Below are positions 1 to 64,000 of a DNA stretch of 64,000 nucleotides, piece after piece. Each line of letters starts with the position of its first letter. Within the stretch, counting starts at the first letter, position 1. The position numbers were made by a program, and so were the translations under genes. The stretch lies in NCBI GenBank assembly GCA_050736715.1, contig JBOHWK010000169.1, forward strand, positions 73 to 64,072, in the 5' to 3' direction. The DNA is from Candidatus Binataceae bacterium (lineage in GTDB: Bacteria > Desulfobacterota > Binatia > Binatales > Binataceae). The notes beneath the pieces are model-generated. The model saw only the letters and a list, made by a program, of their open reading frames with translations, was not told where the DNA came from and made no database searches.

Positions 1-549
1 CATCACGAGGCGCTCCGCGAGGCGCTTTATCGCACCGACAGAAGAATCGGCATAATAATCGATCTGCTAAAGCGGCGCGGACTTTACGATTCCACCCTGT
101 TCATCGTCACGTCGGACCACGGGATGGCGGCGCAGCGCGTCGAACTCAAGGCGAATCCCGCGCGCGAACCGCTCAAGGCGGGAATCCGGGGCGTCTTCGC
201 CGAGCCGATGATTTATCTGCGCGACCTGCGCGTCGAATTGGAACGCACGCGCGATCTGCGCAATCTGCGCGTCACCGTGCTCGACAACGATCATCTGCCC
301 GAAGGCGATCATCCGCCGATCGCCGGCGCGCGCATCGCCGTAGAAGCGCCGGCCGGCGCGATTGTCGCGGAAGCGACAACGCCGGACAGCGGCATGATTG
401 CGATTCCGACGCCGCCCGATCTCAATGACGTGGAATTGACGGTGCGCGTCGAGCATCCCGATTTCAACCCGCGAACGATTCGCGGGGACGGCGCGCCGCT
501 TGGCCCCGATTTGCGCGCGATTCTCTACGGCAACGGCGCCGGCCGATGA
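1..549 (+). CDS. 3' fragment (the 5' end lies outside the window) of an alkaline-phosphatase-superfamily enzyme (nucleotide pyrophosphatase/phosphodiesterase-like)
   Basis: Frame 1 reads through from base 1 (HHEALREALYRTDRRIGIIIDLLKRRGLYDSTLFIVTSDHGM...); TSDHGM is the typical metal-ligand motif of the AlkP/NPP family; stop at 549. Confidence 0.5.
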   Translation, partial: HHEALREALYRTDRRIGIIIDLLKRRGLYDSTLFIVTSDHGMAAQRVELKANPAREPLKAGIRGVFAEPMIYLRDLRVELERTRDLRNLRVTVLDNDHLPEGDHPPIAGARIAVEAPAGAIVAEATTPDSGMIAIPTPPDLNDVELTVRVEHPDFNPRTIRGDGAPLGPDLRAILYGNGAGR

Positions 550-620
550 AACGAAAGATTACCGTCCAGGTCCGGGGCTGGGTTACCATATGCACGAACA
601 ATTTAATCGGGGTGTGAACC

Positions 621-878
621 ATGGCTGCCGTATCCAAGAAGCTCGAAGATGAGGCGATGAGGCTTCCAGCGCGTTCGCGGGCGCGCTTGGCGGAGCGATT
701 GCTCGCCAGCTTGGACGAGACCGGTCCTGAGAGAAGCCGAAGGAAAGCCGCCGATCCGTATGCCGGGGAATTGTGGATCGCCGAAGCGGAGCGGCGCGCG
801 GAAGAACTCGCCAGCGGCAAGGTCAGGGGAATACCCGCCGGGAAAGCGGTAAGCAGGGCGCGCGCGGCGCTTCGGTGA
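621..878 (+). CDS. type II antitoxin, putative addiction-module component (TIGR02574-like)
   Basis: 85 aa; AGELWIAEAERRAEELASGKV C-terminal motif typical of this antitoxin family; stop overlaps the downstream toxin start (GTGA). Confidence 0.6.
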   Translation: MAAVSKKLEDEAMRLPARSRARLAERLLASLDETGPERSRRKAADPYAGELWIAEAERRAEELASGKVRGIPAGKAVSRARAALR

Positions 879-1180
879 CCGCGGCGGTTTTTCACCCCTT
901 GGCCGAGCGGGAACTTGTCGAGTCAGCCAAATTTTACGAGCTGAGCGCAGCCGGACTGGGGGAAGATTTCATCGGGCAGGTGGAGCGCACGCTGGCTAGG
1001 ATTGCCGCCAATCCCGAAGCCGGAAGCCCGCTCACCAAGACGATCCGGCGCCAGCTTGTCCGGCGCTTCCCATTCGCGATTTTGTACCAGCCCAAGCCGG
1101 CGGGATTATTCGTGGTCGCAGTTATGCACGTGCGCCGCCGGCCCGGCTATTGGAAGGGCCGGCTGCACGCGAAACAGTGA
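875..1180 (+). CDS. RelE/ParE-family toxin (plasmid stabilisation system protein)
   Basis: GTG at 875 overlapping the antitoxin stop; ~101 aa; ...RRFPFAILYQPKPAGLFVVAVMHVRRRP resembles the RelE/ParE C-terminus. Confidence 0.6.
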   Translation: MTAAVFHPLAERELVESAKFYELSAAGLGEDFIGQVERTLARIAANPEAGSPLTKTIRRQLVRRFPFAILYQPKPAGLFVVAVMHVRRRPGYWKGRLHAKQ

Positions 1181-1358
1181 AGATAGCCGCGCGCCTTGGA
1201 CGGCGTACAGAGCGGAATAATTTCGCCGGCGGCGCGTTAGCTTTCCTGCCGGCCCGCTATGACTCGGACGGCGGCCTGCTCCATCCCCCCGCCAATAAGG
1301 AGCACGCCGCCAAGCGTCAGGAATGCGAGCGCCGGGGGATCGATTTTGGCCGCCTTGA

Positions 1359-2822
<1,464 letters not shown>

Positions 2823-2831
2823 CGATCCACG

Positions 2832-3254
2832 ATGGCTGACGCATTCCAATTCCGGCTGATCACGCCGGCCGGAGTGGTCTTTTCCGGCGATGCCGATCGG
2901 GTGTCCGCCACGGGCGCGCTCGGCGATTTTGGGGTGCTGCCGGCGCACGCGAATTTCATCACCGCGCTCGCTCCTGGATTCCTTGAAGTGAAGCTGCCCG
3001 GCGGCGCGGCGCAATCGTGGGTCGTTTCCGGCGGCTTGGCGGAAGTCAAAGACGGCGCGATGACGGTGCTGGCGAACGGGACGGAATTGCCCGATAACGT
3101 CGATGGGGAAGCGGCCGCCAAGGACGAAAAAGAGGCCGGCGCGGCGCTCGCGCGGAAAAGCACCTACGATCCCGATTACCCGGCCGCTCTTGAAGCGTTG
3201 CAACTCGCCCGCGCCCGGATGCGGGCCGCGGCGCTCAAATCTGCCGCGCGCTGA
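2832..3254 (+). CDS. atpC: F0F1 ATP synthase subunit epsilon
   Basis: 140 aa immediately after atpD; N-terminal beta-sandwich motif FRLITPAGVVFSGDADRVSATGALGDFGVLPAHA. Confidence 0.9.
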   Translation: MADAFQFRLITPAGVVFSGDADRVSATGALGDFGVLPAHANFITALAPGFLEVKLPGGAAQSWVVSGGLAEVKDGAMTVLANGTELPDNVDGEAAAKDEKEAGAALARKSTYDPDYPAALEALQLARARMRAAALKSAAR

Positions 3255-3467
3255 TCAGTCCGCCATCCACCAGCGCCGGACGGCGACCAGGGACCAGACT
3301 CCCTCGACCAGCCCGAACGGCCACGCGCCTTGAAGAAATCCATAAGCGGACCCCAGCACGCATGCTCCCGCGAACGCCAGAATGAACCACGGGCTGCGGC
3401 CTTCCAGCGCATAGCACACCATCATCGCCGTCACCGCAAACAGACCGAAAAGCGTGAGTCCGCTCAT
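3255..3467 (-). CDS. small hydrophobic membrane protein (2 predicted TM helices), hypothetical
   Basis: ATG at 3467 (revcomp of cat 3465-3467) preceded by GGAGG; 70 aa MSGLTLFGLFAVTAMMVCYALEGRSPWFILAFAGACVLGSAYGFLQG...; the longer upstream-extended ORF in the track lacks an RBS. Confidence 0.4.
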   Translation of the reverse strand: MSGLTLFGLFAVTAMMVCYALEGRSPWFILAFAGACVLGSAYGFLQGAWPFGLVEGVWSLVAVRRWWMAD

Positions 3468-3542
3468 ACGCCTCCAAAGGTGGCAGATTGCCGGAAGCCG
3501 GGCCAGCGAGAAGATGCCGCCCCGCTCGATTTTGCAAATTGA

Positions 3543-3571
3543 TTGACAGGGCCGGTGGCGGGGCGATAAAA
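3543..3571 (+). promoter_or_regulatory. candidate sigma70-type promoter for the cytochrome cluster (TTGACA-N17-ATAAAA)
   Basis: TTGACA at 3543-3548, 17-nt spacer, A/T-rich -10-like hexamer 3566-3571, ~70 nt upstream of the first cytochrome gene. Confidence 0.3.
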
Positions 3572-3643
3572 AGCGGCTGCCAGTTGTTGGATCGGTCCGC
3601 AAGCGGAGGAGCGCGATAATTCGCGCGCGGGCCGAATCGCAGC

Positions 3644-5254
3644 GTGGCGTGGGAGGACGCATCGAAATTGAAGCGGTTGGGTGGTATCGCCCGAATCGTG
3701 GCCGCGATTGCCGCAATGGTGGCTGTCGCGGGATGCGGTTATGCGCCGGGGTTTACCCGGCTGTCAAAAATCGAGCAGCCGAAACCGAAGAAATCGACGT
3801 TCTTCCTCGCTTCCGCCCACTGCCAATTGTGCCATCCCGCGGAGTACGAGGAATGGCGCACCTCGATGCATGCGTATGCGCAGCACAGCCCCGTCTTTCT
3901 CTCGTTCAACGATTTCGTCCTCAAATCGAGCGGCGGGTCGCTGGGCGATTTTTGCGAACGCTGCCATACCCCCGTCGGGATGTCGTCGGGCGAAAGCCCG
4001 GTCGAGCCTAATTCCAAGCGATCCGAAGCCGCCCTCGACAGCGTCGGCTGCATCGCGTGCCACTCGGAGCACACCAATAACGCCGAAGCGTCCGGGGTAA
4101 TCCATGTTCCGGTAAACGGCGACAGCGAACCAATTATTTACGGACCCTACTACGGCTACGACGAGCCGGGCGCGCCCAAGAATCCGGCGATGCGCCTGAT
4201 CAAAACGCCCCACGAATCGCGCCATTCCGACTATTTCACCCACGCGCGATTGTGCGCGGCCTGCCATGACGTGTTCTCGCCCGACGGCTTCCGAATCGAG
4301 GAAGCGTACAGCGAATGGAAGAACGGCCCCTACGCGCGGCGCGGCATCCAATGCGAGAACTGCCACATGGGGCCGATTCCCGGCAAACCGTTCGCGCGGA
4401 CGGAATTCACCCGCGACTACATAGTCGATCCCAATCTCTTTCCCAACGCGCCGAAGCGGTACCGCTCCAACCATCGTTTCACCGGTCCCGACTATTCCCT
4501 GCTCGCGGCGTTCGGACAGAATGCGCTCTCGCTCGACAGCGCGTCGTTCAAGAAATTGGAGGCGCAACTCGAAACCCAGCGGGAGACGTTGTTGCGCAAT
4601 GCCGCCACGATGCGGGTGAAGCTGCCCGGCGGCGTGACGGCGGGAGCGGCGCTGCCGATTACGGTCGCGGTGACCAATTCGGGTGCGGGGCATAATCTTC
4701 CGACCGGATTCGCGGCGGAGCGGCAATTGTGGCTCGAGGTGATCGTCACCGACTCAACCGGAAGGCAAATCTTCATCTCCGGCAACACCGATGAAAACGG
4801 CGACCTGCTCGATCCCGACAGCGAGGAAGTCCGCGCGGGCAAGCTGCCGATCGATTTGGACCTATTCAACCTCGAGGCGCAATTCATCAATCTCGATTTC
4901 AAGGGCACCGATGCCGAGAACATCAGCACCGTCAACCGCTTCCTCGACCCGGTTCCGTTCGTGACCCCTCCCCAGACCCCATCCCTCATCAACGGAAATG
5001 TTCCGGCGGGCCGCATCTTCAAGCGCGGAATCCCGCCGCTGGAGACGCGGACGGCGGACTACCGGGTGGAGGTTCCATGGGACGCGGCGGGTCCGCTGAC
5101 CGTATCGGTTCGGCTGCGCTACCGGAATTTGCCGCCCCATCTGCTCGCCGAACTCGGCATCCCGAAATATCGAGCGAAGCTAAGAGTCGTGGACTTGGCC
5201 ACGTTCAAGAAACAGGTTGCGATCGATTCGGCCGCGGTCTCCAGCGCGCGTTGA
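3644..5254 (+). CDS. pentaheme c-type cytochrome, predicted lipoprotein
   Basis: GTG start; signal peptide ending in lipobox VAGC; five CXXCH (CQLCH, CERCH, CIACH, CAACH, CENCH) in the first ~240 aa followed by a ~300-aa non-heme domain. Confidence 0.8.
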   Translation: MAWEDASKLKRLGGIARIVAAIAAMVAVAGCGYAPGFTRLSKIEQPKPKKSTFFLASAHCQLCHPAEYEEWRTSMHAYAQHSPVFLSFNDFVLKSSGGSLGDFCERCHTPVGMSSGESPVEPNSKRSEAALDSVGCIACHSEHTNNAEASGVIHVPVNGDSEPIIYGPYYGYDEPGAPKNPAMRLIKTPHESRHSDYFTHARLCAACHDVFSPDGFRIEEAYSEWKNGPYARRGIQCENCHMGPIPGKPFARTEFTRDYIVDPNLFPNAPKRYRSNHRFTGPDYSLLAAFGQNALSLDSASFKKLEAQLETQRETLLRNAATMRVKLPGGVTAGAALPITVAVTNSGAGHNLPTGFAAERQLWLEVIVTDSTGRQIFISGNTDENGDLLDPDSEEVRAGKLPIDLDLFNLEAQFINLDFKGTDAENISTVNRFLDPVPFVTPPQTPSLINGNVPAGRIFKRGIPPLETRTADYRVEVPWDAAGPLTVSVRLRYRNLPPHLLAELGIPKYRAKLRVVDLATFKKQVAIDSAAVSSAR

Positions 5255-5260
5255 GCCGCG

Positions 5261-6706
5261 ATGCGAGTGCGACGGGTGCCAATTTCCGCAATCAGAAAGG
5301 CGAAAGCCGCCGCGATAATTTTCGCGATGATTATGCTCGCGCCGGCCGGCGCGGCGGCGTTTACGGTATTCGGCGCCGATTTCATCTCGCCGGGACAGGT
5401 CCCGGATTCAAATTGGACGCTGTTCGGAGAGACGCTCAATCCGCGCCTCGACGTGGACGGCGACATCCGGATTCAATTCAACAACTACCGGCTCGGAGCT
5501 CCGGCGCCGCCGCCATCCAGCGGCATCGCCTTCCTCTATTCGCCGCCACCGCCGGTCATTACGGGTCAGACGTTCGGGCAATTCGTGCCGGAAGCCGACT
5601 TTGAAGCGAATCTGCAATTGACCGCGACGCAGCGGATTAACGTGCTGTTCCGGCCGTTCGAGGGTGGCGATCGCGAGCCGACGATTTGCGAATTTGCCGC
5701 GCCGAAAAAAGGCTGCACGTTTCAGGAGGAAGCCGCCCCCGCCGCGCTGTATTACGAGGGCCAGCCGTTCAACTGGCTAAGTCCCACCGACCGGCTGCCG
5801 CTGGACTTCAATGTTGCGGTGGGGCGGATTCCGTTCGTGCTGCAGAATGGCCTGTTCTTCGAGAACATCTTCGACGGCTTCGCGATCTCCAAGAACAATA
5901 TCCAGTTGGGCGACCTGTCGAATTTGAACGTAATCTACTTTCTGACTCTCGGAGAGACGCAGGGCGGCGTGAATTTCCGCGACGAGCAGCAGCAGCGGAA
6001 GAAGCTGATGGGCGGGTCGGTCGATTTCGACTGGTTCGATTATTTCTTCGAGGCCGAGTACGCACGCAGCTACGGCAACAATCCGATTCCGGGCGACGGC
6101 GCCGATCTGAACCGGAGTTTCATGGCGGCTTCCGTGACCCGCAATTTCGGCGGAGAGGCCGGCGCCACGCTGCGCGCGCTGGGAAATACCGGGAATGCGA
6201 CTAGCGGCGCGGGAGGGCTGTTCGCGTTCGAGTTCAACAAATTGGTTGGCCCGGCGCAGGGCTACGTCAATGTCTTCGGCGCCACGCAAAACTGGCTTCC
6301 GCTATCGGTGGAAGGATCGGCGCTGACCCGCGAGGGAATCCTGTTCGACTTCGACCGGCTGGCGAATTTTCCCCAGCTCAATCCGCGCGGTTCCAACAGC
6401 ATCGGCGGCGCAATCGGAGCGATATTCTGGCCCAAAGCCCAAACCACCTACACGCCGGAAATCGGCTGGCTCATCGACAACAAACCCAATAACAGCAACG
6501 ACCAGATCGGCGCCGCCTTCGAGATTCAGTCGGACTTGGCCTCGCTCCTGATTCCCGGCGACGCGCCGGCGGAACTCCAGCGGCGCGGGCTATTGTATGG
6601 CACGCTCGCGCGGCTTACCTTTACTGGGATACAAAACATGAACCGCGGAGTGGCGGGCGAGCGGTTCGATTACGGGGAGCGCTTGGAGTTAATCTACCAG
6701 TTCTGA
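5261..6706 (+). CDS. outer-membrane beta-barrel protein (porin-like), no heme motif
   Basis: Starts 6 nt after the lipoprotein cytochrome; Sec signal peptide (AAIIFAMIMLAPAGAAAF); Gly/Asn/Tyr-rich alternating pattern; C-terminal ...LELIYQF with terminal Phe typical of OM beta-barrels. Confidence 0.55.
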   Translation: MRVRRVPISAIRKAKAAAIIFAMIMLAPAGAAAFTVFGADFISPGQVPDSNWTLFGETLNPRLDVDGDIRIQFNNYRLGAPAPPPSSGIAFLYSPPPPVITGQTFGQFVPEADFEANLQLTATQRINVLFRPFEGGDREPTICEFAAPKKGCTFQEEAAPAALYYEGQPFNWLSPTDRLPLDFNVAVGRIPFVLQNGLFFENIFDGFAISKNNIQLGDLSNLNVIYFLTLGETQGGVNFRDEQQQRKKLMGGSVDFDWFDYFFEAEYARSYGNNPIPGDGADLNRSFMAASVTRNFGGEAGATLRALGNTGNATSGAGGLFAFEFNKLVGPAQGYVNVFGATQNWLPLSVEGSALTREGILFDFDRLANFPQLNPRGSNSIGGAIGAIFWPKAQTTYTPEIGWLIDNKPNNSNDQIGAAFEIQSDLASLLIPGDAPAELQRRGLLYGTLARLTFTGIQNMNRGVAGERFDYGERLELIYQF

Positions 6707-6719
6707 GGGAGGAGCGAAG

Positions 6720-7082
6720 ATGATTAAGCAAAGTCTAATTTTGGCTGCCGCGGCCGTGCTCGCGATGCCGGCCGCGTCCGCGTTTGCCGCGGGAAACGCC
6801 GCCGCCGGCGCCGCAGTCGCCGCCAAGAAATGCGCGGGATGCCATGGCGCGACAGGCGCGGGCAACGGTCCGGAGTTGCAGATGCTGAATGTCACCGTCC
6901 CGCCGGTTCCCTGGACGGACAAGGCGAAGATGTCCAAGTTCAGCGACGCCTATCTCACCAAGATCGTCACCGATGGTGGCCGCGCGGTCGGAAAAGGGCC
7001 GCTGATGGCGCCGTTCAAGGGCAAGCTTACCGCCGCGCAGATAAGCGACGCGATCGCCTACATCAGGTCGCTCGCGAAATAG
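6720..7082 (+). CDS. monoheme class I cytochrome c (c55x/c6-like), periplasmic
   Basis: 120 aa; signal peptide; single CAGCH heme site; downstream Met-rich loop (GPLMAPFKG) typical of a Met sixth ligand. Confidence 0.8.
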   Translation: MIKQSLILAAAAVLAMPAASAFAAGNAAAGAAVAAKKCAGCHGATGAGNGPELQMLNVTVPPVPWTDKAKMSKFSDAYLTKIVTDGGRAVGKGPLMAPFKGKLTAAQISDAIAYIRSLAK

Positions 7083-7099
7083 AATCCGGCGGTGCGGGA

Positions 7100-7798
7100 G
7101 TGAAAGCTAATCCGCTCGACAGCGCATTCGCGTTTCTGAAGATCGGCCATCAACAGGGCGAGCAATGGGGCACAGCGCTCGATTGGGCGATTATCTTCAC
7201 GCTGGTCCTGAGCGCATCGATCATCGTCCTCGTAATGGTCAGCCGAGCCGCATACCGGGGACGGCAGGAACAGCCCCCGGCGATTTGGCTGAACGTGCTC
7301 GCATTGGGCATATTCCCCGTGCTGCTCCTATTTTTCGGAAATTTCGCTGTATTCAGCTACGCGGAGCAGGAGCAATTTTGCGCATCATGCCATCTCACGA
7401 TGCAGCCGTACATCAATGACATCGACAATCCAAGCAGCAAAAGCCTGGCCGCCTGGCACCATCAGAACCACTTTTCGCCGGGCGGCGAGGAGGCCTGCTA
7501 CACCTGCCACGCCGACTACGGAATTCACGGCACCTTCAGGGCCAAACTGTCGGGCCTGCACGACGCGTATGCGTATGCAACGCACACCTATCGTCTGCCG
7601 ATTAAGCTCAGGAGGCCATTCAGGAACAGCCTGTGCTTAAAGTGCCATAACAGCACCAGGCTGTTCATGGCGGTCGATTCGCACTTGGGCGAGGACAACA
7701 AGGTTTCGAGCGCAATTTTGGACAATTCGCTGCAGTGCACGGTCTGCCACGGCCCCGCGCACCGGCTCGAACAATTTAAGAAGGCGGCGAAAACTTAG
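7100..7798 (+). CDS. NapC/NirT/NrfH-family membrane-anchored tetraheme cytochrome c (quinol dehydrogenase)
   Basis: GTG at 7100 preceded by GGGAG; one N-terminal TM helix (WAIIFTLVLSASIIVLVMV) then four CXXCH (CASCH, CYTCH, CLKCH, CTVCH); ~230 aa, the family's architecture. Confidence 0.8.
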   Translation: MKANPLDSAFAFLKIGHQQGEQWGTALDWAIIFTLVLSASIIVLVMVSRAAYRGRQEQPPAIWLNVLALGIFPVLLLFFGNFAVFSYAEQEQFCASCHLTMQPYINDIDNPSSKSLAAWHHQNHFSPGGEEACYTCHADYGIHGTFRAKLSGLHDAYAYATHTYRLPIKLRRPFRNSLCLKCHNSTRLFMAVDSHLGEDNKVSSAILDNSLQCTVCHGPAHRLEQFKKAAKT

Positions 7799-7800
7799 CC

Positions 7801-8346
7801 ATGCCCAGTCTTCAAGTCCGAAGAGGTAATTGGCCGCCGCGATTGCTCACCGCGGCGCAGATAATGGCCGGGCTCGTCGCGCTGATCGTGCTATTCGCGA
7901 CTTTGACCCTGAATCCATTTCTGATTCTCGGTTTCACATTCCTTGAGGTTCTGCTTCCGATCGCCGTGGTGTGCTTCTTTGTCGTGGCAGTCGCTTCGCT
8001 CCATCCCACGATTACCGAATTTTTCGAACCGGGGGACGTAATCTTTGAGGAGGGGACGGAGGGAAGACACCTCTACTTGATTAAAAAAGGCCGCGTTGAA
8101 CTCCTTAAAAAGAACCCGGAAGGAGCCTTCGAAGTCGTCTCACAGCTGAGCGAAGGACAGCGTTTCGGCTACGCCGCGATCTTCCATCGCCTCCACCGCA
8201 TCTATACCGCTCGCGCGGCCGGCAAATGCGAAGTTGTGAAGATGACACCCGCCGGATTCTTTGCGTCGGTCGAACCCGCCGAAGCGGAACGCATCCTCCA
8301 GTTTGGCGCCGCGCTGACGCTCGAACAGGGAAAGCCGAATCAGTGA
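7801..8346 (+). CDS. membrane protein with a C-terminal cyclic-nucleotide-binding (CAP-family) domain
   Basis: Two predicted TM helices followed by GDVIFEEGTEGRHLYLIKKGRVEL...GYAAIF, matching the cNMP-binding beta-roll signature; 2 nt after the NapC-like gene. Confidence 0.65.
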   Translation: MPSLQVRRGNWPPRLLTAAQIMAGLVALIVLFATLTLNPFLILGFTFLEVLLPIAVVCFFVVAVASLHPTITEFFEPGDVIFEEGTEGRHLYLIKKGRVELLKKNPEGAFEVVSQLSEGQRFGYAAIFHRLHRIYTARAAGKCEVVKMTPAGFFASVEPAEAERILQFGAALTLEQGKPNQ

Positions 8347-8437
8347 CTGTTCCATGCCGGCGGATTCCTTTCGCTTGCCGATCCGCCAGCAAATTGAGTA
8401 GAGTTGGCGACGATTTGCCGATCGGGGGAAGAATGTC

Positions 8438-11071
8438 ATGAAGCGGGGGATTATAGTCGCGCTGCTTCTGTTGATCGCCGGGTTTCCCGGCAGCCTGCTC
8501 GCCGCCGCTCCCGCAAAAGCTCCCACATGTACGCCGCTGCCTGCGGCTTCGACGCCCGGCTTCGCCACGATTCTCCTGACCTACATGGACAACTTCTGCT
8601 ACCTGAGTTGGGAGCATGACGCTCAAATCCGGTCGGCCAAAGGCACCCATCCGTATGTAAAGGTCTATTACTCGCCATCAATGTGGACGTGGCTCGAAGC
8701 CGGCGACCGCGAGGCCACCGTTCCCGACGGCGCGATGCTGGTAAAGGAACAGTACCAGACCCTTACCGCGCCGCTTTCCGAATGGACGATCATGGTCAAG
8801 GACCACACCGGATCGTGGGACGGCTGGTATTGGGCGGATTTCGCTTCGCCGAAGAAAGGCCCGCCGAAGTCACCGCCGTCCGCCACGGACGCATCCGGCG
8901 CGGCAAGTACCGTTGCAGCCGCTGCGCAGGGCAAGTATGGATGCGGGGAGCCGACGCTTACTTTCGCCGGCTTCGGTTCCGGCAACGGCAACACCTGTAT
9001 CGGATGCCATGCGTCGGCGGCGGACGGCCAGGGAACCTTTTCCAGCACCGATTACGTAGGCGCGGCATTGACGCCGCCCGATCTCAACGCGCCGCCGATT
9101 CTCGACAATATCCACCAGATTGGCGCCCGCCTGGCGGATATGCGCGCGATTGCCGCGCTCGATGCCGCCGGCGCAACTCCGCTTGAGAACGCAGTATCGC
9201 CCGATGACATCCGTCCGCTCTCCGCCGGGAAGGCGGCGTGCATGCCGCCCGAATCGCTCGACCACGTGGTGGCAGGCGGACAGCCCACCGGCGGCCCGGA
9301 AGAATTCCTGACTTCGGATCAATGCGCGTCGTGCCACGATGCGACCGGGACAATCTCGGGCACGGGCCGGGCGGATATTCCGAGTATGTTGTGGCCCGAC
9401 GCGATCACGCCGCTCGCGAATCTCTCCGAATACGGCGAGTGGCGCTATTCGATGATGGGGCTGGCGGGGCGCGATCCGATCTTCTTTTCGCAGCTCAATT
9501 CGGAATCCACCATCCATGACAATCTGCAAGGATTGCCCGGCAACCCCAGCCCTCCGCTGTTCGTGCAGAACTTATGTCTTCATTGCCACGGCGTGATGGG
9601 ACAGCGGCAACTGCAGATCGATACCGGCGGCACCGGGCTCTTGTCTCGCGCGGAACTGAACGATCCGAATTCAAAATACGGCGCGCTCGGCCGCGACGGC
9701 ATCTCGTGCCTCGTTTGCCATCATATTTCTCCCGAAGGTCTGGGCGACCCTTCCACCTTCACCGGCGATTTCAACGTCGGTCCCGCGACCGAAGTTTACG
9801 CCCAGTACCCCGATCCGATAACGTTGCCGATGGATAACGCGCTGGGTATCACGCCTGAGGACGGCAGCCAGATCGGCGATCCCGCGATGTGTGGATCGTG
9901 CCACACGATCATCCTGCCGGTGTACGCCGCCAACGGGAATCAAGTCATGGAAGGCGGCGTGCCCAAAACATTTTACGAGCAGGCGACATTTCCAGAATGG
10001 CTGAACAGCAACTTCGCAACGGTTCCCTGCCAAACCTGCCATATGCCGGACACGTATCATGGCAGTCCGCTCTCGTACAAAATCGCGAACATCGAGGACA
10101 ATACCTTCCCGGCGTTCCCGTTCGTCGCCCCCGCCGAGGACATCACGATGCAAGTGCGGCAGCCGTTCAACCGCCACACTCTCCTCGGCATCAACGTCTT
10201 CGCGCTGGAGATGTTCGGGCAGTTCCGCACCGCGCTGGGGCTTTATGCGACGGACCCACAATTGCCCGGCAATGCCGCAAAGGCGATTTCCAGCCAAAAA
10301 ACCGCAGTCGTGGAAGCGGTGAATGAGGCCGTTACCCAGACCGCGACGGTCGATATTCTTTCCGCTACCAGAGTTGGCGGCACGATTCAGGCCGATGTGA
10401 CAGTGACGAACCTGGCCGGGCATAGTTTCCCGTCTGGGGTGGGCTTCCGCCGCGCATTCGTGGATTTTCAGGTGCTCGGTCCGGGCGGGAAAGTACTGTG
10501 GGCATCGGGCGACACGAATAAGAAAGGGGTGATCGTCGGCATCAAGCGCAAGCCGCTCATCACGGAATACTTCACTCCCAAGCAGCAGGCCTTCCAGCCG
10601 CACTTTTGGATCGGCAATCCGATTACCAGCGAAAACCAGGCGCAGATTTACGAGGAATTGGTCGCCGATCCGCAGGGACAATTGACCACCAGCTTTCTCA
10701 GCTTGGACAACAAGGTAAAGGACAACCGGCTCCAGCCGCAGGGATGGTCCGTGGACGGGCCGTTCGCCGAGGAAACCGGCCCGGCCGGCGGCGCGTCTGA
10801 CGACCCCGATTACACGACCACCGACAGCCCCGGCTCCAACACGATTCGTTACGAGGTGCCGATTAATTCCAAGACCACGAACGCGATCGCGGTGAGCGCG
10901 ACCTTGTACTATCAGGCAATCCCGCCCTATTACCTGTATATGCGCTCGCACGACGCGAGCGGCCCCGACACCTCCCGTTTGAACGATTTCACCAAGCGGC
11001 TGCGCGTCAAAGGCACCCCCGTGGACAACTGGCGGCTGCAAATCGCGACGCAAACGCAGAATATTCAGTAG
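8438..11071 (+). CDS. large secreted multiheme c-type cytochrome (6 CXXCH) with an N-terminal non-heme domain
   Basis: 877 aa; Sec signal; CIGCH, CASCH, CLHCH, CLVCH, CGSCH, CQTCH; N-terminal ~150 aa is aromatic-rich (FCYLSWEHD...DGWYWADF) without heme motifs; GGGGAAG RBS. Confidence 0.8.
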   Translation: MKRGIIVALLLLIAGFPGSLLAAAPAKAPTCTPLPAASTPGFATILLTYMDNFCYLSWEHDAQIRSAKGTHPYVKVYYSPSMWTWLEAGDREATVPDGAMLVKEQYQTLTAPLSEWTIMVKDHTGSWDGWYWADFASPKKGPPKSPPSATDASGAASTVAAAAQGKYGCGEPTLTFAGFGSGNGNTCIGCHASAADGQGTFSSTDYVGAALTPPDLNAPPILDNIHQIGARLADMRAIAALDAAGATPLENAVSPDDIRPLSAGKAACMPPESLDHVVAGGQPTGGPEEFLTSDQCASCHDATGTISGTGRADIPSMLWPDAITPLANLSEYGEWRYSMMGLAGRDPIFFSQLNSESTIHDNLQGLPGNPSPPLFVQNLCLHCHGVMGQRQLQIDTGGTGLLSRAELNDPNSKYGALGRDGISCLVCHHISPEGLGDPSTFTGDFNVGPATEVYAQYPDPITLPMDNALGITPEDGSQIGDPAMCGSCHTIILPVYAANGNQVMEGGVPKTFYEQATFPEWLNSNFATVPCQTCHMPDTYHGSPLSYKIANIEDNTFPAFPFVAPAEDITMQVRQPFNRHTLLGINVFALEMFGQFRTALGLYATDPQLPGNAAKAISSQKTAVVEAVNEAVTQTATVDILSATRVGGTIQADVTVTNLAGHSFPSGVGFRRAFVDFQVLGPGGKVLWASGDTNKKGVIVGIKRKPLITEYFTPKQQAFQPHFWIGNPITSENQAQIYEELVADPQGQLTTSFLSLDNKVKDNRLQPQGWSVDGPFAEETGPAGGASDDPDYTTTDSPGSNTIRYEVPINSKTTNAIAVSATLYYQAIPPYYLYMRSHDASGPDTSRLNDFTKRLRVKGTPVDNWRLQIATQTQNIQ

Positions 11072-11123
11072 CGCCGCCGCGCCGCACTGCGGCGTTGCAT
11101 TACTAATCAGTGAGGATACGCCG

Positions 11124-12140
11124 ATGCGCGCAATTTGGATTACCAAGGCCGGCGGGCCCGAAGTGCTGGAGGTTCGCGAGACGCCCGATCCCGTTCCCAA
11201 GCCCGGCGAAGTACGGGTCCGCGTCGCCGCGTGCGGATTGAATTTCGCCGAATTGATGGCGCGGCAGGGGCTGTACCCCGACGCGCCCAAGATTCCGTGC
11301 GTGGTCGGCTATGAAGCCGCAGGCACGATCGATGCCGTCGGCGATGGCGCCGACCCCGGCCTAATCGGCAAGCGCGTGGTGGTGCTGTGCCGGTTCGGCG
11401 GGCACGCCGATCAGGTCTGCGTCACGGCGGCGAACGCCTTCCCGATCCCGGTCGAGATGAGCTTCGAGGAAGCCGCCGCGATTCCGGTGAATTACTTGAC
11501 CGCGTACCAGATGCTGTTCCGGGTTGCCTCGATTCATCCGGGCGAATCGGTCCTGATTCACATGGCGGCGGGCGGCGTGGGAATCGCGGCGCTGCAATTA
11601 TGCCGCACCGTCGAGGGAATCGTCACCTTCGGCACCGCGTCGTCGTCGAAGCACGAGGTAATCCGCGCCAACGGCTGCGGGTACCCGATCGATTACCACC
11701 AGACCGATTATTTCGCGGAAGTCATGCGGCTGACCGGCGGCAAGGGCGTGGATGTGGTCCTCGATCCGCTCGGCGGCAACGATTGGCGCAAGGGTTACAA
11801 ATTGCTCAAGTCGGCGGGAAAATTGATCGCGTTCGGATTCTCCAACATGGCGTCCGGGAACACGCGCAACTACTGGCGGATGCTCCGCCAAATCGTGCGG
11901 GTTCCGATCTTCACCCCGATGGGCCTGATGGACAAGAATCGCAGCGTCGCCGGCGTCAACATGGGCCACCTGTGGGACGATCCCTACCTGCCGTTCGCGA
12001 TGAACCGGCTCTTAATCATGTATCGCGAGGGACAGATCAAGCCGCATATCGATTCGACGTTTCCGTTTGCGCAGGCGGCGCAGGCGCACTTGCGTCTTCA
12101 GGAAGGAAAGAATATCGGGAAAGTAGTGATGACTCCGTAG
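11124..12140 (+). CDS. zinc-binding alcohol dehydrogenase-family oxidoreductase (NADPH:quinone reductase-like, MDR)
   Basis: 338 aa; GEVRVRVAACGLNFAELMARQG N-terminal catalytic-domain motif; Rossmann AAGGVG. Confidence 0.85.
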   Translation: MRAIWITKAGGPEVLEVRETPDPVPKPGEVRVRVAACGLNFAELMARQGLYPDAPKIPCVVGYEAAGTIDAVGDGADPGLIGKRVVVLCRFGGHADQVCVTAANAFPIPVEMSFEEAAAIPVNYLTAYQMLFRVASIHPGESVLIHMAAGGVGIAALQLCRTVEGIVTFGTASSSKHEVIRANGCGYPIDYHQTDYFAEVMRLTGGKGVDVVLDPLGGNDWRKGYKLLKSAGKLIAFGFSNMASGNTRNYWRMLRQIVRVPIFTPMGLMDKNRSVAGVNMGHLWDDPYLPFAMNRLLIMYREGQIKPHIDSTFPFAQAAQAHLRLQEGKNIGKVVMTP

Positions 12141-12324
12141 CGAGTGAGTCCGATATGCGCAGCATAATGACGCCACCTAACCCCGGCGCCGCCGGCAGAG
12201 TCTGGACCGCCAAAGGTATCATGATCTCGAAAGTTCTCAGTTTTTTGGTTCCCCTTCCCGTGCGGGAAGGGACCAGGGGGTAGGTTGATTTGGAGGGTTC
12301 CCCGCCGGGCAAGGAGTTGTACGA

Positions 12325-12912
12325 ATGAAACCGATTTTGTTTGAGGAGACGCTATCGCTGGCGGATTACGAGCGCGTGCGCGCACGCCTGCGCCCGCTAT
12401 TCATCCATGAAAAGGACCGCCGCCGCCTCGGCGTGGGCGCCCATCTGACGCTGCTCTTCGAGAACGCGCAAACGGTCTGGTATCAGGTCCATGAAATGAT
12501 CCGCAGCGAGCGGATGACCGCGCGCGAGGCGATTCAGCAGGAGTTGGACACATACAACGAGTTGATTCCGGGCCCCGGCGAATTGACCGCGTCGCTGCTG
12601 ATCGAATACGCCGATACCGCCGAGCGCGACGCGGCGTTGCGGCGCTTGGTCGGTTTGGAAGACCATCTCTGGCTCGTATTGGGAGATCGGCGAATCGCGG
12701 CGAAATTCGACGATCGCCAGATGTCGCCGGAACTGATTAGCGCGGTGCAATTCCTGCGGTTCCCGCTGGACGGCATCGATGCGGACTGGTTTGAGGATCT
12801 CGCAAGCCGCGGCGCGGCCGCAATCGAGGCCGATCATCCGAGCCTGGCGGCGCGGGCGGTTATTGGCGGATTGACCGCCGCTTCCCTGATCGAAGACTTG
12901 AGCCAGCCCTGA
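12325..12912 (+). CDS. conserved hypothetical protein, DUF3501-like
   Basis: 195 aa; LTLLFENAQTVWYQVHEM segment resembles the DUF3501 family as recalled from memory; no catalytic motif recognised. Confidence 0.45.
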   Translation: MKPILFEETLSLADYERVRARLRPLFIHEKDRRRLGVGAHLTLLFENAQTVWYQVHEMIRSERMTAREAIQQELDTYNELIPGPGELTASLLIEYADTAERDAALRRLVGLEDHLWLVLGDRRIAAKFDDRQMSPELISAVQFLRFPLDGIDADWFEDLASRGAAAIEADHPSLAARAVIGGLTAASLIEDLSQP

Positions 12913-12923
12913 ATAGTAAACAG

Positions 12924-12990
12924 GCGGGCGCGCCCGCTCAAATGCGAAGGCCGAATCCGGTCTCCCGGATTCGGCCTTCGGCGTTTTCAA
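12924..12990. terminator. bidirectional intrinsic terminator (two GC hairpins) between convergent genes
   Basis: Perfect palindrome GCGGGCGCGCCCGC (12924-12937) preceded by A-rich tract; hairpin GGCCGAATCCGG-TCTC-CCGGATTCGGCC (12949-12976) followed by TTCGGCGTTTTC. Confidence 0.55.
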
Positions 12991-13023
12991 CGGATGAGGA
13001 CGGGGCCGCGCCCCGCCATCGTT

Positions 13024-15513
13024 TCATTCGGTAGAACCGGAAGGCGCCGGCGTGGGGGTGAATCCCGGCATCGCGACGCCGACTGGGAAGTTCAGGTGCG
13101 TCCGGCCTCCGCGGATGACGATGCTCGGTGGGAGGTCGCAGGTGGGCGCCGGATTGCCACTGCAATCGAAATCATCCCAGACCAGGAGGCTGTTGGTCAG
13201 GTGATCCACCACATAGAGATCGTCGTTGTCGTAGTTGTTCCAAGCGATCCCGACCGGCCGTTTGAGTTTGGTCTTCTTGCCGGCGATCGTTCCGATCAGA
13301 GGCGACGCATTCGTTAACGCGGTCGTGGGGTCGCAGAAGTTATTCGGGTTAGTCGGGCCTCCCACGCAGCACGAATACGGAGTTTGGTACCCGGTGCATA
13401 CGCTGTTCGTGATATCGAAAATCTTAATCCCGACTTGGCCGCAAGTACCCGTCCCCGTGCCGGTGCAACAAGCGTATGGGGTGCCATTGCAGAAACCCTG
13501 ACCGGGTCCGCTGCAGCAACTATTCGGCGCCTCGAAGCCGGTGCACTCGCTATTCGGGCCGTCGCAGGTACCCGTCCCTGCGCCGCTGCAACACGCATAC
13601 GGCGCGCCGAGTCCGGTACAGTCGCCGTTTATGTTGTCGCAGGTGCCCGTTCCTGCGCCGGTACAACAGGCAAACGGCGCTGGATCGGTAGGGGGAGTGC
13701 TGTCGGGACCGGCAGTGCATTTGGTATTGATATCGAGGCATTTGGAGGTTAGCGCGGGATTGCCGACGTCGGTAACGAACAAGTTGCTGCTGTCCGCGGT
13801 GACGGCGAGGAATTGCGGGCCGACCAGCGGACCGGCTAATAGCGGCGGAAGGTTCGCGCCCACGGCGCCTACCGGAATTACGTCTCCGGCGGCGTCCGGC
13901 GCGAATACCAGGACTGCCGCAATGCCCTTGGTTTCGCCGGCGGCGTCCGTGACAAACAGATTGTTATTGCCGTTGAATGCCAGCCCGGACGGGCCGAGCA
14001 GGACGGTGTTGCATCCCGCAATCGTGGCCAGCTTTGTGATCGTTGGCGGCTGCAGGCCCGGAACCGGGCAACTGGTGCAGGCGGCGTTTTGCTCGAAGAT
14101 TTCGCCCGCGTTAATCGGAGAGTTATTGCCCGACGCGTCGGATTCGTTCGTGTAATATTCGTTAATTGACCCGACGCTCGCCGCCGCGCCCAAGCCCGCA
14201 CTTATGCTGTTGCAGGTGCCGGTGCCGGGGCCTGTGCAGCAGGTATAAGGCGCGGCGCAACTGCCAACCCCCAATCCGGTGCAACACGCAACCGGCTCCT
14301 CATTGCCGGTGCATCCGGCGTTGCCTACCCCGGTGCACTCGGCGTTCGTGGGGGGAGTCGCCGGATCGCAGGTTATGGGGCAGAGCAGGCCGTTAATCCC
14401 GGTTGCGTTAGCTCCGCTGCAAGTGGTGTCGGTTCGCTCGCAATCTCCCGTTCCCGCCCCGGTACAGCACGGGAAAGCGCTTGGCTCCATTGTTATCTGG
14501 TTAATGCCGGTTCCCGGCCCGGTGCACTCCACACTTGGAAGAGGGGTATGGACAGTCTCGGTGGGACTCACGAAAAACCCATAATTCGACACGGCGAAAT
14601 ACTCGCCGGTGTTGCCGTTTCCTTGCGCGATGCCATCGGCAACGAGGGGATCGTCGGTATTGTACGGATTGGCGAAGGCGATGTCCTCCGGTGCGAACAG
14701 CCCCGCTTGGTCGCCGTCAGCAAGTCCCGCGGGGCAGGAACCGGCCTCCGGGCCGGTGCAGCATGGGTAAGGTATTCCGCAAGTGCCGGCGTTTTTGCCG
14801 ATGCAGCAGGAATTCGGCAGCCCTTTGGCGGTGCATCCGGAGTTGCCGCAGGTGCCCATCCCATCGCCGGTGCAACATGGATACGGCTCCGCGAATGCCG
14901 TGCAGGCGGCGTTAGGACTGGAAGTCGGTCCCGACAAGCACTCCGAGTTGCTGGAAGAATTCGGCATCGGAGAAGAAATCGTTGCGGCTGGGGGCGTATT
15001 GCCGTTGGACGAACCGGGCGAGAACAATCCGATTGAAAAGAAAAGCTGCGTGGCCAAGCCCGCGTTGACTTCGGTGTTCGTTTCGACCATGGGACTGTTG
15101 GACAGCGAACCGACCCCGATCCCGCCGACGACGGCGACGGACGGGGCGATCATGCCGGTTTTGTTGCCCTTGATTTCGGTGGCGGGCTTGGCATTGCCGT
15201 GGGAGCAGGGAGCGAAAGTCTCGACCGAGCCGGCGCCGCCGCCGTAGTTGGATACCGCCAGGCCCGCGAGTGGAGCGGTGGGAAATTCCGACGTATCCAT
15301 CCCGTCGGGGCATTTGCCGCTTTTCGCGTCCGCCTTCGCCTTGGACCCCGCGAAGCTGACGCCCGCCGTCGCCGCAAGCATCGCGGCGATCGCGAACGCC
15401 GCCGCCGGAACCGCAAGCCGGCGAACTGCGGCGGCAAGACGCCCCGCCGCCGTGCGGGCGGGCGAAACTCCATGCGCCTCTTGAGCCATCGTTTGCATTT
15501 TTCCCTGCGTCAT
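13024..15513 (-). CDS. large secreted Cys/Gly/Thr-rich repeat protein with NHL-like beta-propeller repeats
   Basis: 829 aa; ATG at 15513 with GGGGGT RBS; signal peptide (RRLAVPAAAFAIAAMLAATAG); ~11 degenerate repeats of PY-x-CC(T/S)G-x-G(T)G(T)C; NLFVTD / DLYVVDHLTNSLLVWD NHL-type motifs. Confidence 0.7.
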   Translation of the reverse strand: MTQGKMQTMAQEAHGVSPARTAAGRLAAAVRRLAVPAAAFAIAAMLAATAGVSFAGSKAKADAKSGKCPDGMDTSEFPTAPLAGLAVSNYGGGAGSVETFAPCSHGNAKPATEIKGNKTGMIAPSVAVVGGIGVGSLSNSPMVETNTEVNAGLATQLFFSIGLFSPGSSNGNTPPAATISSPMPNSSSNSECLSGPTSSPNAACTAFAEPYPCCTGDGMGTCGNSGCTAKGLPNSCCIGKNAGTCGIPYPCCTGPEAGSCPAGLADGDQAGLFAPEDIAFANPYNTDDPLVADGIAQGNGNTGEYFAVSNYGFFVSPTETVHTPLPSVECTGPGTGINQITMEPSAFPCCTGAGTGDCERTDTTCSGANATGINGLLCPITCDPATPPTNAECTGVGNAGCTGNEEPVACCTGLGVGSCAAPYTCCTGPGTGTCNSISAGLGAAASVGSINEYYTNESDASGNNSPINAGEIFEQNAACTSCPVPGLQPPTITKLATIAGCNTVLLGPSGLAFNGNNNLFVTDAAGETKGIAAVLVFAPDAAGDVIPVGAVGANLPPLLAGPLVGPQFLAVTADSSNLFVTDVGNPALTSKCLDINTKCTAGPDSTPPTDPAPFACCTGAGTGTCDNINGDCTGLGAPYACCSGAGTGTCDGPNSECTGFEAPNSCCSGPGQGFCNGTPYACCTGTGTGTCGQVGIKIFDITNSVCTGYQTPYSCCVGGPTNPNNFCDPTTALTNASPLIGTIAGKKTKLKRPVGIAWNNYDNDDLYVVDHLTNSLLVWDDFDCSGNPAPTCDLPPSIVIRGGRTHLNFPVGVAMPGFTPTPAPSGSTE

Positions 15514-15816
15514 TTTGTAACCCCCGCCGAATTCGGATCGACTCCCCGTTGCAGGACCAATCAGCGTTGCGCGTGTTAACTACCTTTTTCCGGCGGCAAT
15601 TTCAAGAGCACCGCAATTATTTTTGTGGCTGCGCCCGGCGGCGAGGTCGCCGGCCGTCGCTCCGGGAAGTCCGTCGTACTTGACAAGGCGGGGATCGGAA
15701 TGGTACCTAAGCCGCGTCCGCAGAGCGTCGCCTGCACTGGCGGGCGATGGGGTCTCCCGGCCGGGGCCGGAAGATTTGCGATGCCGCGAGAGCTCCAATT
15801 TGGCTTGGGGGTAGGT

Positions 15817-17754
15817 ATGCAGCACGGGAACATGGGACGCATGACGAGGGGGCGGATATTGCTCGTGGCCGCAATCGCGGCGGCGGCGACCTTGTGGTCC
15901 TCCGCCGCGATGGCGACGATCACTCAGGGCGATTTTTCCGTTTACGGATTCTTCGAGACCCGCGAATCGGGCCGCTGGGGCGAGGCCAGCGTCAAGAACA
16001 ACGGCACCCAGACCACCTACACTCATCCCATTCCGGGTGCGACCGAAGTTCTAAAGGGCGGGCAAGCAGGCAGCTACACCGGGGGCAGCTTCGATTTCAA
16101 TCATTGGGACCTGGTGGAAGCTCGCCAACTCGGCGACATCCGCCCCGACTATCATTTCGTAAAAAACTACAAATTCCTCGGTCGGTTCGACACGATTCTC
16201 CTCAAGGATGCCGACTTCTTTGCGTTGTGGCGGCCGTGGTACGACGCGGAAGGAGACCTCAAGAGCCAAGGAGTCGCCAACACCAACCGCGATTGGAACA
16301 ATTACCAGCACTACCAGATCACGCAGCAATACATCCGGGACGATCTGCACGAATATTACGCACAGTTGAATTTCACCGATAATTTCTCCGCGCGCATCGG
16401 CAAGCAGCAGGTAATTTGGTCGGAGGCGGACGCCTTATCGGGCACCGAGATCACCAACTCGGTGGACACCACCTATCACTGGCTGAACTTCGAATCGCCC
16501 GAAGACCTGCGCAAGAACGTGCGGATGATCAAGTTCAACTACATTCTCCCCGATATGTACAAGACCGCCAACAATGAAATCGACTTTTTCATTATTCCCG
16601 GCGATTTCCAGGGCGATGGCATCAATGTCAATCTCGGCGACGCCCGCAATCCGTGGACGCCGCCGGCGGCCGGCAGCCATTCGGCGTTGCTGTCGTCCTC
16701 GTACAACCAGAACGGCGAACCGTATTACGCCGCGACACCGCAACGGAGCGGCGCCGCGCCGATGACTCTGGTTTCGGCCGCGGGCGGCGGCGGCACATTT
16801 TTCGACCTGATGGAGGAGCCGTACGGCCACCCGCCCAGCAACTCGCTGGAAAACAGCGAATTCGGAATGCGCATCTCGAGCCTGCTGCCGATTGGCAACG
16901 GCCTCCAGATGAGTTTCATCTATTTGTACGAGGCGCGCGACTCCAAAATCAGCCTGTGCTCGAGTTGCGGTCCGCTGCAAGCGCAGCGGGCTTCGGCGGA
17001 ATTCATGGGGGCCGGTGCAAGGGCCTCGAACTGGGAATATCCGCCGGGAGGAATCGCGGCGCCCGCCGGGACCTTCGTCAATTTCGGCAACTACCGGTAT
17101 GGCTTCCCGCGCGCCGGCGTGCCGAAGGCCGGGACGGTGCTGGTCATGTACAACACCGATTACCGCCGCAATAACTTCTTCGATTTGACCGGCACCTATT
17201 ACGACAAGGACCTCACCGACATCGTGTACCGCTACGACTTTTTCTACGCCCCGAAGGTGGGTATCGCCACCGTCGAACCCTACGGAAAACTGGCCGGCCT
17301 GCCGGGTCCGGGAGCGGCGGGACAATGGACCCAGGAGTCCCGCTGGATCGTGGCCGCTGACCGGCCGACCTATATCCCGTGGATTTCCAAGCAGCACACC
17401 TTCCTGACCTTCCAGAACACCCTGACTTGGTATCCCGCCCTGCCGGAGCATGCGGTGGCCAATCTGCTGCAAACCGCGGGGAAGATTCGCGAGACCAGCG
17501 ATCTGTTTTTGGTGGCCGCGACCGATTGGCTGATGAACGGCCAGTTGACGACGCTGAATGCGGCCGCGTGGGACGTCGACGACCGCGTCGGCGAAATTAC
17601 CACCAGCAATTCGTACCGCTATTCGCGCAACGTTCTGTTCGGCGTGAACAGCGTCTGGTATCTGGGACAGAGCGGTAGGTACACCGATCCTTACACCTTC
17701 AGCCGCAGCCAGGTGATGAACGAATTGGAATTCACCCTGACCTACGAGATTTAG
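15817..17754 (+). CDS. large secreted/outer-membrane protein, hypothetical (possibly DUF1302-like)
   Basis: ATG at 15817 after GGGGGTAGG; signal peptide RILLVAAIAAAATLWSSAAMA; 646 aa, Tyr/Asn/Gly-rich beta-strand-like periodicity; DUF1302 assignment is from memory of family size only. Confidence 0.5.
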   Translation: MQHGNMGRMTRGRILLVAAIAAAATLWSSAAMATITQGDFSVYGFFETRESGRWGEASVKNNGTQTTYTHPIPGATEVLKGGQAGSYTGGSFDFNHWDLVEARQLGDIRPDYHFVKNYKFLGRFDTILLKDADFFALWRPWYDAEGDLKSQGVANTNRDWNNYQHYQITQQYIRDDLHEYYAQLNFTDNFSARIGKQQVIWSEADALSGTEITNSVDTTYHWLNFESPEDLRKNVRMIKFNYILPDMYKTANNEIDFFIIPGDFQGDGINVNLGDARNPWTPPAAGSHSALLSSSYNQNGEPYYAATPQRSGAAPMTLVSAAGGGGTFFDLMEEPYGHPPSNSLENSEFGMRISSLLPIGNGLQMSFIYLYEARDSKISLCSSCGPLQAQRASAEFMGAGARASNWEYPPGGIAAPAGTFVNFGNYRYGFPRAGVPKAGTVLVMYNTDYRRNNFFDLTGTYYDKDLTDIVYRYDFFYAPKVGIATVEPYGKLAGLPGPGAAGQWTQESRWIVAADRPTYIPWISKQHTFLTFQNTLTWYPALPEHAVANLLQTAGKIRETSDLFLVAATDWLMNGQLTTLNAAAWDVDDRVGEITTSNSYRYSRNVLFGVNSVWYLGQSGRYTDPYTFSRSQVMNELEFTLTYEI

Positions 17755-17774
17755 CCGGGACCGCAACCGGAGCA

Positions 17775-17808
17775 CGGCCGCGGTTCGCGCCGCGGCCGTT
17801 TTATTTGG
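17775..17808 (+). terminator. rho-independent terminator
   Basis: CGGCCGCGG-TTCGCG-CCGCGGCCG perfect 9-bp stem followed by TTTTATTTGG, 20 nt after the stop of the 15817-17754 gene. Confidence 0.7.
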
Positions 17809-17893
17809 CGCCGGGCCGCGGACGATGCGCGCCACCGTATGTACATCGCGGCCCACGATGCGCTAAATTGGACCGGCCTCGCCATCTCTAGAC

Positions 17894-18256
17894 ATGAAGC
17901 GAACCCGACAGCCGGTGCGAATTGTGCCCAAGGGATGGGGCCGCGAGGTATGGATCGCCAACGGGGGACTCTATTGCGGGAAAATCCTGGAAATCCGCAA
18001 GGGCAAGCGCTGCTCGTTCCATTTCCATCGCCTCAAGACCGAATCGTTCTACCTGCGCAGCGGCCGGCTCAAGCTGCGGGTCAAGGAATCGCCTGAGAGC
18101 GCGGAACTCGAGGAGTTCGAGATGGCGGCGGGCGACTGCATGGACGTGCCGCCGGGTTTGGTCCATCAGATGGAAGCGCTCGAGGATGCGGAACTGTACG
18201 AATTTTCCACCGAGCATTTCGACAGCGATTCGCATCGGCTGGAGCGTGGCGATTGA
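17894..18256 (+). CDS. small cupin-domain protein
   Basis: 120 aa; HFHRLKTESFYLRSGRLKL...GDCMDVPPGLVHQMEA matches the cupin two-motif pattern; directly upstream of gmd. Confidence 0.7.
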   Translation: MKRTRQPVRIVPKGWGREVWIANGGLYCGKILEIRKGKRCSFHFHRLKTESFYLRSGRLKLRVKESPESAELEEFEMAAGDCMDVPPGLVHQMEALEDAELYEFSTEHFDSDSHRLERGD

Positions 18257-18386
18257 GGCGCCTGCGCCGCGCCGGCCGCCGGGGTTGGTGTGAACTGACG
18301 CCGATGATATATTTTCGCAGTCAGCCGCCGCTGGTTGGATTTCGCAACGGCGGCGCGGATGAAATCGCCGGGAAGGCGCGGAGAAG

Positions 18387-19403
18387 ATGGCAAAAGTCGC
18401 ATTGATAACCGGCGTGACCGGACAAGACGGCTCCTATTTGGCCGAACTGCTCGTGAAGAAGGGCTACGACGTGCATGGAATGGTCCGGCGCACGTCGAGC
18501 TTCGCCACCGGCCGGATCGATCATCTGCGCAAGGGGGGAGGCGCCGGCTCCGGCGGGCTGGAGCTTCATTACGGCGACTTGGGTGACGGCACCGGCGTCC
18601 GGCGGATCATCGAGCAGGTCCGGCCCGACGAGGTGTACAATCTCGCGGCGCAATCGCACGTGCGCATCTCGTTCGATCAGCCCGAATACACCGCCGACGT
18701 GGTGGGGCTGGGCGCGCTCCGCATTCTGGAGGCGCTGCGCGATCACAGCCAGCGGACCGGACGCGCGGTAAAGTTCTATCAGGCCGGCTCCTCGGAAATG
18801 TTCGGAAAAGTCATGGAGGTTCCGCAGCGCGAGACCACGCCCTTCCATCCGCGCAGTCCTTACGGTTGCGCCAAGGTCTTCGCCCATTGGCAGACGGTCA
18901 ACTATCGCGAGGCGTACGGGATGTTCGCGTGTAACGGGATTCTGTTCAACCACGAATCGCCGCGGCGCGGCGAGAACTTCGTCACCCGCAAGATCACGCG
19001 CAGCGCCACCCGCATCAAGCTCGGTTTGCAGGACCAGCTCGCGCTTGGCAATCTCGAGGGGCGGCGCGATTGGGGTTTCGCGGGCGATTACGTGGAGGCG
19101 ATGTGGCTGATGCTCCAGCATGAGACGCCCGGCGATTACGTCGTCGCCACCGGCGAGATGCATTCGGTGCGCGAGTTCCTCGAAATCGTGTTCGACCGGC
19201 TGCAACTCAAGATTGACGGCCACGTCACGATCGAAGACCGCCACTTCCGGCCCGCCGAAGTCGATCAGTTGATCGGCGATTCGTCGAAGGCGCGCCGGGT
19301 GCTGGGCTGGCAGCCCAAGGTCAGCTTCCGCCAACTGGTCGAGACGATGGTCGAGGCCGACCTCGAACTCGCCGAGCAGGAAAAACGTTCCCGCCGCGAA
19401 TAG
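18387..19403 (+). CDS. gmd: GDP-mannose 4,6-dehydratase
   Basis: 338 aa; [17 protein letters not shown], catalytic SSEMFG...[25 protein letters not shown]; hallmark Gmd sequence. Confidence 0.95.
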
Positions 19404-19427
19404 GGCCGCCGGGCGCGCGCCGAATCG

Positions 19428-19907
19428 ATGCCGATAGACAAGAACGAATTGCGCCGCGTGATGGGCCATTTCGCCACCGGCGTGACCGTCATCACCTCGC
19501 GGCGGGCGGCGGGCGAACTGCACGGGTTCACCGCCAATGCCTTCACGTCGGTATCGCTCACGCCGCCGCTTTTGCTGATCTGCGTGGACAAGAAGGCGGA
19601 GAGCTACCCGTGCTTCGCGGAGACCAAAGTTTTCACCGTCAATGTCCTGGCCGCCGACCAGGAAGCGCTCTCGCGCCACTTCTCGGTCAGCGGCGGCAGC
19701 AAGTTCGAGAGCGTGAGCTACCGGCCGGGCGCCAACGGCGCGCCGATTCTGGACGGCGCGATCGCGTGGCTCGAATGCAATGTGCTGAACGCCGTCGAGG
19801 CCGGCGACCATACGATCTACGTCGGGGAAATCGAGCAGGCGGAGACCCCGCGGGACTTCAAGCCGCTCCTGTTCTATCGCGGCGGCTACCGCGAACTGGG
19901 CGGTTGA
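19428..19907 (+). CDS. flavin reductase-family protein (FMN-binding split-barrel, HpaC-like)
   Basis: 159 aa; FATGVTVITS...GFTANAFTSVSLTPPLLLICV family motif. Confidence 0.85.
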   Translation: MPIDKNELRRVMGHFATGVTVITSRRAAGELHGFTANAFTSVSLTPPLLLICVDKKAESYPCFAETKVFTVNVLAADQEALSRHFSVSGGSKFESVSYRPGANGAPILDGAIAWLECNVLNAVEAGDHTIYVGEIEQAETPRDFKPLLFYRGGYRELGG

Positions 19908-19920
19908 CGGCGATAGTCCC

Positions 19921-20685
19921 GTGAGCGAACTGAAGCGAATTCCCGGCCTGAGCGTGTTTTTGCCCTCCCACAACGAGGAGGCCAACGTCGAACGCGTCGT
20001 GCGCTCCTATCTGGCCGAGCTGCCCAAAGTCGCCGAGCGGTACGAAGCGATCGTCGTCAACGACGGTAGCCGCGATCGGACCGGTGAGATCGCCGATCGC
20101 CTCGCCAAGGAAGATTCCCACGTCAAGGCGGTGCATCATCCCGTCAATCGCGGCTACGGCGGCGCGGTGATCTCCGGTATCCGCGCGGCAACGATGCCCT
20201 ACGTGCTGCTCTCCGACGGCGACGGCCAGTTCGACCCCGCCGATCTCGAACTGATGATTCCCTTCGTGCCCGAATTCGACGTCGTGGCGGGCCACCGCGC
20301 CCATCGCGCCGACCCCCTCATGCGCCGGATAAACGGCAAGGCGTGGACGCTGCTCGTGCGCGCCGCGCTGGGAATCACGATTAGCGACATCGACTGCGGC
20401 TTCAAACTGTTCAAGCGCGAATTCCTCGACGGGATGGAATTGCGGGCGCATGGCGCGATGATCTCGACGGAACTGATGGCGCGGATGGCGGGGCGCGGCG
20501 CGAAGGTCAAAGAAGTTGACGTGCAGCATCTACCGCGCGTCGCTGGGGAACAATCGGGAGCGAATCTCAAGGTCGTTGCGCGCGCCTTCAAGGAACTGTT
20601 CGCCCTCTATCGCGATCTTCAGGAAGAACGGAAACGCTCAGAGGCCGCCGGCCGCAGCTCAAGCGATCCGAAAAAGCCCAGCTAA
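19921..20685 (+). CDS. family-2 glycosyltransferase (dolichyl/polyprenyl-phosphate sugar transferase-like)
   Basis: GTG start; LSVFLPSHNEEANV...VVNDGSRDRT...DGDGQ (DxD-type) motifs. Confidence 0.85.
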   Translation: MSELKRIPGLSVFLPSHNEEANVERVVRSYLAELPKVAERYEAIVVNDGSRDRTGEIADRLAKEDSHVKAVHHPVNRGYGGAVISGIRAATMPYVLLSDGDGQFDPADLELMIPFVPEFDVVAGHRAHRADPLMRRINGKAWTLLVRAALGITISDIDCGFKLFKREFLDGMELRAHGAMISTELMARMAGRGAKVKEVDVQHLPRVAGEQSGANLKVVARAFKELFALYRDLQEERKRSEAAGRSSSDPKKPS

Positions 20686-20881
20686 TCGAGTCCATTTTGC
20701 GTACTATTGGCGACGCAAATCGGATAGGGGATGCCCGGTATGGGGCATCGCGGGCGGCAGCCGAACCAGAAAACCGCTTTATTTTAATGACTTTTTGGCG
20801 CGGAAGCGATGGCACGGGTATCGCTATAGTCACGGCGTAGTGTCCATCGCTAACCCAACTTTTTAAGGAGAAACCAACTTT

Positions 20882-21142
20882 ATGAAACGCACTCTGTCAG
20901 TTCTCGCCGCCGCGCTGCTCGCCGGCGCCATGGCGATACCCGCAATGACCCTCGCCGCCGAGCCGGCCGGCTCCGCAGCGGCTCCCACCGCAGTACATCA
21001 CACCAAGCACGCGCACCATCATATCCGCCACCTGAAGCACAAGAAGAAGCTGGCGAAGAACACCACCCAGGCGGTGAAGGCGCACAAGGCGGAGAAGGCG
21101 GAGGCGCACCAGCCGGCGCCCGCGAAGGCGGAGACCAAGTAA
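20882..21142 (+). CDS. small secreted His/Lys-rich protein, hypothetical
   Basis: 86 aa; AAGGAGA RBS; signal peptide then AVHHTKHAHHHIRHLKHKKK... histidine cluster. Confidence 0.6.
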   Translation: MKRTLSVLAAALLAGAMAIPAMTLAAEPAGSAAAPTAVHHTKHAHHHIRHLKHKKKLAKNTTQAVKAHKAEKAEAHQPAPAKAETK

Positions 21143-21355
21143 GAGGATCGAGTTCGGTCCGCAAAGGGCCGGGGGGTGACTTCAACTTCGCCTCCGGCGC
21201 CCGGCCGGACGCCTTCCGAAGGCAACTTCGGGCGCAAGGCGGCCGGCACGGCGCCTTTTTTTGAAGCGCGTGGCGGGACAAAAACGCCGCGCGCTTTTTT
21301 TCCTTCGATTGTTCCTGCTAGCATCGAAGCTGGTTCCCGCCGCCGAGGCGCGCGC

Positions 21356-22081
21356 GTGGAGACCGATAACTTGCTTAATCGCGTAAGCCCGCTGGTGATT
21401 GTAATGCTGCTGGCGGCACTGGCGGCCGCTCCGCCGATTCGCGCTTGGGCGGACACGCATCCCGCTTCCTACGACAACGAAATCTGCGACCCGCTCGCCG
21501 ATTATTTTCTCGGCATGGAGGATTACCCCGAGGCGATTCGCCGCCATCTCATCGTCATCCATGAGCATCCCAACAATGCCCTTGCGCATTACCACCTGGG
21601 ATTCGCCTATGGCATGATGGGGGAACACCGGCGCGAGTTGGCCCAATATCGAAAAGCGGTGGATTTGGGCCTCGACAACTGGGAGTTGTTCCTGAATTTG
21701 GGGCTGCTGTACTTGGAGAGCGGCCACATTCGCGACGCAGCTCACGTGCTGCAGTTGGCGGCCTTGCTCGGCCCCGGCCATCCGGAGACTCATTTCAATC
21801 TGGCGCTGGCTTACGAGCGAAGCGGCGCGTTCGCCCAAGCGGAGCAGGAAGCGCTGATCTCGCTCGAAATCGATCCGAATCAGCTCGACGCGCGCAACAC
21901 GCTGGGCACGATCTACGCCGAGGAGGGAAATTTGCGCCGCGCAAAGGAGGAATGGACCGAATTGATCGAGGCGAATCCCGCCTACACGCCGGCGCGCGCC
22001 AATCTCGCGATTTTGCGCCGCCACATGGAGGCGGCCCCGGTCAAGGGCTTGAGGGATACCAGCTTTACTCACTCCCAATAA
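21356..22081 (+). CDS. TPR-repeat protein (secreted)
   Basis: Several TPR-like helical repeats (ALAHYHLGFAYGMMGEHRRELAQYRKAVDL..., THFNLALAYERSGAFAQAEQ...); start uncertain (GTG 21356 or ATG 21404). Confidence 0.65.
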   Translation: METDNLLNRVSPLVIVMLLAALAAAPPIRAWADTHPASYDNEICDPLADYFLGMEDYPEAIRRHLIVIHEHPNNALAHYHLGFAYGMMGEHRRELAQYRKAVDLGLDNWELFLNLGLLYLESGHIRDAAHVLQLAALLGPGHPETHFNLALAYERSGAFAQAEQEALISLEIDPNQLDARNTLGTIYAEEGNLRRAKEEWTELIEANPAYTPARANLAILRRHMEAAPVKGLRDTSFTHSQ

Positions 22082-22115
22082 AGAGGCAAAGTGAAGAAAG
22101 GAAGCTGAGGAAGCG

Positions 22116-23372
22116 GTGGAATCGGCGGAGATGGTAAAACCTTGGCGGCTCGCCCGCGCGGCGGCCTTGGCGGTGGCGGCGGTGGTTCTGCTTGCACCGG
22201 CGCTAGCCTGCGCGAGCACTTACGTATCGCACCATCGCCGCTATCATCGCCACCATCGAGCGGTCCACAGGGCGGCGCACGTTCCGCTCTATCACGGCGC
22301 GCTTTTGGAAGATGCCGGCACCGGGCGGGTTCTGTACGCCTATAACGCCGGGATGGAATGGCCGCCGGCCTCGATGGCGAAGATGACGCTGCTGTTGGTC
22401 ACGGAGGAGCAAATCAGGCAGGGCCGGGTTCATCTGTCCGATCCGGTGCGAATCTCCGAACGGTCCGCGCATACCAGTGGCTCGCGCCTCGGCTTGCGGG
22501 AGGGGCAGGTCTTTCCGCTGGGAGAACTGATGAAGGCCGCGCTGGTGAAATCGGCCAACGACGCGGCGGTCGCGGTCGCGGAAAAGATCGGCGGATCGGT
22601 CGAGGGGGCGGTGCGCATGATGAACGCGCAGGCCAAGGCGCTCGGCATGAAACATACCGAATTTCATACCGTGGACGGACTGCCGCCGCGCCCGGGGCAT
22701 GACGTCGATCGCACGACCGCCTACGATCTGGCCATCGTCGCACGCGCGCTGATTCATCGGACGCCGCTTTTGCAATGGTCGTCGCACTCGAAATTGCCCT
22801 TCGACGGCGGCCGGTGCATGTTGCACAACACCAACCACCTGATCGGCCATTTCTACGGATGCGACGGCCTCAAGACTGGTTTCACTTGGCAGGCGGGATT
22901 CAACGTTACCGTGACCGCCAAGCGCGGCGATATGCGGCTCGTCGGAGTGATTCTGGGAGCGCCCTCCAACGCGGAGCGATTCATTCAGGCGGCGAAGCTG
23001 CTCAATTGGGGCTTCGCCAACTTCACCGCGGTCCCGCTCTTGCGCTCGGGCCAGGTGCTGCCGGTGACGGTTCAGGTGCGATCGGGGCCGGCGGTGCGGC
23101 CGTATGCCGCGCACGCGCTCAATGTTGTGGTGCGCAAGAGCACAGCGGACGCGGTCCAGGTGGTTTACGACGTTCCGCATTCGGTCGTCGGGCCGGTTTA
23201 TACCGGAGAGCCGCTGGGCCAGGTGGTGGTGCGCGATGGCGCTTCGGTGGTGACGGAAATGCCGGCGCTGTGCCCGATCGATTTTCGGCCGGCGGCGCTC
23301 ACGCCGTTCGATCGCGGCCAGGCTGAACGCAACGCGGCGGCGGCGCGAAATTACGGGGACGAGGGATATTAA
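22116..23372 (+). CDS. D-alanyl-D-alanine carboxypeptidase (S11 peptidase, PBP5/6-like)
   Basis: Signal peptide; SxxK (ASMAK), SxN (KSAND), KTG (LKTGFT) active-site triad motifs. Confidence 0.85.
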   Translation: MESAEMVKPWRLARAAALAVAAVVLLAPALACASTYVSHHRRYHRHHRAVHRAAHVPLYHGALLEDAGTGRVLYAYNAGMEWPPASMAKMTLLLVTEEQIRQGRVHLSDPVRISERSAHTSGSRLGLREGQVFPLGELMKAALVKSANDAAVAVAEKIGGSVEGAVRMMNAQAKALGMKHTEFHTVDGLPPRPGHDVDRTTAYDLAIVARALIHRTPLLQWSSHSKLPFDGGRCMLHNTNHLIGHFYGCDGLKTGFTWQAGFNVTVTAKRGDMRLVGVILGAPSNAERFIQAAKLLNWGFANFTAVPLLRSGQVLPVTVQVRSGPAVRPYAAHALNVVVRKSTADAVQVVYDVPHSVVGPVYTGEPLGQVVVRDGASVVTEMPALCPIDFRPAALTPFDRGQAERNAAAARNYGDEGY

Positions 23373-23497
23373 TGAAGGTCGCTTCCAAACAGAGAAACCG
23401 CCGCAATCGCCGGCTCGCCCTTAAGCGCCGCGACGATCCCGTTCAGGCCCGGGCGCGCAAGCGCCGGATGCGCAAGTCGCGGGTGCGCGGCCGCTAG
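23372..23497 (+). CDS. tiny polybasic protein (41 aa), hypothetical; absent from the provided ORF track (below its length cutoff)
   Basis: ATG overlapping the TAA of the upstream gene (TAATG), GAGGG 7 nt upstream; MKVASKQRNRRNRRLALKRRDDPVQARARKRRMRKSRVRGR. Confidence 0.35.
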   Translation: MKVASKQRNRRNRRLALKRRDDPVQARARKRRMRKSRVRGR

Positions 23498-23553
23498 CCG
23501 CCAACGCGCATTCTTCCCAGCCTAGAACGCGGCAACTCGCGCGGCTACGGCGG

Positions 23554-23892
23554 TCAGGGGCCGCGCGGCCCGATATCGTGCGAATAGGGATTCGGCTGCT
23601 GGACGCCCCATTGATTGCCCGGCAGATTTGAAGCGGGCGGCTCCGGAGGAGGGCTGGCATCGGGCGCCTGAATTTCGCCGCCGCCGGGAATCGGAATCGT
23701 CACGGTATCGGAATTGGCGGCTGCGGCGGGCTGCCGGATCGGAATGCTCGCCGGCGGTGCATAGTTGCTCGCGCCGGTGCCGTAGGCGGTATTCGGCATC
23801 GCCGCTCCCGAATCTTGCGCGCGAGCCGCGGCGGGTAAAATCGCGGCTGCCACCGCAAAGATCGACACCAGCAAAATCGTTCGGTGCAGCAT
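23554..23892 (-). CDS. small secreted Pro/Ala-rich protein, hypothetical
   Basis: 112 aa; N-terminal signal peptide (LLVSIFAVAAAILPAAARA); convergent with the carboxypeptidase gene; weak RBS. Confidence 0.4.
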   Translation of the reverse strand: MLHRTILLVSIFAVAAAILPAAARAQDSGAAMPNTAYGTGASNYAPPASIPIRQPAAAANSDTVTIPIPGGGEIQAPDASPPPEPPASNLPGNQWGVQQPNPYSHDIGPRGP

Positions 23893-24049
23893 TTAGGGCA
23901 ATTCGGCGGCATTGCGCCGGTTCATTCAAGTTAGCACGGATGGATTCGCCAGACATGATGCGAGCGGTTTGCCGGCCGCGGAGGCCGGCGCCGGCCCGAT
24001 GCCCGCGATGGCTCGCGGCGCGCGACACCCGTATAATAGCGATTCGTTC

Positions 24050-24844
24050 ATGCGTTCGTTCCGCATTCTTCCGGCATTGTGCGCGGCGCTGCTCGCCGCG
24101 GCGGCTTTCGGCGCCGAAACCGGGCAGCTTAAGCTCGACGTGATGGGCGCGCTTGGCGCGGGCGCGCGGAATCCCGCGCGCGTGATCGCGGCGAACGGCA
24201 CGGAGGCGGGACAAGTCGCGCCCGGAGCGTCGATCGCTTTGCCGCCCGGCAACTACCGGCTCGTTCTGCCGATCGTCGGCGGCGAAATCGTCAAAGACGA
24301 GGTTCAAATCGAGGCGGGACGGACGCACACCGTGCGAATCGAGAATGTCGCCGTGCTGGAAGTGAGCGTAAAGAACAGTGCCGGCAAAGACCCCGGCTTC
24401 GGCGTGACCGTGACCGCCGCCGATCCGCCGCACGCGAAGATGGCGAATTTTCTCACCGGCGACAAAATCCTGTTCGCGCCGTCCGCCGTCGATGTTCACG
24501 CGGACGCTCCGCCGCAGGGCTACGATTGGAACGCGGTGGCGCTCGCGCCGGGCCATCGCACGCGGCTGACTCTCGACGCGATCGTTGCGGCGGAATTGAC
24601 GGTCCAACCCGAATTGGCAGGCGTTGATATCGACCGCGCGGCGCGGGTGGTGGTCCTGCGCGCCGGCACGCAGCATCAGGTGGCCGCGAGCGATCCGGGG
24701 CCGGCGCATCGGTTCAAGCTTCAGCCGGGCGACTACGACATTTTTGTGGAGAACCGCTCCGGCAAAGGAAAACCTTACACGACGATCTCCGGGGTGCATT
24801 TGGAGTCCGGTGCAAGGGTGGAACGCACGGCGCCGCTGGATTAG
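24050..24844 (+). CDS. secreted hypothetical protein
   Basis: Start chosen at MRSFRILPALCAALLAAAAFGAE (signal peptide); TATAAT at 24032-24037 just upstream; the longer upstream-extended ORF in the track has no signal logic. Confidence 0.5.
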   Translation: MRSFRILPALCAALLAAAAFGAETGQLKLDVMGALGAGARNPARVIAANGTEAGQVAPGASIALPPGNYRLVLPIVGGEIVKDEVQIEAGRTHTVRIENVAVLEVSVKNSAGKDPGFGVTVTAADPPHAKMANFLTGDKILFAPSAVDVHADAPPQGYDWNAVALAPGHRTRLTLDAIVAAELTVQPELAGVDIDRAARVVVLRAGTQHQVAASDPGPAHRFKLQPGDYDIFVENRSGKGKPYTTISGVHLESGARVERTAPLD

Positions 24845-24873
24845 ATTGGGACGCTCGAATTAGGGAGGACATA

Positions 24874-25008
24874 ATGGCAAGCGAACGGCAGCGCGAAATC
24901 AAACGGCGGCGCAAACGCCGCGAGAAGCGGATCAAAGCGAAAGTCCGGGAGGCGCGGCGGCATAAGAAAAAGCCCGCCAAAGAGGCCACCGCGCCGCCGG
25001 CGCATTGA
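24874..25008 (+). CDS. tiny polybasic protein (44 aa), hypothetical; absent from the provided ORF track (below its length cutoff)
   Basis: Perfect GGGAGG RBS 7 nt upstream; MASERQREIKRRRKRREKRIKAKVREARRHKKKPAKEATAPPAH. Confidence 0.4.
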   Translation: MASERQREIKRRRKRREKRIKAKVREARRHKKKPAKEATAPPAH

Positions 25009-25167
25009 GCGGATCGGCCGTCCCTTGACGGGAGCGATCGGGCTGGTTAAATTCCAAGCATGAGACTTAGTTGGCCGCTTTAATCGCATTATTCACCGCA
25101 GGGCCGCTACCGGGATCGGAACCGGTGCGGTCGCATCGCAACAATTAACCAATGGCAGGTAACGGCA

Positions 25168-25806
25168 ATGGCGCTTCATATTGGAAGTATCGCACCGGAT
25201 TTCACCCAGGAATCGACTGAGGGAACGATCAAGTTTCACGACTGGATCGGCGGCCAGTGGACGATTCTGTTTTCGCATCCCAAGGATTTCACTCCCGTCT
25301 GCACCACGGAACTGGGCATGGTCGCCAAACTCAAGCCCGAATTCGACAAACGCGGCATCAAGTCGATCGGCATCAGCGTTGACGACGTCGAGTCGCACAA
25401 GAAATGGGTCAAGGACATCGAGGAGACTCAGGGCTGCAAGATAAACTTCCCGATCCTGGGCGACGCCGACAAGCAGGTCTCGAAGCTCTACGACATGATC
25501 CATCCCGAATGGAACGACACGCTGACCGTGCGCTCGGTATTCGTGATCGACAACAACAAGAAAATCCGCCTGATGCTCACCTATCCCGCGAGCACTGGGC
25601 GCAATTTTCAAGAGATTCTGCGCGCGATCGATTCGCTTAGGCTGACCGACAAATATTCCGTCGCGACTCCGGTCGATTGGAAGAAGGGCGAGGACGTGAT
25701 TATCGCGCCGTCGCTGCAGGACCCCGAGGTGCTCAAAAAGAAGTTTCCCAAAGGATACAAGGCGGTGAAACCTTACCTGCGCATCACGCCTTATCCTGGG
25801 GATTAA
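25168..25806 (+). CDS. 1-Cys peroxiredoxin (Prx6-type)
   Basis: 212 aa; FTPVCTTE peroxidatic-Cys motif; overall Prx6 architecture; GC noticeably lower than neighbours. Confidence 0.9.
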   Translation: MALHIGSIAPDFTQESTEGTIKFHDWIGGQWTILFSHPKDFTPVCTTELGMVAKLKPEFDKRGIKSIGISVDDVESHKKWVKDIEETQGCKINFPILGDADKQVSKLYDMIHPEWNDTLTVRSVFVIDNNKKIRLMLTYPASTGRNFQEILRAIDSLRLTDKYSVATPVDWKKGEDVIIAPSLQDPEVLKKKFPKGYKAVKPYLRITPYPGD

Positions 25807-25869
25807 CGGCCGGCACGGCGAACGGCGCCGCGTTGACAAGGCTTGCGCCGAACCGGACAATTAACCGCA

Positions 25870-26064
25870 ATGGCGCGAATAACCGTTGAAGATTGCCTCG
25901 ATCGGATTCCCAACCGCTTTGAATTGGTGCTGGGCGCGGTGCGCCGCTCGAAGCAACTGCTGAAGGGCGCGCGCCCGCTGGTCGAATCGGACAACAAGGA
26001 AGTCGTGACCGCGCTGCGCGAAATCGCGGCCGGCAAGGTCACGATCGAAAACCCGGAGCCGTAG
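25870..26064 (+). CDS. rpoZ: DNA-directed RNA polymerase subunit omega
   Basis: [30 protein letters not shown]... canonical RpoZ N-terminus; 64 aa. Confidence 0.85.
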
Positions 26065-26161
26065 CCGCGGGCGAACCGATTCGCCCGTCCGCCCTCCCGG
26101 CACGGGCGAAATCCTCCCGGCCGCGCCGATCCGCGGGCAGGCGCCCGCGTCCCGATTCACG

Positions 26162-27298
26162 ATGCGGAGCAGTTCCGTGGCTCGCAAAACCGCAATGCCG
26201 TCCCGCCCACGACAGCCGCCGAAGCGCGCGCGGCCGCGCGAGGCGGAGGTGCATGCGCCCGCGCCGATCGAAATCGAGGCACCCGCGGGCGAGACCGAGC
26301 CGGAGCGCGGCGGCTTTCCCGCTCCCGATTCCGAAGTTGCGCAAGCCGGCGCCCAATCCAGTCACGGCGAGGACGCTCCGGCCGACGCCGAACTCGAACC
26401 GTCCGAGGCCGAACCGCCCTCCATTGCGGACGAGAACGACTCCGGCGCGCTCGTTCCCGCCGAACCGCTCGGGCGCTATTTGGCCGAGATTCGCCGCTTC
26501 CCGCTGCTGACGCGCGAGGAGGAGGTGAAAATCGCACGGCGGTACGTCAGGGGCCGCGACCCCGCCGACGCCTACCGGCTGGTTACCGCCAACTTGCGCC
26601 TCGTCGTAAAGATCGCCTACGAATTCTCGCGCGCCGCGCGCAACCTCCTCGATCTGATTCAGGAGGGCAACGTCGGGTTGATGGAGGCGGTGAAGAATTT
26701 CGATCCCGAGCATGGCGTCCGCTTCCCGTCGTACGCGGTGTGGTGGATCCGCGCCTATATCTACCGCTATCTGATCAACAATTGGCGGCTCGTGAAAATC
26801 GGCACCACGCAGGCCCAGCGCAAGCTGTTTTTCAATCTGCGCAAGGAGACCGAAAAGCTCGAGGCGCAGGGCTTCAAGCCGCAGCCGCTCCTGCTCGCCC
26901 ATCGCCTGGGCGTCAAGGAGAGCGAAGTCCGCGAGATGCAAGCGCGGCTCGGCCACAGCGAAGTCTCGCTCGATCAGCCGGCCGCGCCCGGCGGCGAGAC
27001 GCGGCTAATCGACACGCTGTCCGATTCGGAGGGCAATCCCGAAGCGGAAATCGGGAACCGCGAAACGGAGCGCTTCGCACGCGAGCAAGTTGAACGATTC
27101 GCCGCCACGCTCGAAGGCAAAGAGCGCGAAATTTTCAATTCGCGGCTGCTCGCCGCCGAGCCGCCGCCGCTCCGCGAGCTCGGCGTACGCCTGGGAATCA
27201 GCCGCGAGCGCGTTCGCCAGATCGAGGCCCGGCTAAAGCGCCGCCTCAAGGAATTCGTCGAGCGCACCGCGCCCGGCGGAGTCGCGGGGCCGTTCTGA
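26162..27298 (+). CDS. rpoH: RNA polymerase sigma-32 (heat-shock sigma factor) with a long acidic N-terminal extension
   Basis: RpoH box AQRKLFFNLRKE; region 2 (LIQEGNVGLMEAVKNFDPEHGVRFPSYAVWWIRAYI) and region 4 HTH (RLGISRERVRQIEARLKRRL); ~95-aa Pro/Glu/Ala-rich N-terminus with no alternative internal start. Confidence 0.8.
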   Translation: MRSSSVARKTAMPSRPRQPPKRARPREAEVHAPAPIEIEAPAGETEPERGGFPAPDSEVAQAGAQSSHGEDAPADAELEPSEAEPPSIADENDSGALVPAEPLGRYLAEIRRFPLLTREEEVKIARRYVRGRDPADAYRLVTANLRLVVKIAYEFSRAARNLLDLIQEGNVGLMEAVKNFDPEHGVRFPSYAVWWIRAYIYRYLINNWRLVKIGTTQAQRKLFFNLRKETEKLEAQGFKPQPLLLAHRLGVKESEVREMQARLGHSEVSLDQPAAPGGETRLIDTLSDSEGNPEAEIGNRETERFAREQVERFAATLEGKEREIFNSRLLAAEPPPLRELGVRLGISRERVRQIEARLKRRLKEFVERTAPGGVAGPF

Positions 27299-27332
27299 TC
27301 GCGCCCTCTCGCATTTGAACATACGATAGAGT

Positions 27333-28811
27333 ATGACTCAGACGATGAAGCAGGACTTCCCCATCGCGATACTGGGGGCGGGGTTCGCCGGAATCGGAGC
27401 GGCGATTCAATTGAAAAAGGCCGGCGTCGAATCGTTTACGATTTTTGAGCGCGCGGGCGAGGTCGGCGGCACTTGGCGCGACAACACTTATCCGGGCGCC
27501 GCCTGCGACGTTCCCTCCCATGCCTACTCGCTCTCCTTCGAGCAGAACCCGAATTGGAGCCGCCGTTACTCCCCGGCTGGCGAGATTGAGAACTACTTGC
27601 TCGGCATCACCGAAAAATGGAAGCTGCGCGAGCATCTGCGCCTCAATACCGCCATCGCCGACGCTCGATTCGACGAAGCGAACGGGACGTGGGCGCTTAC
27701 CACGTCAAGCGGTGACACGTTCACCGCACGCGCGGTAATCTGCGGCGTCGGCGGGCTGGTCGATCCGGCGCTGCCGGACATCAAGGGGTTAAAGAGCTTC
27801 GCCGGCCGGATGTTCCATACCGCGCGATGGGACCACAGCTACGATCTTACCGGCAAACGCGTCGGAGTGATTGGCACGGGCGCGAGCGCGATTCAGGTGG
27901 TGCCGTCGATCGCGCCGCAAGTTAAACACCTCACGGTTTTTCAGCGCACGGCAGCTTGGGTGGTGCCGAGGTCCGACCGGCCCTACTCCGAGCGCGCCAA
28001 GGAAATCTTCGCGCGCCATCCGTGGACGCTGAACCTGAGCCGGCTCGCGACTTACTGGACGACGGAACTGTTCGGCCCGCTGATTTTCCTCGATGCGCCC
28101 AAGTTGTCCGCGCTGGGCGAGCGCCTGTCGATCTCCCATCTGCACAAGCAGGTGAAGAACCGGGAGTTGCGAAAGAAGCTAATCCCGCCGTACCAGTTCG
28201 GATGCAAGCGCGTGCTGGTTTCGGACGATTATTGGGCCGCGTTCGAGCGCGACAACGTCGATCTGATAACCGAGCCCATCGCGGAGATCCGCCCCGGCGG
28301 CATCCAAACGGCGGACGGCGTGCTCCACGAACTCGATGCGATCGTTCTTGCCACGGGATTCGACTTGGGCCTGACCCATGCGCCCTTCCCGGTAACCGGC
28401 CGCGGCGGCAAGTCCTTGGACGAGGCGTGGAAGGCGGGCGCCGTTGCATACAAGGGAATGACCGTGTCGGGCTTCCCGAACTGGTTCATCCTAATGGGCC
28501 CGAACACGGGACCCGGCCATACCTCCGTGCTGGTCTATACGGAGGCGCAGATCGAGCACGCCTTGGGCGCGATTCGCAAGCTCCGGAGCGACGGAGTGAA
28601 ATTTGTCGATATCCGGCAGGACGTTCAGGATCGGTACAACGTGGGCATTCAGGGGCGGATGAAGTACATGGTCTGGAATTCGGGATGCCATAGTTGGTAT
28701 CTGTCGGAAGATGGCAGCAACCATTCGTTGTATCCGGGCTTCGCAGCCGAGTACGCCCTCCGCGCGCGCCGGTTCAAAGAATCGGAATACGAGATCGCAT
28801 CGTTTGGGTAG
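27333..28811 (+). CDS. flavin-containing (Baeyer-Villiger type) monooxygenase
   Basis: GAGFAGIGAA FAD motif, second Rossmann GTGASA, BVMO fingerprint FAGRMFHTARWD (FxGxxxHxxxW). Confidence 0.85.
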   Translation: MTQTMKQDFPIAILGAGFAGIGAAIQLKKAGVESFTIFERAGEVGGTWRDNTYPGAACDVPSHAYSLSFEQNPNWSRRYSPAGEIENYLLGITEKWKLREHLRLNTAIADARFDEANGTWALTTSSGDTFTARAVICGVGGLVDPALPDIKGLKSFAGRMFHTARWDHSYDLTGKRVGVIGTGASAIQVVPSIAPQVKHLTVFQRTAAWVVPRSDRPYSERAKEIFARHPWTLNLSRLATYWTTELFGPLIFLDAPKLSALGERLSISHLHKQVKNRELRKKLIPPYQFGCKRVLVSDDYWAAFERDNVDLITEPIAEIRPGGIQTADGVLHELDAIVLATGFDLGLTHAPFPVTGRGGKSLDEAWKAGAVAYKGMTVSGFPNWFILMGPNTGPGHTSVLVYTEAQIEHALGAIRKLRSDGVKFVDIRQDVQDRYNVGIQGRMKYMVWNSGCHSWYLSEDGSNHSLYPGFAAEYALRARRFKESEYEIASFG

Positions 28812-28841
28812 GCCGCGGTCGTTCGTCCCACAGGCTTCCAC

Positions 28842-29384
28842 ATGAGTGAGCGGGGAATCTTTTTTCGCGATGCCACTAAGGACGACGCGGAGGCGATCGC
28901 GGCGTTGCACGCCGATAGCTGGAGGCGGCACTACCGGGGGGCGTTCTTGGATTCATTCCTCGATGGCGACGTTCTTAGCGACCGTCTCACAGTCTGGCGC
29001 GAGCGTCTTGCGGAGCCTCGGAAAGATTGCATCACTGTAGTTGCCACGTCACAGGATTCGGCGATCGGCTTCGTTCACGTAGTTTTGAACGACCATCCAA
29101 CTTGGGGAGCGCTGCTGGATAATATACACGTCACTTTCGAGCGCAAAGGGATGGGTATCGGCGGCGCGCTAATGCGGGAGGCTGCTCAAAGGCTGTTGCA
29201 GCGCGGCGGGCGAAACTTCTATCTCTGGGTCTTGGACCAAAACGTTGCCGCCCAGCATTTCTATGCCAATCACGGCGGCGCCCGCGTCGAGACTTGCATG
29301 CGTGGTCCATTTCCCGGCGGAGGCAGGGCACCTGGCCACCGAATCGCATGGCCGGACGCCCGAACGCTCCTATCCGGGAGTTGA
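28842..29384 (+). CDS. GNAT-family N-acetyltransferase
   Basis: 180 aa; acetyl-CoA motif A HVTFERKGMGIGGALMREA. Confidence 0.8.
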   Translation: MSERGIFFRDATKDDAEAIAALHADSWRRHYRGAFLDSFLDGDVLSDRLTVWRERLAEPRKDCITVVATSQDSAIGFVHVVLNDHPTWGALLDNIHVTFERKGMGIGGALMREAAQRLLQRGGRNFYLWVLDQNVAAQHFYANHGGARVETCMRGPFPGGGRAPGHRIAWPDARTLLSGS

Positions 29385-29462
29385 CCGCACGCCCCCCGCT
29401 TGCCGCATGATGCGGCCGCTTGAGATAATTCCGGCGCGGGTAGGACGCGCGAGGTAATCGAG

Positions 29463-30194
29463 ATGCGAGAACGATCGTGCGCGCTGGTGGTGGTGGGCAA
29501 CGAAATCCTCTCCGGCAAGATTCAGGACACCAATTCATCGTTCGCGGCGCGCGAACTGCGCAAAATCGGCGCGACGCTCGCCCGGATCGCGACGATCCCC
29601 GACGTGCTCGAGGCGATCGCGGAAGAAGTCGCCTACTGCTCGCGGCGGTTCGATTTCGTGGTTACCTCGGGCGGCGTCGGCCCCACCCATGACGACCTGA
29701 CGATCGAGGGCGTGGCTCGTGCCTTCAACCGCAAGCTCGTGACCGATCCGTCGCTCGCGCGGCTCATTCGCGAGCATCGCGGTGCCGAAATCTCTGCCGC
29801 CGACCTCAAGATGGCCGAGATCCCCGAAGGCGCGATGCTGAATCCCTCCACCGACATAAGATTTCCGACCGTCCAGATTGAAAACGTCTATGTCCTCCCC
29901 GGAATCCCGCGGCTGTTCGAAGCGAAGCTCGCCGCGCTCATCCCGCGTTTCGCCGCCGATCCCTACTTCATGCGTGCGATCTATCTGAGTGCCGGCGAAG
30001 GTGTAATCGCGGAGCATCTGAACGAATGCATGGGACAGTTCCCCGAATTGATGCTAGGATCGTATCCGCGGATCGATAACCCGGAGTACCGCGTGAAGCT
30101 GACGCTCGAATCCAAGGATCGGGAATATCTAGACCGCGCGTTCCGCCATTTGATGGGTTTATTGCCGCCGCCGTCGGTGGTAAAAACGGAATAG
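29463..30194 (+). CDS. CinA/MoaB-type molybdopterin-binding domain protein
   Basis: ALVVVGNEILSGKIQDTNSSFAAREL...FVVTSGGVGPTHDDLT: MoCF-biosynthesis (CinA N-terminal) domain signature. Confidence 0.7.
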   Translation: MRERSCALVVVGNEILSGKIQDTNSSFAARELRKIGATLARIATIPDVLEAIAEEVAYCSRRFDFVVTSGGVGPTHDDLTIEGVARAFNRKLVTDPSLARLIREHRGAEISAADLKMAEIPEGAMLNPSTDIRFPTVQIENVYVLPGIPRLFEAKLAALIPRFAADPYFMRAIYLSAGEGVIAEHLNECMGQFPELMLGSYPRIDNPEYRVKLTLESKDREYLDRAFRHLMGLLPPPSVVKTE

Positions 30195-30227
30195 AGGGTG
30201 CGCAAGAACAAGGTGGAGGTGGAAGTC

Positions 30228-30806
30228 ATGAGGATGGAAAAATTTGGAATAGCAGCGGCGGCATTCGCGATTGCCGCCACAGTCGCAATCGGGCCGTTCG
30301 CGGCGCAGACCGCTCTCGCGCAACCTGCCGCGGGTACGGCGGCTTCGCAAGTGCCGCAGCCTCAGGAGGGCGGCGTCAATTGGTCCGGCGTCGGCTACGG
30401 CGCGGGCGCGGTTTTCGGCAGCCTGCTCTACATTCCGTGCAAGCTGGTCTATGCCATTACCGGCAGCTTGGTGGGTGGCGGCGCCTGGCTTCTCACCGGC
30501 GGCAACACCCAAACCGCCGACACGATCTGGCGCAGTTCGCTCGGAGGAGATTATGTCCTGACTCCGGATATGATTTCCGGCAATCAGCCGATAAATTTCA
30601 GCGGCCCGACCAGCACTCCGCCCGAGCCTCCGGCTCCCGCGGCGCCAAGCGCGGCATCGGCGAGCGCGGCGGGCCAAGCGAGCTCCTCGGTTGCGCCGAT
30701 CGCGCCGCTTCCTCAGTCCGGTGGCGCACAGCCGATGGATCGCGGCAGCGGTCCGGCGGCGCCGCCGGGCGGCGGCTCGCCACTGGGCGGCACGAGCATC
30801 GAGTAA
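30228..30806 (+). CDS. secreted Gly/Pro/Ala-rich hypothetical protein
   Basis: ATG 30228 after GGAGGTGG; signal peptide MRMEKFGIAAAAFAIAATVAIGPFAAQTALA; low-complexity Pro/Ala/Ser C-terminus. Confidence 0.5.
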   Translation: MRMEKFGIAAAAFAIAATVAIGPFAAQTALAQPAAGTAASQVPQPQEGGVNWSGVGYGAGAVFGSLLYIPCKLVYAITGSLVGGGAWLLTGGNTQTADTIWRSSLGGDYVLTPDMISGNQPINFSGPTSTPPEPPAPAAPSAASASAAGQASSSVAPIAPLPQSGGAQPMDRGSGPAAPPGGGSPLGGTSIE

Positions 30807-30852
30807 GCTCGGCACGCGCGCGATTCGCGCCGCGAGCGGGACAATTCCGCGC

Positions 30853-31218
30853 ATGGAGCGCATCAACATGGAAAAGGCTCGCTTCATCTGGAAATCGAAC
30901 TGCACGACCTGCCGCGACGCGCGCCGCTTCCTTCTCGATGAACTGGGCGCATCGCTCGACGAGCGCGATTACGCCCGCGTGCCGCTGTCGGCGACCGAGT
31001 TGAAGGAATTGTTCGCGGGGCGCGACCCGCGCGATTTCCTCAATCCGCGCAGCCCGGCCTATAAGGCGATGGGGCTGGCGGGGATGAAGATGACGCCGGC
31101 ACGGGCGATCGAACTGATGGTGAAGCAGCAGAATCTGCTCAAGCGCCCAGTCGTCGTCGCCGGAACTGAAACGATCGCGGGCTTCGATCGCGATCGCTAC
31201 CGCGCCGCGCTCAAGTAG
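30853..31218 (+). CDS. ArsC/Spx-family thioredoxin-fold protein (YffB-like)
   Basis: IWKSNCTTCRDARRFL N-terminal Cys motif and length (~120 aa) typical of the ArsC/Spx family. Confidence 0.65.
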   Translation: MERINMEKARFIWKSNCTTCRDARRFLLDELGASLDERDYARVPLSATELKELFAGRDPRDFLNPRSPAYKAMGLAGMKMTPARAIELMVKQQNLLKRPVVVAGTETIAGFDRDRYRAALK

Positions 31219-31405
31219 CGCGCCGGCTGGCGGCGGCAGCCAAGCTGCGCCGCTTTGCCTGCCAGTAACTGCGGCCGGCCTGGAACGGTTCGCCGGATGC
31301 GATGCCTTCCAGCAGCAGGCGCTCAAGCTGGTCACGCAACCGGCGTTCGCAATCTTCGCGGGCGAGGCGTTCACTCAATCGATCAATCATGCGCCGCCAC
31401 CGCAT
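31211..31405 (-). pseudogene. possible ParD-like antitoxin C-terminal remnant
   Basis: 64-aa ORF; LRDQLERLLLEGIASGEPFQAGRSYW resembles the C-terminal half of the ParD at 43257-43523; no RHH N-terminus and no partner toxin. Confidence 0.25.
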
Positions 31406-31416
31406 CTGAATCTAAC

Positions 31417-32406
31417 TCACGCCGATTTTCCCGCTTTTTCGGTTCGCTCGACCGCCGGGCCGGCGTCGCCGGCGCTTGGTCCGCGCTCGGCTCCTTGCGC
31501 CTTTCCGGCACCCATCTTCGGGAAGACCGGGCTTTGCGTCAGCGTATCTATAAACTTACGCACCGCCGGCGAAAGCTCGCGCCCGCGCTTGTAGATGATC
31601 GCGAGCGGACGCAGGAACGTCCCCTCCTGAAACTCCAGCATCTTGAGCGTGCCGCGCGCGACCTCGTGCTCGACCGTCATCCGCGGCACGATCGCGCACC
31701 CCAAGCCGATTTCGACCGCCCGCTTGATGGTTTCAATGTTGTCGAATTCGAGCGCATAGGCCGGCTTGACGCCATGCTCGCGCAAGATGCGGTCAGAAGC
31801 TTTGCGGGTTGAAATATCACGCTCGTAGCCCACGAATTTTTGATCTTTCAGGTTCGCGAAGCTGACTTTGGTGTGCTTGGCGAGCGGGTTGTCGGGCGGA
31901 ACGATCAGCACCAGTTCGTCGTGGCGGAACGGCACCGATACGACCTGCCCGCGCTTAGCCGGATAGGCGACCACGCCCAGATCGATTTTGCCCTCGATCA
32001 GATCTTCGTAAATTTTATTCGCGCGCATGTATTCGAGATGGACGTTCACCGCCGGGTAGTTGCGCAGGTATTCGCTCAGGTAGGGCGGCAATTCATGCAG
32101 TCCAACGCTGTACACGGTGCCGACCCGGATCGAACCGGCGATGACCGAGCCGATTTCGCGCAGCCGGTTTTCCAGTTCCATGAACCGCCGCACGATATCT
32201 TTGCTTGCGGTGTAGAGGATTTGTCCTGCCGGAGTCGGTTTGACTCCCGCCCGCCCGCGTTCTATCAATCGGCAATCGTATTTTTCCTCCAGGCTGCGCA
32301 CCTGCTGGCTGACCGCCGACTGGGTGACAAAGTTCTGCGAGGCGGCATAAGAAAAGCTTCCGCTCTCAATGATGTCGCAAAAGACCTTTAGGGTTTCGAT
32401 ATGCAT
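31417..32406 (-). CDS. LysR-family transcriptional regulator (GcdR-like, divergent from gcdH)
   Basis: N-terminal HTH IETLKVFCDIIESGSFSYAASQNFVTQSAVSQQVRSLE, LysR substrate-binding domain; divergent arrangement with glutaryl-CoA dehydrogenase. Confidence 0.9.
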   Translation of the reverse strand: MHIETLKVFCDIIESGSFSYAASQNFVTQSAVSQQVRSLEEKYDCRLIERGRAGVKPTPAGQILYTASKDIVRRFMELENRLREIGSVIAGSIRVGTVYSVGLHELPPYLSEYLRNYPAVNVHLEYMRANKIYEDLIEGKIDLGVVAYPAKRGQVVSVPFRHDELVLIVPPDNPLAKHTKVSFANLKDQKFVGYERDISTRKASDRILREHGVKPAYALEFDNIETIKRAVEIGLGCAIVPRMTVEHEVARGTLKMLEFQEGTFLRPLAIIYKRGRELSPAVRKFIDTLTQSPVFPKMGAGKAQGAERGPSAGDAGPAVERTEKAGKSA

Positions 32407-32581
32407 CGGAAGAACTTATCGTATAAGATTATGTGATGCTGAAAAATCGCGCAAGTAGTAGTGTTTTAGACGAATTCCGCATCTTTTTCAGCTTGCCGCG
32501 GTCTCGACGGCGGGCGGGGACAGCGAATAATCTTGAGAATACCGGCGGGCAAAGCCGTCTGTCGGCTTATGGAGTCCAATC

Positions 32582-33751
32582 ATGTCCGATCTGATGCGAG
32601 AGCTTGATTTTTTTCACCTCGGCGAACTGCTCACGCCCGAGCAGCGGATGACGCGAGATACTGCGCGGAGGTTCGTCGAGCGTGAAGTTCTGCCGCATAT
32701 CGAGCGCAATTTCGCCGAGGAAACTTTTCCTTCGCACTTGATTCCCGCGATGGCCGAGCTGGGAATGTTCGGCGCCAACCTGAAGGGCTACGGATGCGCC
32801 GGAATGGACAACGTCGCCTACGGTCTCATCATGCAGGAACTCGAAGCGGGCGACTCCGGCCTGCGTTCGTTTGCCTCGGTGCAGAGCGCACTTTCGATGT
32901 ACGCGATTTATGCCAACGGAACCGAGGAACAGAAGCAACGCTACTTGCCGGAAATGGCCAAAGGGAAATTAATCGGGTGCTTCGGCCTTACCGAGCCGGA
33001 CCACGGTTCCGATCCGGGCGGGATGGAAACGCGGGCACGGCGCGACGGCGACGGATGGATTCTAAACGGGACCAAACGCTGGATCACCAACGGATCGATC
33101 GCCGAGGTTGCAATCGTGTGGGCCAAGATCGAGGAAGGCATCGCGGGATTTATCGTCGAGAAGGGAACGCCCGGCTTCTCCGCGCGCGACATCCACGGCA
33201 AATTCTCGATGCGCGCGTCGATCACGTCGGAGTTGATTCTGGAAGACGTCCGGCTGCCCAAAACCGCCCAGTTGCCCGCCGCGCGCGGCCTCAAGGCGCC
33301 GCTGGGATGCCTCACGCAGGCGCGTTACGGAATCGCCTGGGGCGCGATCGGGGCGGCGCGCTCCTGCTTCAATTGCGCGCTTGATTACACGAAATCGCGC
33401 AAGCAATTCGCGCGCCCGCTCGCCGGCTATCAACTCGTGCAGGCCAAGCTGGTGACAATGCTGACCGAAATTACGAAGGCGCAGATGATTTGCCTGCGGC
33501 TTGCGCAATTGAAGGACGCGGGCAAAATGCGCTCCGAGCAGGTATCGTTCGCCAAGCGCAACAACGTGAACGAGGCCCTCAAGATCGCGCGCGACGCTCG
33601 CGATATGCTCGGCGCCAACGGAATCGTGAACGAATACCCGGTAATCCGCCACATGCTGAACCTCGAAACGGTCAACACCTACGAGGGCACCTTCGATGTG
33701 CATACGCTGATCCTGGGCCGCGACCTCACCGGCGAAGACGCCTTTAATTAG
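32582..33751 (+). CDS. gcdH: glutaryl-CoA dehydrogenase (acyl-CoA dehydrogenase family)
   Basis: 389 aa; ACAD motifs GCFGLTEPDHGSDPGGMETRA, WITNGSIAEVAIVWAK; overall GCDH-like. Confidence 0.8.
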   Translation: MSDLMRELDFFHLGELLTPEQRMTRDTARRFVEREVLPHIERNFAEETFPSHLIPAMAELGMFGANLKGYGCAGMDNVAYGLIMQELEAGDSGLRSFASVQSALSMYAIYANGTEEQKQRYLPEMAKGKLIGCFGLTEPDHGSDPGGMETRARRDGDGWILNGTKRWITNGSIAEVAIVWAKIEEGIAGFIVEKGTPGFSARDIHGKFSMRASITSELILEDVRLPKTAQLPAARGLKAPLGCLTQARYGIAWGAIGAARSCFNCALDYTKSRKQFARPLAGYQLVQAKLVTMLTEITKAQMICLRLAQLKDAGKMRSEQVSFAKRNNVNEALKIARDARDMLGANGIVNEYPVIRHMLNLETVNTYEGTFDVHTLILGRDLTGEDAFN

Positions 33752-33767
33752 AGGGCGGCCGGAAGCA

Positions 33768-34655
33768 ATGGCGATTGCACGCAAGGCCGGGATTCGCGGC
33801 GCGCCGCGCGTGAAGCGCGCGCCGGGGCCGGCGTTCGCACTCACGATCGCGGGCGTGCGGCCGGCGAAATCGCGCGGGCAGAACTTCCTTGCGAACGCCG
33901 CGATCGCCGATCGAATCGTAGCGGCGGCGGAGCTTGGCCCGGACGACAATGCGATCGAAATCGGCCCCGGGCTGGGAATCCTTACCGAGCGGATCGCCGC
34001 GCGGCCCCATCGCCGGCTCACGCTGGTCGAACTCGATTCGCGGCTTGCGGAAAGACTTGCGGAACGATTCGCGGCGGACGATACAATCGCGGTATTGAAT
34101 GAAGATTTCCTTGCAGCGGACTTCGGCGCGATCGCCGCCGGCGCTCCGGTCAAAGTCATCGGCAATCTCCCGTTCAGTTCCGCCGCGGCGATACTGCGCA
34201 AGCTATGCGGCCATGCGGAATCGATCGCCTCGCTGGTCCTGATGTTTCAGCGCGAGGTCGCCGAACGAATTCGCGCGCGCGCGCGCGGCCGCGATTATGG
34301 CGCGCTCAGCGTTTTCACCGCGCTCTACTGGGAAATCGATCTGCACTTTATCGTTGCCGCCGGCAGTTTCCATCCCCGACCGAAAGTCGATGCCGAAGTA
34401 ATCCGGTTTCGGCCGCGCGCCGGGCGATGGTTTGCGCCCGGCGAGGAACGTGCGGTGCTCGATACCGTGCGCGCCTCCTTTTCCGCGCCGCGCAAGACGA
34501 TTCGCAACGCGCTCGCCGGAGCGTTGGGCCTCGATTCGGAGACGATTTGCGCCGCCCTCGCGCAGGCCGGAATCGATCCGGGCGCGCGCGCGGAAACGCT
34601 GGAACCGTACCGCTTCGCCGCGCTCGCCCGCGCACTGCCATACTCCAATGCCTGA
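33768..34655 (+). CDS. rsmA: 16S rRNA (adenine1518/1519-N6)-dimethyltransferase
   Basis: SRGQNFLANAAIADRIV...EIGPGLGILTERI...IGNLPFSSAAAILRKL: KsgA/Dim1 signature (start may be slightly downstream). Confidence 0.85.
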   Translation: MAIARKAGIRGAPRVKRAPGPAFALTIAGVRPAKSRGQNFLANAAIADRIVAAAELGPDDNAIEIGPGLGILTERIAARPHRRLTLVELDSRLAERLAERFAADDTIAVLNEDFLAADFGAIAAGAPVKVIGNLPFSSAAAILRKLCGHAESIASLVLMFQREVAERIRARARGRDYGALSVFTALYWEIDLHFIVAAGSFHPRPKVDAEVIRFRPRAGRWFAPGEERAVLDTVRASFSAPRKTIRNALAGALGLDSETICAALAQAGIDPGARAETLEPYRFAALARALPYSNA

Positions 34656-35481
34656 GTTGCCGGAGGTCGAATCGATCCGCCGAATCCTCGCGCGATCGGC
34701 GATTGGCCGCACGATAGTGTCGGCGCGAATCGGCGATTCGCGCCTGCGCCGGCGCGTGACCGTGAATTTTGCGGATGCGATCGCGGGCAAAAGAATCGAA
34801 CGAATCTCGCGCCGCGCGAAATATCTGATAATCGAAATCGCGGGCGACAATGCGATCCTTGCGCATCTGGGAATGAGCGGCAGCCTGACCCATCGCGGAC
34901 GCGGGTTTCGCGGCGGCCACTTCGATCCGCGCCACGACCACGTCGAATTTGCGCTCGACGACGGCTCGCGGCTGGTGTTCAACGATCCGCGCCGCTTCGG
35001 AATGGTCCGGCTGGCGCCGCGCGCCGAACTGGATCGCACGCCCGAATTGGCCCGCCTCGGCCCGGAGCCGCTCTCGCGCGATTTCAACGCGGACTATCTG
35101 GCGGCGAGGGCGCGCGGCCGGCGCGTCGCGATTAAGAACCTGCTGATGGATCAGCGAATCGTCGCCGGAATCGGAAATATTTACGCCGCCGAGATTCTGT
35201 TCGATGCCGGAGTCCGCCCCGCCCGCCGCGCGGGCCGCGTCACGCGCGCCGAAATCGAAAAGATCGTTGCGGCGACGCCGATCGTCTTGCGCGCGGCAAT
35301 TAGCAGCCGCGGCACGACCTTTCGCAGCTATTTCGATTCGCGCGGCCGGCCCGGGCGGTTCGCGGCGCAATTGCGCGTCTATGGGCGCGAAGACGAGCCG
35401 TGCCGGGTGTGCGGCACGCCGATTCGCAACGTAACGCTCGGCCAGCGCGCAAGCTTTTTCTGCCCGCGATGCCAACGCTAG
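34648..35481 (+). CDS. mutM: formamidopyrimidine-DNA glycosylase
   Basis: Starts MPELPEVE (catalytic Pro2), C-terminal zinc finger CRVCGTPI...FFCPRCQ; ATG overlaps the rsmA 3' end by 8 nt. Confidence 0.9.
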   Translation: MPELPEVESIRRILARSAIGRTIVSARIGDSRLRRRVTVNFADAIAGKRIERISRRAKYLIIEIAGDNAILAHLGMSGSLTHRGRGFRGGHFDPRHDHVEFALDDGSRLVFNDPRRFGMVRLAPRAELDRTPELARLGPEPLSRDFNADYLAARARGRRVAIKNLLMDQRIVAGIGNIYAAEILFDAGVRPARRAGRVTRAEIEKIVAATPIVLRAAISSRGTTFRSYFDSRGRPGRFAAQLRVYGREDEPCRVCGTPIRNVTLGQRASFFCPRCQR

Positions 35482-35544
35482 ACGGTATAAGAGACCATCG
35501 CGTAAACTGAGGCCGGAACCTCTATCCCGGGCGCGGGCAAGCCG

Positions 35545-36291
35545 GTGAATCGCATGGCCAACGATCCGAAGATTCAAGATAGCCTCGACGATTACATCTG
35601 GGGGGGGTACTACATCGCGAAGCTCGCAACAGACTACAAGAAGTCAAACCTCGTACCCGACGCGATCATAACGCTGTCGGATTGCATCGCGGAGTTTCTG
35701 CCCGATTCCGACTGGTCTATTGATTGGATGTCCTCGGCGGAGGAACGCGAAAAGCGGGCCGAGAAGTGCGGTTTCCCGTCTGCCCAACGGGATGCCTTTG
35801 TTAAGTGGTCCACGGAGCTAATGCGTGTCGGTAAGTTTGGTTTGCCGAATGTCCTCCTTTCGATGGAAACAGCTACGGAGCTATTGAGGCGGTTTCCTTT
35901 CGACCGGAGCGAGTGGCACCTCCTGGGAGCGGGCCTGCGAAAGGATGAAGTCGATCGCTTCATAGCGCTATGTGCCCCCCCGACCTATCAGGGACAGGGA
36001 CAAGACGGCGTTTATGAAGCGCTGGTGAGAAAAGAGCAACTGCACCGAAGCGGACGGATTCTCGGCTACGATGTGCTCGGACACGAGGAATACGGTGGCG
36101 GGTTTCATTCTTGGTTCTGCAACTCATTGGAAGAGGAAGTTGCGGAAAAGCTGGGAATCCGTCCTGACCACAACGGGCTGCTGAAGACTTACGCGGAGGC
36201 GGCGGCTTGTGCGCAGTACGCCGGAGATCCGGATACTCACGCGGAACCGGCAAGCTGGAACGCCTGGGTGCTTGTGGATTACCCTATCTAA
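35545..36291 (+). CDS. hypothetical protein, no recognisable domain; low-GC gene
   Basis: 248-aa ORF with clearly lower GC and different codon usage than flanking mutM and pilD; no motif recognised. Confidence 0.5.
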   Translation: MNRMANDPKIQDSLDDYIWGGYYIAKLATDYKKSNLVPDAIITLSDCIAEFLPDSDWSIDWMSSAEEREKRAEKCGFPSAQRDAFVKWSTELMRVGKFGLPNVLLSMETATELLRRFPFDRSEWHLLGAGLRKDEVDRFIALCAPPTYQGQGQDGVYEALVRKEQLHRSGRILGYDVLGHEEYGGGFHSWFCNSLEEEVAEKLGIRPDHNGLLKTYAEAAACAQYAGDPDTHAEPASWNAWVLVDYPI

Positions 36292-36424
36292 ACTTTTAAG
36301 GCTGTTGCGGCGCGCTCCTCCCACCGTTCGACCGCCAGTGAAGGTGGAGCACACACGACGCATGGCGATGGAACTGGACGCCGGGTAATCATAAACTCTG
36401 GCGCTGGAGGAAGGAGAGGACGCG

Positions 36425-37258
36425 ATGACATCGGAGATTCCGCCGGGACTTGGCGACGCCTTTGCGTTCGCGATCGGCGCGGTTACAGGCAGTTTCATCA
36501 ATACGGTGGCGTGGCGGATGCCGCGCGAACTATCGATTGTAACGCCGCGATCGTTTTGCGAAAGCTGCGAGCGCGCGATTCCGTGGTGGGCGAACATCCC
36601 GATCCTCGCCTATCTCGGATTGCGCGGGCGCTGCCTGATGTGCGGCGCGGCGATTCCCTTCCGCCATCTGATCGCCGAGGTCTCGCTCGCCGTCATCGCC
36701 CTGTATCTCTACTCCAATTTCGCGCTGCCCGGCGCGATCGCGCGCTTCGTCCTGTGCGCCGCGCTATGGATTTGCGCGACCGTCGATTACGACTGGCGCC
36801 TGATTCCCAATCTGATCGCGTGGCCGGGCACGCTCGTGGGATTTCTCGCCGCGGCATTGATGATGCCCGACGTGGGATGGAAGGATTCGCTGCTTGGAAT
36901 CCTGTTCGGCGCGGGCCTGTTGTTCTCGACCGGCTTCCTCTACCAACTGGTGCGCGGGCAGGAGGGCGTCGGGATGGGCGACGTGTGGCTGCTCGGGATG
37001 ATCGGCGCGTTCCTCGGCTGGCGTGGCGTCTTTTTCACGTTGTTCGTAGGTTCGGTTTTGGGCGCGTTCGGCGGAATCGCGTTCGCGATGCTCGGCGGCC
37101 AGACGCCGGAACCCGTGGCGGATCCCGCCACCGACCCGGAAGAGGCCGACGTCTCGCTGCTCCAGACCGCGGTTCCGTTCGGACCGTTCCTGTCGGCCGC
37201 GGCGATAATCTACGCGCTGTTCCGGCCGGAAATAATGCGCTGGTACTTCGGTATTTGA
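36425..37258 (+). CDS. pilD: type IV prepilin leader peptidase (A24 family)
   Basis: Zinc-binding CESCER...CLMCG pair in the N-terminal cytoplasmic loop; catalytic GMGDV; multiple TM helices. Confidence 0.9.
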   Translation: MTSEIPPGLGDAFAFAIGAVTGSFINTVAWRMPRELSIVTPRSFCESCERAIPWWANIPILAYLGLRGRCLMCGAAIPFRHLIAEVSLAVIALYLYSNFALPGAIARFVLCAALWICATVDYDWRLIPNLIAWPGTLVGFLAAALMMPDVGWKDSLLGILFGAGLLFSTGFLYQLVRGQEGVGMGDVWLLGMIGAFLGWRGVFFTLFVGSVLGAFGGIAFAMLGGQTPEPVADPATDPEEADVSLLQTAVPFGPFLSAAAIIYALFRPEIMRWYFGI

Positions 37259-37908
37259 TGGAACGCGGAATCTTCATCACGCTCGAAGGCGTCGAGGGGT
37301 CCGGCAAGACCACGCAGGCCGCGATCCTGGGCGATGCGCTCCGCAAGGGCGCCCGTCGCAGCGTGATCGTCACGCATGAGCCGGGGGGCACGCGCGCGGG
37401 CGAGGCGATCCGTGCGATCTTCCTCGATCCGGCGATCGCGCTCGCGGTCGAGGCGGAGTTGATGCTGGTGCTGGCGGACCGCGCGCAGCACATCCGCGAA
37501 AAGTTAAAGCCCGCCCTCGATGCCGGCGATATTGTAATTTCGGATCGCTACTCCGATTCGACCACGGCGTATCAAGGTTACGGGCGCGGCTTCGATCTGA
37601 AATTGCTCGCCGAACTTAACCGCCTCGCCAGCGGCGGAATCATGTCCGACTTGACGATCGTGCTCGATCTCCCTGCCGAAGCGGGCCTCGCTCGGACGGT
37701 CGCCCGCGCGCGCGGGACTGGGCGCGGTGCGGATCGCTTCGAGGGCGAGCGCGCGGAGTTTCATCGCCAGGTCCGCGACGGATTCCTTGCGATCGCGAAG
37801 GCGGACCCCTCGCGGGTCACGGTGATTGACGCGAGCCGCCCGATCGAAACGGTCGCCGCCGGCATCCGCGATGTGGTGGACGAATTGATCGAGAAGCAAT
37901 GCCGTTAA
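37258..37908 (+). CDS. tmk: thymidylate kinase
   Basis: FITLEGVEGSGKTT P-loop, DRYSDSTTAYQGYG; start overlaps the pilD stop (TGATG). Confidence 0.9.
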   Translation: MERGIFITLEGVEGSGKTTQAAILGDALRKGARRSVIVTHEPGGTRAGEAIRAIFLDPAIALAVEAELMLVLADRAQHIREKLKPALDAGDIVISDRYSDSTTAYQGYGRGFDLKLLAELNRLASGGIMSDLTIVLDLPAEAGLARTVARARGTGRGADRFEGERAEFHRQVRDGFLAIAKADPSRVTVIDASRPIETVAAGIRDVVDELIEKQCR

Positions 37909-39005
37909 ACGGGGTTAGAGGCCATCGCGAGCTTGCGCTTCGCCTAATCGAAGAGCTGGGGCGGCGGCCCTCGCATGCGTACCTGTTCTCCGGGCCGCGC
38001 GGAACGGGAAAGGCGCTCGTGGCGGCGGGGATCGTCCATTCGATTCTCTGCGAGCGGTCGCCGGGGGAGAATTTCTGCTGCACGCCGGAGCATTGTCCGG
38101 TGCGAATCGCACCCGCCGTGGAACGCATCCGCGCGCGCGCGAACGAGAACGCTCCGCCGCGATGCGATTGTTGCGCCGCGTGCGTGCAGGCGGCCGCGGG
38201 CGCGCATCCCGATTTCAGTCATCTCGCCAAGGCCGCGGGCCGCACCGACGTGCTGATCGAGCAGGTGCGCGAGTTGATCGCGCAATTGGGCCGGCGTCCC
38301 GCGCGCGCTCCGATGCGGCTAGCGATTATCGACGACGCCGAAACGCTGAATATCCCGGCGCAGAACGCGCTCCTCAAAACACTCGAGGAGCCGCCCGGCC
38401 ATGCGATTATCTTTATGATCTCCGCGAGCGAGCGCGCGCTGCTGGATACCGTCCGCTCGCGGATGCGCCCGGTGCGGTTCGGCGCGCTGTCCACGGCTGA
38501 CTTGGAGGCGATCCTCGCCGCGCGCGGCGTGGCCGATCCCGTCCGCGCGGGCGCAATCGCCCGGCTCGCCCGCGGCAGCGCCGCGCGCGCGATCGCGCTG
38601 ATCGGCGGCGGCGAGCCGCCGATGGCGGAGTTGATTGCCGCGCTGGCGGACGCGAAATCGATCGACTTCGCCCGCGCCAGCGCGATCGCGCAGGAATTTT
38701 TCGCGACGCGGGACGCGGCGGCGGCAAATTTCGAGTTGCTCGCGCGTGTGCTTGAGGAGATAGTATGTTACAAGCTTATCGGCACCGGCCTCGCCGCGGC
38801 GCCGCCTCGCACCGAAAAGGCGATGGCTGCGATTGCGAGCCGCGCCGATGCGCCCGCGATTGCGGAATGCGCCGCGGCGGCGGTCAGCGCGATCGAGGCG
38901 GTCGAGGCGATGGCGAATCCGCGCTTGCAGGCCGAAAAGTTTTGGACGATCGCGGGGCGCACCTTGGGGAAGGCTAATGGTGGAACAGCAAATCGATCCG
39001 TTTGA
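37899..39005 (+). CDS. holB: DNA polymerase III subunit delta'
   Basis: HAYLFSGPRGTGKALVA AAA+ P-loop-like motif, zinc module CCTPEHCPVRIA...CDCCAAC, SRC-like TVRSR; canonical tmk-holB synteny. Confidence 0.85.
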   Translation: MPLNGVRGHRELALRLIEELGRRPSHAYLFSGPRGTGKALVAAGIVHSILCERSPGENFCCTPEHCPVRIAPAVERIRARANENAPPRCDCCAACVQAAAGAHPDFSHLAKAAGRTDVLIEQVRELIAQLGRRPARAPMRLAIIDDAETLNIPAQNALLKTLEEPPGHAIIFMISASERALLDTVRSRMRPVRFGALSTADLEAILAARGVADPVRAGAIARLARGSAARAIALIGGGEPPMAELIAALADAKSIDFARASAIAQEFFATRDAAAANFELLARVLEEIVCYKLIGTGLAAAPPRTEKAMAAIASRADAPAIAECAAAAVSAIEAVEAMANPRLQAEKFWTIAGRTLGKANGGTANRSV

Positions 39006-39879
39006 AGGCGCTCCGGCGCCGCCGGCGATCGTCGCGGTCAGCCTTCAGAACTGCGGCCATCTCTACAACTATTTGGCCGGCGGAGTGGCGCTAAAGCGCG
39101 GCGACCGCGTGGTCGTCGAAGGCGACGCGGGCGCCAGAATCGGCACCGTCGAGATCGAGCCGCACGAACCGGCCCGGACACTCGATCTGTCGTCGATGCG
39201 GAAAATTGTCCGGCTTGCCGCCGACCGCGATTTCGACGCCGAGCGGGAGAGCCTCTCGCGGGAGGCCTCCGCGCGCCGTATGTGCGTCGAGCGCATCCGC
39301 GAACGGCGGCTCGCGATGAAGCTGGTGAGCGTCAATTACACGCTCGACGGCCGCAAGGCGGTCTTCTATTTCGCGGCCGAGGGGCGGGTCGATTTTCGCG
39401 ATTTGGTGCGAGATCTGGCCAACACGCTGCGCGTGCGCGTCGAGATGAAGCAGATCGGCGCGCGCGACGAGTCCAAGGTTACCGGCGGCGTCGGGCCGTG
39501 CGGGCGCGAATTGTGCTGCTCGTCGTGGCTGCGCGATTTCGAGGCGATCACCGTCAAAATGGCGCGCGAGCAGGGCTTGGCGCTCAATCCTTCGCGGCTC
39601 GCCGGAATGTGCGGACGGCTCAAATGCTGCCTGCGCTACGAGTACGCCACCTACTCCGAACTCAAGCGCGCGCTCCCCAACCTCGGCAAGCGGGTGCAAT
39701 GCGTGCTCGGCGACGGCAAGGTGGTCCGCCAGAATATCCTGAAGCAGACGGTGCTGATTCAGCGCGAGGAGGACGGCGGCGTGGTCGAGGCGACCCTCGC
39801 CGATTTGGTTGCGAATCGCGGCCCGCAGTCCGCACCGCCGCAATCCCAGCCGCCGCCCCATTCCGAGCCGCATCAATAG
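38977..39879 (+). CDS. PSP1 C-terminal domain protein (RicT/YaaT homologue)
   Basis: ATG 38977 after GGGGAAGG; GVGPCGRELCCSSWLRDF and CGRLKCCLRYE Cys motifs of the PSP1 domain; conserved position after holB. Confidence 0.8.
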   Translation: MVEQQIDPFEGAPAPPAIVAVSLQNCGHLYNYLAGGVALKRGDRVVVEGDAGARIGTVEIEPHEPARTLDLSSMRKIVRLAADRDFDAERESLSREASARRMCVERIRERRLAMKLVSVNYTLDGRKAVFYFAAEGRVDFRDLVRDLANTLRVRVEMKQIGARDESKVTGGVGPCGRELCCSSWLRDFEAITVKMAREQGLALNPSRLAGMCGRLKCCLRYEYATYSELKRALPNLGKRVQCVLGDGKVVRQNILKQTVLIQREEDGGVVEATLADLVANRGPQSAPPQSQPPPHSEPHQ

Positions 39880-39886
39880 CGGCGCG

Positions 39887-40513
39887 ATGCTCGACTCGAT
39901 TTTGGGCGCCAATCCCGAGGTCCGCCGCGTCCAATCGCAGGCGGCGCGCGCGATTTTCCGGCTGGGAATCGGCGCCAATATTGCCACGATTGCGGGAGTA
40001 ACCATTGGCGTGGCGGCGGGAATCGCCTTCGGGCGCGGAAATGTGATTTGGGGAATCGCGCTGCTCTTGCTGAGCGCCGCGCTCGACGCAATCGACGGCA
40101 CGATCGCCCGCGAATGCGCCGCGCCAAGCGCGCTCGGCGGCGTGCTCGATTTGTGCGGCGACCGAATCGTCGAGGCGGCCGTAATCGTCGGAATCGTGTG
40201 GCATGAACCGGCGCTCTATTTTCCGGCGCTCGTTCTAGTCGGCAGTTGGTACGTGAACATTACCGTGTTCCTCGTGGTGGGCGCGGCGCTCGAACAGCGC
40301 GGGCCGAAGCTTATCGAGTATCCGCCGGGAATGCTCGAACGCACCGAGGCGATTATCTTTTTTATCGTGCTTGCGATCGCCGCCGCGATGCCGATCCCGC
40401 GAGAAATCGCCGCGCTGCTGTGCTACGCGATGACAATTTTGGAGATCGTCACTGGCGCGCAACGCCTAATCTTCGGAATCCGGGAGCTTCGAGCCTTCGC
40501 CCCGAACGGTTAG
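39887..40513 (+). CDS. CDP-alcohol phosphatidyltransferase-family membrane protein
   Basis: DAIDGTIARECAAPSALGGVLDLCGD matches D-x2-DG-x2-AR...G-x3-D-x3-D; polytopic membrane protein. Confidence 0.75.
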   Translation: MLDSILGANPEVRRVQSQAARAIFRLGIGANIATIAGVTIGVAAGIAFGRGNVIWGIALLLLSAALDAIDGTIARECAAPSALGGVLDLCGDRIVEAAVIVGIVWHEPALYFPALVLVGSWYVNITVFLVVGAALEQRGPKLIEYPPGMLERTEAIIFFIVLAIAAAMPIPREIAALLCYAMTILEIVTGAQRLIFGIRELRAFAPNG

Positions 40514-41616
40514 CCGGCGCGTTCGAATAGCTTCATTAGAACATCGGCTGGGGCGGGCGGCCGCGACGCGGCCGCGAGCGCCTCGCGCACATGCACGGGC
40601 GATTTCATTCCCACGAGCGCGGCGCTGACGCCCGGCGAGGAACGCACGAACTGAATCGCGCGCTGCGCGTCCGTATCGAATTCCGCGAATGTTTCCGCAA
40701 CAATCGGCGGCAATCGGCGCGACAACTGGCCCTGCAAGAGCGACGCACTCGCGCACACCGCGATTTCCTGCGCTTGCGCCGCCGCAAGCAGCGCCGTCTT
40801 TTTGCCGTTTACGGTCTGATTCGCGCGCGTCATCGCCTCCGGCATCGCAAGGTTGTACGGCAGTTGGATCGCGCGGAAACGATGCGACGGGCCGCCCACG
40901 TTGCGCGCGGCATCGATCAATTCCGCGAGCGAGAGGAATCCGCGCTCGGACGGCGCCGCGCGAAAACCATTCCACGTCGCAACGCCATAGACCCCGATCT
41001 TTCCGGCCGTAGCCGCACCCTCCAAAAACTCGAACGCCGCCGCGATTCGCGCGAGAAATTCATCGCGCGGCACGGCCTCGAGCTGCGTCTCTGGATTGTG
41101 AATGTAGTAGATGTCGATCGTTTCCAAGCCCAAATTCGCGCGCGACATTTCGAGCATCGTTTCGAGGTAGCGCGGCGTCATGCAATGGGCGCCGTCAACG
41201 AGATCGCCCGCGCGCACGATTCCGGTGCGGATGAATTTCTCCTCGAACCAGACGCGCGGATTTGCCGGCACCGCGCCGTCGAAGGCGAGGTATCCACCCT
41301 TGGTCGCCACCGCGAACTCGTCGCGTTTGATTTCGCCCGCTGCGATTAGCGCCGCAATCGCGGCGCCGGCATTCCGCTCGGAACGCTGGAAGCGGTAGTT
41401 GACGGCAGTATCGATCAGGTTGATTCCACCGCGAAGCGCCGCCGTGATCGCCTCCGTGTAGGCGCGATCGGTTTCCTCGTCCGGCTCGCCCAAATAGGTG
41501 CCGATTCCGATCGATGAGAGCGGCAGCCCGAGCGCGGGCCGGAAATGCCCCGGCAGTTTCGGGAATCGTTTGGCGAATGCGGCGGTGGCTTCCGCGGTGG
41601 CGCGTCCCTCGATCAT
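40510..41616 (-). CDS. aldo/keto reductase-family oxidoreductase
   Basis: 368 aa; IDTAVNYRFQRSERNAGAAIA and overall AKR (beta/alpha)8 barrel motifs. Confidence 0.85.
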   Translation of the reverse strand: MIEGRATAEATAAFAKRFPKLPGHFRPALGLPLSSIGIGTYLGEPDEETDRAYTEAITAALRGGINLIDTAVNYRFQRSERNAGAAIAALIAAGEIKRDEFAVATKGGYLAFDGAVPANPRVWFEEKFIRTGIVRAGDLVDGAHCMTPRYLETMLEMSRANLGLETIDIYYIHNPETQLEAVPRDEFLARIAAAFEFLEGAATAGKIGVYGVATWNGFRAAPSERGFLSLAELIDAARNVGGPSHRFRAIQLPYNLAMPEAMTRANQTVNGKKTALLAAAQAQEIAVCASASLLQGQLSRRLPPIVAETFAEFDTDAQRAIQFVRSSPGVSAALVGMKSPVHVREALAAASRPPAPADVLMKLFERAG

Positions 41617-41642
41617 TCAATCCTCCGGCGCGCGCGGCGCGT

Positions 41643-42037
41643 TCAGGGTGCGGAACCGTCCGGCTTGGCAAACTTGAGCGGGCCGATCTCCGGCTCGTAG
41701 AGCGCCTGAATCACGGTGCCGTCCGGATCGCGGATATAGAACGACACCGCGCCGTCGCGATGATGCTTCAGGGGATGGACGATGTCGAGGCCGTTCTTCT
41801 TCGCCCATTCGTAGGCCGCTTCGATGCCGGCGATCGTTGGCACGATAAACCCGATATGGTCGAGCCGCTGATTATCCGGCGCGCCGCCGCCGCCGCGATG
41901 CAACGCGAGATTGTCGCATCCCGAACTCAGGTAGGCGTTGTCCGGGTCGGGTTGCCATACGACCTTCATCCCGAAGACGCGGCAGTAAAATTCCTTGGCG
42001 CGCTCGACATCGGCGACCTTCAGGGCGATATGCCGCA
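41643..42037 (-). CDS. VOC-family (glyoxalase/bleomycin-resistance fold) protein
   Basis: Start chosen at MRHIALKVADVERAKEFY (typical VOC N-terminus); HIGFIVP...DPDGTVIQ second module; the upstream extension in the track is unsupported. Confidence 0.7.
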
Positions 42038-42365
42038 TTCCGCGATTCTCGATCAATTTGCGCCTCCGCTCATTGGCCATCTTCTCAGACGCGGCGCGAT
42101 TCATAAAGCCGCCCGCGCCGTTACGCAGTAAAATGACGCATCAGCGGCGTGATCGGTCCAGATCAAAAAAGCTGGTCAATCCCGGCGCGAAGGCGGTGAA
42201 ATCGCTGCCGTGGCGAGCGTTCGATGATGTAATTTTCTCTTTGATTTCAGCTACTTGAGGTGATTTTGCAGAAAATTTCGGAAGGGCGTTGACATGGTTC
42301 GGACCCGCCGTCTAAAGTAAAACGGTTTTACAATCCGCGCCCTCAATGCCTTTGCGGCGCGGAAC

Positions 42366-43169
42366 GTGAATGCTGCGGAAACTTCAATGGTCAGGCGCGA
42401 CAAAACCAACTATGTGATTCAATCGGTTGCCCATGCGTTCGACGTGATGGAACAATTTTTCGGCGATGCGGACGAGTTGGGCGTGACCGAACTTTCCAAG
42501 CGGCTCAAGCTGCATAAGAACAACGTCTTCCGCCTGCTCGCGACGCTGGAGGCGCGCGGCTATATCGAGCAGAACCGATCGAGCGAAAATTACCGGCTCG
42601 GCATCAAATGCCTTCAACTTGGCCGCCGCTACATCCATCACATGGGACTGGTGCGGCAGGCGCGGCCGATTCTCGCGGACCTGGCGCGCAAATGCCGCGA
42701 GAGCGCCTACGTCGCGATTGCGCGGAAGGAGGGCGTGGTGCCGCTGGAAGTGGCCGAGGCCGAGGACCGCGCCGTGCGCATCACGCCCCCGCTCGGGATC
42801 GCGCTGCCGGCGCATTGCACCGCGGCGGGCAAGGCGCATCTGGCGTTCGAGGCGGAGGAGCATTTGCGGCCGTCGCTGCCCGAATCGCTCAAGCGTTACA
42901 CCGATCGCACGATAACCGATCGCGCCGCGTTGCTCGCCCAGCTCGAAGCGGCGGTGCGCGACGGCTATGCGGCCGACTCGGGCGAATTTACGGAGGAGGT
43001 CGCGTCGGTCGCGGTTCCGATTCGCGACTACACGCGCTCGGTCGTGGGATCGCTGGCGGTGGCGGGTCCGGCCTATCGAATCGGTCCCGAGCGGATTACG
43101 TCGGAGATCGCGCCGGCGCTGCTCGAAGCCGGCCGCGATTTGTCCCATCGCCTCGGCTTCAACGAGTAA
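42366..43169 (+). CDS. IclR-family transcriptional regulator
   Basis: N-terminal HTH (LGVTELSKRLKLHKNNVFRLLATLEARGYIEQ) plus C-terminal IclR effector domain; TTGACA-N17 promoter-like element at 42289 upstream. Confidence 0.9.
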   Translation: MNAAETSMVRRDKTNYVIQSVAHAFDVMEQFFGDADELGVTELSKRLKLHKNNVFRLLATLEARGYIEQNRSSENYRLGIKCLQLGRRYIHHMGLVRQARPILADLARKCRESAYVAIARKEGVVPLEVAEAEDRAVRITPPLGIALPAHCTAAGKAHLAFEAEEHLRPSLPESLKRYTDRTITDRAALLAQLEAAVRDGYAADSGEFTEEVASVAVPIRDYTRSVVGSLAVAGPAYRIGPERITSEIAPALLEAGRDLSHRLGFNE

Positions 43170-43256
43170 GGCGGGGCCGGTCCGCCGGGAGAATTGTCTT
43201 GACCAGCCGCTTTCGCCGTTGTTTGATAACTGTTGTTAATAGATAGGAGAATCGCC

Positions 43257-43523
43257 ATGCCTGCGAGCGTCGCGCTTAGCCCTCATTTCAAAGCCTTTAT
43301 CCGGAAGCAACTGAAATCCGGACGCTACAGCAACGCAAGCGCGGTGGTGCGCGCCGGGTTGCGGATGCTCGAAGATGAGCAGACGCGCGTCCGGCTTCAG
43401 CAAGAGGAATTGGGCGCCGCGATTGCGGCGGGCCTCACGAGCGGACCCGGAAAATCCGCTGCGGCCGTGTTCGATCGGCTGGAAGCCAAGTACCGCAAGC
43501 GGGCCGGCAAACGCGCCGCATAA
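43257..43523 (+). CDS. parD: ParD-family antitoxin (CC2985-type)
   Basis: AGGAGA RBS; MPASVALSPHFKAFIRKQLKSGRYSNASAVVRAGLRMLEDE matches the ParD RHH antitoxin family. Confidence 0.8.
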   Translation: MPASVALSPHFKAFIRKQLKSGRYSNASAVVRAGLRMLEDEQTRVRLQQEELGAAIAAGLTSGPGKSAAAVFDRLEAKYRKRAGKRAA

Positions 43524-43822
43524 TGCGCATTGAGATTTCCCCGCGCGCCGAGCAGGACTTGGAAACGATCGGCGACTATATTGCCGCCGGCAACCCGGTG
43601 CGCGCGCTGAGCTTCGTCGCGGAATTGCGCGCCCTCTGCGCCAAAATTGCCAAGTCGCCGCGGGCCTACCGCGCCAGGCCGGAACTGGGCGAGGGCGTCC
43701 GCTCCTGCGCGCACGGCAACTACGCGATCTTTTTCACGACCGCGAAGGCGCGGCTGCGCATCGTGCGCGTCCTGCATGGCGCAAGGGACATTGCGGCGCA
43801 ATTCAGCGGCCAGAAGGAATAA
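43523..43822 (+). CDS. parE: ParE/RelE-family toxin
   Basis: ATG overlaps the parD stop (TAATG); MRIEISPRAEQDLETIGDYIA...GNYAIFF...RIVRVLHGARD typical ParE. Confidence 0.8.
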   Translation: MRIEISPRAEQDLETIGDYIAAGNPVRALSFVAELRALCAKIAKSPRAYRARPELGEGVRSCAHGNYAIFFTTAKARLRIVRVLHGARDIAAQFSGQKE

Positions 43823-44066
43823 TTGCGCCCACGGAAGCCAATCGGTGTTTTGAAATTCGGTTTCTAGCGGCGGGCCAAAGGATCGGGCAAGCCGCGTTTG
43901 CATTGCCGCGTTCTTCGCATGACATGGGTGCGGGGGCCGATGCCCGCCGTTTGACTGCATGGGGGGACCGCTGTTAGTTAAGATTCCCTTGAAATAACGA
44001 TCCCCGGCCACTCGCGGCCGGTTTCGGATTCAGTTCGCCGCTCCGGCGGCATTGCGGAGTAAAATC

Positions 44067-44819
44067 ATGGTGAAGATTCTGGTTCCAATCAAACGCGTGC
44101 CCGATCCCGGCACCACGATTCGCGTGCTCCCCGACGGCTCCGGCATCGCCACCGACAACGTGAAATGGGTCATCAATCCGTTCTGCGAAATCAGCGTGGA
44201 AGAGGCCCTGCGGATCAAGGAAAAACAGGGCGCCGGCGAGGTCGTTCTCCTGAGCATCGGGCAGTCCGCATGGCAGGAGCAGTTGCGCACGGGGCTGGCA
44301 ATGGGCGCCGACCGGGCGATTCTGGTCACGACAGCTACGGCGCTCGATCCGCTCGCAATCGCGCGAATTATCGCCAAGATCGCCGCCGACGAAAAGCCCG
44401 ACCTCATCGTCATGGGCAAGCAGGCGATCGACGACGATTCCAATCAGACCGGACAGATGGTGGCGGAACTGCTCGGATGGCCGCAGGCGGCGTTCGCCTC
44501 CAAGGTCGAGATTGGTGCGGACAAAACCACGGTGACGCGGGAGGCTGATGGCGGCCTCGAGACGATCGCATTCAAATTGCCCGCCGTGATTACGACCGAT
44601 TTGCGCCTGAACGAGCCGCGCTACGCTTCGCTGCCCGGAATAATGAAGGCGCGCAAGAAGGAGCTTAAGGAGATCGCCGCTGACAGCCTCGGCGTCGATC
44701 TGGCGCCCAAGCTCAAGGTCAAATCGCTCGCGGCGCCTCCCAAGCGGCAGGCGGGCAAGAAGCTCGGTTCGGTCGCGGAATTGGTGGCCGCGCTTCATAG
44801 TGAAGCGAAGGTAATTTGA
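44067..44819 (+). CDS. etfB: electron transfer flavoprotein subunit beta
   Basis: MVKILVPIKRVPD...NPFCEISVEEALR canonical EtfB N-terminus; GGAG RBS. Confidence 0.9.
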   Translation: MVKILVPIKRVPDPGTTIRVLPDGSGIATDNVKWVINPFCEISVEEALRIKEKQGAGEVVLLSIGQSAWQEQLRTGLAMGADRAILVTTATALDPLAIARIIAKIAADEKPDLIVMGKQAIDDDSNQTGQMVAELLGWPQAAFASKVEIGADKTTVTREADGGLETIAFKLPAVITTDLRLNEPRYASLPGIMKARKKELKEIAADSLGVDLAPKLKVKSLAAPPKRQAGKKLGSVAELVAALHSEAKVI

Positions 44820-44951
44820 GGGGACAAATATAGACCAACCCCCTGTCCCCCTTCTCCTTTAGGGAAGGGGGAACGCAACGCAATCTTCGCTGGCTGGTTC
44901 CCCTCTCCTAAAGGGAGCGTGGTTAGGGGTGAGGTAAAAGGAAAGATTTTT

Positions 44952-45926
44952 ATGGGTGACGTAATCGTTTTCGCGGAACATCAGGGGGGGCATTTCCCCA
45001 AGACCACGCTGGTTGCCGTCGAGGCTGGGATGGAACTGGCGAAGAAGCGGGGCGGCAAGGCGATAGTCGCGGTCCTCGGCGACGCGCCGGAGGCGGCGGC
45101 GGGCGAGATTGCGAAATACGGCGGAAGCAAAGTGGTCGCGCTGGCGCATCCCGCGCTTAAGAATTATCTCGCCGACGCCTACGCGCAGGCATTGGCCGCG
45201 CTGGTAAAGAAGGAAGGCGCCGAGTTCGCGCTGGCCACGGCGACGGCCGCCGGCAAAGACCTGTTTCCTCGCATCGCCGCGCGGCTTAACGCGCCGATGG
45301 CGTCGGAAATCACGGCGATCGATGACGGCGGCACGTTCGTCCGCCCGATGTACGCGGGCAACGCGATGGCGACCGTCGAGTTGGACGGCCCGATCAAGGT
45401 GCTGACGGTGCGCGGCACCGCGTTCGACGCGGCCAAGTCGGCCCCATCGCCGGCGCCGGTCGAAAAGCAGGCCGCCGAAATCGACGCCGGCGCGCTCAAG
45501 ATGGAATTCGTCTCGTTCAACGCCACCAAGAGCGATCGTCCACAGTTGACCGAGGCCCGCATCGTGGTGTCGGGCGGGCGCGGCCTCAAATCGGGGGAGA
45601 ACTTCAAGACCGTGCTGGAGCCGCTGGTCGATGAGCTGGGCGCGGCGATGGGCGCGTCGCGCGCCGCGGTGGACGCGGGCTTCGTCCCGAACGATTTACA
45701 GGTCGGACAGACCGGCAAGGTGGTCGCGCCCGAGCTATACATCGCGGTGGGAATCTCCGGCGCGATTCAGCATCTGGCCGGGATGAAGGATTCGAAGGTA
45801 ATCGTCGCGATCAACAAGGACGAGGAAGCCCCAATCTTCACCGTCGCCGACTACGGCCTGGTCGCCGATCTGTTCAAGGCGGTGCCGGAAATGGCGGAGG
45901 AAGTGAAAAAGCTCAAGCATTCATAG
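44952..45926 (+). CDS. etfA: electron transfer flavoprotein subunit alpha
   Basis: FAD-binding C-terminal domain (PELYIAVGISGAIQHLAGM, VIVAINKDEEAPIF); AAGGAAAG RBS. Confidence 0.9.
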   Translation: MGDVIVFAEHQGGHFPKTTLVAVEAGMELAKKRGGKAIVAVLGDAPEAAAGEIAKYGGSKVVALAHPALKNYLADAYAQALAALVKKEGAEFALATATAAGKDLFPRIAARLNAPMASEITAIDDGGTFVRPMYAGNAMATVELDGPIKVLTVRGTAFDAAKSAPSPAPVEKQAAEIDAGALKMEFVSFNATKSDRPQLTEARIVVSGGRGLKSGENFKTVLEPLVDELGAAMGASRAAVDAGFVPNDLQVGQTGKVVAPELYIAVGISGAIQHLAGMKDSKVIVAINKDEEAPIFTVADYGLVADLFKAVPEMAEEVKKLKHS

Positions 45927-45929
45927 GGG
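45825..45929 (+). repeat. direct repeat copy A: 3' end of etfA (functional copy)
   Basis: ~105 bp ~93% identical to 46812-46916; encodes EAPIFTVADYGLVADLFKAVPEMAEEVKKLKHS*. Confidence 0.8.
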
Positions 45930-46244
45930 CAAAAAAAATGCCTCCTTGATGCCATGCCTCTCGCCACCCCAAGATAACCGGCCAACTCGACGTTCCGAGA
46001 CAATGTCACTGTCGATCGCATTGTGCCACACAGCAAGGGCGGAAAGACGGAACTGGCAAATGGCCGGTATTGCGCAAGATCGTGTAACATCGCTCGTGGC
46101 ACGCGGGACGATTTCGATCCTTCAGTGCAATGCTGCTTGCTCAAAGAGACCAACGCGGTAGCGAGTGGCCAAGCGGAAGTGCGTCCGGATTGAAGGAATA
46201 GCGCGGATATTGGAGAGAAGGCCCTCGCTGTGTGAAATTCGCCC

Positions 46245-46505
46245 GTGCCCACCATCGCACAAATCGGCGGCATCGGGATCATGATGTTTCAGCGGGATCG
46301 CAATCCGCCGCACTTTCATGCCTTTGGCGCCGATTTTGAGGCTAAATTTTCAATTGACCCCTGCGCCGCGATGGAATCGCGGGGCGGTTTGCGGGCAAGG
46401 GATATTGTGGCGATTAGGAACTGGGCGCGGAGCCACCGGAGCGCCCTGCTTGAAAACTGGTTGCGCGCCAGGCGGGGAGAGCGGATAGTGAGAATCGAGG
46501 ACTAA
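46245..46505 (+). CDS. DUF4160-domain protein
   Basis: GTG start; MPTIAQIGGIGIMMFQRDRNPPHFHAFGADFEAKFSI matches the DUF4160 N-terminal signature (MPTI...NDH.PPHFH). Confidence 0.7.
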   Translation: MPTIAQIGGIGIMMFQRDRNPPHFHAFGADFEAKFSIDPCAAMESRGGLRARDIVAIRNWARSHRSALLENWLRARRGERIVRIED

Positions 46506-46510
46506 AGGCC

Positions 46511-46789
46511 GTGTTCGCCGTTATTCGCAAAGCCATGGCGCGTGTCGATCTGGCGGTCGAAGTTACGTGGGAGAACGGCGAAGTATCGGTTATCTCCATG
46601 CGTGAGACGGTCGGCAAAGGCGGGGTCTTTGGGCCGCTCGCCGACCCCGGACTGTTTGGCAAGGTCGCGGTAGGCGAAGCCGGCCGCTGGCTCGAATGGC
46701 CGGGCGGGGCCGATATCTGTGCCGACGACCTCTGGTACCAAGCCCATCCTGGGGCAAAGATCGAAGAACTCGAACTGGCCAGAGAATAA
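46511..46789 (+). CDS. DUF2442-domain protein
   Basis: 92 aa, 5 nt after the DUF4160 gene; the DUF4160/DUF2442 pairing is a recurrent two-gene cassette. Confidence 0.6.
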   Translation: MFAVIRKAMARVDLAVEVTWENGEVSVISMRETVGKGGVFGPLADPGLFGKVAVGEAGRWLEWPGGADICADDLWYQAHPGAKIEELELARE

Positions 46790-46811
46790 GACCCTTCGCT
46801 TGCATCGTTGC

Positions 46812-46916
46812 CGAGAGGCGCCGATCTTCACCGTCGCCGACTGCGGCCTGGTCGCCGATCTATTCAAGGCAGTCCCGGAAATGGCGGAAGAAGTGAAAAA
46901 GCTCAAGCATTCGTAG
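46812..46916 (+). repeat. direct repeat copy B: displaced duplicate of the etfA 3' end
   Basis: Encodes EAPIFTVADCGLVADLFKAVPEMAEEVKKLKHS* in frame with unrelated upstream sequence; 7 mostly synonymous mismatches versus copy A. Confidence 0.8.
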
Positions 46917-47109
46917 CGGGGCGCCGCATCGATGGAATCAATTTAGGCGCGGCATTGGCCGCGCCTTTTTCTTGGCGATATGTAAATTCGCCCGAAACCG
47001 CGGCGGAGTTTCGGCGTCTCAATAATTGAGGATAATGGGAACGCCGGAATTAGTCCGCCGCCAGCCGGAAGATTGCCGAAAAATAGCCGAATCCATCCCT
47101 AATATCTCC

Positions 47110-48318
47110 ATGAACTTGTCTCCCTTCAAAACTTCCGCCCGCTGGCTGATAGCCGCCGCAATAATTGTTGCGGTGGCGGTCTATTTTGTCGTTCGCGACG
47201 GTTCCGCGCCGGTCAGGTACGTCACGGAACAGGTGACGCGCGGCGATGTCGTCCGCACCGTGACTGCCACCGGAACCGTCAACCCGGTCACGACCGTCCA
47301 AGTCGGCAGCTACGTTTCCGGGCCGATCGTCGCGATTTACGCCGATTTCAATTCGCTGGTGAAGAAAAACGAGCTGATCGCCAAGATCGATCCGAAGCCG
47401 TTCCAAGTCAAGGTTGACGAGGCGGCCGCGGCGCTCGCCAATGCCAAGGCGCAGTTGATTAAGGATCAGGCCGACCTCGCCTACAAAGAAATCACCTACG
47501 AGCGCAACCGGAAATTGCTGGCGCAGGATGTAGTTTCACAGGACACGGTGGACGCCGCGCGCAGCGCCGCCGATCAGGCCACCGCGCAGATTGCGCTCGA
47601 CCGCGCGAACATCCAGCAACAGGCGGCCAACCTTGAGGATGCGCAGGTGCAACTCGGCTACACCAATATCGTGTCTCCCGTGGACGGGACGATCGTCTCG
47701 CGCAACGTCGATGTCGGACAGACGGTGGCGGCAAGCTTCCAGACCCCGACGCTGTTCCTGATCGCGCAGGATTTGACCAAGATGCAGGTCGATTCCAACG
47801 TCAGCGAATCGGACATCGGCAACGTGAAGAGCGGCGAGGACGCAACTTTCCGCGTTGATGCGTTCCCGGACCGCGATTTCAAGGGTACGGTCGGCCAAGT
47901 GCGCCAGACGCCGATCACGGTGCAGAACGTGGTGACTTACGACGTGGTCGTGAAAGTCGATAATTCTTCGCTGCTGCTCAAGCCGGGAATGACCGCCAAT
48001 GTCACGATCGTCACCGCGCAGCGCGATAACGCAGTCCGGGTGCCGCTCGACGCGCTCCGCTTCACGCCGCCGGGCACGCCGGCGCGCCCCTCCGATCTGC
48101 TCGACGCGAGCGGCAAGCCGCACCAAACGCAGGTCTGGATGCGAAGCGGCGCCGGCATTCAGCCGGCCGCGATTACGATCGGACTCAACGACGGCAGGTG
48201 GGCCGAACTACTGTACGGCAAGCTTCATTCCGGCGATCGGGTGGTGACCGACGAAATCCATAGCGCGAAGACCGCAGCCCGCGGCGGGTCGCCATTCCTG
48301 CCGCATTTCCATCACTAA
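47110..48318 (+). CDS. macA: efflux transporter periplasmic adaptor subunit (MacA/HlyD family)
   Basis: N-terminal TM anchor, lipoyl/beta-barrel adaptor motifs (VQVGSYVSGPIVAIYADFNSLVKKNELIAKIDP), coiled-coil region; directly upstream of macB. Confidence 0.85.
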   Translation: MNLSPFKTSARWLIAAAIIVAVAVYFVVRDGSAPVRYVTEQVTRGDVVRTVTATGTVNPVTTVQVGSYVSGPIVAIYADFNSLVKKNELIAKIDPKPFQVKVDEAAAALANAKAQLIKDQADLAYKEITYERNRKLLAQDVVSQDTVDAARSAADQATAQIALDRANIQQQAANLEDAQVQLGYTNIVSPVDGTIVSRNVDVGQTVAASFQTPTLFLIAQDLTKMQVDSNVSESDIGNVKSGEDATFRVDAFPDRDFKGTVGQVRQTPITVQNVVTYDVVVKVDNSSLLLKPGMTANVTIVTAQRDNAVRVPLDALRFTPPGTPARPSDLLDASGKPHQTQVWMRSGAGIQPAAITIGLNDGRWAELLYGKLHSGDRVVTDEIHSAKTAARGGSPFLPHFHH

Positions 48319-48327
48319 GAAACCCCG

Positions 48328-50463
48328 ATGCGCCCGGTAATCGAAATCGAAAATCTGACCAAGACCTACGTGCTGGGGGAGGTCGAGGTCCATGCGCTGC
48401 GCGGGGTGAGCCTCAAGATCGAGCGCGGCGAATTCACCGCGATCATGGGCGCCTCGGGTTCGGGCAAATCGACATTGATGAACATCGTCGGATGCCTCGA
48501 TCAGCCGACCAGCGGGCGCTACCTGCTCGAGGGCGAGGACGTGGCCGGAATGGATGAAACTGCGCTGGCGGCGATCCGCGGCCGCCGGATCGGATTCGTC
48601 TTTCAGAATTTCAACCTGCTCGCGCGAACCTCGGCGCTGGAAAATGTCGAACTGCCGCTTTTCTATTCGGCTTGGATGGCGGACGGCGGGCGGCGCGCGC
48701 AAGAGATGCTCAAACTCGTGGGGCTTGCCGGCCGCGAACAGAACCATCCCAACCAGCTTTCCGGCGGACAGCAGCAGCGCGTCGCAATCGCCCGCGCACT
48801 CATTAATCAGCCCTCGATACTCCTGGCCGACGAGCCTACCGGCAATCTGGATTCCACCAATTCGGCCGAAATCATGGAGATCATCACGCGGCTCAACCGC
48901 GAGCGCGGAATTACGGTGATAATCGTCACGCACGATCCGGACATGGCGCAATATGCCGACCGGGTGGTCACGTTCCGCGACGGGGTTATCGTTTCCGATA
49001 CGCGCAAGGCGGGCGCGCCGCCGGTCAAGGCGGCGCCGGCCGCCGTGGCGGAAGAACCGGCCGCGGCGGGCAAGAGCGATACGTGGACGTTCGCCATGAT
49101 GGCCGCGTTGGCGGCCGCGCGCGCGCTCCAGCGCAACAAGCTCCGCGCGGCGCTCACGATGCTGGGGATATTCATCGGCGTCGCGGCGGTAATCGCGATG
49201 GTGGCGATCGGCGACGGGGCGCGCGCGTCGGTGCAGGCGCAAATCCAAAGCCTCGGCTCCAATCTGATTATCGTGCTGCCCGGAGCGACCACGACCGGGG
49301 GCGTTCATGCCGGAATGGGCACTACTTCCACACTCATGGCCGGCGACGCGGACGCAATCAAACAGGAGGATCGGGCGGTCGCGCTGGTCACTTACATGGA
49401 CCACCAAGTGGCGCAAGTCGTCAACGGCGACCGCAACTGGAGCACCGGGATCGAAGGCGTCACCCCCAGCTATTTCGCGATCCGCGACTGGCCGGTGGCG
49501 GAGGGGCGGATTTTCACCAAGAGCGAAGAGAACAGCGCCGCGCCGGTTTGCCTCTTGGGCAAGACCGTGGTGTCGAACCTGTTCGGCGAGGATCAGAACC
49601 CGGTCGGCACCGTCGTGCGAGTGAAAAATTCTCCCTTGCGCGTGATTGGAGTGCTAACCGCAAAAGGGCAATCGTCCTTCGGCCAGGATCAGGACGACGT
49701 GGTCATAATTCCGTTCAACACCGCCGAACGCAAAGTGCTGGGTTCCTCGCAGGTGACGGCATCCGTGGCGTCATCGACCACCGGCTCGTCCAATCCGGTG
49801 CTCAATCCCTACGGCATCATTCCGCTGACCACCGCGATGAACCCGATGTACCAGACCGGCGCGCAAATCATCAATCCGTTCGGCACCGCGGCCAAAATTA
49901 CCGGCGTGGTCAACATAATTTTTGTGCAGGCCCGCAGCGCGGCCGGGGTTGACGCGGCGATGGCGCAAGTGACGCAGACCGTGCATGAGCGCCACCATAT
50001 CCAGCCCGGCCAAGACAACGACTTCACCGTACGCAGTCTGGCGGAGATCGCGGCGGCGTCGGAAGGCGCCACGAAGGTGATGACGGCGCTGCTCGCCGCC
50101 GTCGCCTCGATCTCGCTGCTGGTGGGCGGAATTGGAATCATGAACATTATGCTGGTGTCGGTAACCGAGCGCACGCGGGAAATCGGGATTCGGATGGCGA
50201 TCGGCGCCCGGCGCCTGCACATCCTGCTGCAGTTCCTGGTGGAATCGACGATGCTAAGCGTGCTGGGCGGTGCCGCCGGAATCGCGCTGGGGGTAATCGC
50301 ATCCAAGCTGATTTCGGCGCTGGCGGGATGGCCCACATTGATGTCGCCGGTTGCGGTGGTTGGAGGGTTTGTGTTTTCCGCGCTGGTCGGCATCTTCTTC
50401 GGCTACTATCCGGCGCGCCAAGCATCCCTATTGAGTCCAATCGACGCGTTGCGCTATGAATGA
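48328..50463 (+). CDS. macB: MacB-type ABC transporter (fused ATPase and FtsX permease)
   Basis: Walker [10 protein letters not shown], signature LSGGQQQRV, Walker B ILLADEPT; C-terminal FtsX permease with 4 TM helices; 711 aa. Confidence 0.9.
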
Positions 50464-50604
50464 CCCGTGCCGGAAGACCGAGATGCTTTCGCGGGGTGGG
50501 TCTAAACTTCCGGCCGGAAATTCGAACAAGAAAGCTTGACTAAGCGCCCATCAATGTGGTGGGTTAGGGAAGCCGGTTCGGGGGCCAGGAGGGTTTCGGC
50601 TTTT

Positions 50605-51906
50605 ATGGTTAGGTTGGGATTGACGAAGAAAATCGCGGGCGTGGGCGCGCTCATTGTGGGGATGGGCCTGATCGCCGCCACTGCAATGGCGGCGGGGGTC
50701 AAGCCCGGCGATGTCATCACGCCCAGAAATGCGGCGGAGGTCAAAAACCTTGTTTCGCCGGGCGTCTATTACGCCATCCAGCACGGGATGCGGATGGATA
50801 TCGTGGCGCCCGGGCAGATCGATTGGCCGCCCCCGTATCGGGATGCGACCGAGAAATATTCCTCGCAAGTGCGCCTCAGCGACAGCCATCGCTCGCTGGT
50901 GGGCTATGTCGCGGGCCAGCCGTTTCCGCTGATCGACACCAACGATCCTTACGTCGCCACCAAGATCATGTGGAACAACGTGTTCCGCCCGATTGCGACC
51001 GACGACGCCGATCTGCGGTTTTTCGACTGCCAGAGCGAGAATGTGAATCCGGGCAAAGCGCAGCGAGTGATCGATGAAATCGAAATCGGCCACCTCGGCT
51101 ATTACGCGGAGATCGGGAGGACAGAGGTCGAACCGCTCCCAATCGATCCGGATTTCAAAATTAGCAACCGAATGTTCCTCACCGCGCTGTATCCCGTGTT
51201 GGCGCCGCAGAGCGCGCGCGGCGCCGGCGCAATCCGGTATCGTTATGCGAATCCGAACCGCGGCGACGATAGCTGGGCGTGGATTCCCGGCGCCCGCCGC
51301 GTGCGCCGCCTGAATGAGGCGACCGGCAGCACCTCGGTCGGCGCGCAGACTTTCGACGCCGATCACGCGACCGGTTTCGACCCGAAGACCGAGGAATACA
51401 ATTACAAATTCCTAGGCGATCGTCCGATGCTCGCGAGCGTCCATGCGAAGCATTCGCCCGAAGTGACCTGCCCCTACGACGGCGGCGCGACCGCATGCCC
51501 CGAAAATTGGGAGATGCGCCATATGTACGTGGTTTCCGCCATGCCGCGGAAGGGAATCGGCGAGGCGGGCGACGTTGTGTTCGGCAAAACGATCGTTTAC
51601 ATGGATTCGGAAGCGTGGTTCACGCCCTATGTCGATACCTACGATCGGAAGGGGCAGCTTTGGCGCAGCAACATTTTTTGGCTCACTTACCGCGATCGCC
51701 CGGTGCCCGACGCACGCGTCGCGATCTATCCGTTCAAGCGCGAATTCGTCGTCGGCGCGAGCCGGTTTGACGTGCAATCCGGCTTCGCCACGATGTGCTA
51801 CCTGCCCGGCCAGCACACGCCGGAACGGGAATGCTGGTACATCAACATGGGCGCGGTGGACAAGACCTTCTTCACCATTGACGCGATGGTTCGGGCGGCG
51901 CCGTAA
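50605..51906 (+). CDS. secreted ~430-aa protein, paralog 1 (DUF1329-like)
   Basis: ATG 50605; signal peptide; ~60% identical to the 52104-53393 product; conserved GQPFPLID, CPYDGGATACPE, ECWYINMGAV; DUF1329 assignment rests on family size and memory. Confidence 0.6.
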   Translation: MVRLGLTKKIAGVGALIVGMGLIAATAMAAGVKPGDVITPRNAAEVKNLVSPGVYYAIQHGMRMDIVAPGQIDWPPPYRDATEKYSSQVRLSDSHRSLVGYVAGQPFPLIDTNDPYVATKIMWNNVFRPIATDDADLRFFDCQSENVNPGKAQRVIDEIEIGHLGYYAEIGRTEVEPLPIDPDFKISNRMFLTALYPVLAPQSARGAGAIRYRYANPNRGDDSWAWIPGARRVRRLNEATGSTSVGAQTFDADHATGFDPKTEEYNYKFLGDRPMLASVHAKHSPEVTCPYDGGATACPENWEMRHMYVVSAMPRKGIGEAGDVVFGKTIVYMDSEAWFTPYVDTYDRKGQLWRSNIFWLTYRDRPVPDARVAIYPFKREFVVGASRFDVQSGFATMCYLPGQHTPERECWYINMGAVDKTFFTIDAMVRAAP

Positions 51907-52103
51907 TTAGCCGCCGCCGCAAAGCGGATCGACGCCGGGGTGGCGCGGGCATGGGAAGCCGCGCCACCCCGCGCTTTTCTGGGATTAGCGGCCCGGGCTG
52001 GAATAATTATCATTCGCGATGATGGTTGGGGCGGATAAACTTGACTTTTCAACCGATTGCGTCCAAAGATTGGCTTGGGCAATTCGTCAGGAGGTCTCAC
52101 AGA

Positions 52104-53393
52104 ATGGCTAAGCGCGGGTTGGCCAAGATGCTGCTAGGCGCCACGGCACTGGCAATTGTAATGTGCTTCGCCGCGAACGGGGCGGATGCGGCCGTCAAAC
52201 CGGGCGATGTGATCACGCCCCAGAACGCGAGCCAAGTCAAAGACTTGGTATCGCCTGGTGTGTATTGGGTTGTAACCCACGGGATGCGCATGAATATCGT
52301 CCCGGCCGAGGAAATCGATTGGCCGCCGCCCTACAAGGAAGCCACCGAAAAATATTCCTCGCAGGTGCGCCTGACGCCGGACCATCGCACCCTCGTCGGA
52401 TACGTCGCGGGCCAGCCGTTTCCCCTGATCGATCCCAACGACCCGCATGTGGCGGACAAGATAATCTGGAACACGCAGTTCCGCCCGATCGCCACCGACG
52501 ACCTGGATTTGCGGTTCTTCGATTGCCAGAGCCAGTATGTGCGGCCCGGCAAGGCGCAGCGCGTGATCGATGAGATCGAGGTCGGCCATTTCGCGGCTTA
52601 CAGCCTGCTCGGCCGCACCGAGGTCGATCCGATCCCGGTCGATCCGGACTTCAAGACGACCAATCGAATGGGACTGTTCGGCCTGTATCCAATCCTCGCG
52701 CCGCAGGAGGCGCGCGGCGGCGGATTAATTCGCTGGCGCTACCAGGATCCGAGCAAGGGCGACGACAGTTGGGTCTGGGAACCGGGCGCCCGCCGCGTGC
52801 GCCGCCTCAACGAGGCGGTGCTATCGACCTCCGCCGGCGCGCAAACCACCGACCCGGACCATTACTCCGGCTTCAACCCCAAGGTTGAGGAGTACGATTA
52901 TAAGTTCCTCGGCGATAAGAATATGCTTGCCAGCGAGCACGCCGAGCATTCCCCGGAGCAGACCTGCCCCTACGATGGCGGCGCGACCGCCTGTCCGGAG
53001 GCGTGGGAGATGCGTCACCTGTACATCCTGACGGCGGTGCCGCGCTCCGGGTTCACCGGGTCGCTCGATAAGAAGACGGTCATTTACGTTGACACGGAAT
53101 CATGGGCGGAGCCTTACGTCGATAGCTACGATAGCGCCGGCAAGCTGTGGAAGACTCACATCTTCTGGAGCACCTATCGCGATCGTCCGGTGCCCGACGC
53201 GCGCATCGCGGTCTATCCCTTCCGGCGCCAGTTCGTTCTGGGCGCGGCCACGGTCGATACTCAATCGGGCCTGTCCACCATGTGCTACCTGCCCGGACAG
53301 CACACCCCGGAGCGCGAATGCTGGTACATCAACATGGGCGCGGTCAACAAGGACTTCTTCACCATCGAGGCGATGGTCAAAGCGGCCCCCTGA
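52104..53393 (+). CDS. secreted ~430-aa protein, paralog 2 (DUF1329-like)
   Basis: ATG 52104 with AGGAGG 8 nt upstream; signal peptide MAKRGLAKMLLGATALAIVMCFAANGADA; the upstream extension in the track starts at a TTG inside a TTGACT hexamer. Confidence 0.6.
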   Translation: MAKRGLAKMLLGATALAIVMCFAANGADAAVKPGDVITPQNASQVKDLVSPGVYWVVTHGMRMNIVPAEEIDWPPPYKEATEKYSSQVRLTPDHRTLVGYVAGQPFPLIDPNDPHVADKIIWNTQFRPIATDDLDLRFFDCQSQYVRPGKAQRVIDEIEVGHFAAYSLLGRTEVDPIPVDPDFKTTNRMGLFGLYPILAPQEARGGGLIRWRYQDPSKGDDSWVWEPGARRVRRLNEAVLSTSAGAQTTDPDHYSGFNPKVEEYDYKFLGDKNMLASEHAEHSPEQTCPYDGGATACPEAWEMRHLYILTAVPRSGFTGSLDKKTVIYVDTESWAEPYVDSYDSAGKLWKTHIFWSTYRDRPVPDARIAVYPFRRQFVLGAATVDTQSGLSTMCYLPGQHTPERECWYINMGAVNKDFFTIEAMVKAAP

Positions 53394-53406
53394 TCGAACG
53401 CCGGCG

Positions 53407-55242
53407 TCATTCCACCGTGACCGATTTGGCGAGGTTGCGGGGTTGGTCGATGTCGGCGCCGCGTTCGGCCGCGATATGATAGGCGAGCAATTGCAGCGGT
53501 ACCGTCATCAGCACCGGCGTCAGCATTGGGGTAGTCCTGGGAATTTCGATCACGTCCGCCGCGACGCGGTTCAGTTCCGGCGTCGCGCGATCGGTAACGG
53601 CGATTATCATCCCGCGGCGCGATTCCACTTCTCTTAGATTCGACAGCGTCTTCTCGAATAGGGAATCGTTGGGAATCAGCACCACCACCGGCATCCGCTC
53701 GTCGATTAGGGCGATCGGCCCGTGCTTCATCTCGCCGGCCGGATAGCCCTCGGCGTGCAGGTAGGAAATCTCCTTTAGCTTGAGCGCACCTTCCAGTGCG
53801 ACTGGATAATTGATGCCGCGGCCCAAATACAGGAAGTCGCGTGCCGATGCGTATTTGCGCGCGATCTCCCGGATTTGCGGTTCGAGCGCGATTACCGGTT
53901 CGATTTGGCCGGGAATCGCCAAGGCGGGTTCGAGCAGATTCGCCGCCTCCGCCGCGCCAATCCGGCCGATTCGCGCCGCCAGATGAATCGCGAGCAGGTA
54001 AAAAACTTCGATCTGCGCGAGGAAGCATTTGGTGGTGCTGACGCTGATCTCCGGGCCGCATCGCGTGTAGAGCCGCGCATCCGCCTTGCGCGCGATCGAG
54101 GAATCGACCGTGTTGGTAATCGCGAGGAGATGCGCGCCGGATGCGCGCGCCGGCCCTTCCATCGCGGCAAGCGTGTCGGCGGTCTCTCCCGATTGCGACA
54201 CCGCGATCAGCATCGTGCGCGCGGAAATCGGCGGGCGGCGGTAGCGGTATTCGGACGAGTAATCGACTTCCACCGGGATGCCCGCCAATTCCTCGATCAT
54301 GAACTTGCCGATTTGCGCCGAAATCCACGACGCCCCCGCGCTCACCATTACGATTCGCTCGATCGATTTGGGTCCGCCGGGCGGGAGGATTTCCTCCTCG
54401 AACTTGACCGCGGACGATCCGGCGGCCGCGCGCCCCGCGATCGTGTCGATCCAGGCTTGCGGCTGGTCGGCGATTTCCTTGCGCAGGAAATGGCTGAATC
54501 CGCCCCGGCTCGCGGTTGCCGCGTCCCATTCGATTCGCCGCGGCGCGCGGGCGATCGGCGTGCCGTCGAACTTCATAACTTGAACGCCCGCGGCGGTAAC
54601 CTCGGCCATTTCGCCGTCTTCGAGCACGATCGCGTCGCGCGTATGCGGCAGGATCGCGGGAATGTCCGACGCGATAAAGTTCTCGCCCGCGCCGATTCCC
54701 AGCACCAGCGGCGTCGCGCTCTTTGCCGCCACCAGCATTCCCGGCGCGGTCTCCGACATCGCGACGATCGCGAACGAGCCGCGGATGCGCGCGGCCGCGG
54801 CGCGGACCGCGTCGCCAAGGCTGTCGCCGGCTTTCACGCGCTCCTCGATCAGATGCGCAATCAGTTCGGTGTCGGTTTCGGAGTGGAGGCGATGGCCGCG
54901 CGCGAGCAGCTCCTCGCGCAGTTCGAGGTAGTTCTCGACGATTCCGTTGTGAATCACGGCGACCGGCCCGGCCCGATGGGGATGTGCGTTTTCCTCGGAG
55001 GGGCGGCCGTGCGTGGCCCATCGCGTATGGCCGATTCCGATTTTTCCGTGCAGGGGAGAATCGGCAACCAGCCGCCGCAAATTTTCGAGCTTGCCCTTCG
55101 CGCGGCGCGTTTCGAGTTTGCCCGATTCTCCGATCGTGGCGATTCCGGCGGAATCGTAGCCGCGGTATTCCAGCCGCGATAGCCCCTCGATCAGAACCGG
55201 CGCGGCCTCATCCGGCCCCACGTATCCGACTATTCCACACAT
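53407..55242 (-). CDS. glmS: glutamine--fructose-6-phosphate aminotransferase
   Basis: Starts MCGIVGY (Cys2 nucleophile); GGAGAG RBS; two SIS domains; ~611 aa. Confidence 0.95.
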   Translation of the reverse strand: MCGIVGYVGPDEAAPVLIEGLSRLEYRGYDSAGIATIGESGKLETRRAKGKLENLRRLVADSPLHGKIGIGHTRWATHGRPSEENAHPHRAGPVAVIHNGIVENYLELREELLARGHRLHSETDTELIAHLIEERVKAGDSLGDAVRAAAARIRGSFAIVAMSETAPGMLVAAKSATPLVLGIGAGENFIASDIPAILPHTRDAIVLEDGEMAEVTAAGVQVMKFDGTPIARAPRRIEWDAATASRGGFSHFLRKEIADQPQAWIDTIAGRAAAGSSAVKFEEEILPPGGPKSIERIVMVSAGASWISAQIGKFMIEELAGIPVEVDYSSEYRYRRPPISARTMLIAVSQSGETADTLAAMEGPARASGAHLLAITNTVDSSIARKADARLYTRCGPEISVSTTKCFLAQIEVFYLLAIHLAARIGRIGAAEAANLLEPALAIPGQIEPVIALEPQIREIARKYASARDFLYLGRGINYPVALEGALKLKEISYLHAEGYPAGEMKHGPIALIDERMPVVVLIPNDSLFEKTLSNLREVESRRGMIIAVTDRATPELNRVAADVIEIPRTTPMLTPVLMTVPLQLLAYHIAAERGADIDQPRNLAKSVTVE

Positions 55243-55344
55243 GATGTTCTCTCCGCCGTTCGTTCGACCGCGAATGGACGAGCACCCGCGAACAGTCCGC
55301 AGCACAGAAAATATTGAAGCTGGAGAGTTTGGAATGAACCGGAA

Positions 55345-55502
55345 CGCAGTGCCGTTCCGTCCACGTGCGGCGGGATTTGTCGCGCGGTCGCCCGCGCGGT
55401 TTGTCCGCCGCTATCGATTGTGGAACCGGGAAGCCATCCGCCGAATCTTTCGATAAGCTCCCTCCTCGTCAACTCGCGGAAATCCCGCGAGCCCTGGCGC
55501 TA
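55345..55502 (-). ncRNA. glmS ribozyme: glmS ribozyme (GlcN6P-responsive self-cleaving riboswitch) in the glmS 5' leader
   Basis: Minus strand reads ...GUAGCGCCAGGGCUCGCGGGAUUUCCGCGAGUUGACGAGGAGGGAGCUUAUCGAAAGAUUCGGCGGAUGGCUUCCCGGUU...; matches the conserved P1 start (A^GCGCCAG) and P2/P2.1 core (UUGACGAGGA.GGAG.UUAUCGAA...UUCGGCGGAUG.CU.CCCGG) of known glmS ribozymes; 3' boundary approximate. Confidence 0.7.
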
Positions 55503-55654
55503 CTCTCTCAATTTCACCCGCTCTGTCTTGTCCGATGCCTCCTCGCAAATTCCTCTCCGATTATCCCGGCGCACGCCCCGCCGTTCAAGCGCGCGCGTGG
55601 CGACAAATGCGGTCCCCCTAATTTGGTACCAGAAACCACTGAATTAGGAGGTTA

Positions 55655-55701
55655 TTGACCGCACCCCGGCATTCTGCTACTAACTTAGTAGATTTTAGTA
55701 G
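55655..55701 (+). promoter_or_regulatory. candidate promoter with overlapping palindromic operator upstream of fic
   Basis: TTGACC (55655-55660)-N17-TACTAA; inverted repeat CTACTAA-c-TTAGTAG (55677-55691) plus a third TTAGTAG copy at 55695-55701. Confidence 0.4.
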
Positions 55702-55724
55702 AACTTTGGAATGAAGGCTGGACG

Positions 55725-57074
55725 ATGAAAAAGCCCCAAGAAGCGCCAACCTACGCGCAAATTACCGAGGCTTTTAGAAAATCCGCGCTTCCGACGCACG
55801 AGTTCGAAGTCATGTTCGAGAAAGTGCGTGGACCGCTTGTCGGCGGAAAATATCTGCATTGGGACGAGCTTCAATATCGGGAACCTCCCAAGGGGCTATC
55901 CCGCGAGCACTGGTGGGTTCTCTTGAAGCTTAACCGCCTAGCCCAGCGACAAATCACTCCCTTTTCTGGCAAGAGCAGCGCTCCTTTCGGTTATGTTCTA
56001 GCGGACCCTATTCCCCAGCGCCTCCATGAGATCGACCTGCGGGCGGGCGGGCAAATCAAAATGCCGGAGCAGGTAACCAATCACGAGACCAAAGACGAGT
56101 ATTACGTAAGTTCTTTAATTGAAGAGGCGATTACTTCGAGCCAGTTGGAAGGAGCGGTCACGACCCGCCAAGTGGCCAAGGAAATGCTGAGAACCGGCCG
56201 GCCGCCTCACGATCGCAGCGAACGGATGATTCTCAATAATTTTCTGACGATGCAAAGAATCGGCACAATCAAGGATCGGCCGCTCAGCAAGGAACTGATC
56301 TTCGAGATTCACCGGCAGGTGACAGACGAGACCCTTGACGATCCCAGCGCAGCGGGCCGGTTCCGCCGGGAGGACGAAGCCGTCGGCGTTTACGACGATA
56401 CCAAGGGCAAGCCGGTATTGTTGCATCAGCCGCCCCGAGCTTCCGAACTTGAGGATCGAGTTCAACGGCTCTGCGATTTCGCAAATCGATCCGAGCCGTT
56501 CGTCCACCCCGTCATCAGATCGATCGTGCTCCATTTCATGCTTGGGTACGATCATCCCTTTGTCGATGGCAACGGCAGAACCGCCCGCGCCTTGTTTTAC
56601 TGGTCGATGCTGCGGCACGGCTATTGGCTCGCTGAATTCATCTCAATCTCGGGAATCGTGATTAAGGTGCCGGCGCAGTACAGCCGCGCATTCCTTTTCA
56701 CTGAGACGGACGAAGGCGACCTGACTTATTTCATCCTGTATCACCTGGAAATCGTGATGAAGGCGATTGCGAGCCTCTATGAATACATCGCCCGGAAGAC
56801 GGAAGAGATTCGAACGGTTGAGGCGGAGTTACAGGGCATTGAACTGTTGAATCATCGGCAACAAGCTTTGGTTCGGCACGCCATGCGGCATCCGGGAAAG
56901 CGATATACGGTCGAGGAACACCGGCGCAGTCACAATGTTTCGTACGAGAGCGCCAGATCCGATCTCCTCGACTTGGACCGGCGCGGGCTCCTTGCGAAAC
57001 GTAAAGAAGGAAAAAAGTGGATATTCACGCCACAACCGCCACTGGCGGTGCGGTTGGCCGCCCTGAAAACGTAG
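55725..57074 (+). CDS. Fic-family protein (AMPylase-type Fido domain with C-terminal winged-helix region)
   Basis: Canonical Fic motif HPFVDGNGRTARAL; 449 aa; gene GC ~50-55%, well below the genome background. Confidence 0.85.
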   Translation: MKKPQEAPTYAQITEAFRKSALPTHEFEVMFEKVRGPLVGGKYLHWDELQYREPPKGLSREHWWVLLKLNRLAQRQITPFSGKSSAPFGYVLADPIPQRLHEIDLRAGGQIKMPEQVTNHETKDEYYVSSLIEEAITSSQLEGAVTTRQVAKEMLRTGRPPHDRSERMILNNFLTMQRIGTIKDRPLSKELIFEIHRQVTDETLDDPSAAGRFRREDEAVGVYDDTKGKPVLLHQPPRASELEDRVQRLCDFANRSEPFVHPVIRSIVLHFMLGYDHPFVDGNGRTARALFYWSMLRHGYWLAEFISISGIVIKVPAQYSRAFLFTETDEGDLTYFILYHLEIVMKAIASLYEYIARKTEEIRTVEAELQGIELLNHRQQALVRHAMRHPGKRYTVEEHRRSHNVSYESARSDLLDLDRRGLLAKRKEGKKWIFTPQPPLAVRLAALKT

Positions 57075-57238
57075 GCATCGGCAACCGGCTTGGATTAGGA
57101 ACGCCGCCGTTCGCGTTTCCGCCGGGACGATCTCCTACCGGGTGCGCGATTGTCGTGCCCGAGGCGACGTACGCGCCGCCGCCGGGGATGACGACTACTT
57201 GCCGGTTGGCCATGATGACGATTCCGCCGGCGCGCCGC

Positions 57239-58276
57239 TCAGCCGGAAGTTGCGAGCGCCTCGCTCAGCGCCATCAGGCACACTCCGGTCGCATACGGCG
57301 CCGTGCCAATCTTGATTGAATTGTAGAAATCGAAATCGCCCGGCGGAGTCTGTTCGGAGACCCCCGTGAAGGCCCCCTCCGCGCCGATATGTTGAGATAG
57401 CGCCGCAAGCGCGCGGTTGTATGCATCGCGAACGCGATCGACGTCGAGGCCGGGGAGGTTCATGCGCAGCGCACGGCCCATCCCTAGTGCGAATCCCGCG
57501 GCGGATGACGCCTCAATATACGAATCGGGCCGATCGATCACGGTGTGCCACAGCCCGCCCTGGTCTTGCAGCTTCGCAACGGCATTTAGCTGGCGCGCGA
57601 GCATCGAAATGATTTCTTTGGCCGGCGCCGTGAAGCGGCCCGGCATCCCGGCCGCCTCGACTTCGGCCAGCACCTGCGGCGCGGCGATCGAAAACCAACT
57701 GTTCCCGCGCGCCCACAAGCAGGCCGAATGCGTCCCCTTATCGGCGTATGCGACGTGCCAGAAAAGACCCGTCGCAGAATCGACAAGCGCGCGCGAATGC
57801 GCGATCAACTGCGCCAGCGCGCGTTCCATCCGCGCCGCATCGCGGTCGATTCGCGCGAGCGCCGCAATTGCGGGCGCGGTGAAGTACGCCACGTCGATCC
57901 AGACTTCCATCGCGGGCGGATGCGGCACGATCGCGCCGCCGGGCGTGCGCGTCGCGGAGGACTCCATGAACTCGACGATTCGGCGTGCGTAATCCAGATA
58001 GGCGGCGTTGTTGGTCTGTCCGTATAGATCGAGCGCGGGAAGCGCCTCGGCCGCCCAGACCCAGAACCATCCCTGCGTATTCGGACCCGCCGCAAGCCTT
58101 GGCGCGAACCATTTTTCCGCCACCGCAAGCGGATTGGCGATTTCCAGCGCGCGCGCCGCATAGACGAGGCCATCGCAGAGAATTGAATCGCCCCAATGGA
58201 TCTGCTTCGTGATCAGCTCCGATGCGGCGTGCGCGGTGAGCCATTCGAGATGGCGGCGCAGGTCGTTGGCATTCAT
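57239..58276 (-). CDS. glycoside hydrolase family 88/105 (unsaturated glucuronyl/rhamnogalacturonyl hydrolase-like)
   Basis: Start at MNANDLRRHLEW (cat 58274-58276); WARGNSWF-type motif and (alpha/alpha)6-barrel-like pattern; family call from memory of the RGNGW-type motif. Confidence 0.55.
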   Translation of the reverse strand: MNANDLRRHLEWLTAHAASELITKQIHWGDSILCDGLVYAARALEIANPLAVAEKWFAPRLAAGPNTQGWFWVWAAEALPALDLYGQTNNAAYLDYARRIVEFMESSATRTPGGAIVPHPPAMEVWIDVAYFTAPAIAALARIDRDAARMERALAQLIAHSRALVDSATGLFWHVAYADKGTHSACLWARGNSWFSIAAPQVLAEVEAAGMPGRFTAPAKEIISMLARQLNAVAKLQDQGGLWHTVIDRPDSYIEASSAAGFALGMGRALRMNLPGLDVDRVRDAYNRALAALSQHIGAEGAFTGVSEQTPPGDFDFYNSIKIGTAPYATGVCLMALSEALATSG

Positions 58277-58329
58277 GGCCGTTCCTTGGGGATGGCCGCG
58301 GCAGGTATAATCGCCCCGGAGCATCGCCT

Positions 58330-58665
58330 ATGGCCGTTATCGAGCCAAACCATCCAAAGATCAAGGGGCTGAACGAGGTCGGCCACTACGCCGTCGGCGT
58401 GCAATGGATCGACGGCCACGACAGCATCTACGCGCTGGAGCATCTGCGCCGCGGATGCCCGTGCGAGGCTTGCGGGGGCGCGATCGAAGGCGAAATTCCA
58501 CCTGCCGCCCAGCGGCTCAGCCAATTCTCGCGCTTGGGCGAGACCGGCGTCTTTATCGCATGGGCCGACGGTCACGAGACGCTCTACACGACGCGCCAGT
58601 TGCGCGATCTCTGCCGATGCGCCCGTTGCATCGCCGAACCGCAACGCCCGATCACCGGCGATTGA
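58330..58665 (+). CDS. DUF971-family protein (gamma-butyrobetaine-hydroxylase-like N-terminal zinc-ribbon domain)
   Basis: 111 aa; LRRGCPCEAC and LRDLCRCARC twin Cys motifs characteristic of DUF971. Confidence 0.6.
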   Translation: MAVIEPNHPKIKGLNEVGHYAVGVQWIDGHDSIYALEHLRRGCPCEACGGAIEGEIPPAAQRLSQFSRLGETGVFIAWADGHETLYTTRQLRDLCRCARCIAEPQRPITGD

Positions 58666-58694
58666 GCGGGATCGACACGCGAATCGGACGAAAG

Positions 58695-60605
58695 ATGCGG
58701 CGGATCGCATTGGCGGTGGCGCTTGCGTGCCTCGCGATTTGGACGGGCCGCGCGGCGTGCGCGGCGCAATCGGTAAACCTCGCGCACAACGGCAATCTCG
58801 CCACCGGAGCGGGCACGACACCCGCCGATTGGTACGCGCTCTCCTCGCTGCGGAAGCTTACCCATTTTTCATGGTGGCGCACGAGCGATGGCGCCGGCGT
58901 AGCGGCAATCGACAATCCGAGTGCGGGGTACGCGAGCTGGCATCAGGCGCTCTATCTGGCGCCCGGCCGCTATCTTATCGGTGCGCAGGCGCGCGCCGAT
59001 AAGATTGGGCCGGGGTTCGGCGCGGCGACAATCGCGGTGCAAACTTTCGATGGGATGCTGATTGCGTCCGGCGCGCCTCGCATCGCCGGAGAATGGCGCG
59101 ATGTCGGATTCACGCTGCGAATCCATCGCTGGGGCGAAACGACGGAACTGCTGCTCCAACTCGGAATGCCCAAGAATCCCGGCGCCGGCCGCGTTTCGTT
59201 TCGCGATGTCACCGTGACGGCGCTGGGCGCGGCGGCTAATCCGACCGGCCCGGTTTACGATCCCGATACGATGCGTTCGAGCGCGGGCGCGACTGCGCCA
59301 AGCCCGTGGGACTATCCGGCGCGCGCCGTGGGCGTGATTTGCGGAATCGGATTGCTGGTTCTCCTGGGATGGGCGCTGGCCGTGATTTGGCGGCCCGCAT
59401 TCGAGGCGGACCGGCGGCGATTTCTGCTCGTCTGCGCCGCGATGACGGCGATTGCCGCGATCGAATTTGCCGGGCTGTTCCATTTCACCGGCTTCTACTG
59501 GGACATTTGGTCGAAGACCAACCGCGCCCTGCTCGCATCGGCGCTCGGTCCGTTCGGAATTTACGCGCCCGGCCTGCCGGTCGATTCCTATCCGCCGGGT
59601 TCGCTCTACCTGCTGTGGCTATCGGGATGGATCGGGCGGCTCATCGAGCCGGGCGCGGACGGCTTCCGCGTGATCGTCGAGGCGCCGCCGGTCGCCGCAA
59701 TCTTGCTAATCGGAATTACCATCTATGCCGCCGCGCTTCGGCGCGGAAAGCGATCGGCGATCGCGGCGGGCGCGATGCTCTGCTTCGCGATCAATCCGGC
59801 GCTTATGTTCGACATAATCGTGTGGGGGCAGAACGATTCGGTAGTCGTATTGCCGATGCTCGCGGCCGCGGTCCTCGTGCTCGCGGGACGCCATCGCCTG
59901 GGATGGTGCGCGGCGGGAATCGCGCTGCTCGCGAAGCCGCAGGCGATCGCGCTGCTCCCGCCGCTTGGGCTGTTGACGCTGTTCGACGCCGGAATCGCGG
60001 AATGCGCCTGGTGCGCCGCCGGGTTCCTCGGGACGATTGCGATCGGCGCCGCGCCCTTCCAACTCGGCCATTCGTGGAACTGGGTAATCGCCGTCTATCG
60101 GGACCTCGGCACGCGCTACAGCGAAGCCTCGGTCGGCGCATTCAACTTCCTCGGATTGATCGGCGGGATCGGATCGCCGGACAGCACGAAAGTGGCCGGT
60201 GTGTCGTACTATTCGATCGGCTTGGCGCTGACGTGCGCCGCATATGCGATCGCGTCATATTTGGTATGGCGCGCGCGCGACGACACCGCCGCGATGATTG
60301 CGATCTTCACCGCGCTGTTCGGCTTCTTCCTGTTCGCGCCGCGGATGCACGAGCGGTATCTCTACTACTCGCTTGCGATGCTCGCGCCGATCGCGCTCGA
60401 TTCCGGCGCGCTCGCGGCGATCTTCAGCGCGGTCACGGCGACCTTCCTATTCAATCTGCTCTATGTGAAGCGGCTTGCAGACCGGTCCGCGTTCTTCCCG
60501 AAGCATCCCCATCCGGCGGTAATTGGGGCGGAGTTGATCAACCTCGCGGCGTTCGCCGCGATTGCGGTGTACGGCCTCATCCGCACTCCCCGCCGCGCGG
60601 GCTGA
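58695..60605 (+). CDS. GT-C-fold-like integral membrane protein with N-terminal periplasmic domain (putative glycosyl/mannosyltransferase, DUF2029-like)
   Basis: ATG 58695; signal/anchor MRRIALAVALACLAIWTG; ~250-aa soluble N-domain then >=9 TM helices with PRMHERYLYYSL loop motif reminiscent of GT-C enzymes; the upstream extension in the track was rejected. Confidence 0.5.
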   Translation: MRRIALAVALACLAIWTGRAACAAQSVNLAHNGNLATGAGTTPADWYALSSLRKLTHFSWWRTSDGAGVAAIDNPSAGYASWHQALYLAPGRYLIGAQARADKIGPGFGAATIAVQTFDGMLIASGAPRIAGEWRDVGFTLRIHRWGETTELLLQLGMPKNPGAGRVSFRDVTVTALGAAANPTGPVYDPDTMRSSAGATAPSPWDYPARAVGVICGIGLLVLLGWALAVIWRPAFEADRRRFLLVCAAMTAIAAIEFAGLFHFTGFYWDIWSKTNRALLASALGPFGIYAPGLPVDSYPPGSLYLLWLSGWIGRLIEPGADGFRVIVEAPPVAAILLIGITIYAAALRRGKRSAIAAGAMLCFAINPALMFDIIVWGQNDSVVVLPMLAAAVLVLAGRHRLGWCAAGIALLAKPQAIALLPPLGLLTLFDAGIAECAWCAAGFLGTIAIGAAPFQLGHSWNWVIAVYRDLGTRYSEASVGAFNFLGLIGGIGSPDSTKVAGVSYYSIGLALTCAAYAIASYLVWRARDDTAAMIAIFTALFGFFLFAPRMHERYLYYSLAMLAPIALDSGALAAIFSAVTATFLFNLLYVKRLADRSAFFPKHPHPAVIGAELINLAAFAAIAVYGLIRTPRRAG

Positions 60606-60640
60606 CTGCGACGCCCCCGCGCGGGTACGATATATCCGCG

Positions 60641-61174
60641 ATGATGACGCCATCCGATATGTTCCGAATCCTCGATGCGCTCGAATCCGACGGCGTGCGA
60701 TGCTGGATCGACGGCGGATGGGGCATCGACGTGCTGCTCGGCCGTCAGACGCGCGAGCATGACGACCTCGATCTCGTAATCGATATTTCGGGCGCGGATG
60801 CCGCCAAGGCCGCATTGGCGGCGCTCGGCTTCGCGCTCGCCGAAGACGAATTTCCAACCCGCTTCGCGATGGCCGACGGCTCCGGCCACAAAGTCGATTT
60901 CCATCCCGTCAAGTTCGATGCCGAGGGCGGCGGAATCCAACAGCTTCAGCGCAAGGGCGCCTTCTACCGCTATCCGCCGGAGGGCTTCAAGGTACAAGGA
61001 CGGCTCGCGGGACGGACGCTACCCTGCATCGGCGCCGAGGTGCAGATGGAATGCCATCTCGGCTACGAACCGGACGAAAAGGATTTGCACGACGTGAAGC
61101 TGCTCCATGAATCGCTCGGAGTGCCGCTGCCGGAGCGCTACCGCAAGCTCTTCGCGGCGCGTGCGGATTCATAG
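60641..61174 (+). CDS. ANT(2'')-like nucleotidyltransferase (aminoglycoside 2''-adenylyltransferase family fold)
   Basis: VRCWIDGGWGIDVLLGRQTREHDDLDLV closely parallels the AadB N-terminal motif (LWIGGGWAIDARLGRVTRKHDDIDL), recalled from memory; 177 aa. Confidence 0.6.
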   Translation: MMTPSDMFRILDALESDGVRCWIDGGWGIDVLLGRQTREHDDLDLVIDISGADAAKAALAALGFALAEDEFPTRFAMADGSGHKVDFHPVKFDAEGGGIQQLQRKGAFYRYPPEGFKVQGRLAGRTLPCIGAEVQMECHLGYEPDEKDLHDVKLLHESLGVPLPERYRKLFAARADS

Positions 61175-61338
61175 GCGGCGATTGTCGCGCTTGGTCCGGG
61201 CGGGGGTTGGCGTCGCGGGGCGGGTTCCTGTAGTATCCAACGTTCCTGCGGCGGGATGGCCGCGGCCTCCACTTGCGCGCGGATGGGCGGGCGTGTGACG
61301 GGCGGATTCCGGCAACCATCGAGCGAGTGGAGCAATAA

Positions 61339-62241
61339 ATGACGACATCGAATGCGGTCGCGCCCGCGGGCGCGGCCAAAACCTTTACGGCGCCGTGGGA
61401 GCAGCCTTGGTATGCGGCCACCGGCACCGACCGCGGCGTCTTCGGCTGGATCGTGCTGATCCATGCGACCGCGCTGGCGGGCCTGTTGCTTTTTCCGCTT
61501 CCCGGATGGCCGATCTTTCTGTGCGCTTTGGGCCTCGCCTTTCTTGGCGGACTCGGCACGACCGTCGCCTACCATCGCGCGATCGCCCATCGCGCCGTCA
61601 CCCTCAATCCGTGGGTGCGCGGCGTGCTGACCTTCCTCGCGATGTTCAACGGCTCGGGCGCACCGGCTTCGTGGGCCTCGCGCCATCGCCAGCATCACGC
61701 GACCGCCGACACGCTCGACGATGTGTCCAGCCCGGTATGGGGCGGATTCTGGTGGGCGCATCTGCGCTGGCTGTGGCAAACCGGGCCGTCGCCGCTCGAC
61801 CGCTACGGGCGCGATTTGCGGTCGCCGTCGTATTTGACGTGGCGCTATTTCCAGGTGCCGATTCTTGCGCTGTCGTACCTGGGTCCCCTGTATTTCGGAT
61901 GGGCCGCGTTCTTCTGGGTAGGCGCGATCCGGCTGTGCTTCTCGCTGCACGCGCAATGCTTCGTCAACAGCATCTGCCACACGCAGGCGGAGGCGGCGCC
62001 CGGCGAGGATTCGAGCCGCAACGTGGGTTGGCTGAGCCTGATGCACATGTTGCAGGGCGAGAATTGGCATCGCAACCATCATGCGCGTCCCGGCTCGGCG
62101 CGGCTCGGATGGGGCTGGCATCAGCCCGACGTTGGCTACCTGACGATTCTGGTGCTGGAGAAAATGGGCCTGGCCACCGAGGTTCGCCACGGCGGCCCGT
62201 TCGACGAGCGCGACGCCGCCGCATTCGATTCCGCCGCGTAA
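61339..62241 (+). CDS. membrane fatty-acid (acyl-CoA/acyl-lipid) desaturase, delta9-type
   Basis: Three His boxes HRAIAH, HRQHH, HRNHH with appropriate spacing and TM segments. Confidence 0.8.
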   Translation: MTTSNAVAPAGAAKTFTAPWEQPWYAATGTDRGVFGWIVLIHATALAGLLLFPLPGWPIFLCALGLAFLGGLGTTVAYHRAIAHRAVTLNPWVRGVLTFLAMFNGSGAPASWASRHRQHHATADTLDDVSSPVWGGFWWAHLRWLWQTGPSPLDRYGRDLRSPSYLTWRYFQVPILALSYLGPLYFGWAAFFWVGAIRLCFSLHAQCFVNSICHTQAEAAPGEDSSRNVGWLSLMHMLQGENWHRNHHARPGSARLGWGWHQPDVGYLTILVLEKMGLATEVRHGGPFDERDAAAFDSAA

Positions 62242-62437
62242 GTGGGTTGCGCGGTGAATCCGAAATGCACCACCCGAAATAATTTACCCTCAGCGCCGGC
62301 CCCTCCTTCGGCTCTCTCGGCTACCGCCTGGAGTCGTTCAGGAGCGCGGCATGGTACGCACTGGCTCAACCCCCGCAGGGGCCAAAAACCCTTTTTTCGC
62401 AGCCGGTTAAGAGTGGGGGGGCTGCCGGCGGCGCAAT

Positions 62438-63799
62438 TCACTCGACCGGATCGAAATCGAGCGCGTTGTTGCGGGCGAGTTGCGAGTACCAGCGCCCGCT
62501 CTCCTTCACGATTCGGGCGCGGGTCTTGAAATCGCAGTACACGATTCCGAAGCGCTGGCGAAAGCCTTCGGTCCATTCGAAATTGTCGGTGAAGGTCCAA
62601 TGAAAATAGCCGCGCACGTCGGCGCCCGCCGCGATCGCGCGGCCCACCTCGGCGATATACCGGCGCAAAAACTTGATGCGCCGCTGGTCGTTCACCTTGC
62701 CCTCGGCGTCCGGCGCGTCGCCGTAGGAGCATCCGTTTTCCGTGACGTATAGCGGCACGCCGGGAAAATCCTTGGCGACCCGCAGAATTGTCTCAGAGAG
62801 CGCCCTTGGATAAACCTCCCATCCGAAATCGGTCAATTCCGCGCCCGGCGGCGGTGGTTGCAGGACCGCGCCGATGTTCTTATCGGACGGCTCGTTCGCG
62901 ACGACCGACCGCTGATAGAGATTGATCCCGATAAAATCGAGCGGCGCGTAAATCGTCTCCATGTCGCCGGGGCGGATTTCGATTCGATCCGCGGGTTTTC
63001 CTTCCACGTAGGCTTCGGGATAGGTGCCGCGCATCACGGGATCGAGAAACCACAGATTGTAGAAGCGATGCCATCGCTCGGCCGCCAGCCGATCCTCCAG
63101 CGAATTGGTCTTCGGATGCACGGGAGCCATCGAGTTGGCGATTCCCACCATCGCGGGCTGGTTTTTCCCCTCGCGGATCGCGCGGATCGAAAGCCCCTGC
63201 GCGAGATTGACCGTGTGCGTCGCCTTGAGCGCCTCGAGCGGCTCGTTGCGCCCGGGCGCGTGAATGCCGGCCAGGTAGCCCAGTATCGTAAACACCCACG
63301 GCTCGTTGAAGATCATCCAATGCTTCACGCGATCGCCGAATGCGTCGGCGCAAACGGCGGCATAGTCGCGGAAGGTCTCCGCGAGGTCGCGATTCGGCCA
63401 TCCGCCCGCGTCTTCCAGCGCCTGCGGCAGGTCCCAATGATAGAGCGTCACCCACGGCTGGATGTGGTTTGCGAGCATCGTGTCGATGACGCGATTGTAG
63501 AAGTCGATTCCCCATTGGCTCACCGCGCCCGTACCCGCCGGAATTATGCGCGGCCACGAGAGCGAGATGCGCGCGGCGTTGAGGCCCAAGTCCGCCATCA
63601 TTGCGATGTCGTCCTTGTAGCGGCGGTAGAAATCACACGCGATGTCGCCGGTATCGCCGTTGGCGATCTTGTTGGGCGTGTGCGAGAAGCGGTCCCAGAT
63701 CGATTCGCCCTTGCCGTTCTCGTTCCATGCGCCTTCGATCTGATACGCGGCGCTCGCGGTGCCCCAGAGAAATCCCTTGGGAAAAGCCATTCCAGCCAT
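62438..63799 (-). CDS. GH1 beta-glucosidase
   Basis: Start at MAGMAFPKGFLWGTASAAYQIEGAWNENGKG; catalytic NEP and TENG motifs; the 58-aa upstream extension in the track lacks support. Confidence 0.9.
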   Translation of the reverse strand: MAGMAFPKGFLWGTASAAYQIEGAWNENGKGESIWDRFSHTPNKIANGDTGDIACDFYRRYKDDIAMMADLGLNAARISLSWPRIIPAGTGAVSQWGIDFYNRVIDTMLANHIQPWVTLYHWDLPQALEDAGGWPNRDLAETFRDYAAVCADAFGDRVKHWMIFNEPWVFTILGYLAGIHAPGRNEPLEALKATHTVNLAQGLSIRAIREGKNQPAMVGIANSMAPVHPKTNSLEDRLAAERWHRFYNLWFLDPVMRGTYPEAYVEGKPADRIEIRPGDMETIYAPLDFIGINLYQRSVVANEPSDKNIGAVLQPPPPGAELTDFGWEVYPRALSETILRVAKDFPGVPLYVTENGCSYGDAPDAEGKVNDQRRIKFLRRYIAEVGRAIAAGADVRGYFHWTFTDNFEWTEGFRQRFGIVYCDFKTRARIVKESGRWYSQLARNNALDFDPVE

Positions 63800-64000
63800 A
63801 GACCGGCTTGATACCACAGGCGGGCAAAATTGGCGACCGTCAGGCTCCGGTCCGAGGAGTACGGCCCCTCGGCTTCGGATCGGATGCTGGGGAATTTTTC
63901 GCAGGCGCCGGCCGATGCCGCGCTGCTCAACGCGATTCACAATCCGATGCGCGCCGAAGGCCCGCCCGCCCATCGCGCCTCGCCGCGGCTGTTGCGAACA

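What the first reader, a model, noticed from the sequence alone, without database searches (positions are those of the whole stretch)
13024..15513. Giant secreted protein built from a novel-looking Cys-rich repeat (PYxCCTGxGTGTC) plus NHL-like propeller repeats
The 829-aa product carries at least 11 degenerate tandem copies of a ~14-25 aa unit with a vicinal Cys pair (e.g. PYPCCTGDGMGTCG, YTCCTGPGTGTC, YACCTGTGTGTCG, FACCTGAGTGTCD, YACCSGAGTGTCD). The DNA shows the matching degenerate ~70-90 nt repeats. They are interspersed with NHL-type motifs (NLFVTD, DLYVVDHLTNSLLVWD), and the protein is 25% Gly+Thr with ~60 Cys. I do not recognise the CC-T-G-x-G-x-G-x-C unit as a named domain. It could be a disulfide-knotted adhesin or S-layer-like surface protein.
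Basis: seen in the sequence. Interest (0 to 1): 0.7.

Follow-up and report, generated by a model that had tools for sequence, protein, structure and literature searches.

The report
Unnamed four-cysteine mini-repeat decorating a propeller
An exported beta-propeller protein of an uncultured Binatia bacterium carries 11 copies of a tiny four-cysteine module absent from every domain library searched, and this module appears and disappears like a plug-in cassette in the loops of unrelated secreted proteins.

Summary
ORF 13024-15513 (-) encodes 829 aa with 54 Cys and 11 Cys-Cys pairs.

- **The unit.** It is a 19-residue module, C-T-G-x-G-x-P-x-x-C-C-T-G-x-G-x-G-x-C. The spacing C-x8-CC-x7-C is strict in about 93% of the 460 or so full units examined. 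C1, P7, C10, C11 and C19 are invariant, and G17 nearly so.
- **Chance.** A model built only from units of unrelated proteins scores the protein at 165 bits. The best of 200 shuffles scores 4.8.
- **Libraries.** No Pfam, NCBIfam or PDB entry covers the unit.
- **Rarity.** An exhaustive search of 1.84 billion representative proteins found only 276 clusters, with diverse and mostly signal-peptide-bearing hosts.
- **The scaffold.** It is an NHL-type propeller restricted to Binatia. It almost always sits divergently next to a DUF1302-like outer-membrane gene (window 15817-17754).
- **Copy number.** Orthologues carry 0-3 units, and this protein carries 11, all in insert columns.
- **Second family.** NHL plus multihaem cytochromes show clean unit-sized indels at eight or more sites.
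- **Selection.** Third codon positions vary freely, so selection acts on the peptide and not on a DNA element.

Most likely the unit is an autonomous mini-domain stapled by two disulfides and used as a rigid loop decoration. It is a new sequence family of a known general kind. Interest is moderate.

The parts
13024..15513 (-). CDS of the 829-aa exported NHL-type propeller carrying 11 four-Cys units
   Evidence: ORF. Composition. Orthologue alignment. PDB NHL hits.
15349..15513 (-). N-terminal export signal, aa 1-55. It has a long conserved n-region with RRL, an Ala-rich hydrophobic core, and ends ...VSFA/GS.
   Evidence: Read from the sequence and conserved across the family. Sec versus Tat was not resolved.
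14839..14913 (-). Unit 1 (aa 201-225), complete: NAACTAFAEPYPCCTGDGMGTCGNS
   Evidence: HMM domain at 32.3 bits
14776..14844 (-). Unit 2 (aa 224-246), complete: NSGCTAKGLPNSCCIGKNAGTCG. Shared with orthologue P0001.
14731..14778 (-). Unit 3 (aa 246-261), compressed. It shares a Cys with unit 2: (C)GIPYPCCTGPEAGSC.
   Evidence: This is the most widely shared site in the family.
14437..14526 (-). Unit 4 (aa 330-359), with an enlarged first loop: CTGPGTGINQITMEPSAFPCCTGAGTGDC. Unique to the window protein.
14251..14322 (-). Unit 5 (aa 398-421), complete: NAGCTGNEEPVACCTGLGVGSCAA. Unique to the window protein.
14206..14253 (-). Unit 6 (aa 421-436), compressed: APYTCCTGPGTGTCNS
13633..13722 (-). 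Unit 7 (aa 598-627), with an enlarged first loop: CTAGPDSTPPTDPAPFACCTGAGTGTCDN. It is the first of a four-unit array inserted between two strands of an NHL blade (FVTDVGNP ... GIKIFD).
13558..13629 (-). Unit 8 (aa 629-652), complete: CTGLGAPYACCSGAGTGTCDG
   Evidence: HMM at 33.0 bits. Part of the 75-nt tandem.
13486..13554 (-). Unit 9 (aa 654-676), complete: NSECTGFEAPNSCCSGPGQGFCN
13438..13485 (-). Unit 10 (aa 677-692), compressed: GTPYACCTGTGTGTCG. This site is shared with P0001.
13333..13407 (-). Unit 11 (aa 703-727), with a degenerate second loop: NSVCTGYQTPYSCCVGGPTNPNNFC. Unique to the window protein.
13939..14016 (-). NHL-like blade motif (aa 500-525): GCNTVLLGPSGLAFNGNNNLFVTDAAG
   Evidence: Pfam NHL at 19.3 bits over aa 506-523. 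NCBIfam ScyF NHL.
13759..13830 (-). NHL-like blade motif (aa 562-585): VGPQFLAVTADSSNLFVTDVGNP
   Evidence: The family profile aligns here to solved NHL propellers.
13174..13272 (-). NHL-like blade motif (aa 748-780): TKLKRPVGIAWNNYDNDDLYVVDHLTNSLLVWD
   Evidence: alignment, and invariant columns
15817..17754 (+). Divergently transcribed 645-aa DUF1302-like outer-membrane protein with a signal peptide. It is the conserved partner gene.
   Evidence: 76% identical in L001. Present upstream in 20/20 loci and in 13/14 metagenome loci with 1240 nt or more upstream. Homologues at 54-55% identity carry PF06980.
15514..15816 (.). Divergent intergenic region between the propeller gene and the DUF1302-like gene
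   Evidence: No consensus sigma-70 promoter was found.

Best explanation
**What the gene encodes.** It encodes an exported NHL-type beta-propeller found in Binatia. The gene is paired divergently with a DUF1302-like outer-membrane protein. The propeller probably works with that protein in the cell envelope (inferred).

**The unit.** Eleven copies of a 19-residue module, not modelled in any library searched, sit in the surface loops of the propeller: C-T-G-x-G-x-P-x-x-C-C-T-G-x-G-x-G-x-C.
- It is selected at the amino-acid level (shown).
- It occurs almost only in proteins with export signals (shown).
- Most likely it folds on its own in the oxidising periplasm into a tiny beta-bridged double loop held by two disulfides (inferred). 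The tentative pairing is C1-C3 and C2-C4.

**What the unit does.** Its role is structural (inferred). It would act as a rigid, protease-resistant knob or spacer that enlarges or stiffens exposed loops, or forms stalk-like linkers when tandem. It is not needed for the core function of the scaffold, because most orthologues lack it (shown).

**How the units spread.**
- By local tandem duplication. The 75-nt array at 13438-13722 is an example.
- By rare in-frame insertion or deletion of exactly one unit in loops that tolerate it. This gives a cassette-like, patchy distribution in at least two unrelated protein families (shown).
- The molecular mechanism of insertion is unknown.
For: **Unit definition.** The spacing is strict in 85/94 full units and 343/368. 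C1, P7, C10, C11 and C19 are invariant, and G17 is nearly so (341/343).

**Not chance.** 165 bits against 4.8 for the best shuffle.

**Peptide-level selection.**
- Identity among window units is 0.74, 0.76 and 0.51 at codon positions 1, 2 and 3.
- Orthologous units differ by many synonymous changes, including a TCC/AGC serine switch.
- No copies occur in other frames, on the other strand or in non-coding DNA across 302 kb, and none elsewhere in the window.

**Accessory nature.** All units lie in low-occupancy alignment columns. Orthologues have 0-3 units.

**Cassette behaviour in a second family.** Clean indels of 22-25 aa occur at eight or more sites among proteins 59-78% identical.

**Export.** 111 of 135 full-length hosts have an N-terminal hydrophobic segment. 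Hosts include Sec-dependent multihaem c-type cytochromes.

**Structure.**
- The two-unit AlphaFold model has pLDDT 75 with short beta bridges.
- C2 and C4 are lost together, with C1 and C3 kept, in two independent degenerate units.

**Scaffold.** The family profile hits solved NHL propellers.

**Partner gene.** Synteny. PF06980 in homologues. Published cofitness of DUF1302 with a beta-propeller protein and an RND exporter (10.1101/072470).
Against: - No disulfide has been observed. The connectivity rests on two loss events, and one unit (P0082) lost C2 alone.
- The full-length model failed (pLDDT 31), so the loop locations are inferred from alignments only.
- The family's N-terminus has a long n-region with RRL that could be a Tat signal. 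Tat export of a pre-folded protein would fit disulfide folding poorly.
- The window's DUF1302-like protein does not itself hit PF06980.
- No experiment links the propeller to the outer-membrane protein.
- A structural role is a default inference, not a demonstrated function.
Confidence: 0.6

Rival explanations
1. The units are metal-binding or redox sites. Four thiolates per unit would coordinate Zn, Cu(I) or Fe, in a metallothionein-like or rubredoxin-like way. They would serve metal sequestration or electron transfer, for example in the multihaem cytochrome hosts.
For: There are four invariant Cys in 19 residues. Many hosts are multihaem cytochromes. One host also has a MopE-type Cu-binding motif. 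The propeller family has a possible Tat-like N-terminus.
Against: The C-x8-CC-x7-C spacing is unlike known CxxC or CPxCG knuckles. The invariant Pro and near-invariant Gly, and the small Gly/Thr/Ala residues, are typical of tight disulfide-stapled turns. Hosts also include hydrolases, Ig-like and propeller proteins with no redox role. C2 and C4 can be lost together while C1 and C3 stay, which fits pairs rather than a tetrahedral site. There is no match to any metal-binding family.
Confidence: 0.15
2. One reading: the protein is a disulfide-knotted adhesin or an S-layer-like surface protein built from the repeat.
For: The protein is exported, Cys-rich and rich in Gly and Thr. Some other hosts carry adhesin-type domains such as PKD, Ig-like, CARDB or DUF11.
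Against: The repeat is accessory, not the building block, since orthologues have 0-3 units. No S-layer, anchoring or adhesin domain was found in this protein. The conserved context is a DUF1302-like outer-membrane gene.
Confidence: 0.1
3. The unit is a selfish in-frame mobile DNA element, like Rickettsia palindromic elements. On this view the peptide conservation is a by-product.
For: Unit-sized presence/absence at many different sites in orthologues of two families. Units within one protein resemble each other slightly more than units of other proteins, even when more than 100 aa apart (0.56 against 0.50, with 0 of 300 permutations reaching the observed value).
Against: Third codon positions are far more variable than the first two. 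Orthologous units differ by many synonymous changes. No copies occur in other frames, on the other strand or in non-coding DNA across 302 kb. No terminal inverted repeats or consistent target-site duplications were seen. Occurrence is largely restricted to exported proteins.
Confidence: 0.05
4. The Cys and Thr residues are substrates for enzymatic cross-linking, forming lanthionine-like or other thioether rings rather than disulfides.
For: Thr is conserved next to Cys at positions 2, 12 and 18, and at 6 and 16.
Against: No maturase-type gene lies in the conserved neighbourhood. Units are embedded in large Sec-type exported proteins, not in leader-core peptides. The neighbouring genes are DUF1302-like and DUF3501.
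Confidence: 0.03

Closest known systems
Small disulfide-rich repeat modules: knottins/ICK such as spinach trypsin inhibitor SOTI-III (4aor), secreted Cys-rich repeat proteins, and the conotoxin-like C-CC-C framework
   Same: A very small module with adjacent Cys-Cys and conserved Gly and Pro, used singly or in tandem in secreted proteins. The best PDB sequence match, which is not significant, is a knottin (E=0.087).
   Different: There are only four Cys per unit, so no cystine knot is possible. There is no significant sequence match and no fold match. The hosts are bacterial. The units are embedded in loops of large proteins and are not free peptides.
Myxococcus cysteine-rich acidic repeat (TIGR02232) / DUF4215 (PF13948)
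   Same: A bacterial Cys-rich repeat of secreted proteins from delta-proteobacteria-like lineages. It co-occurs with the unit in 3 of 94 hosts.
   Different: It has a different motif. Its HMM does not match the window protein even at E up to 10.
NHL-repeat beta-propellers (PF01436; SOQ1, TRIM3 and TRIM71 NHL domains)
   Same: The scaffold's C-terminal half aligns to solved NHL propellers (E=1.9e-6 to 3.3e-4). Orthologue P0003 passes the Pfam threshold.
   Different: The window protein is just below the Pfam cutoff (19.3 against 20). Its blades are interrupted by Cys-rich inserts of up to about 100 aa. Its N-terminal half is only weakly blade-like.
DUF1302/DUF1329/BNR-propeller/RND envelope gene set of Proteobacteria
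   Same: A DUF1302-type outer-membrane protein genetically coupled to a beta-propeller protein (10.1101/072470). The coupling here is a conserved divergent pair.
   Different: The propeller here is NHL-type, not BNR/Ycf48-type. No DUF1329 or RND gene was seen in the conserved neighbourhood. The window's outer-membrane protein is too divergent to hit PF06980 itself.
Rickettsia palindromic elements (in-frame insertions in coding genes; recalled from general knowledge)
   Same: Short segments are present or absent in frame at different sites of orthologous proteins.
   Different: Here conservation is at the peptide level and not the DNA level. There is no palindromic structure, and there are no copies outside coding frames.

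Membership tests
The four-Cys unit described here (no existing name) | C-x8-CC-x7-C spacing with Pro at position 7 and Gly at position 17 | tested here: met
   Five of the 11 window units meet it exactly. The other six are compressed or loop-expanded variants. An HMM built from unrelated proteins scores the protein at 165 bits.
NHL repeat (PF01436) | Score at or above the Pfam gathering threshold of 20 bits | tested here: not met
   19.3 bits, E=0.0011, aa 506-523. Orthologue P0003 reaches 24.6 bits.
NHL repeat (PF01436) | Profile-level similarity to solved NHL propellers | tested here: met
   Family profile A1 against the PDB: SOQ1 7djl E=1.9e-6, TRIM3 7qrw 2.1e-5, TRIM71 6fpt 3.3e-4.
NHL repeat (PF01436) | A closed six-bladed propeller fold | tested here: inconclusive
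   The full-length AlphaFold model has pLDDT 31. Comparison of the N-half and C-half gave a weak shared blade motif (probability 13%, E=0.0022).
Myxococcus Cys-rich repeat TIGR02232 / DUF4215 | A match to the family HMM | tested here: not met
   No hit at E up to 10 in NCBIfam or Pfam.
Knottin / inhibitor cystine knot | Six Cys forming three disulfides, one threading the ring of the other two | tested here: not met
DUF1302 (PF06980), for the neighbour at 15817-17754 | A match to the Pfam HMM | tested here: inconclusive
   The window protein has no hit at E up to 10. Five homologues at 54-55% identity carry PF06980 in precomputed annotation.
In-frame mobile DNA element (RPE-like) | DNA-level conservation, copies in any frame or in non-coding DNA, terminal repeats or target duplications | tested here: not met
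   Codon-position identities of 0.74, 0.76 and 0.51. No stray copies in 302 kb. No target-site duplications.
Disulfide-bonded domain | Cys residues oxidised to cystines in the mature protein | not testable with these tools
   Only indirect evidence is available: export signals and the correlated loss of C2 and C4.

The most novel reading that the evidence does not exclude
The C-x8-CC-x7-C unit is a new autonomous protein fold. It acts as an evolutionary plug-in cassette: a 22-25-residue, self-folding disulfide module that bacteria of several lineages repeatedly insert in frame into, and delete from, loops of exported proteins. A dedicated or biased DNA-level mechanism may underlie this. If so, it would be a natural system for loop grafting and rapid surface diversification.
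Probability: 0.25. Interest if true: 0.75.

Novelty: new variant of a known kind. Interest (0 to 1): 0.5.

Why it matters
- **A gap in the libraries.** Small disulfide-rich repeats are well known in eukaryotic toxins and extracellular proteins, but few are defined in bacteria. This one is sharply defined, with five invariant residues and one nearly invariant one in 19. It is rare (276 clusters among 1.84 billion representatives) and absent from Pfam, NCBIfam and the PDB. Describing it would name an unannotated part of several hundred environmental proteins.
- **Modular protein evolution.** Exact unit-sized gain and loss at many loop sites of otherwise conserved propellers and cytochromes is an unusually clean natural example of modular loop insertion. 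A 19-residue self-folding staple that tolerates grafting could interest protein engineers.
- **A handle on Binatia.** The work also flags a conserved gene pair in Binatia, a DUF1302-like outer-membrane protein with an NHL propeller. This gives a handle on the envelope biology of an uncultured phylum.

Tried and rejected
1. Full-length AlphaFold with the 8-sequence alignment gave pLDDT 31 and was unusable.
2. The search for homologous proteins rejected the single-unit alignment as too short. With the two-unit profile it recovered only one protein, although the same HMM scores the known hosts at 70-190 bits locally. The fault lies in candidate collection by the word index.
4. Exact look-ups of the window protein with three alternative starts found nothing on record. 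The metagenome scan found no relative closer than 45-56% identity. Recent gain or loss therefore could not be studied at the DNA level for this gene.
5. A search for target-site duplications at four insertion sites of the cytochrome family found nothing consistent.
6. Literature searches for Binatia with cysteine-rich, and for the motif, found nothing relevant. The motif is spelled in the letters A, C, G and T, so text searches are confounded by DNA.
7. Cluster look-ups to obtain taxonomy returned only 'hypothetical protein' and 'CXXCH cytochrome' labels.
8. The promoter and terminator scan was uninformative.
9. I considered and rejected a lanthipeptide-like modification, an S-layer protein, and slipped-strand phase variation of the tandem array. 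The array copies are only 76% identical.
Full report
**Observation.** The ORF at 13024-15513 on the minus strand is present and encodes 829 aa. A G-rich Shine-Dalgarno-like run precedes the ATG, and relatives share the N-terminus MTQG.... The protein has 54 Cys (6.5%), 24.1% Gly+Thr and 11 Cys-Cys pairs. The copies are not one tandem array but five clusters of 3, 1, 2, 4 and 1 units. At the DNA level, Tandem Repeats Finder sees only a 75-nt period with 2.1 copies (13525-13680, 76% identity). The repeat finder sees nine copies of a 39-nt core at 62-82% identity.

**Definition of the unit.** I extracted units from the window protein and from 21 database hits.
- 85 of 94 full units have exactly the spacing C-x8-CC-x7-C.
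- The consensus is N-x-x-C-T-G-A-G-T-P-[LWYF]-[AP]-C-C-T-G-[AP]-G-T-G-T-C.
- C1, P7, C10, C11, G17 and C19 are invariant.
- In 148 further proteins from an exhaustive search, 343 of 368 full units keep this spacing. C1, C10, C11 and C19 stay invariant there, P7 holds in 342 of 343 and G17 in 341 of 343.
- Tandem units are separated by 4-8 residues.
- In the window protein five units are canonical. Three are compressed, with the last Cys of one unit serving as the first of the next. Two have an enlarged first loop, and one has a long last loop.

An HMM built only from 64 units of unrelated proteins scores the window protein at 165 bits. The best of 200 shuffles reaches 4.8 bits. The repeat is far beyond chance.

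**Is it a known domain?**
- Pfam gives only a sub-threshold NHL hit for the window protein.
- NCBIfam gives only a weak NHL-type ScyF hit.
- Among 94 other unit-bearing proteins, no Pfam or NCBIfam family is shared by more than 9. The unit itself is therefore not modelled there.
- A profile search of all PDB sequences gives nothing significant. The best match is a spinach knottin trypsin inhibitor at E=0.087.
- Literature searches found nothing.

**How common is it?** An exhaustive HMMER search of 1.84 billion representative proteins with a two-unit profile found 276 clusters at E up to 1e-3 and 63 at E up to 1e-10. The hosts are diverse. They include NHL, SBBP, Kelch and lactonase-type propellers, multihaem c-type cytochromes, alpha/beta hydrolases and Ig-like or PKD proteins. 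Many have no recognised domain. Of 135 hosts that start with Met, 111 have an N-terminal hydrophobic segment. Source labels include Candidatus Binatia and a MAG labelled Planctomycetes.

**The scaffold and its context.**
- Relatives of the window protein are few and all come from Binatia, Binataceae or MAGs labelled 'uncultured delta proteobacterium'.
- Alignment shows a conserved scaffold of about 450-550 aa in which every Cys-rich segment of the window protein falls in insert columns.
- The family profile matches solved NHL propellers: SOQ1 at E=1.9e-6, TRIM3 at 2.1e-5 and TRIM71 at 3.3e-4.
- The N-terminal half shares a weak blade-like motif with the C-terminal half.
- The largest insert is about 100 aa and holds four units. 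It splits the conserved FVTDVG(D)N|SIKIF hairpin of one blade.
- Orthologues carry 0-3 units, and most metagenomic ones carry none. The window protein, with 11, is the extreme, and seven of its units are unique to it.
- The gene is always divergent from a 645-aa gene (window 15817-17754, 50-76% identical). That gene is present in 20 of 20 loci with enough upstream DNA and in 13 of 14 metagenome loci with 1240 nt or more upstream.
- That neighbour has a signal peptide and no direct Pfam hit. Homologues at 54-55% identity are annotated PF06980, DUF1302.
- Published mutant-fitness work links DUF1302 outer-membrane proteins with DUF1329, a beta-propeller (BNR) protein and an RND exporter. The authors proposed that these export an envelope component (10.1101/072470). 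Another study suggested a role in fatty-ester use (10.1101/2020.07.04.188060).
- DUF3501 lies convergently downstream in most loci and is probably unrelated.

**Protein module or DNA element?**
- Among nine window units, identity is 0.74, 0.76 and 0.51 at codon positions 1, 2 and 3.
- Orthologous units in two cytochrome genes differ by many synonymous changes, including TCC against AGC for a conserved Ser.
- A six-frame HMM scan of 302 kb of Binatia DNA, and of the whole window, finds units only in frame in this gene family.
- No terminal inverted repeats or consistent target-site duplications were found.
- Selection therefore acts on the peptide.

**Cassette-like behaviour.**
- In the propeller family, units occupy about seven distinct alignment sites with patchy presence.
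- In an unrelated family of NHL plus multihaem cytochromes (59-78% identical), exact indels of 22-25 residues occur at eight or more sites, and array copy number varies from 1 to 3. One example is DAN|WQCTEAGVPLACCSGPGAGTCA|ELYAV.
- Units within a protein are slightly more alike than units of different proteins, even when more than 100 residues apart. Identity is 0.56 against 0.50, and 0 of 300 permutations reached the observed value. This suggests copying within a gene.

**Mechanism.**
- I infer that each unit is an autonomous mini-domain stapled by two disulfides formed after export.
- Two independent degenerate units lost C2 and C4 together while keeping C1 and C3. This hints at C1-C3 and C2-C4 pairing. 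The evidence is thin, and one unit lost C2 alone.
- The two halves of the unit are similar: C-T-G-x-G-T-...-C appears twice.
- A structural role fits several observations. Such a role could be a rigid knob, spacer or stalk. The observations are that the scaffold does without the unit, that the hosts are diverse, and that the unit sits in loops or linkers.
They are listed with their evidence in the rival section.
- The family's long N-terminal region with RRL could be a Tat signal. If confirmed, that would favour cofactor or metal binding over periplasmic disulfide folding.

**Verdict.** But the protein is not giant, the repeat is an accessory decoration rather than the building block, and nothing supports an S-layer or adhesin role. 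The unit is a new sequence family within the known general class of small disulfide-rich repeats. Its plug-in distribution is the most interesting aspect.

Noticed in passing
window 8438-11071 (+): An 877-aa protein with a signal peptide and only weak hits to cytochrome c, cytochrome P460 and multihaem families. It has no NCBIfam match.
   Followed up: no
window 13024-15513 (-), CC codons: The first Cys of the Cys-Cys pair is TGT in 5 of 9 units. TGT makes up only 8 of the 54 Cys codons in the gene, so TGT-TGC seems preferred over TGC-TGC.
   Followed up: no
window 15349-15513 (-) and all family members: The N-terminus is long and conserved: MTQG...(A)RRL(S/A)V followed by an Ala-rich hydrophobic core. 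It might be a Tat rather than a Sec signal. No Tat model hit was returned.
   Followed up: partly
window 15625-15816 (+): The mechanical ORF list starts the neighbouring gene at GTG 15625. All homologues begin at the ATG at 15817 (MQHGN...), so the first 64 codons are probably not translated.
   Followed up: yes
window 11124-12912 (+), compared with L001 and L002: In other Binatia loci DUF3501 is preceded by a CCG/Fer4 iron-sulfur protein. In the window it is preceded by a PIG3-type NAD(P)H quinone oxidoreductase instead.
   Followed up: no
P0022 (73 aa) and other short hits: Some database proteins of 70-200 aa consist of little more than one or two units. They may be fragments, or they may be free mini-proteins.
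   Followed up: no
P0009-P0020, about aa 577-660 (NHL plus multihaem cytochrome family): A conserved degenerate unit, NWLCTGPGTPYAYCTG.G.GT, has lost its second and fourth Cys in all members while the first and third remain.
   Followed up: partly
L015 (CAVQAR010000013.1) 3370-8276: In this MAG the propeller gene, the DUF1302-like gene and the DUF3501 gene are all broken into several frames. This could be pseudogenisation or long-read assembly errors.
   Followed up: no
unit consensus: The consensus peptide CTGAGTP..CCTGAGTGTC is spelled almost entirely with the letters A, C, G and T. Text or pattern searches for it will collide with nucleotide strings.
   Followed up: no

Follow-up and report, generated by a model that had tools for sequence, protein, structure and literature searches.

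A probable glmS ribozyme with conserved lineage-specific flanks in the glmS leader of Candidatus Binataceae

The 5' leader of glmS in a Candidatus Binataceae genome contains an RNA element that is very probably a functional glmS ribozyme (RF00234), giving product feedback on GlcN6P synthase in Binataceae. All 4227 Rfam families were scanned against the entire 64-kb window (the whole stretch of DNA that was analysed), and RF00234 was the sole family to reach its gathering score. The match lies at 55512..55357 on the minus strand, covers the full length of the model (positions 1-167 of 167) and scores 98.5 bits (E 8.6e-22). A sequence-only reading of this DNA had proposed a glmS ribozyme core in the minus-strand glmS leader and a cmsearch comparison with the RF00234 gathering threshold, which is 37 bits and is well exceeded here. 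The strings that it quoted are present as stated, namely A^GCGCCAGG, in which A55501 and G55500 flank the scissile bond, and UUGACGAGGAGGGAGCUUAUCGAAAGAUUCGGCGGAUGGCUUCCCGG at 55473..55427. It placed the element at 55345-55502, which identifies the right element but is too short, since the Rfam match runs from 55512 to 55357 and conserved flanks continue to 55322. Where it gave ~180-260 nt before the glmS start, the cleavage site lies 258 nt and the tail end of P3.1 118 nt 5' of the ATG; the Rfam match ends at 115 nt. The ribozyme is on the same strand as a full-length GlmS gene (TIGR01135, 777 bits) and lies in its 5' leader. From sequence comparison, the family membership, the architecture and the link to glmS can be regarded as established, and we infer the GlcN6P dependence and the cleavage position from the biochemistry of the family (PMC4152352, PMC2258182, PMC11602151).

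Around the cleavage site the minus strand reads GAGAGAGUA^GCGCCAGGGCUCGCGGGAUUUCCGCGAGUUGACGAGGAGGGAGCUUAUCGAAAGAUUCGGCGGAUGGCUUCCCGG. The window is identical to the Rfam consensus at 47 of the 55 highly conserved positions, and the eight differences are all peripheral or compensated: the upstream A, one position in the P1 loop, both halves of a P2 pair (G-C replaced by A-U), two positions at the P3 loop, the second base of the GNRA loop (GUGA replaced by GCGA) and one internal-loop base. The core strand GACGAGG, UCGGCGGAUG, the cleavage site and the A-rich internal loop of P4 are all intact. The core was mapped through the B. subtilis numbering of PMC11602151, where the functional residues are G36-A43, C38-G55 and G39-C54 (P2.1), with G67/A68 near the active site. 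The core GACGAGGA, the CG at 55452-55451 and the GGAUG at 55439-55435 are invariant across Binataceae. Within the cleavage context A^GCGCC, C2-C5 pair with the GGCG of UCGGCGGAUG as P2.2, which is complementary at four of four positions and invariant in 12 sequences. P4.1 is capped by a GNRA loop with a pyrimidine at position 2 (GCGA in the window, GUGA in relatives) and is flanked by ACAAAC and ACAAAU, the A-rich internal loop in P4. Both are traits of the family, in which the A-rich P4 loop packs on P2.1 (PMC2258182, PMC11602151). The 191-nt element of the window has a folding energy of -84.9 kcal/mol (z = -3.4), and its centroid structure gives P0, P1, P2, P3, P4, P4.1 and P5. The strands assigned to P3.1 are those that we take to be given in the crystal-structure papers, together with the covariation seen here. 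By every feature that a sequence can test, the element was confirmed as a well-conserved member of RF00234. The coordinates are collected in Table 1.

Table 1. Features of the glmS leader and gene, in window positions
Feature	Position	Strand	Basis or remark
Sigma-70-type promoter: -35 TTGAAC (55588..55583), 17-nt spacer, -10 GATAAT (55565..55560)	55560..55588	-	consensus scan
5' leader, would-be upstream cleavage fragment, ~53 nt (41-72 nt in relatives)	55502..55553	-	alignment; extent rests on the inferred start
GAGAGU, 5' strand of putative P0, positions -7 to -2	55502..55507	-	invariant in 12/12 Binataceae
glmS ribozyme (RF00234 match)	55357..55512	-	Rfam match; pairing and covariation counts
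Predicted self-cleavage site, A55501 (A-1) / G55500 (G1)	55500..55501	-	RF00234 alignment ...aA^GCGCC; established family knowledge
P2.2	55499-55496 with 55442-55439	-	
P1	55493-55485 with 55479-55471	-	
Core GACGAGGA	55470-55463	-	equals B. subtilis G36-A43
P2.1	55468-55467 with 55452-55451	-	
P2	55462-55458 with 55433-55429	-	
P3	55428-55424 with 55419-55415	-	
P3.1	55423-55420 (CCAC) with 55364-55361 (GUGG)	-	
P4	55411-55405 with 55373-55367	-	
P4.1	55398-55392 with 55387-55381	-	capped by GNRA loop GCGA, 55391-55388
P5, extra hairpin directly 3' of the P3.1 tail, outside the Rfam model	55340..55359	-	covariation and RNAalifold
AAACUCUCC motif; ACUCUC (55328..55323) is the 3' strand of putative P0	55322..55330	-	alignment
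Rest of 3' leader, with SD GGAGAG	55243..55321	-	poorly conserved; motif-to-ATG 88-217 nt in relatives
glmS, glutamine--fructose-6-phosphate aminotransferase, 611 aa	53407..55242	-	TIGR01135 776.6 bits, NF001484 791.6 bits, full length

Relatives were taken from the DNA around GlmS proteins that are 75-80% identical to that of the window. Eleven more distinct Binataceae lineages (L081, L084, L087, L170, L171, L172, L173, L175, L177, L178 and L180), among them Ca. Binatus soli, carry RF00234 5' of glmS on the coding strand, with scores of 77-90 bits. The published architecture, including the pseudoknots, was written out, and its pairs were counted on the alignments. In 11 sequences, 96.2% of the cells were paired and both partners had changed in 11 pairs. 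The observed values were not attained in any of 500 shuffles, and sliding the structures by 1-3 columns left only 34-38% of the cells paired. With flanks and 12 sequences, 94.7% of the cells were paired and 14 pairs were compensated, and the slid controls over both alignments paired at 33-41%. The compensated pairs fall in P1 (3-4), P2 (1), P3 (1), P4 (3) and P4.1 (1-2). P3.1 is 100% paired, and one of its pairs covaries (UCAC with GUGA in L087 and L088). P2.1 and P2.2 are invariant in Binataceae and in the glmS ribozyme family overall (PMC2258182), and because they never vary, covariation neither supports nor contradicts them. These counts demonstrate, at the level of the alignments, purifying selection on the ribozyme across the family Binataceae.

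The glmS gene starts with the ATG at 55242, and its product begins with MCGIVGY, so the catalytic Cys2 is present. Its Shine-Dalgarno (SD) sequence, the GGAGAG that the sequence-only reading had given as the ribosome-binding site of glmS, was found at 55254..55249. A Candidatus Binataceae MAG (lineage Candidatus Binatota; Binatia; Binatales; Binataceae) encodes a protein 100% identical to it, NCBI MGH7815186.1. A rough neighbour-joining tree of GlmS places the ribozyme-bearing group within Binatia and other Deltaproteobacteria-type lineages, with loci L001 and L091 as sister to the entire group and L179 as sister to Ca. Binatus soli. Identity to two Firmicute enzymes is only 40-51%. Judged by these relationships, the GlmS of the window is native to Binatia and not Firmicute-like. 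Co-transfer of glmS and ribozyme from Firmicutes was ruled out on the nesting in Binatia and the 40-51% identity; glmS being native, the ribozyme did not arrive together with the gene.

The unusual phylogenetic placement noted from the sequence was borne out by the Binataceae origin of the MAG and by reviews that call the ribozyme Gram-positive, but the GC content of ~67% was an overestimate, as the 64-kb window has a G+C of ~0.63 overall and 0.61-0.66 per 4-kb window. The proposed diderm host is reasonable, though not proven, because a MacAB-type tripartite efflux pump and LolA-like proteins fit a two-membrane envelope. The window carries ordinary chromosomal genes, namely those for ATP synthase beta, a sigma-70 factor, DNA polymerase III delta', Fpg, a DD-carboxypeptidase, a prepilin peptidase and multihaem cytochromes. 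The stretch 3644-11071 encodes a series of large multihaem or cytochrome-c-like proteins (c554-like at 3644..5254, NapC/NirT/MtrC-like at 6830..7798, an 877-aa protein at 8438..11071 and an unannotated 481-aa ORF between them) and may be an extracellular or periplasmic electron-transfer module. Three long ORFs had no Pfam match at E <= 1e-5, at 13024-15513 (minus strand, 829 aa), 15625-17754 (plus strand, 709 aa) and 23522-24799 (minus strand, 425 aa); some of these may be spurious opposite-strand ORFs, the DNA being GC-rich.

Directly 3' of glmS and convergent with it, a cluster at 47026-53393 encodes, on the opposite strand, two tandem DUF1329/LolA-like proteins, a MacB-type ABC transporter and a membrane-fusion protein of the HlyD family. 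The linkage is kept, as MacB and/or DUF1329 genes also lie 3' of glmS in L081, L087, L177, L178 and L180. On the 5' side, the ribozyme leader of several relatives is immediately preceded by glmU in the same orientation (L081:1229-2617, L171, L174, L175 and L178), in the order glmU, promoter and ribozyme, glmS. In the window itself, glmU is absent from the entire 64 kb, and 5' of the glmS leader, past the stretch 55513-55724, lies a divergent Fic-domain gene (55725..57074, plus strand). Promoter, ribozyme and glmS have therefore moved together, as a single unit. Between the divergent Fic and glmS genes there is also an AT-rich island at 55677-55702, 23-48 nt 5' of the Fic start codon. It contains a perfect inverted repeat of 7 bp, CTACTAA-G-TTAGTAG (55691..55677), and a 10-bp spaced direct repeat of TCTACTAA (55702..55695 and 55692..55685). 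This island looks like an operator.

Among the non-Firmicute GlmS loci outside the ribozyme-bearing group, the element was not detected. Genome and metagenome scans with GlmS gave mostly 50-55% relatives. No RF00234 match at gathering level was found at the next-closest GlmS loci, L001 (73%) and L091 (72%), or, for L001, at a permissive E-value. In these two loci, glmU is followed by glmS after 122 and 185 nt, respectively. The ribozyme was likewise absent from two other Binatia (L002 and L003) and from every other non-Firmicute GlmS locus of the scans (58 by Rfam, all by nhmmer and a core regular expression). One locus, L144, was considered as a second unusual high-GC carrier and was discarded; its contig proved to be Paenibacillaceae, so its ribozyme is an ordinary one. 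L179 (GlmS 75.6% identical, on a 629-kb contig) is nested among the carriers and has no ribozyme, leader or promoter. There, GlmU ends 6 nt 5' of the glmS ATG (L179:1480-1510, ENA ERZ25039474 contig_18190), an arrangement that suggests the whole cassette was cleanly lost in a secondary event. On the GlmS tree, then, the ribozyme is lost at least once within the Binataceae clade, and its wider pattern may reflect a gain at the base of Binataceae or repeated loss elsewhere. Two other RNAs were seen near glmS in these loci. Another Binataceae MAG has, ~1.1 kb 3' of glmS, a group II intron domain (RF02001, 94.3 bits; L180:3975-4144, minus strand), and an Acido-Lenti-1 RNA (RF01687, 57.5 bits) lies just 3' of glmS in an Acidobacteriaceae MAG (L018:4963-5008, minus strand); the latter was the sole Rfam match among the 20 nearest species-representative GlmS loci.

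Whole leaders were aligned, with the Anoxybacillus (L181) and Paenibacillaceae ribozymes as comparators. Four traits lie outside the Rfam model and are missing from both comparators: the promoter, GAGAGUA, P5 and AAACUCUC. The promoter pattern TTGAAC-N17-(G)ATAAT is kept at the same place in other Binataceae loci, also where glmU is directly upstream, and the predicted transcription start is near 55553. The resulting 5' fragment contains a CGAGG(U/A)G motif ~35-45 nt 5' of the cleavage site, at 55538-55546 in the window (GCGAGGAGG, with the conserved CGAGG at 55545..55541) and at the same place in other Binataceae leaders. It resembles the core GACGAGG(U/A)GG and, in L084 and L171, serves as the SD of a short ORF that ends at a UAG spanning the cleavage site. 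A leader peptide was rejected on the alignment; the AUG...UAG ORF occurs only in those two loci, is not conserved and is missing from the window, L081, L087, L170, L172, L173 and L175. The idea that the leader CGAGG(A/U)G copies the core GACGAGG(A/U)G and covaries with it was also rejected, because L081 has A in the leader and U in the core, so the two do not change in concert.

The heptamer GAGAGUA (55507..55501) ends at A-1 and is invariant in 12 of 12 Binataceae sequences. Downstream, P5 forms a hairpin with the strands CGGAACG and CGUUCCG in the window and CAGAGC and GCUCUG in Ca. Binatus; across 12 sequences, 97% of its cells are paired and three of its six pairs are compensated. P5 and a U-rich stretch were considered as an intrinsic terminator and rejected. 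In Ca. Binatus, 6-7 nt separate the U run from the stem; in the window the run is missing, and a terminator scan found none there. The octamer AAACUCUC follows 26-33 nt past the P3.1 tail, is invariant in 12 of 12 and is followed by C in 11 of 12, within a leader that is otherwise variable in sequence and length. GAGAGU and ACUCUC are exactly complementary and would form the 6-bp helix P0; by a rough, post-hoc estimate, a perfect 6-bp match between conserved blocks of 7 and 8 nt is expected at ~6/4096. RNAalifold predicts P0 and P5 unprompted. In constrained folding, with the ribozyme held as a block, P0 reached 5.7-5.9 of 6 bp in six of nine uncleaved leaders. P0 remains a prediction, since neither of its strands ever varies. 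Most likely, P5 and GAGAGU/ACUCUC would form a helix that closes the domain and serves to insulate the ribozyme fold, or to stabilise it, within a GC-rich transcript. A structural role is favoured for the AAACUCUCC motif because its spacing is fixed to the ribozyme and not to the SD.

The proposed mechanism follows that of the family. Transcription would start at the conserved promoter ~50 nt 5' of the ribozyme, and the RNA would fold into the double-pseudoknot core (P2, P2.1 and P2.2), propped by P1, P3/P3.1 and P4/P4.1. Accumulated GlcN6P would bind a pre-formed pocket and act as cofactor for cleavage at A55501/G55500. Cleavage would yield 2',3'-cyclic phosphate and 5'-OH ends, removing the triphosphorylated 5' leader and leaving the glmS message with a 5'-hydroxyl end, resulting in less GlmS synthesis. 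According to Collins et al. (2007, cited in PMC4152352), the 5'-OH cleavage product is degraded in Bacillus by RNase J1, a 5'-OH-sensitive 5'-to-3' exoribonuclease. A tblastn search of the window and of ~1 Mb of fetched loci with an approximate B. subtilis RNase J1 query gave no RNase J-type gene. The nested lineage L179, which manages without the ribozyme, counts against the feedback reading.

Several other explanations can be weighed against product feedback by mRNA cleavage. A rather doubtful proposal extends it, treating the Binataceae ribozyme as structurally enlarged, with the RNA alone inserted between native glmU and glmS. As P0 would span the scissile bond, self-cleavage would release the AAACUCUCC motif irreversibly as a single strand, and glmS would be silenced by occlusion of the ribosome-binding site or by nuclease entry, giving an expression platform without the RNase J1 pathway. 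The ribozyme could also be real and its output translational, which is improbable: P0 would hold ACUCUC until cleavage, the short 5' fragment would then dissociate, and CUCUCC would pair with the SD and block initiation, a route that would work without RNase J. The strict conservation and exact complementarity of GAGAGU and ACUCUC in all 12 lineages and the P0 pairing predicted in uncleaved leaders speak for such a switch, as does the fact that CUCUCC could pair without a mismatch to the SD GGAGAG of the window and of L081. After cleavage, pairing of motif and SD is predicted in four of nine loci, and the unpaired probability of the SD drops in eight of nine. In the window, however, this pairing amounts to only 0.17 bp, most Ca. 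Binatus SDs (AAGGAGCG, AAGGAAC) allow only 3-4 bp, and the distance from motif to SD ranges from ~80 to 210 nt while the spacing to the ribozyme is fixed, which points to a structural role. The duplex of the motif with the translation initiation region of the window (-13.2 kcal/mol) is the third strongest of 38 genes, but this rank against 37 other initiation regions is not significant, because any CUCC pairs with any SD. An anti-SD switch, tried by constrained folding of cleaved and uncleaved leaders at nine loci, found no support in the window and was not conserved, and it is kept at low probability.

It is very improbable that the ribozyme mainly processes read-through glmU-glmS transcripts and so uncouples the cistrons, as a cis counterpart of RNase E processing in E. 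coli. GlmU (TIGR01173) does lie on the same strand directly 5' of the ribozyme leader in several relatives, the sister lineages have glmU and glmS 122-185 nt apart without a ribozyme, and E. coli processes glmUS in a 161-nt spacer (PMC4152352). Against this, a conserved promoter stands between glmU and the ribozyme in all loci, and the ribozyme is fully conserved in the window, where there is no glmU and the upstream gene is divergent; such processing would also be compatible with feedback and does not exclude it. That the element is a decaying relic or a chance match, or the contig a mis-binned Firmicute fragment, is hardly credible. The Binataceae scores of 77-98 bits, compared with 142 bits in a Firmicute example, and the loss in L179 could be read in this way, but the E-value of 8.6e-22, compensatory covariation over 12 lineages, the position of GlmS inside Binatia (40-51% identical to Firmicute GlmS), the synteny with other Binataceae contigs (MacB and DUF1329 downstream) and a GC content of ~63% throughout the window argue against it. 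Product feedback through a functional glmS ribozyme is therefore the preferred reading.

The finding extends the range of the family into a GC-rich lineage related to the former Deltaproteobacteria, in the uncultured soil phylum Binatota. In the literature that was searched, no paper links Binatota, Binatia or Binatus with glmS or riboswitches. As an annotation it is routine at the Rfam level, and standard automatic pipelines may already make it because the match is so strong. It is made more interesting by where the ribozyme is inserted, between the native glmU and glmS genes, by its uneven occurrence in the clade and by the conservation of the P0/P5 extension. A cassette between native glmU and glmS, with sister lineages that lack the ribozyme and one loss inside the clade, offers a natural experiment. 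It also raises a testable question, namely how a 5'-OH mRNA is silenced in Binataceae, to which the invariant flanking helix is a candidate answer.

The glmS ribozyme is usually presented as the means by which Gram-positive bacteria keep GlcN6P in balance, a task that falls to small RNAs in enterobacteria. Reviews treat it as a Gram-positive mechanism that occurs in only a few bacterial groups (PMC4152352, PMC2258182, PMC5473149). In E. coli, glmUS is controlled by GlmZ, GlmY and RapZ with RNase E, that is, by trans-acting small RNAs and a protein adaptor (PMC4152352). Binataceae would share with E. coli the post-transcriptional GlcN6P feedback on glmS, together with the glmU-glmS junction and probably two membranes. 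In contrast, no ribozyme is detectable in the 161-nt spacer of E. coli, whereas a cis-acting ribozyme fills the Binataceae spacer, and no GlmY or GlmZ family reached the Rfam gathering score in the 64-kb window.

The Bacillota members of RF00234 (B. subtilis, B. anthracis and Thermoanaerobacter tengcongensis) are the same as Binataceae in A^GCGCC and in the core (GACGAGG, UCGGCGGAUG). They also share P1, P2, P2.1, P2.2, P3/P3.1 and P4/P4.1, the GNRA cap with a pyrimidine at position 2, the A-rich P4 loop and the location in the 5' UTR of glmS. The Bacillota comparator was Anoxybacillus amylolyticus (L181), at 142 bits; the Binataceae elements score 77-98 bits and belong to a GC-rich Binatota host, probably with two membranes. 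In Binataceae, P3 is short, its 4-nt loop is used wholly for P3.1, and P2 is one pair longer. The ribozyme lies between glmU and glmS and not after glmM. Compared with Anoxybacillus and the Paenibacillaceae example, Binataceae adds P5 and the invariant GAGAGUA and AAACUCUCC flanks.

Deinococcus-Thermus bacteria were already known as non-Firmicute carriers. Their glmS ribozymes, reportedly described by McCown, Roth and Breaker in 2011, are reported to have extra stems in the catalytic core and altered core-supporting substructures. Binataceae resembles these variants in being a non-Firmicute, GC-rich lineage with probably two membranes and in having stems beyond the consensus. The two would differ in where the additions are placed: the Binataceae core is canonical, and P5 and the putative P0 lie outside the 3' and 5' ends.
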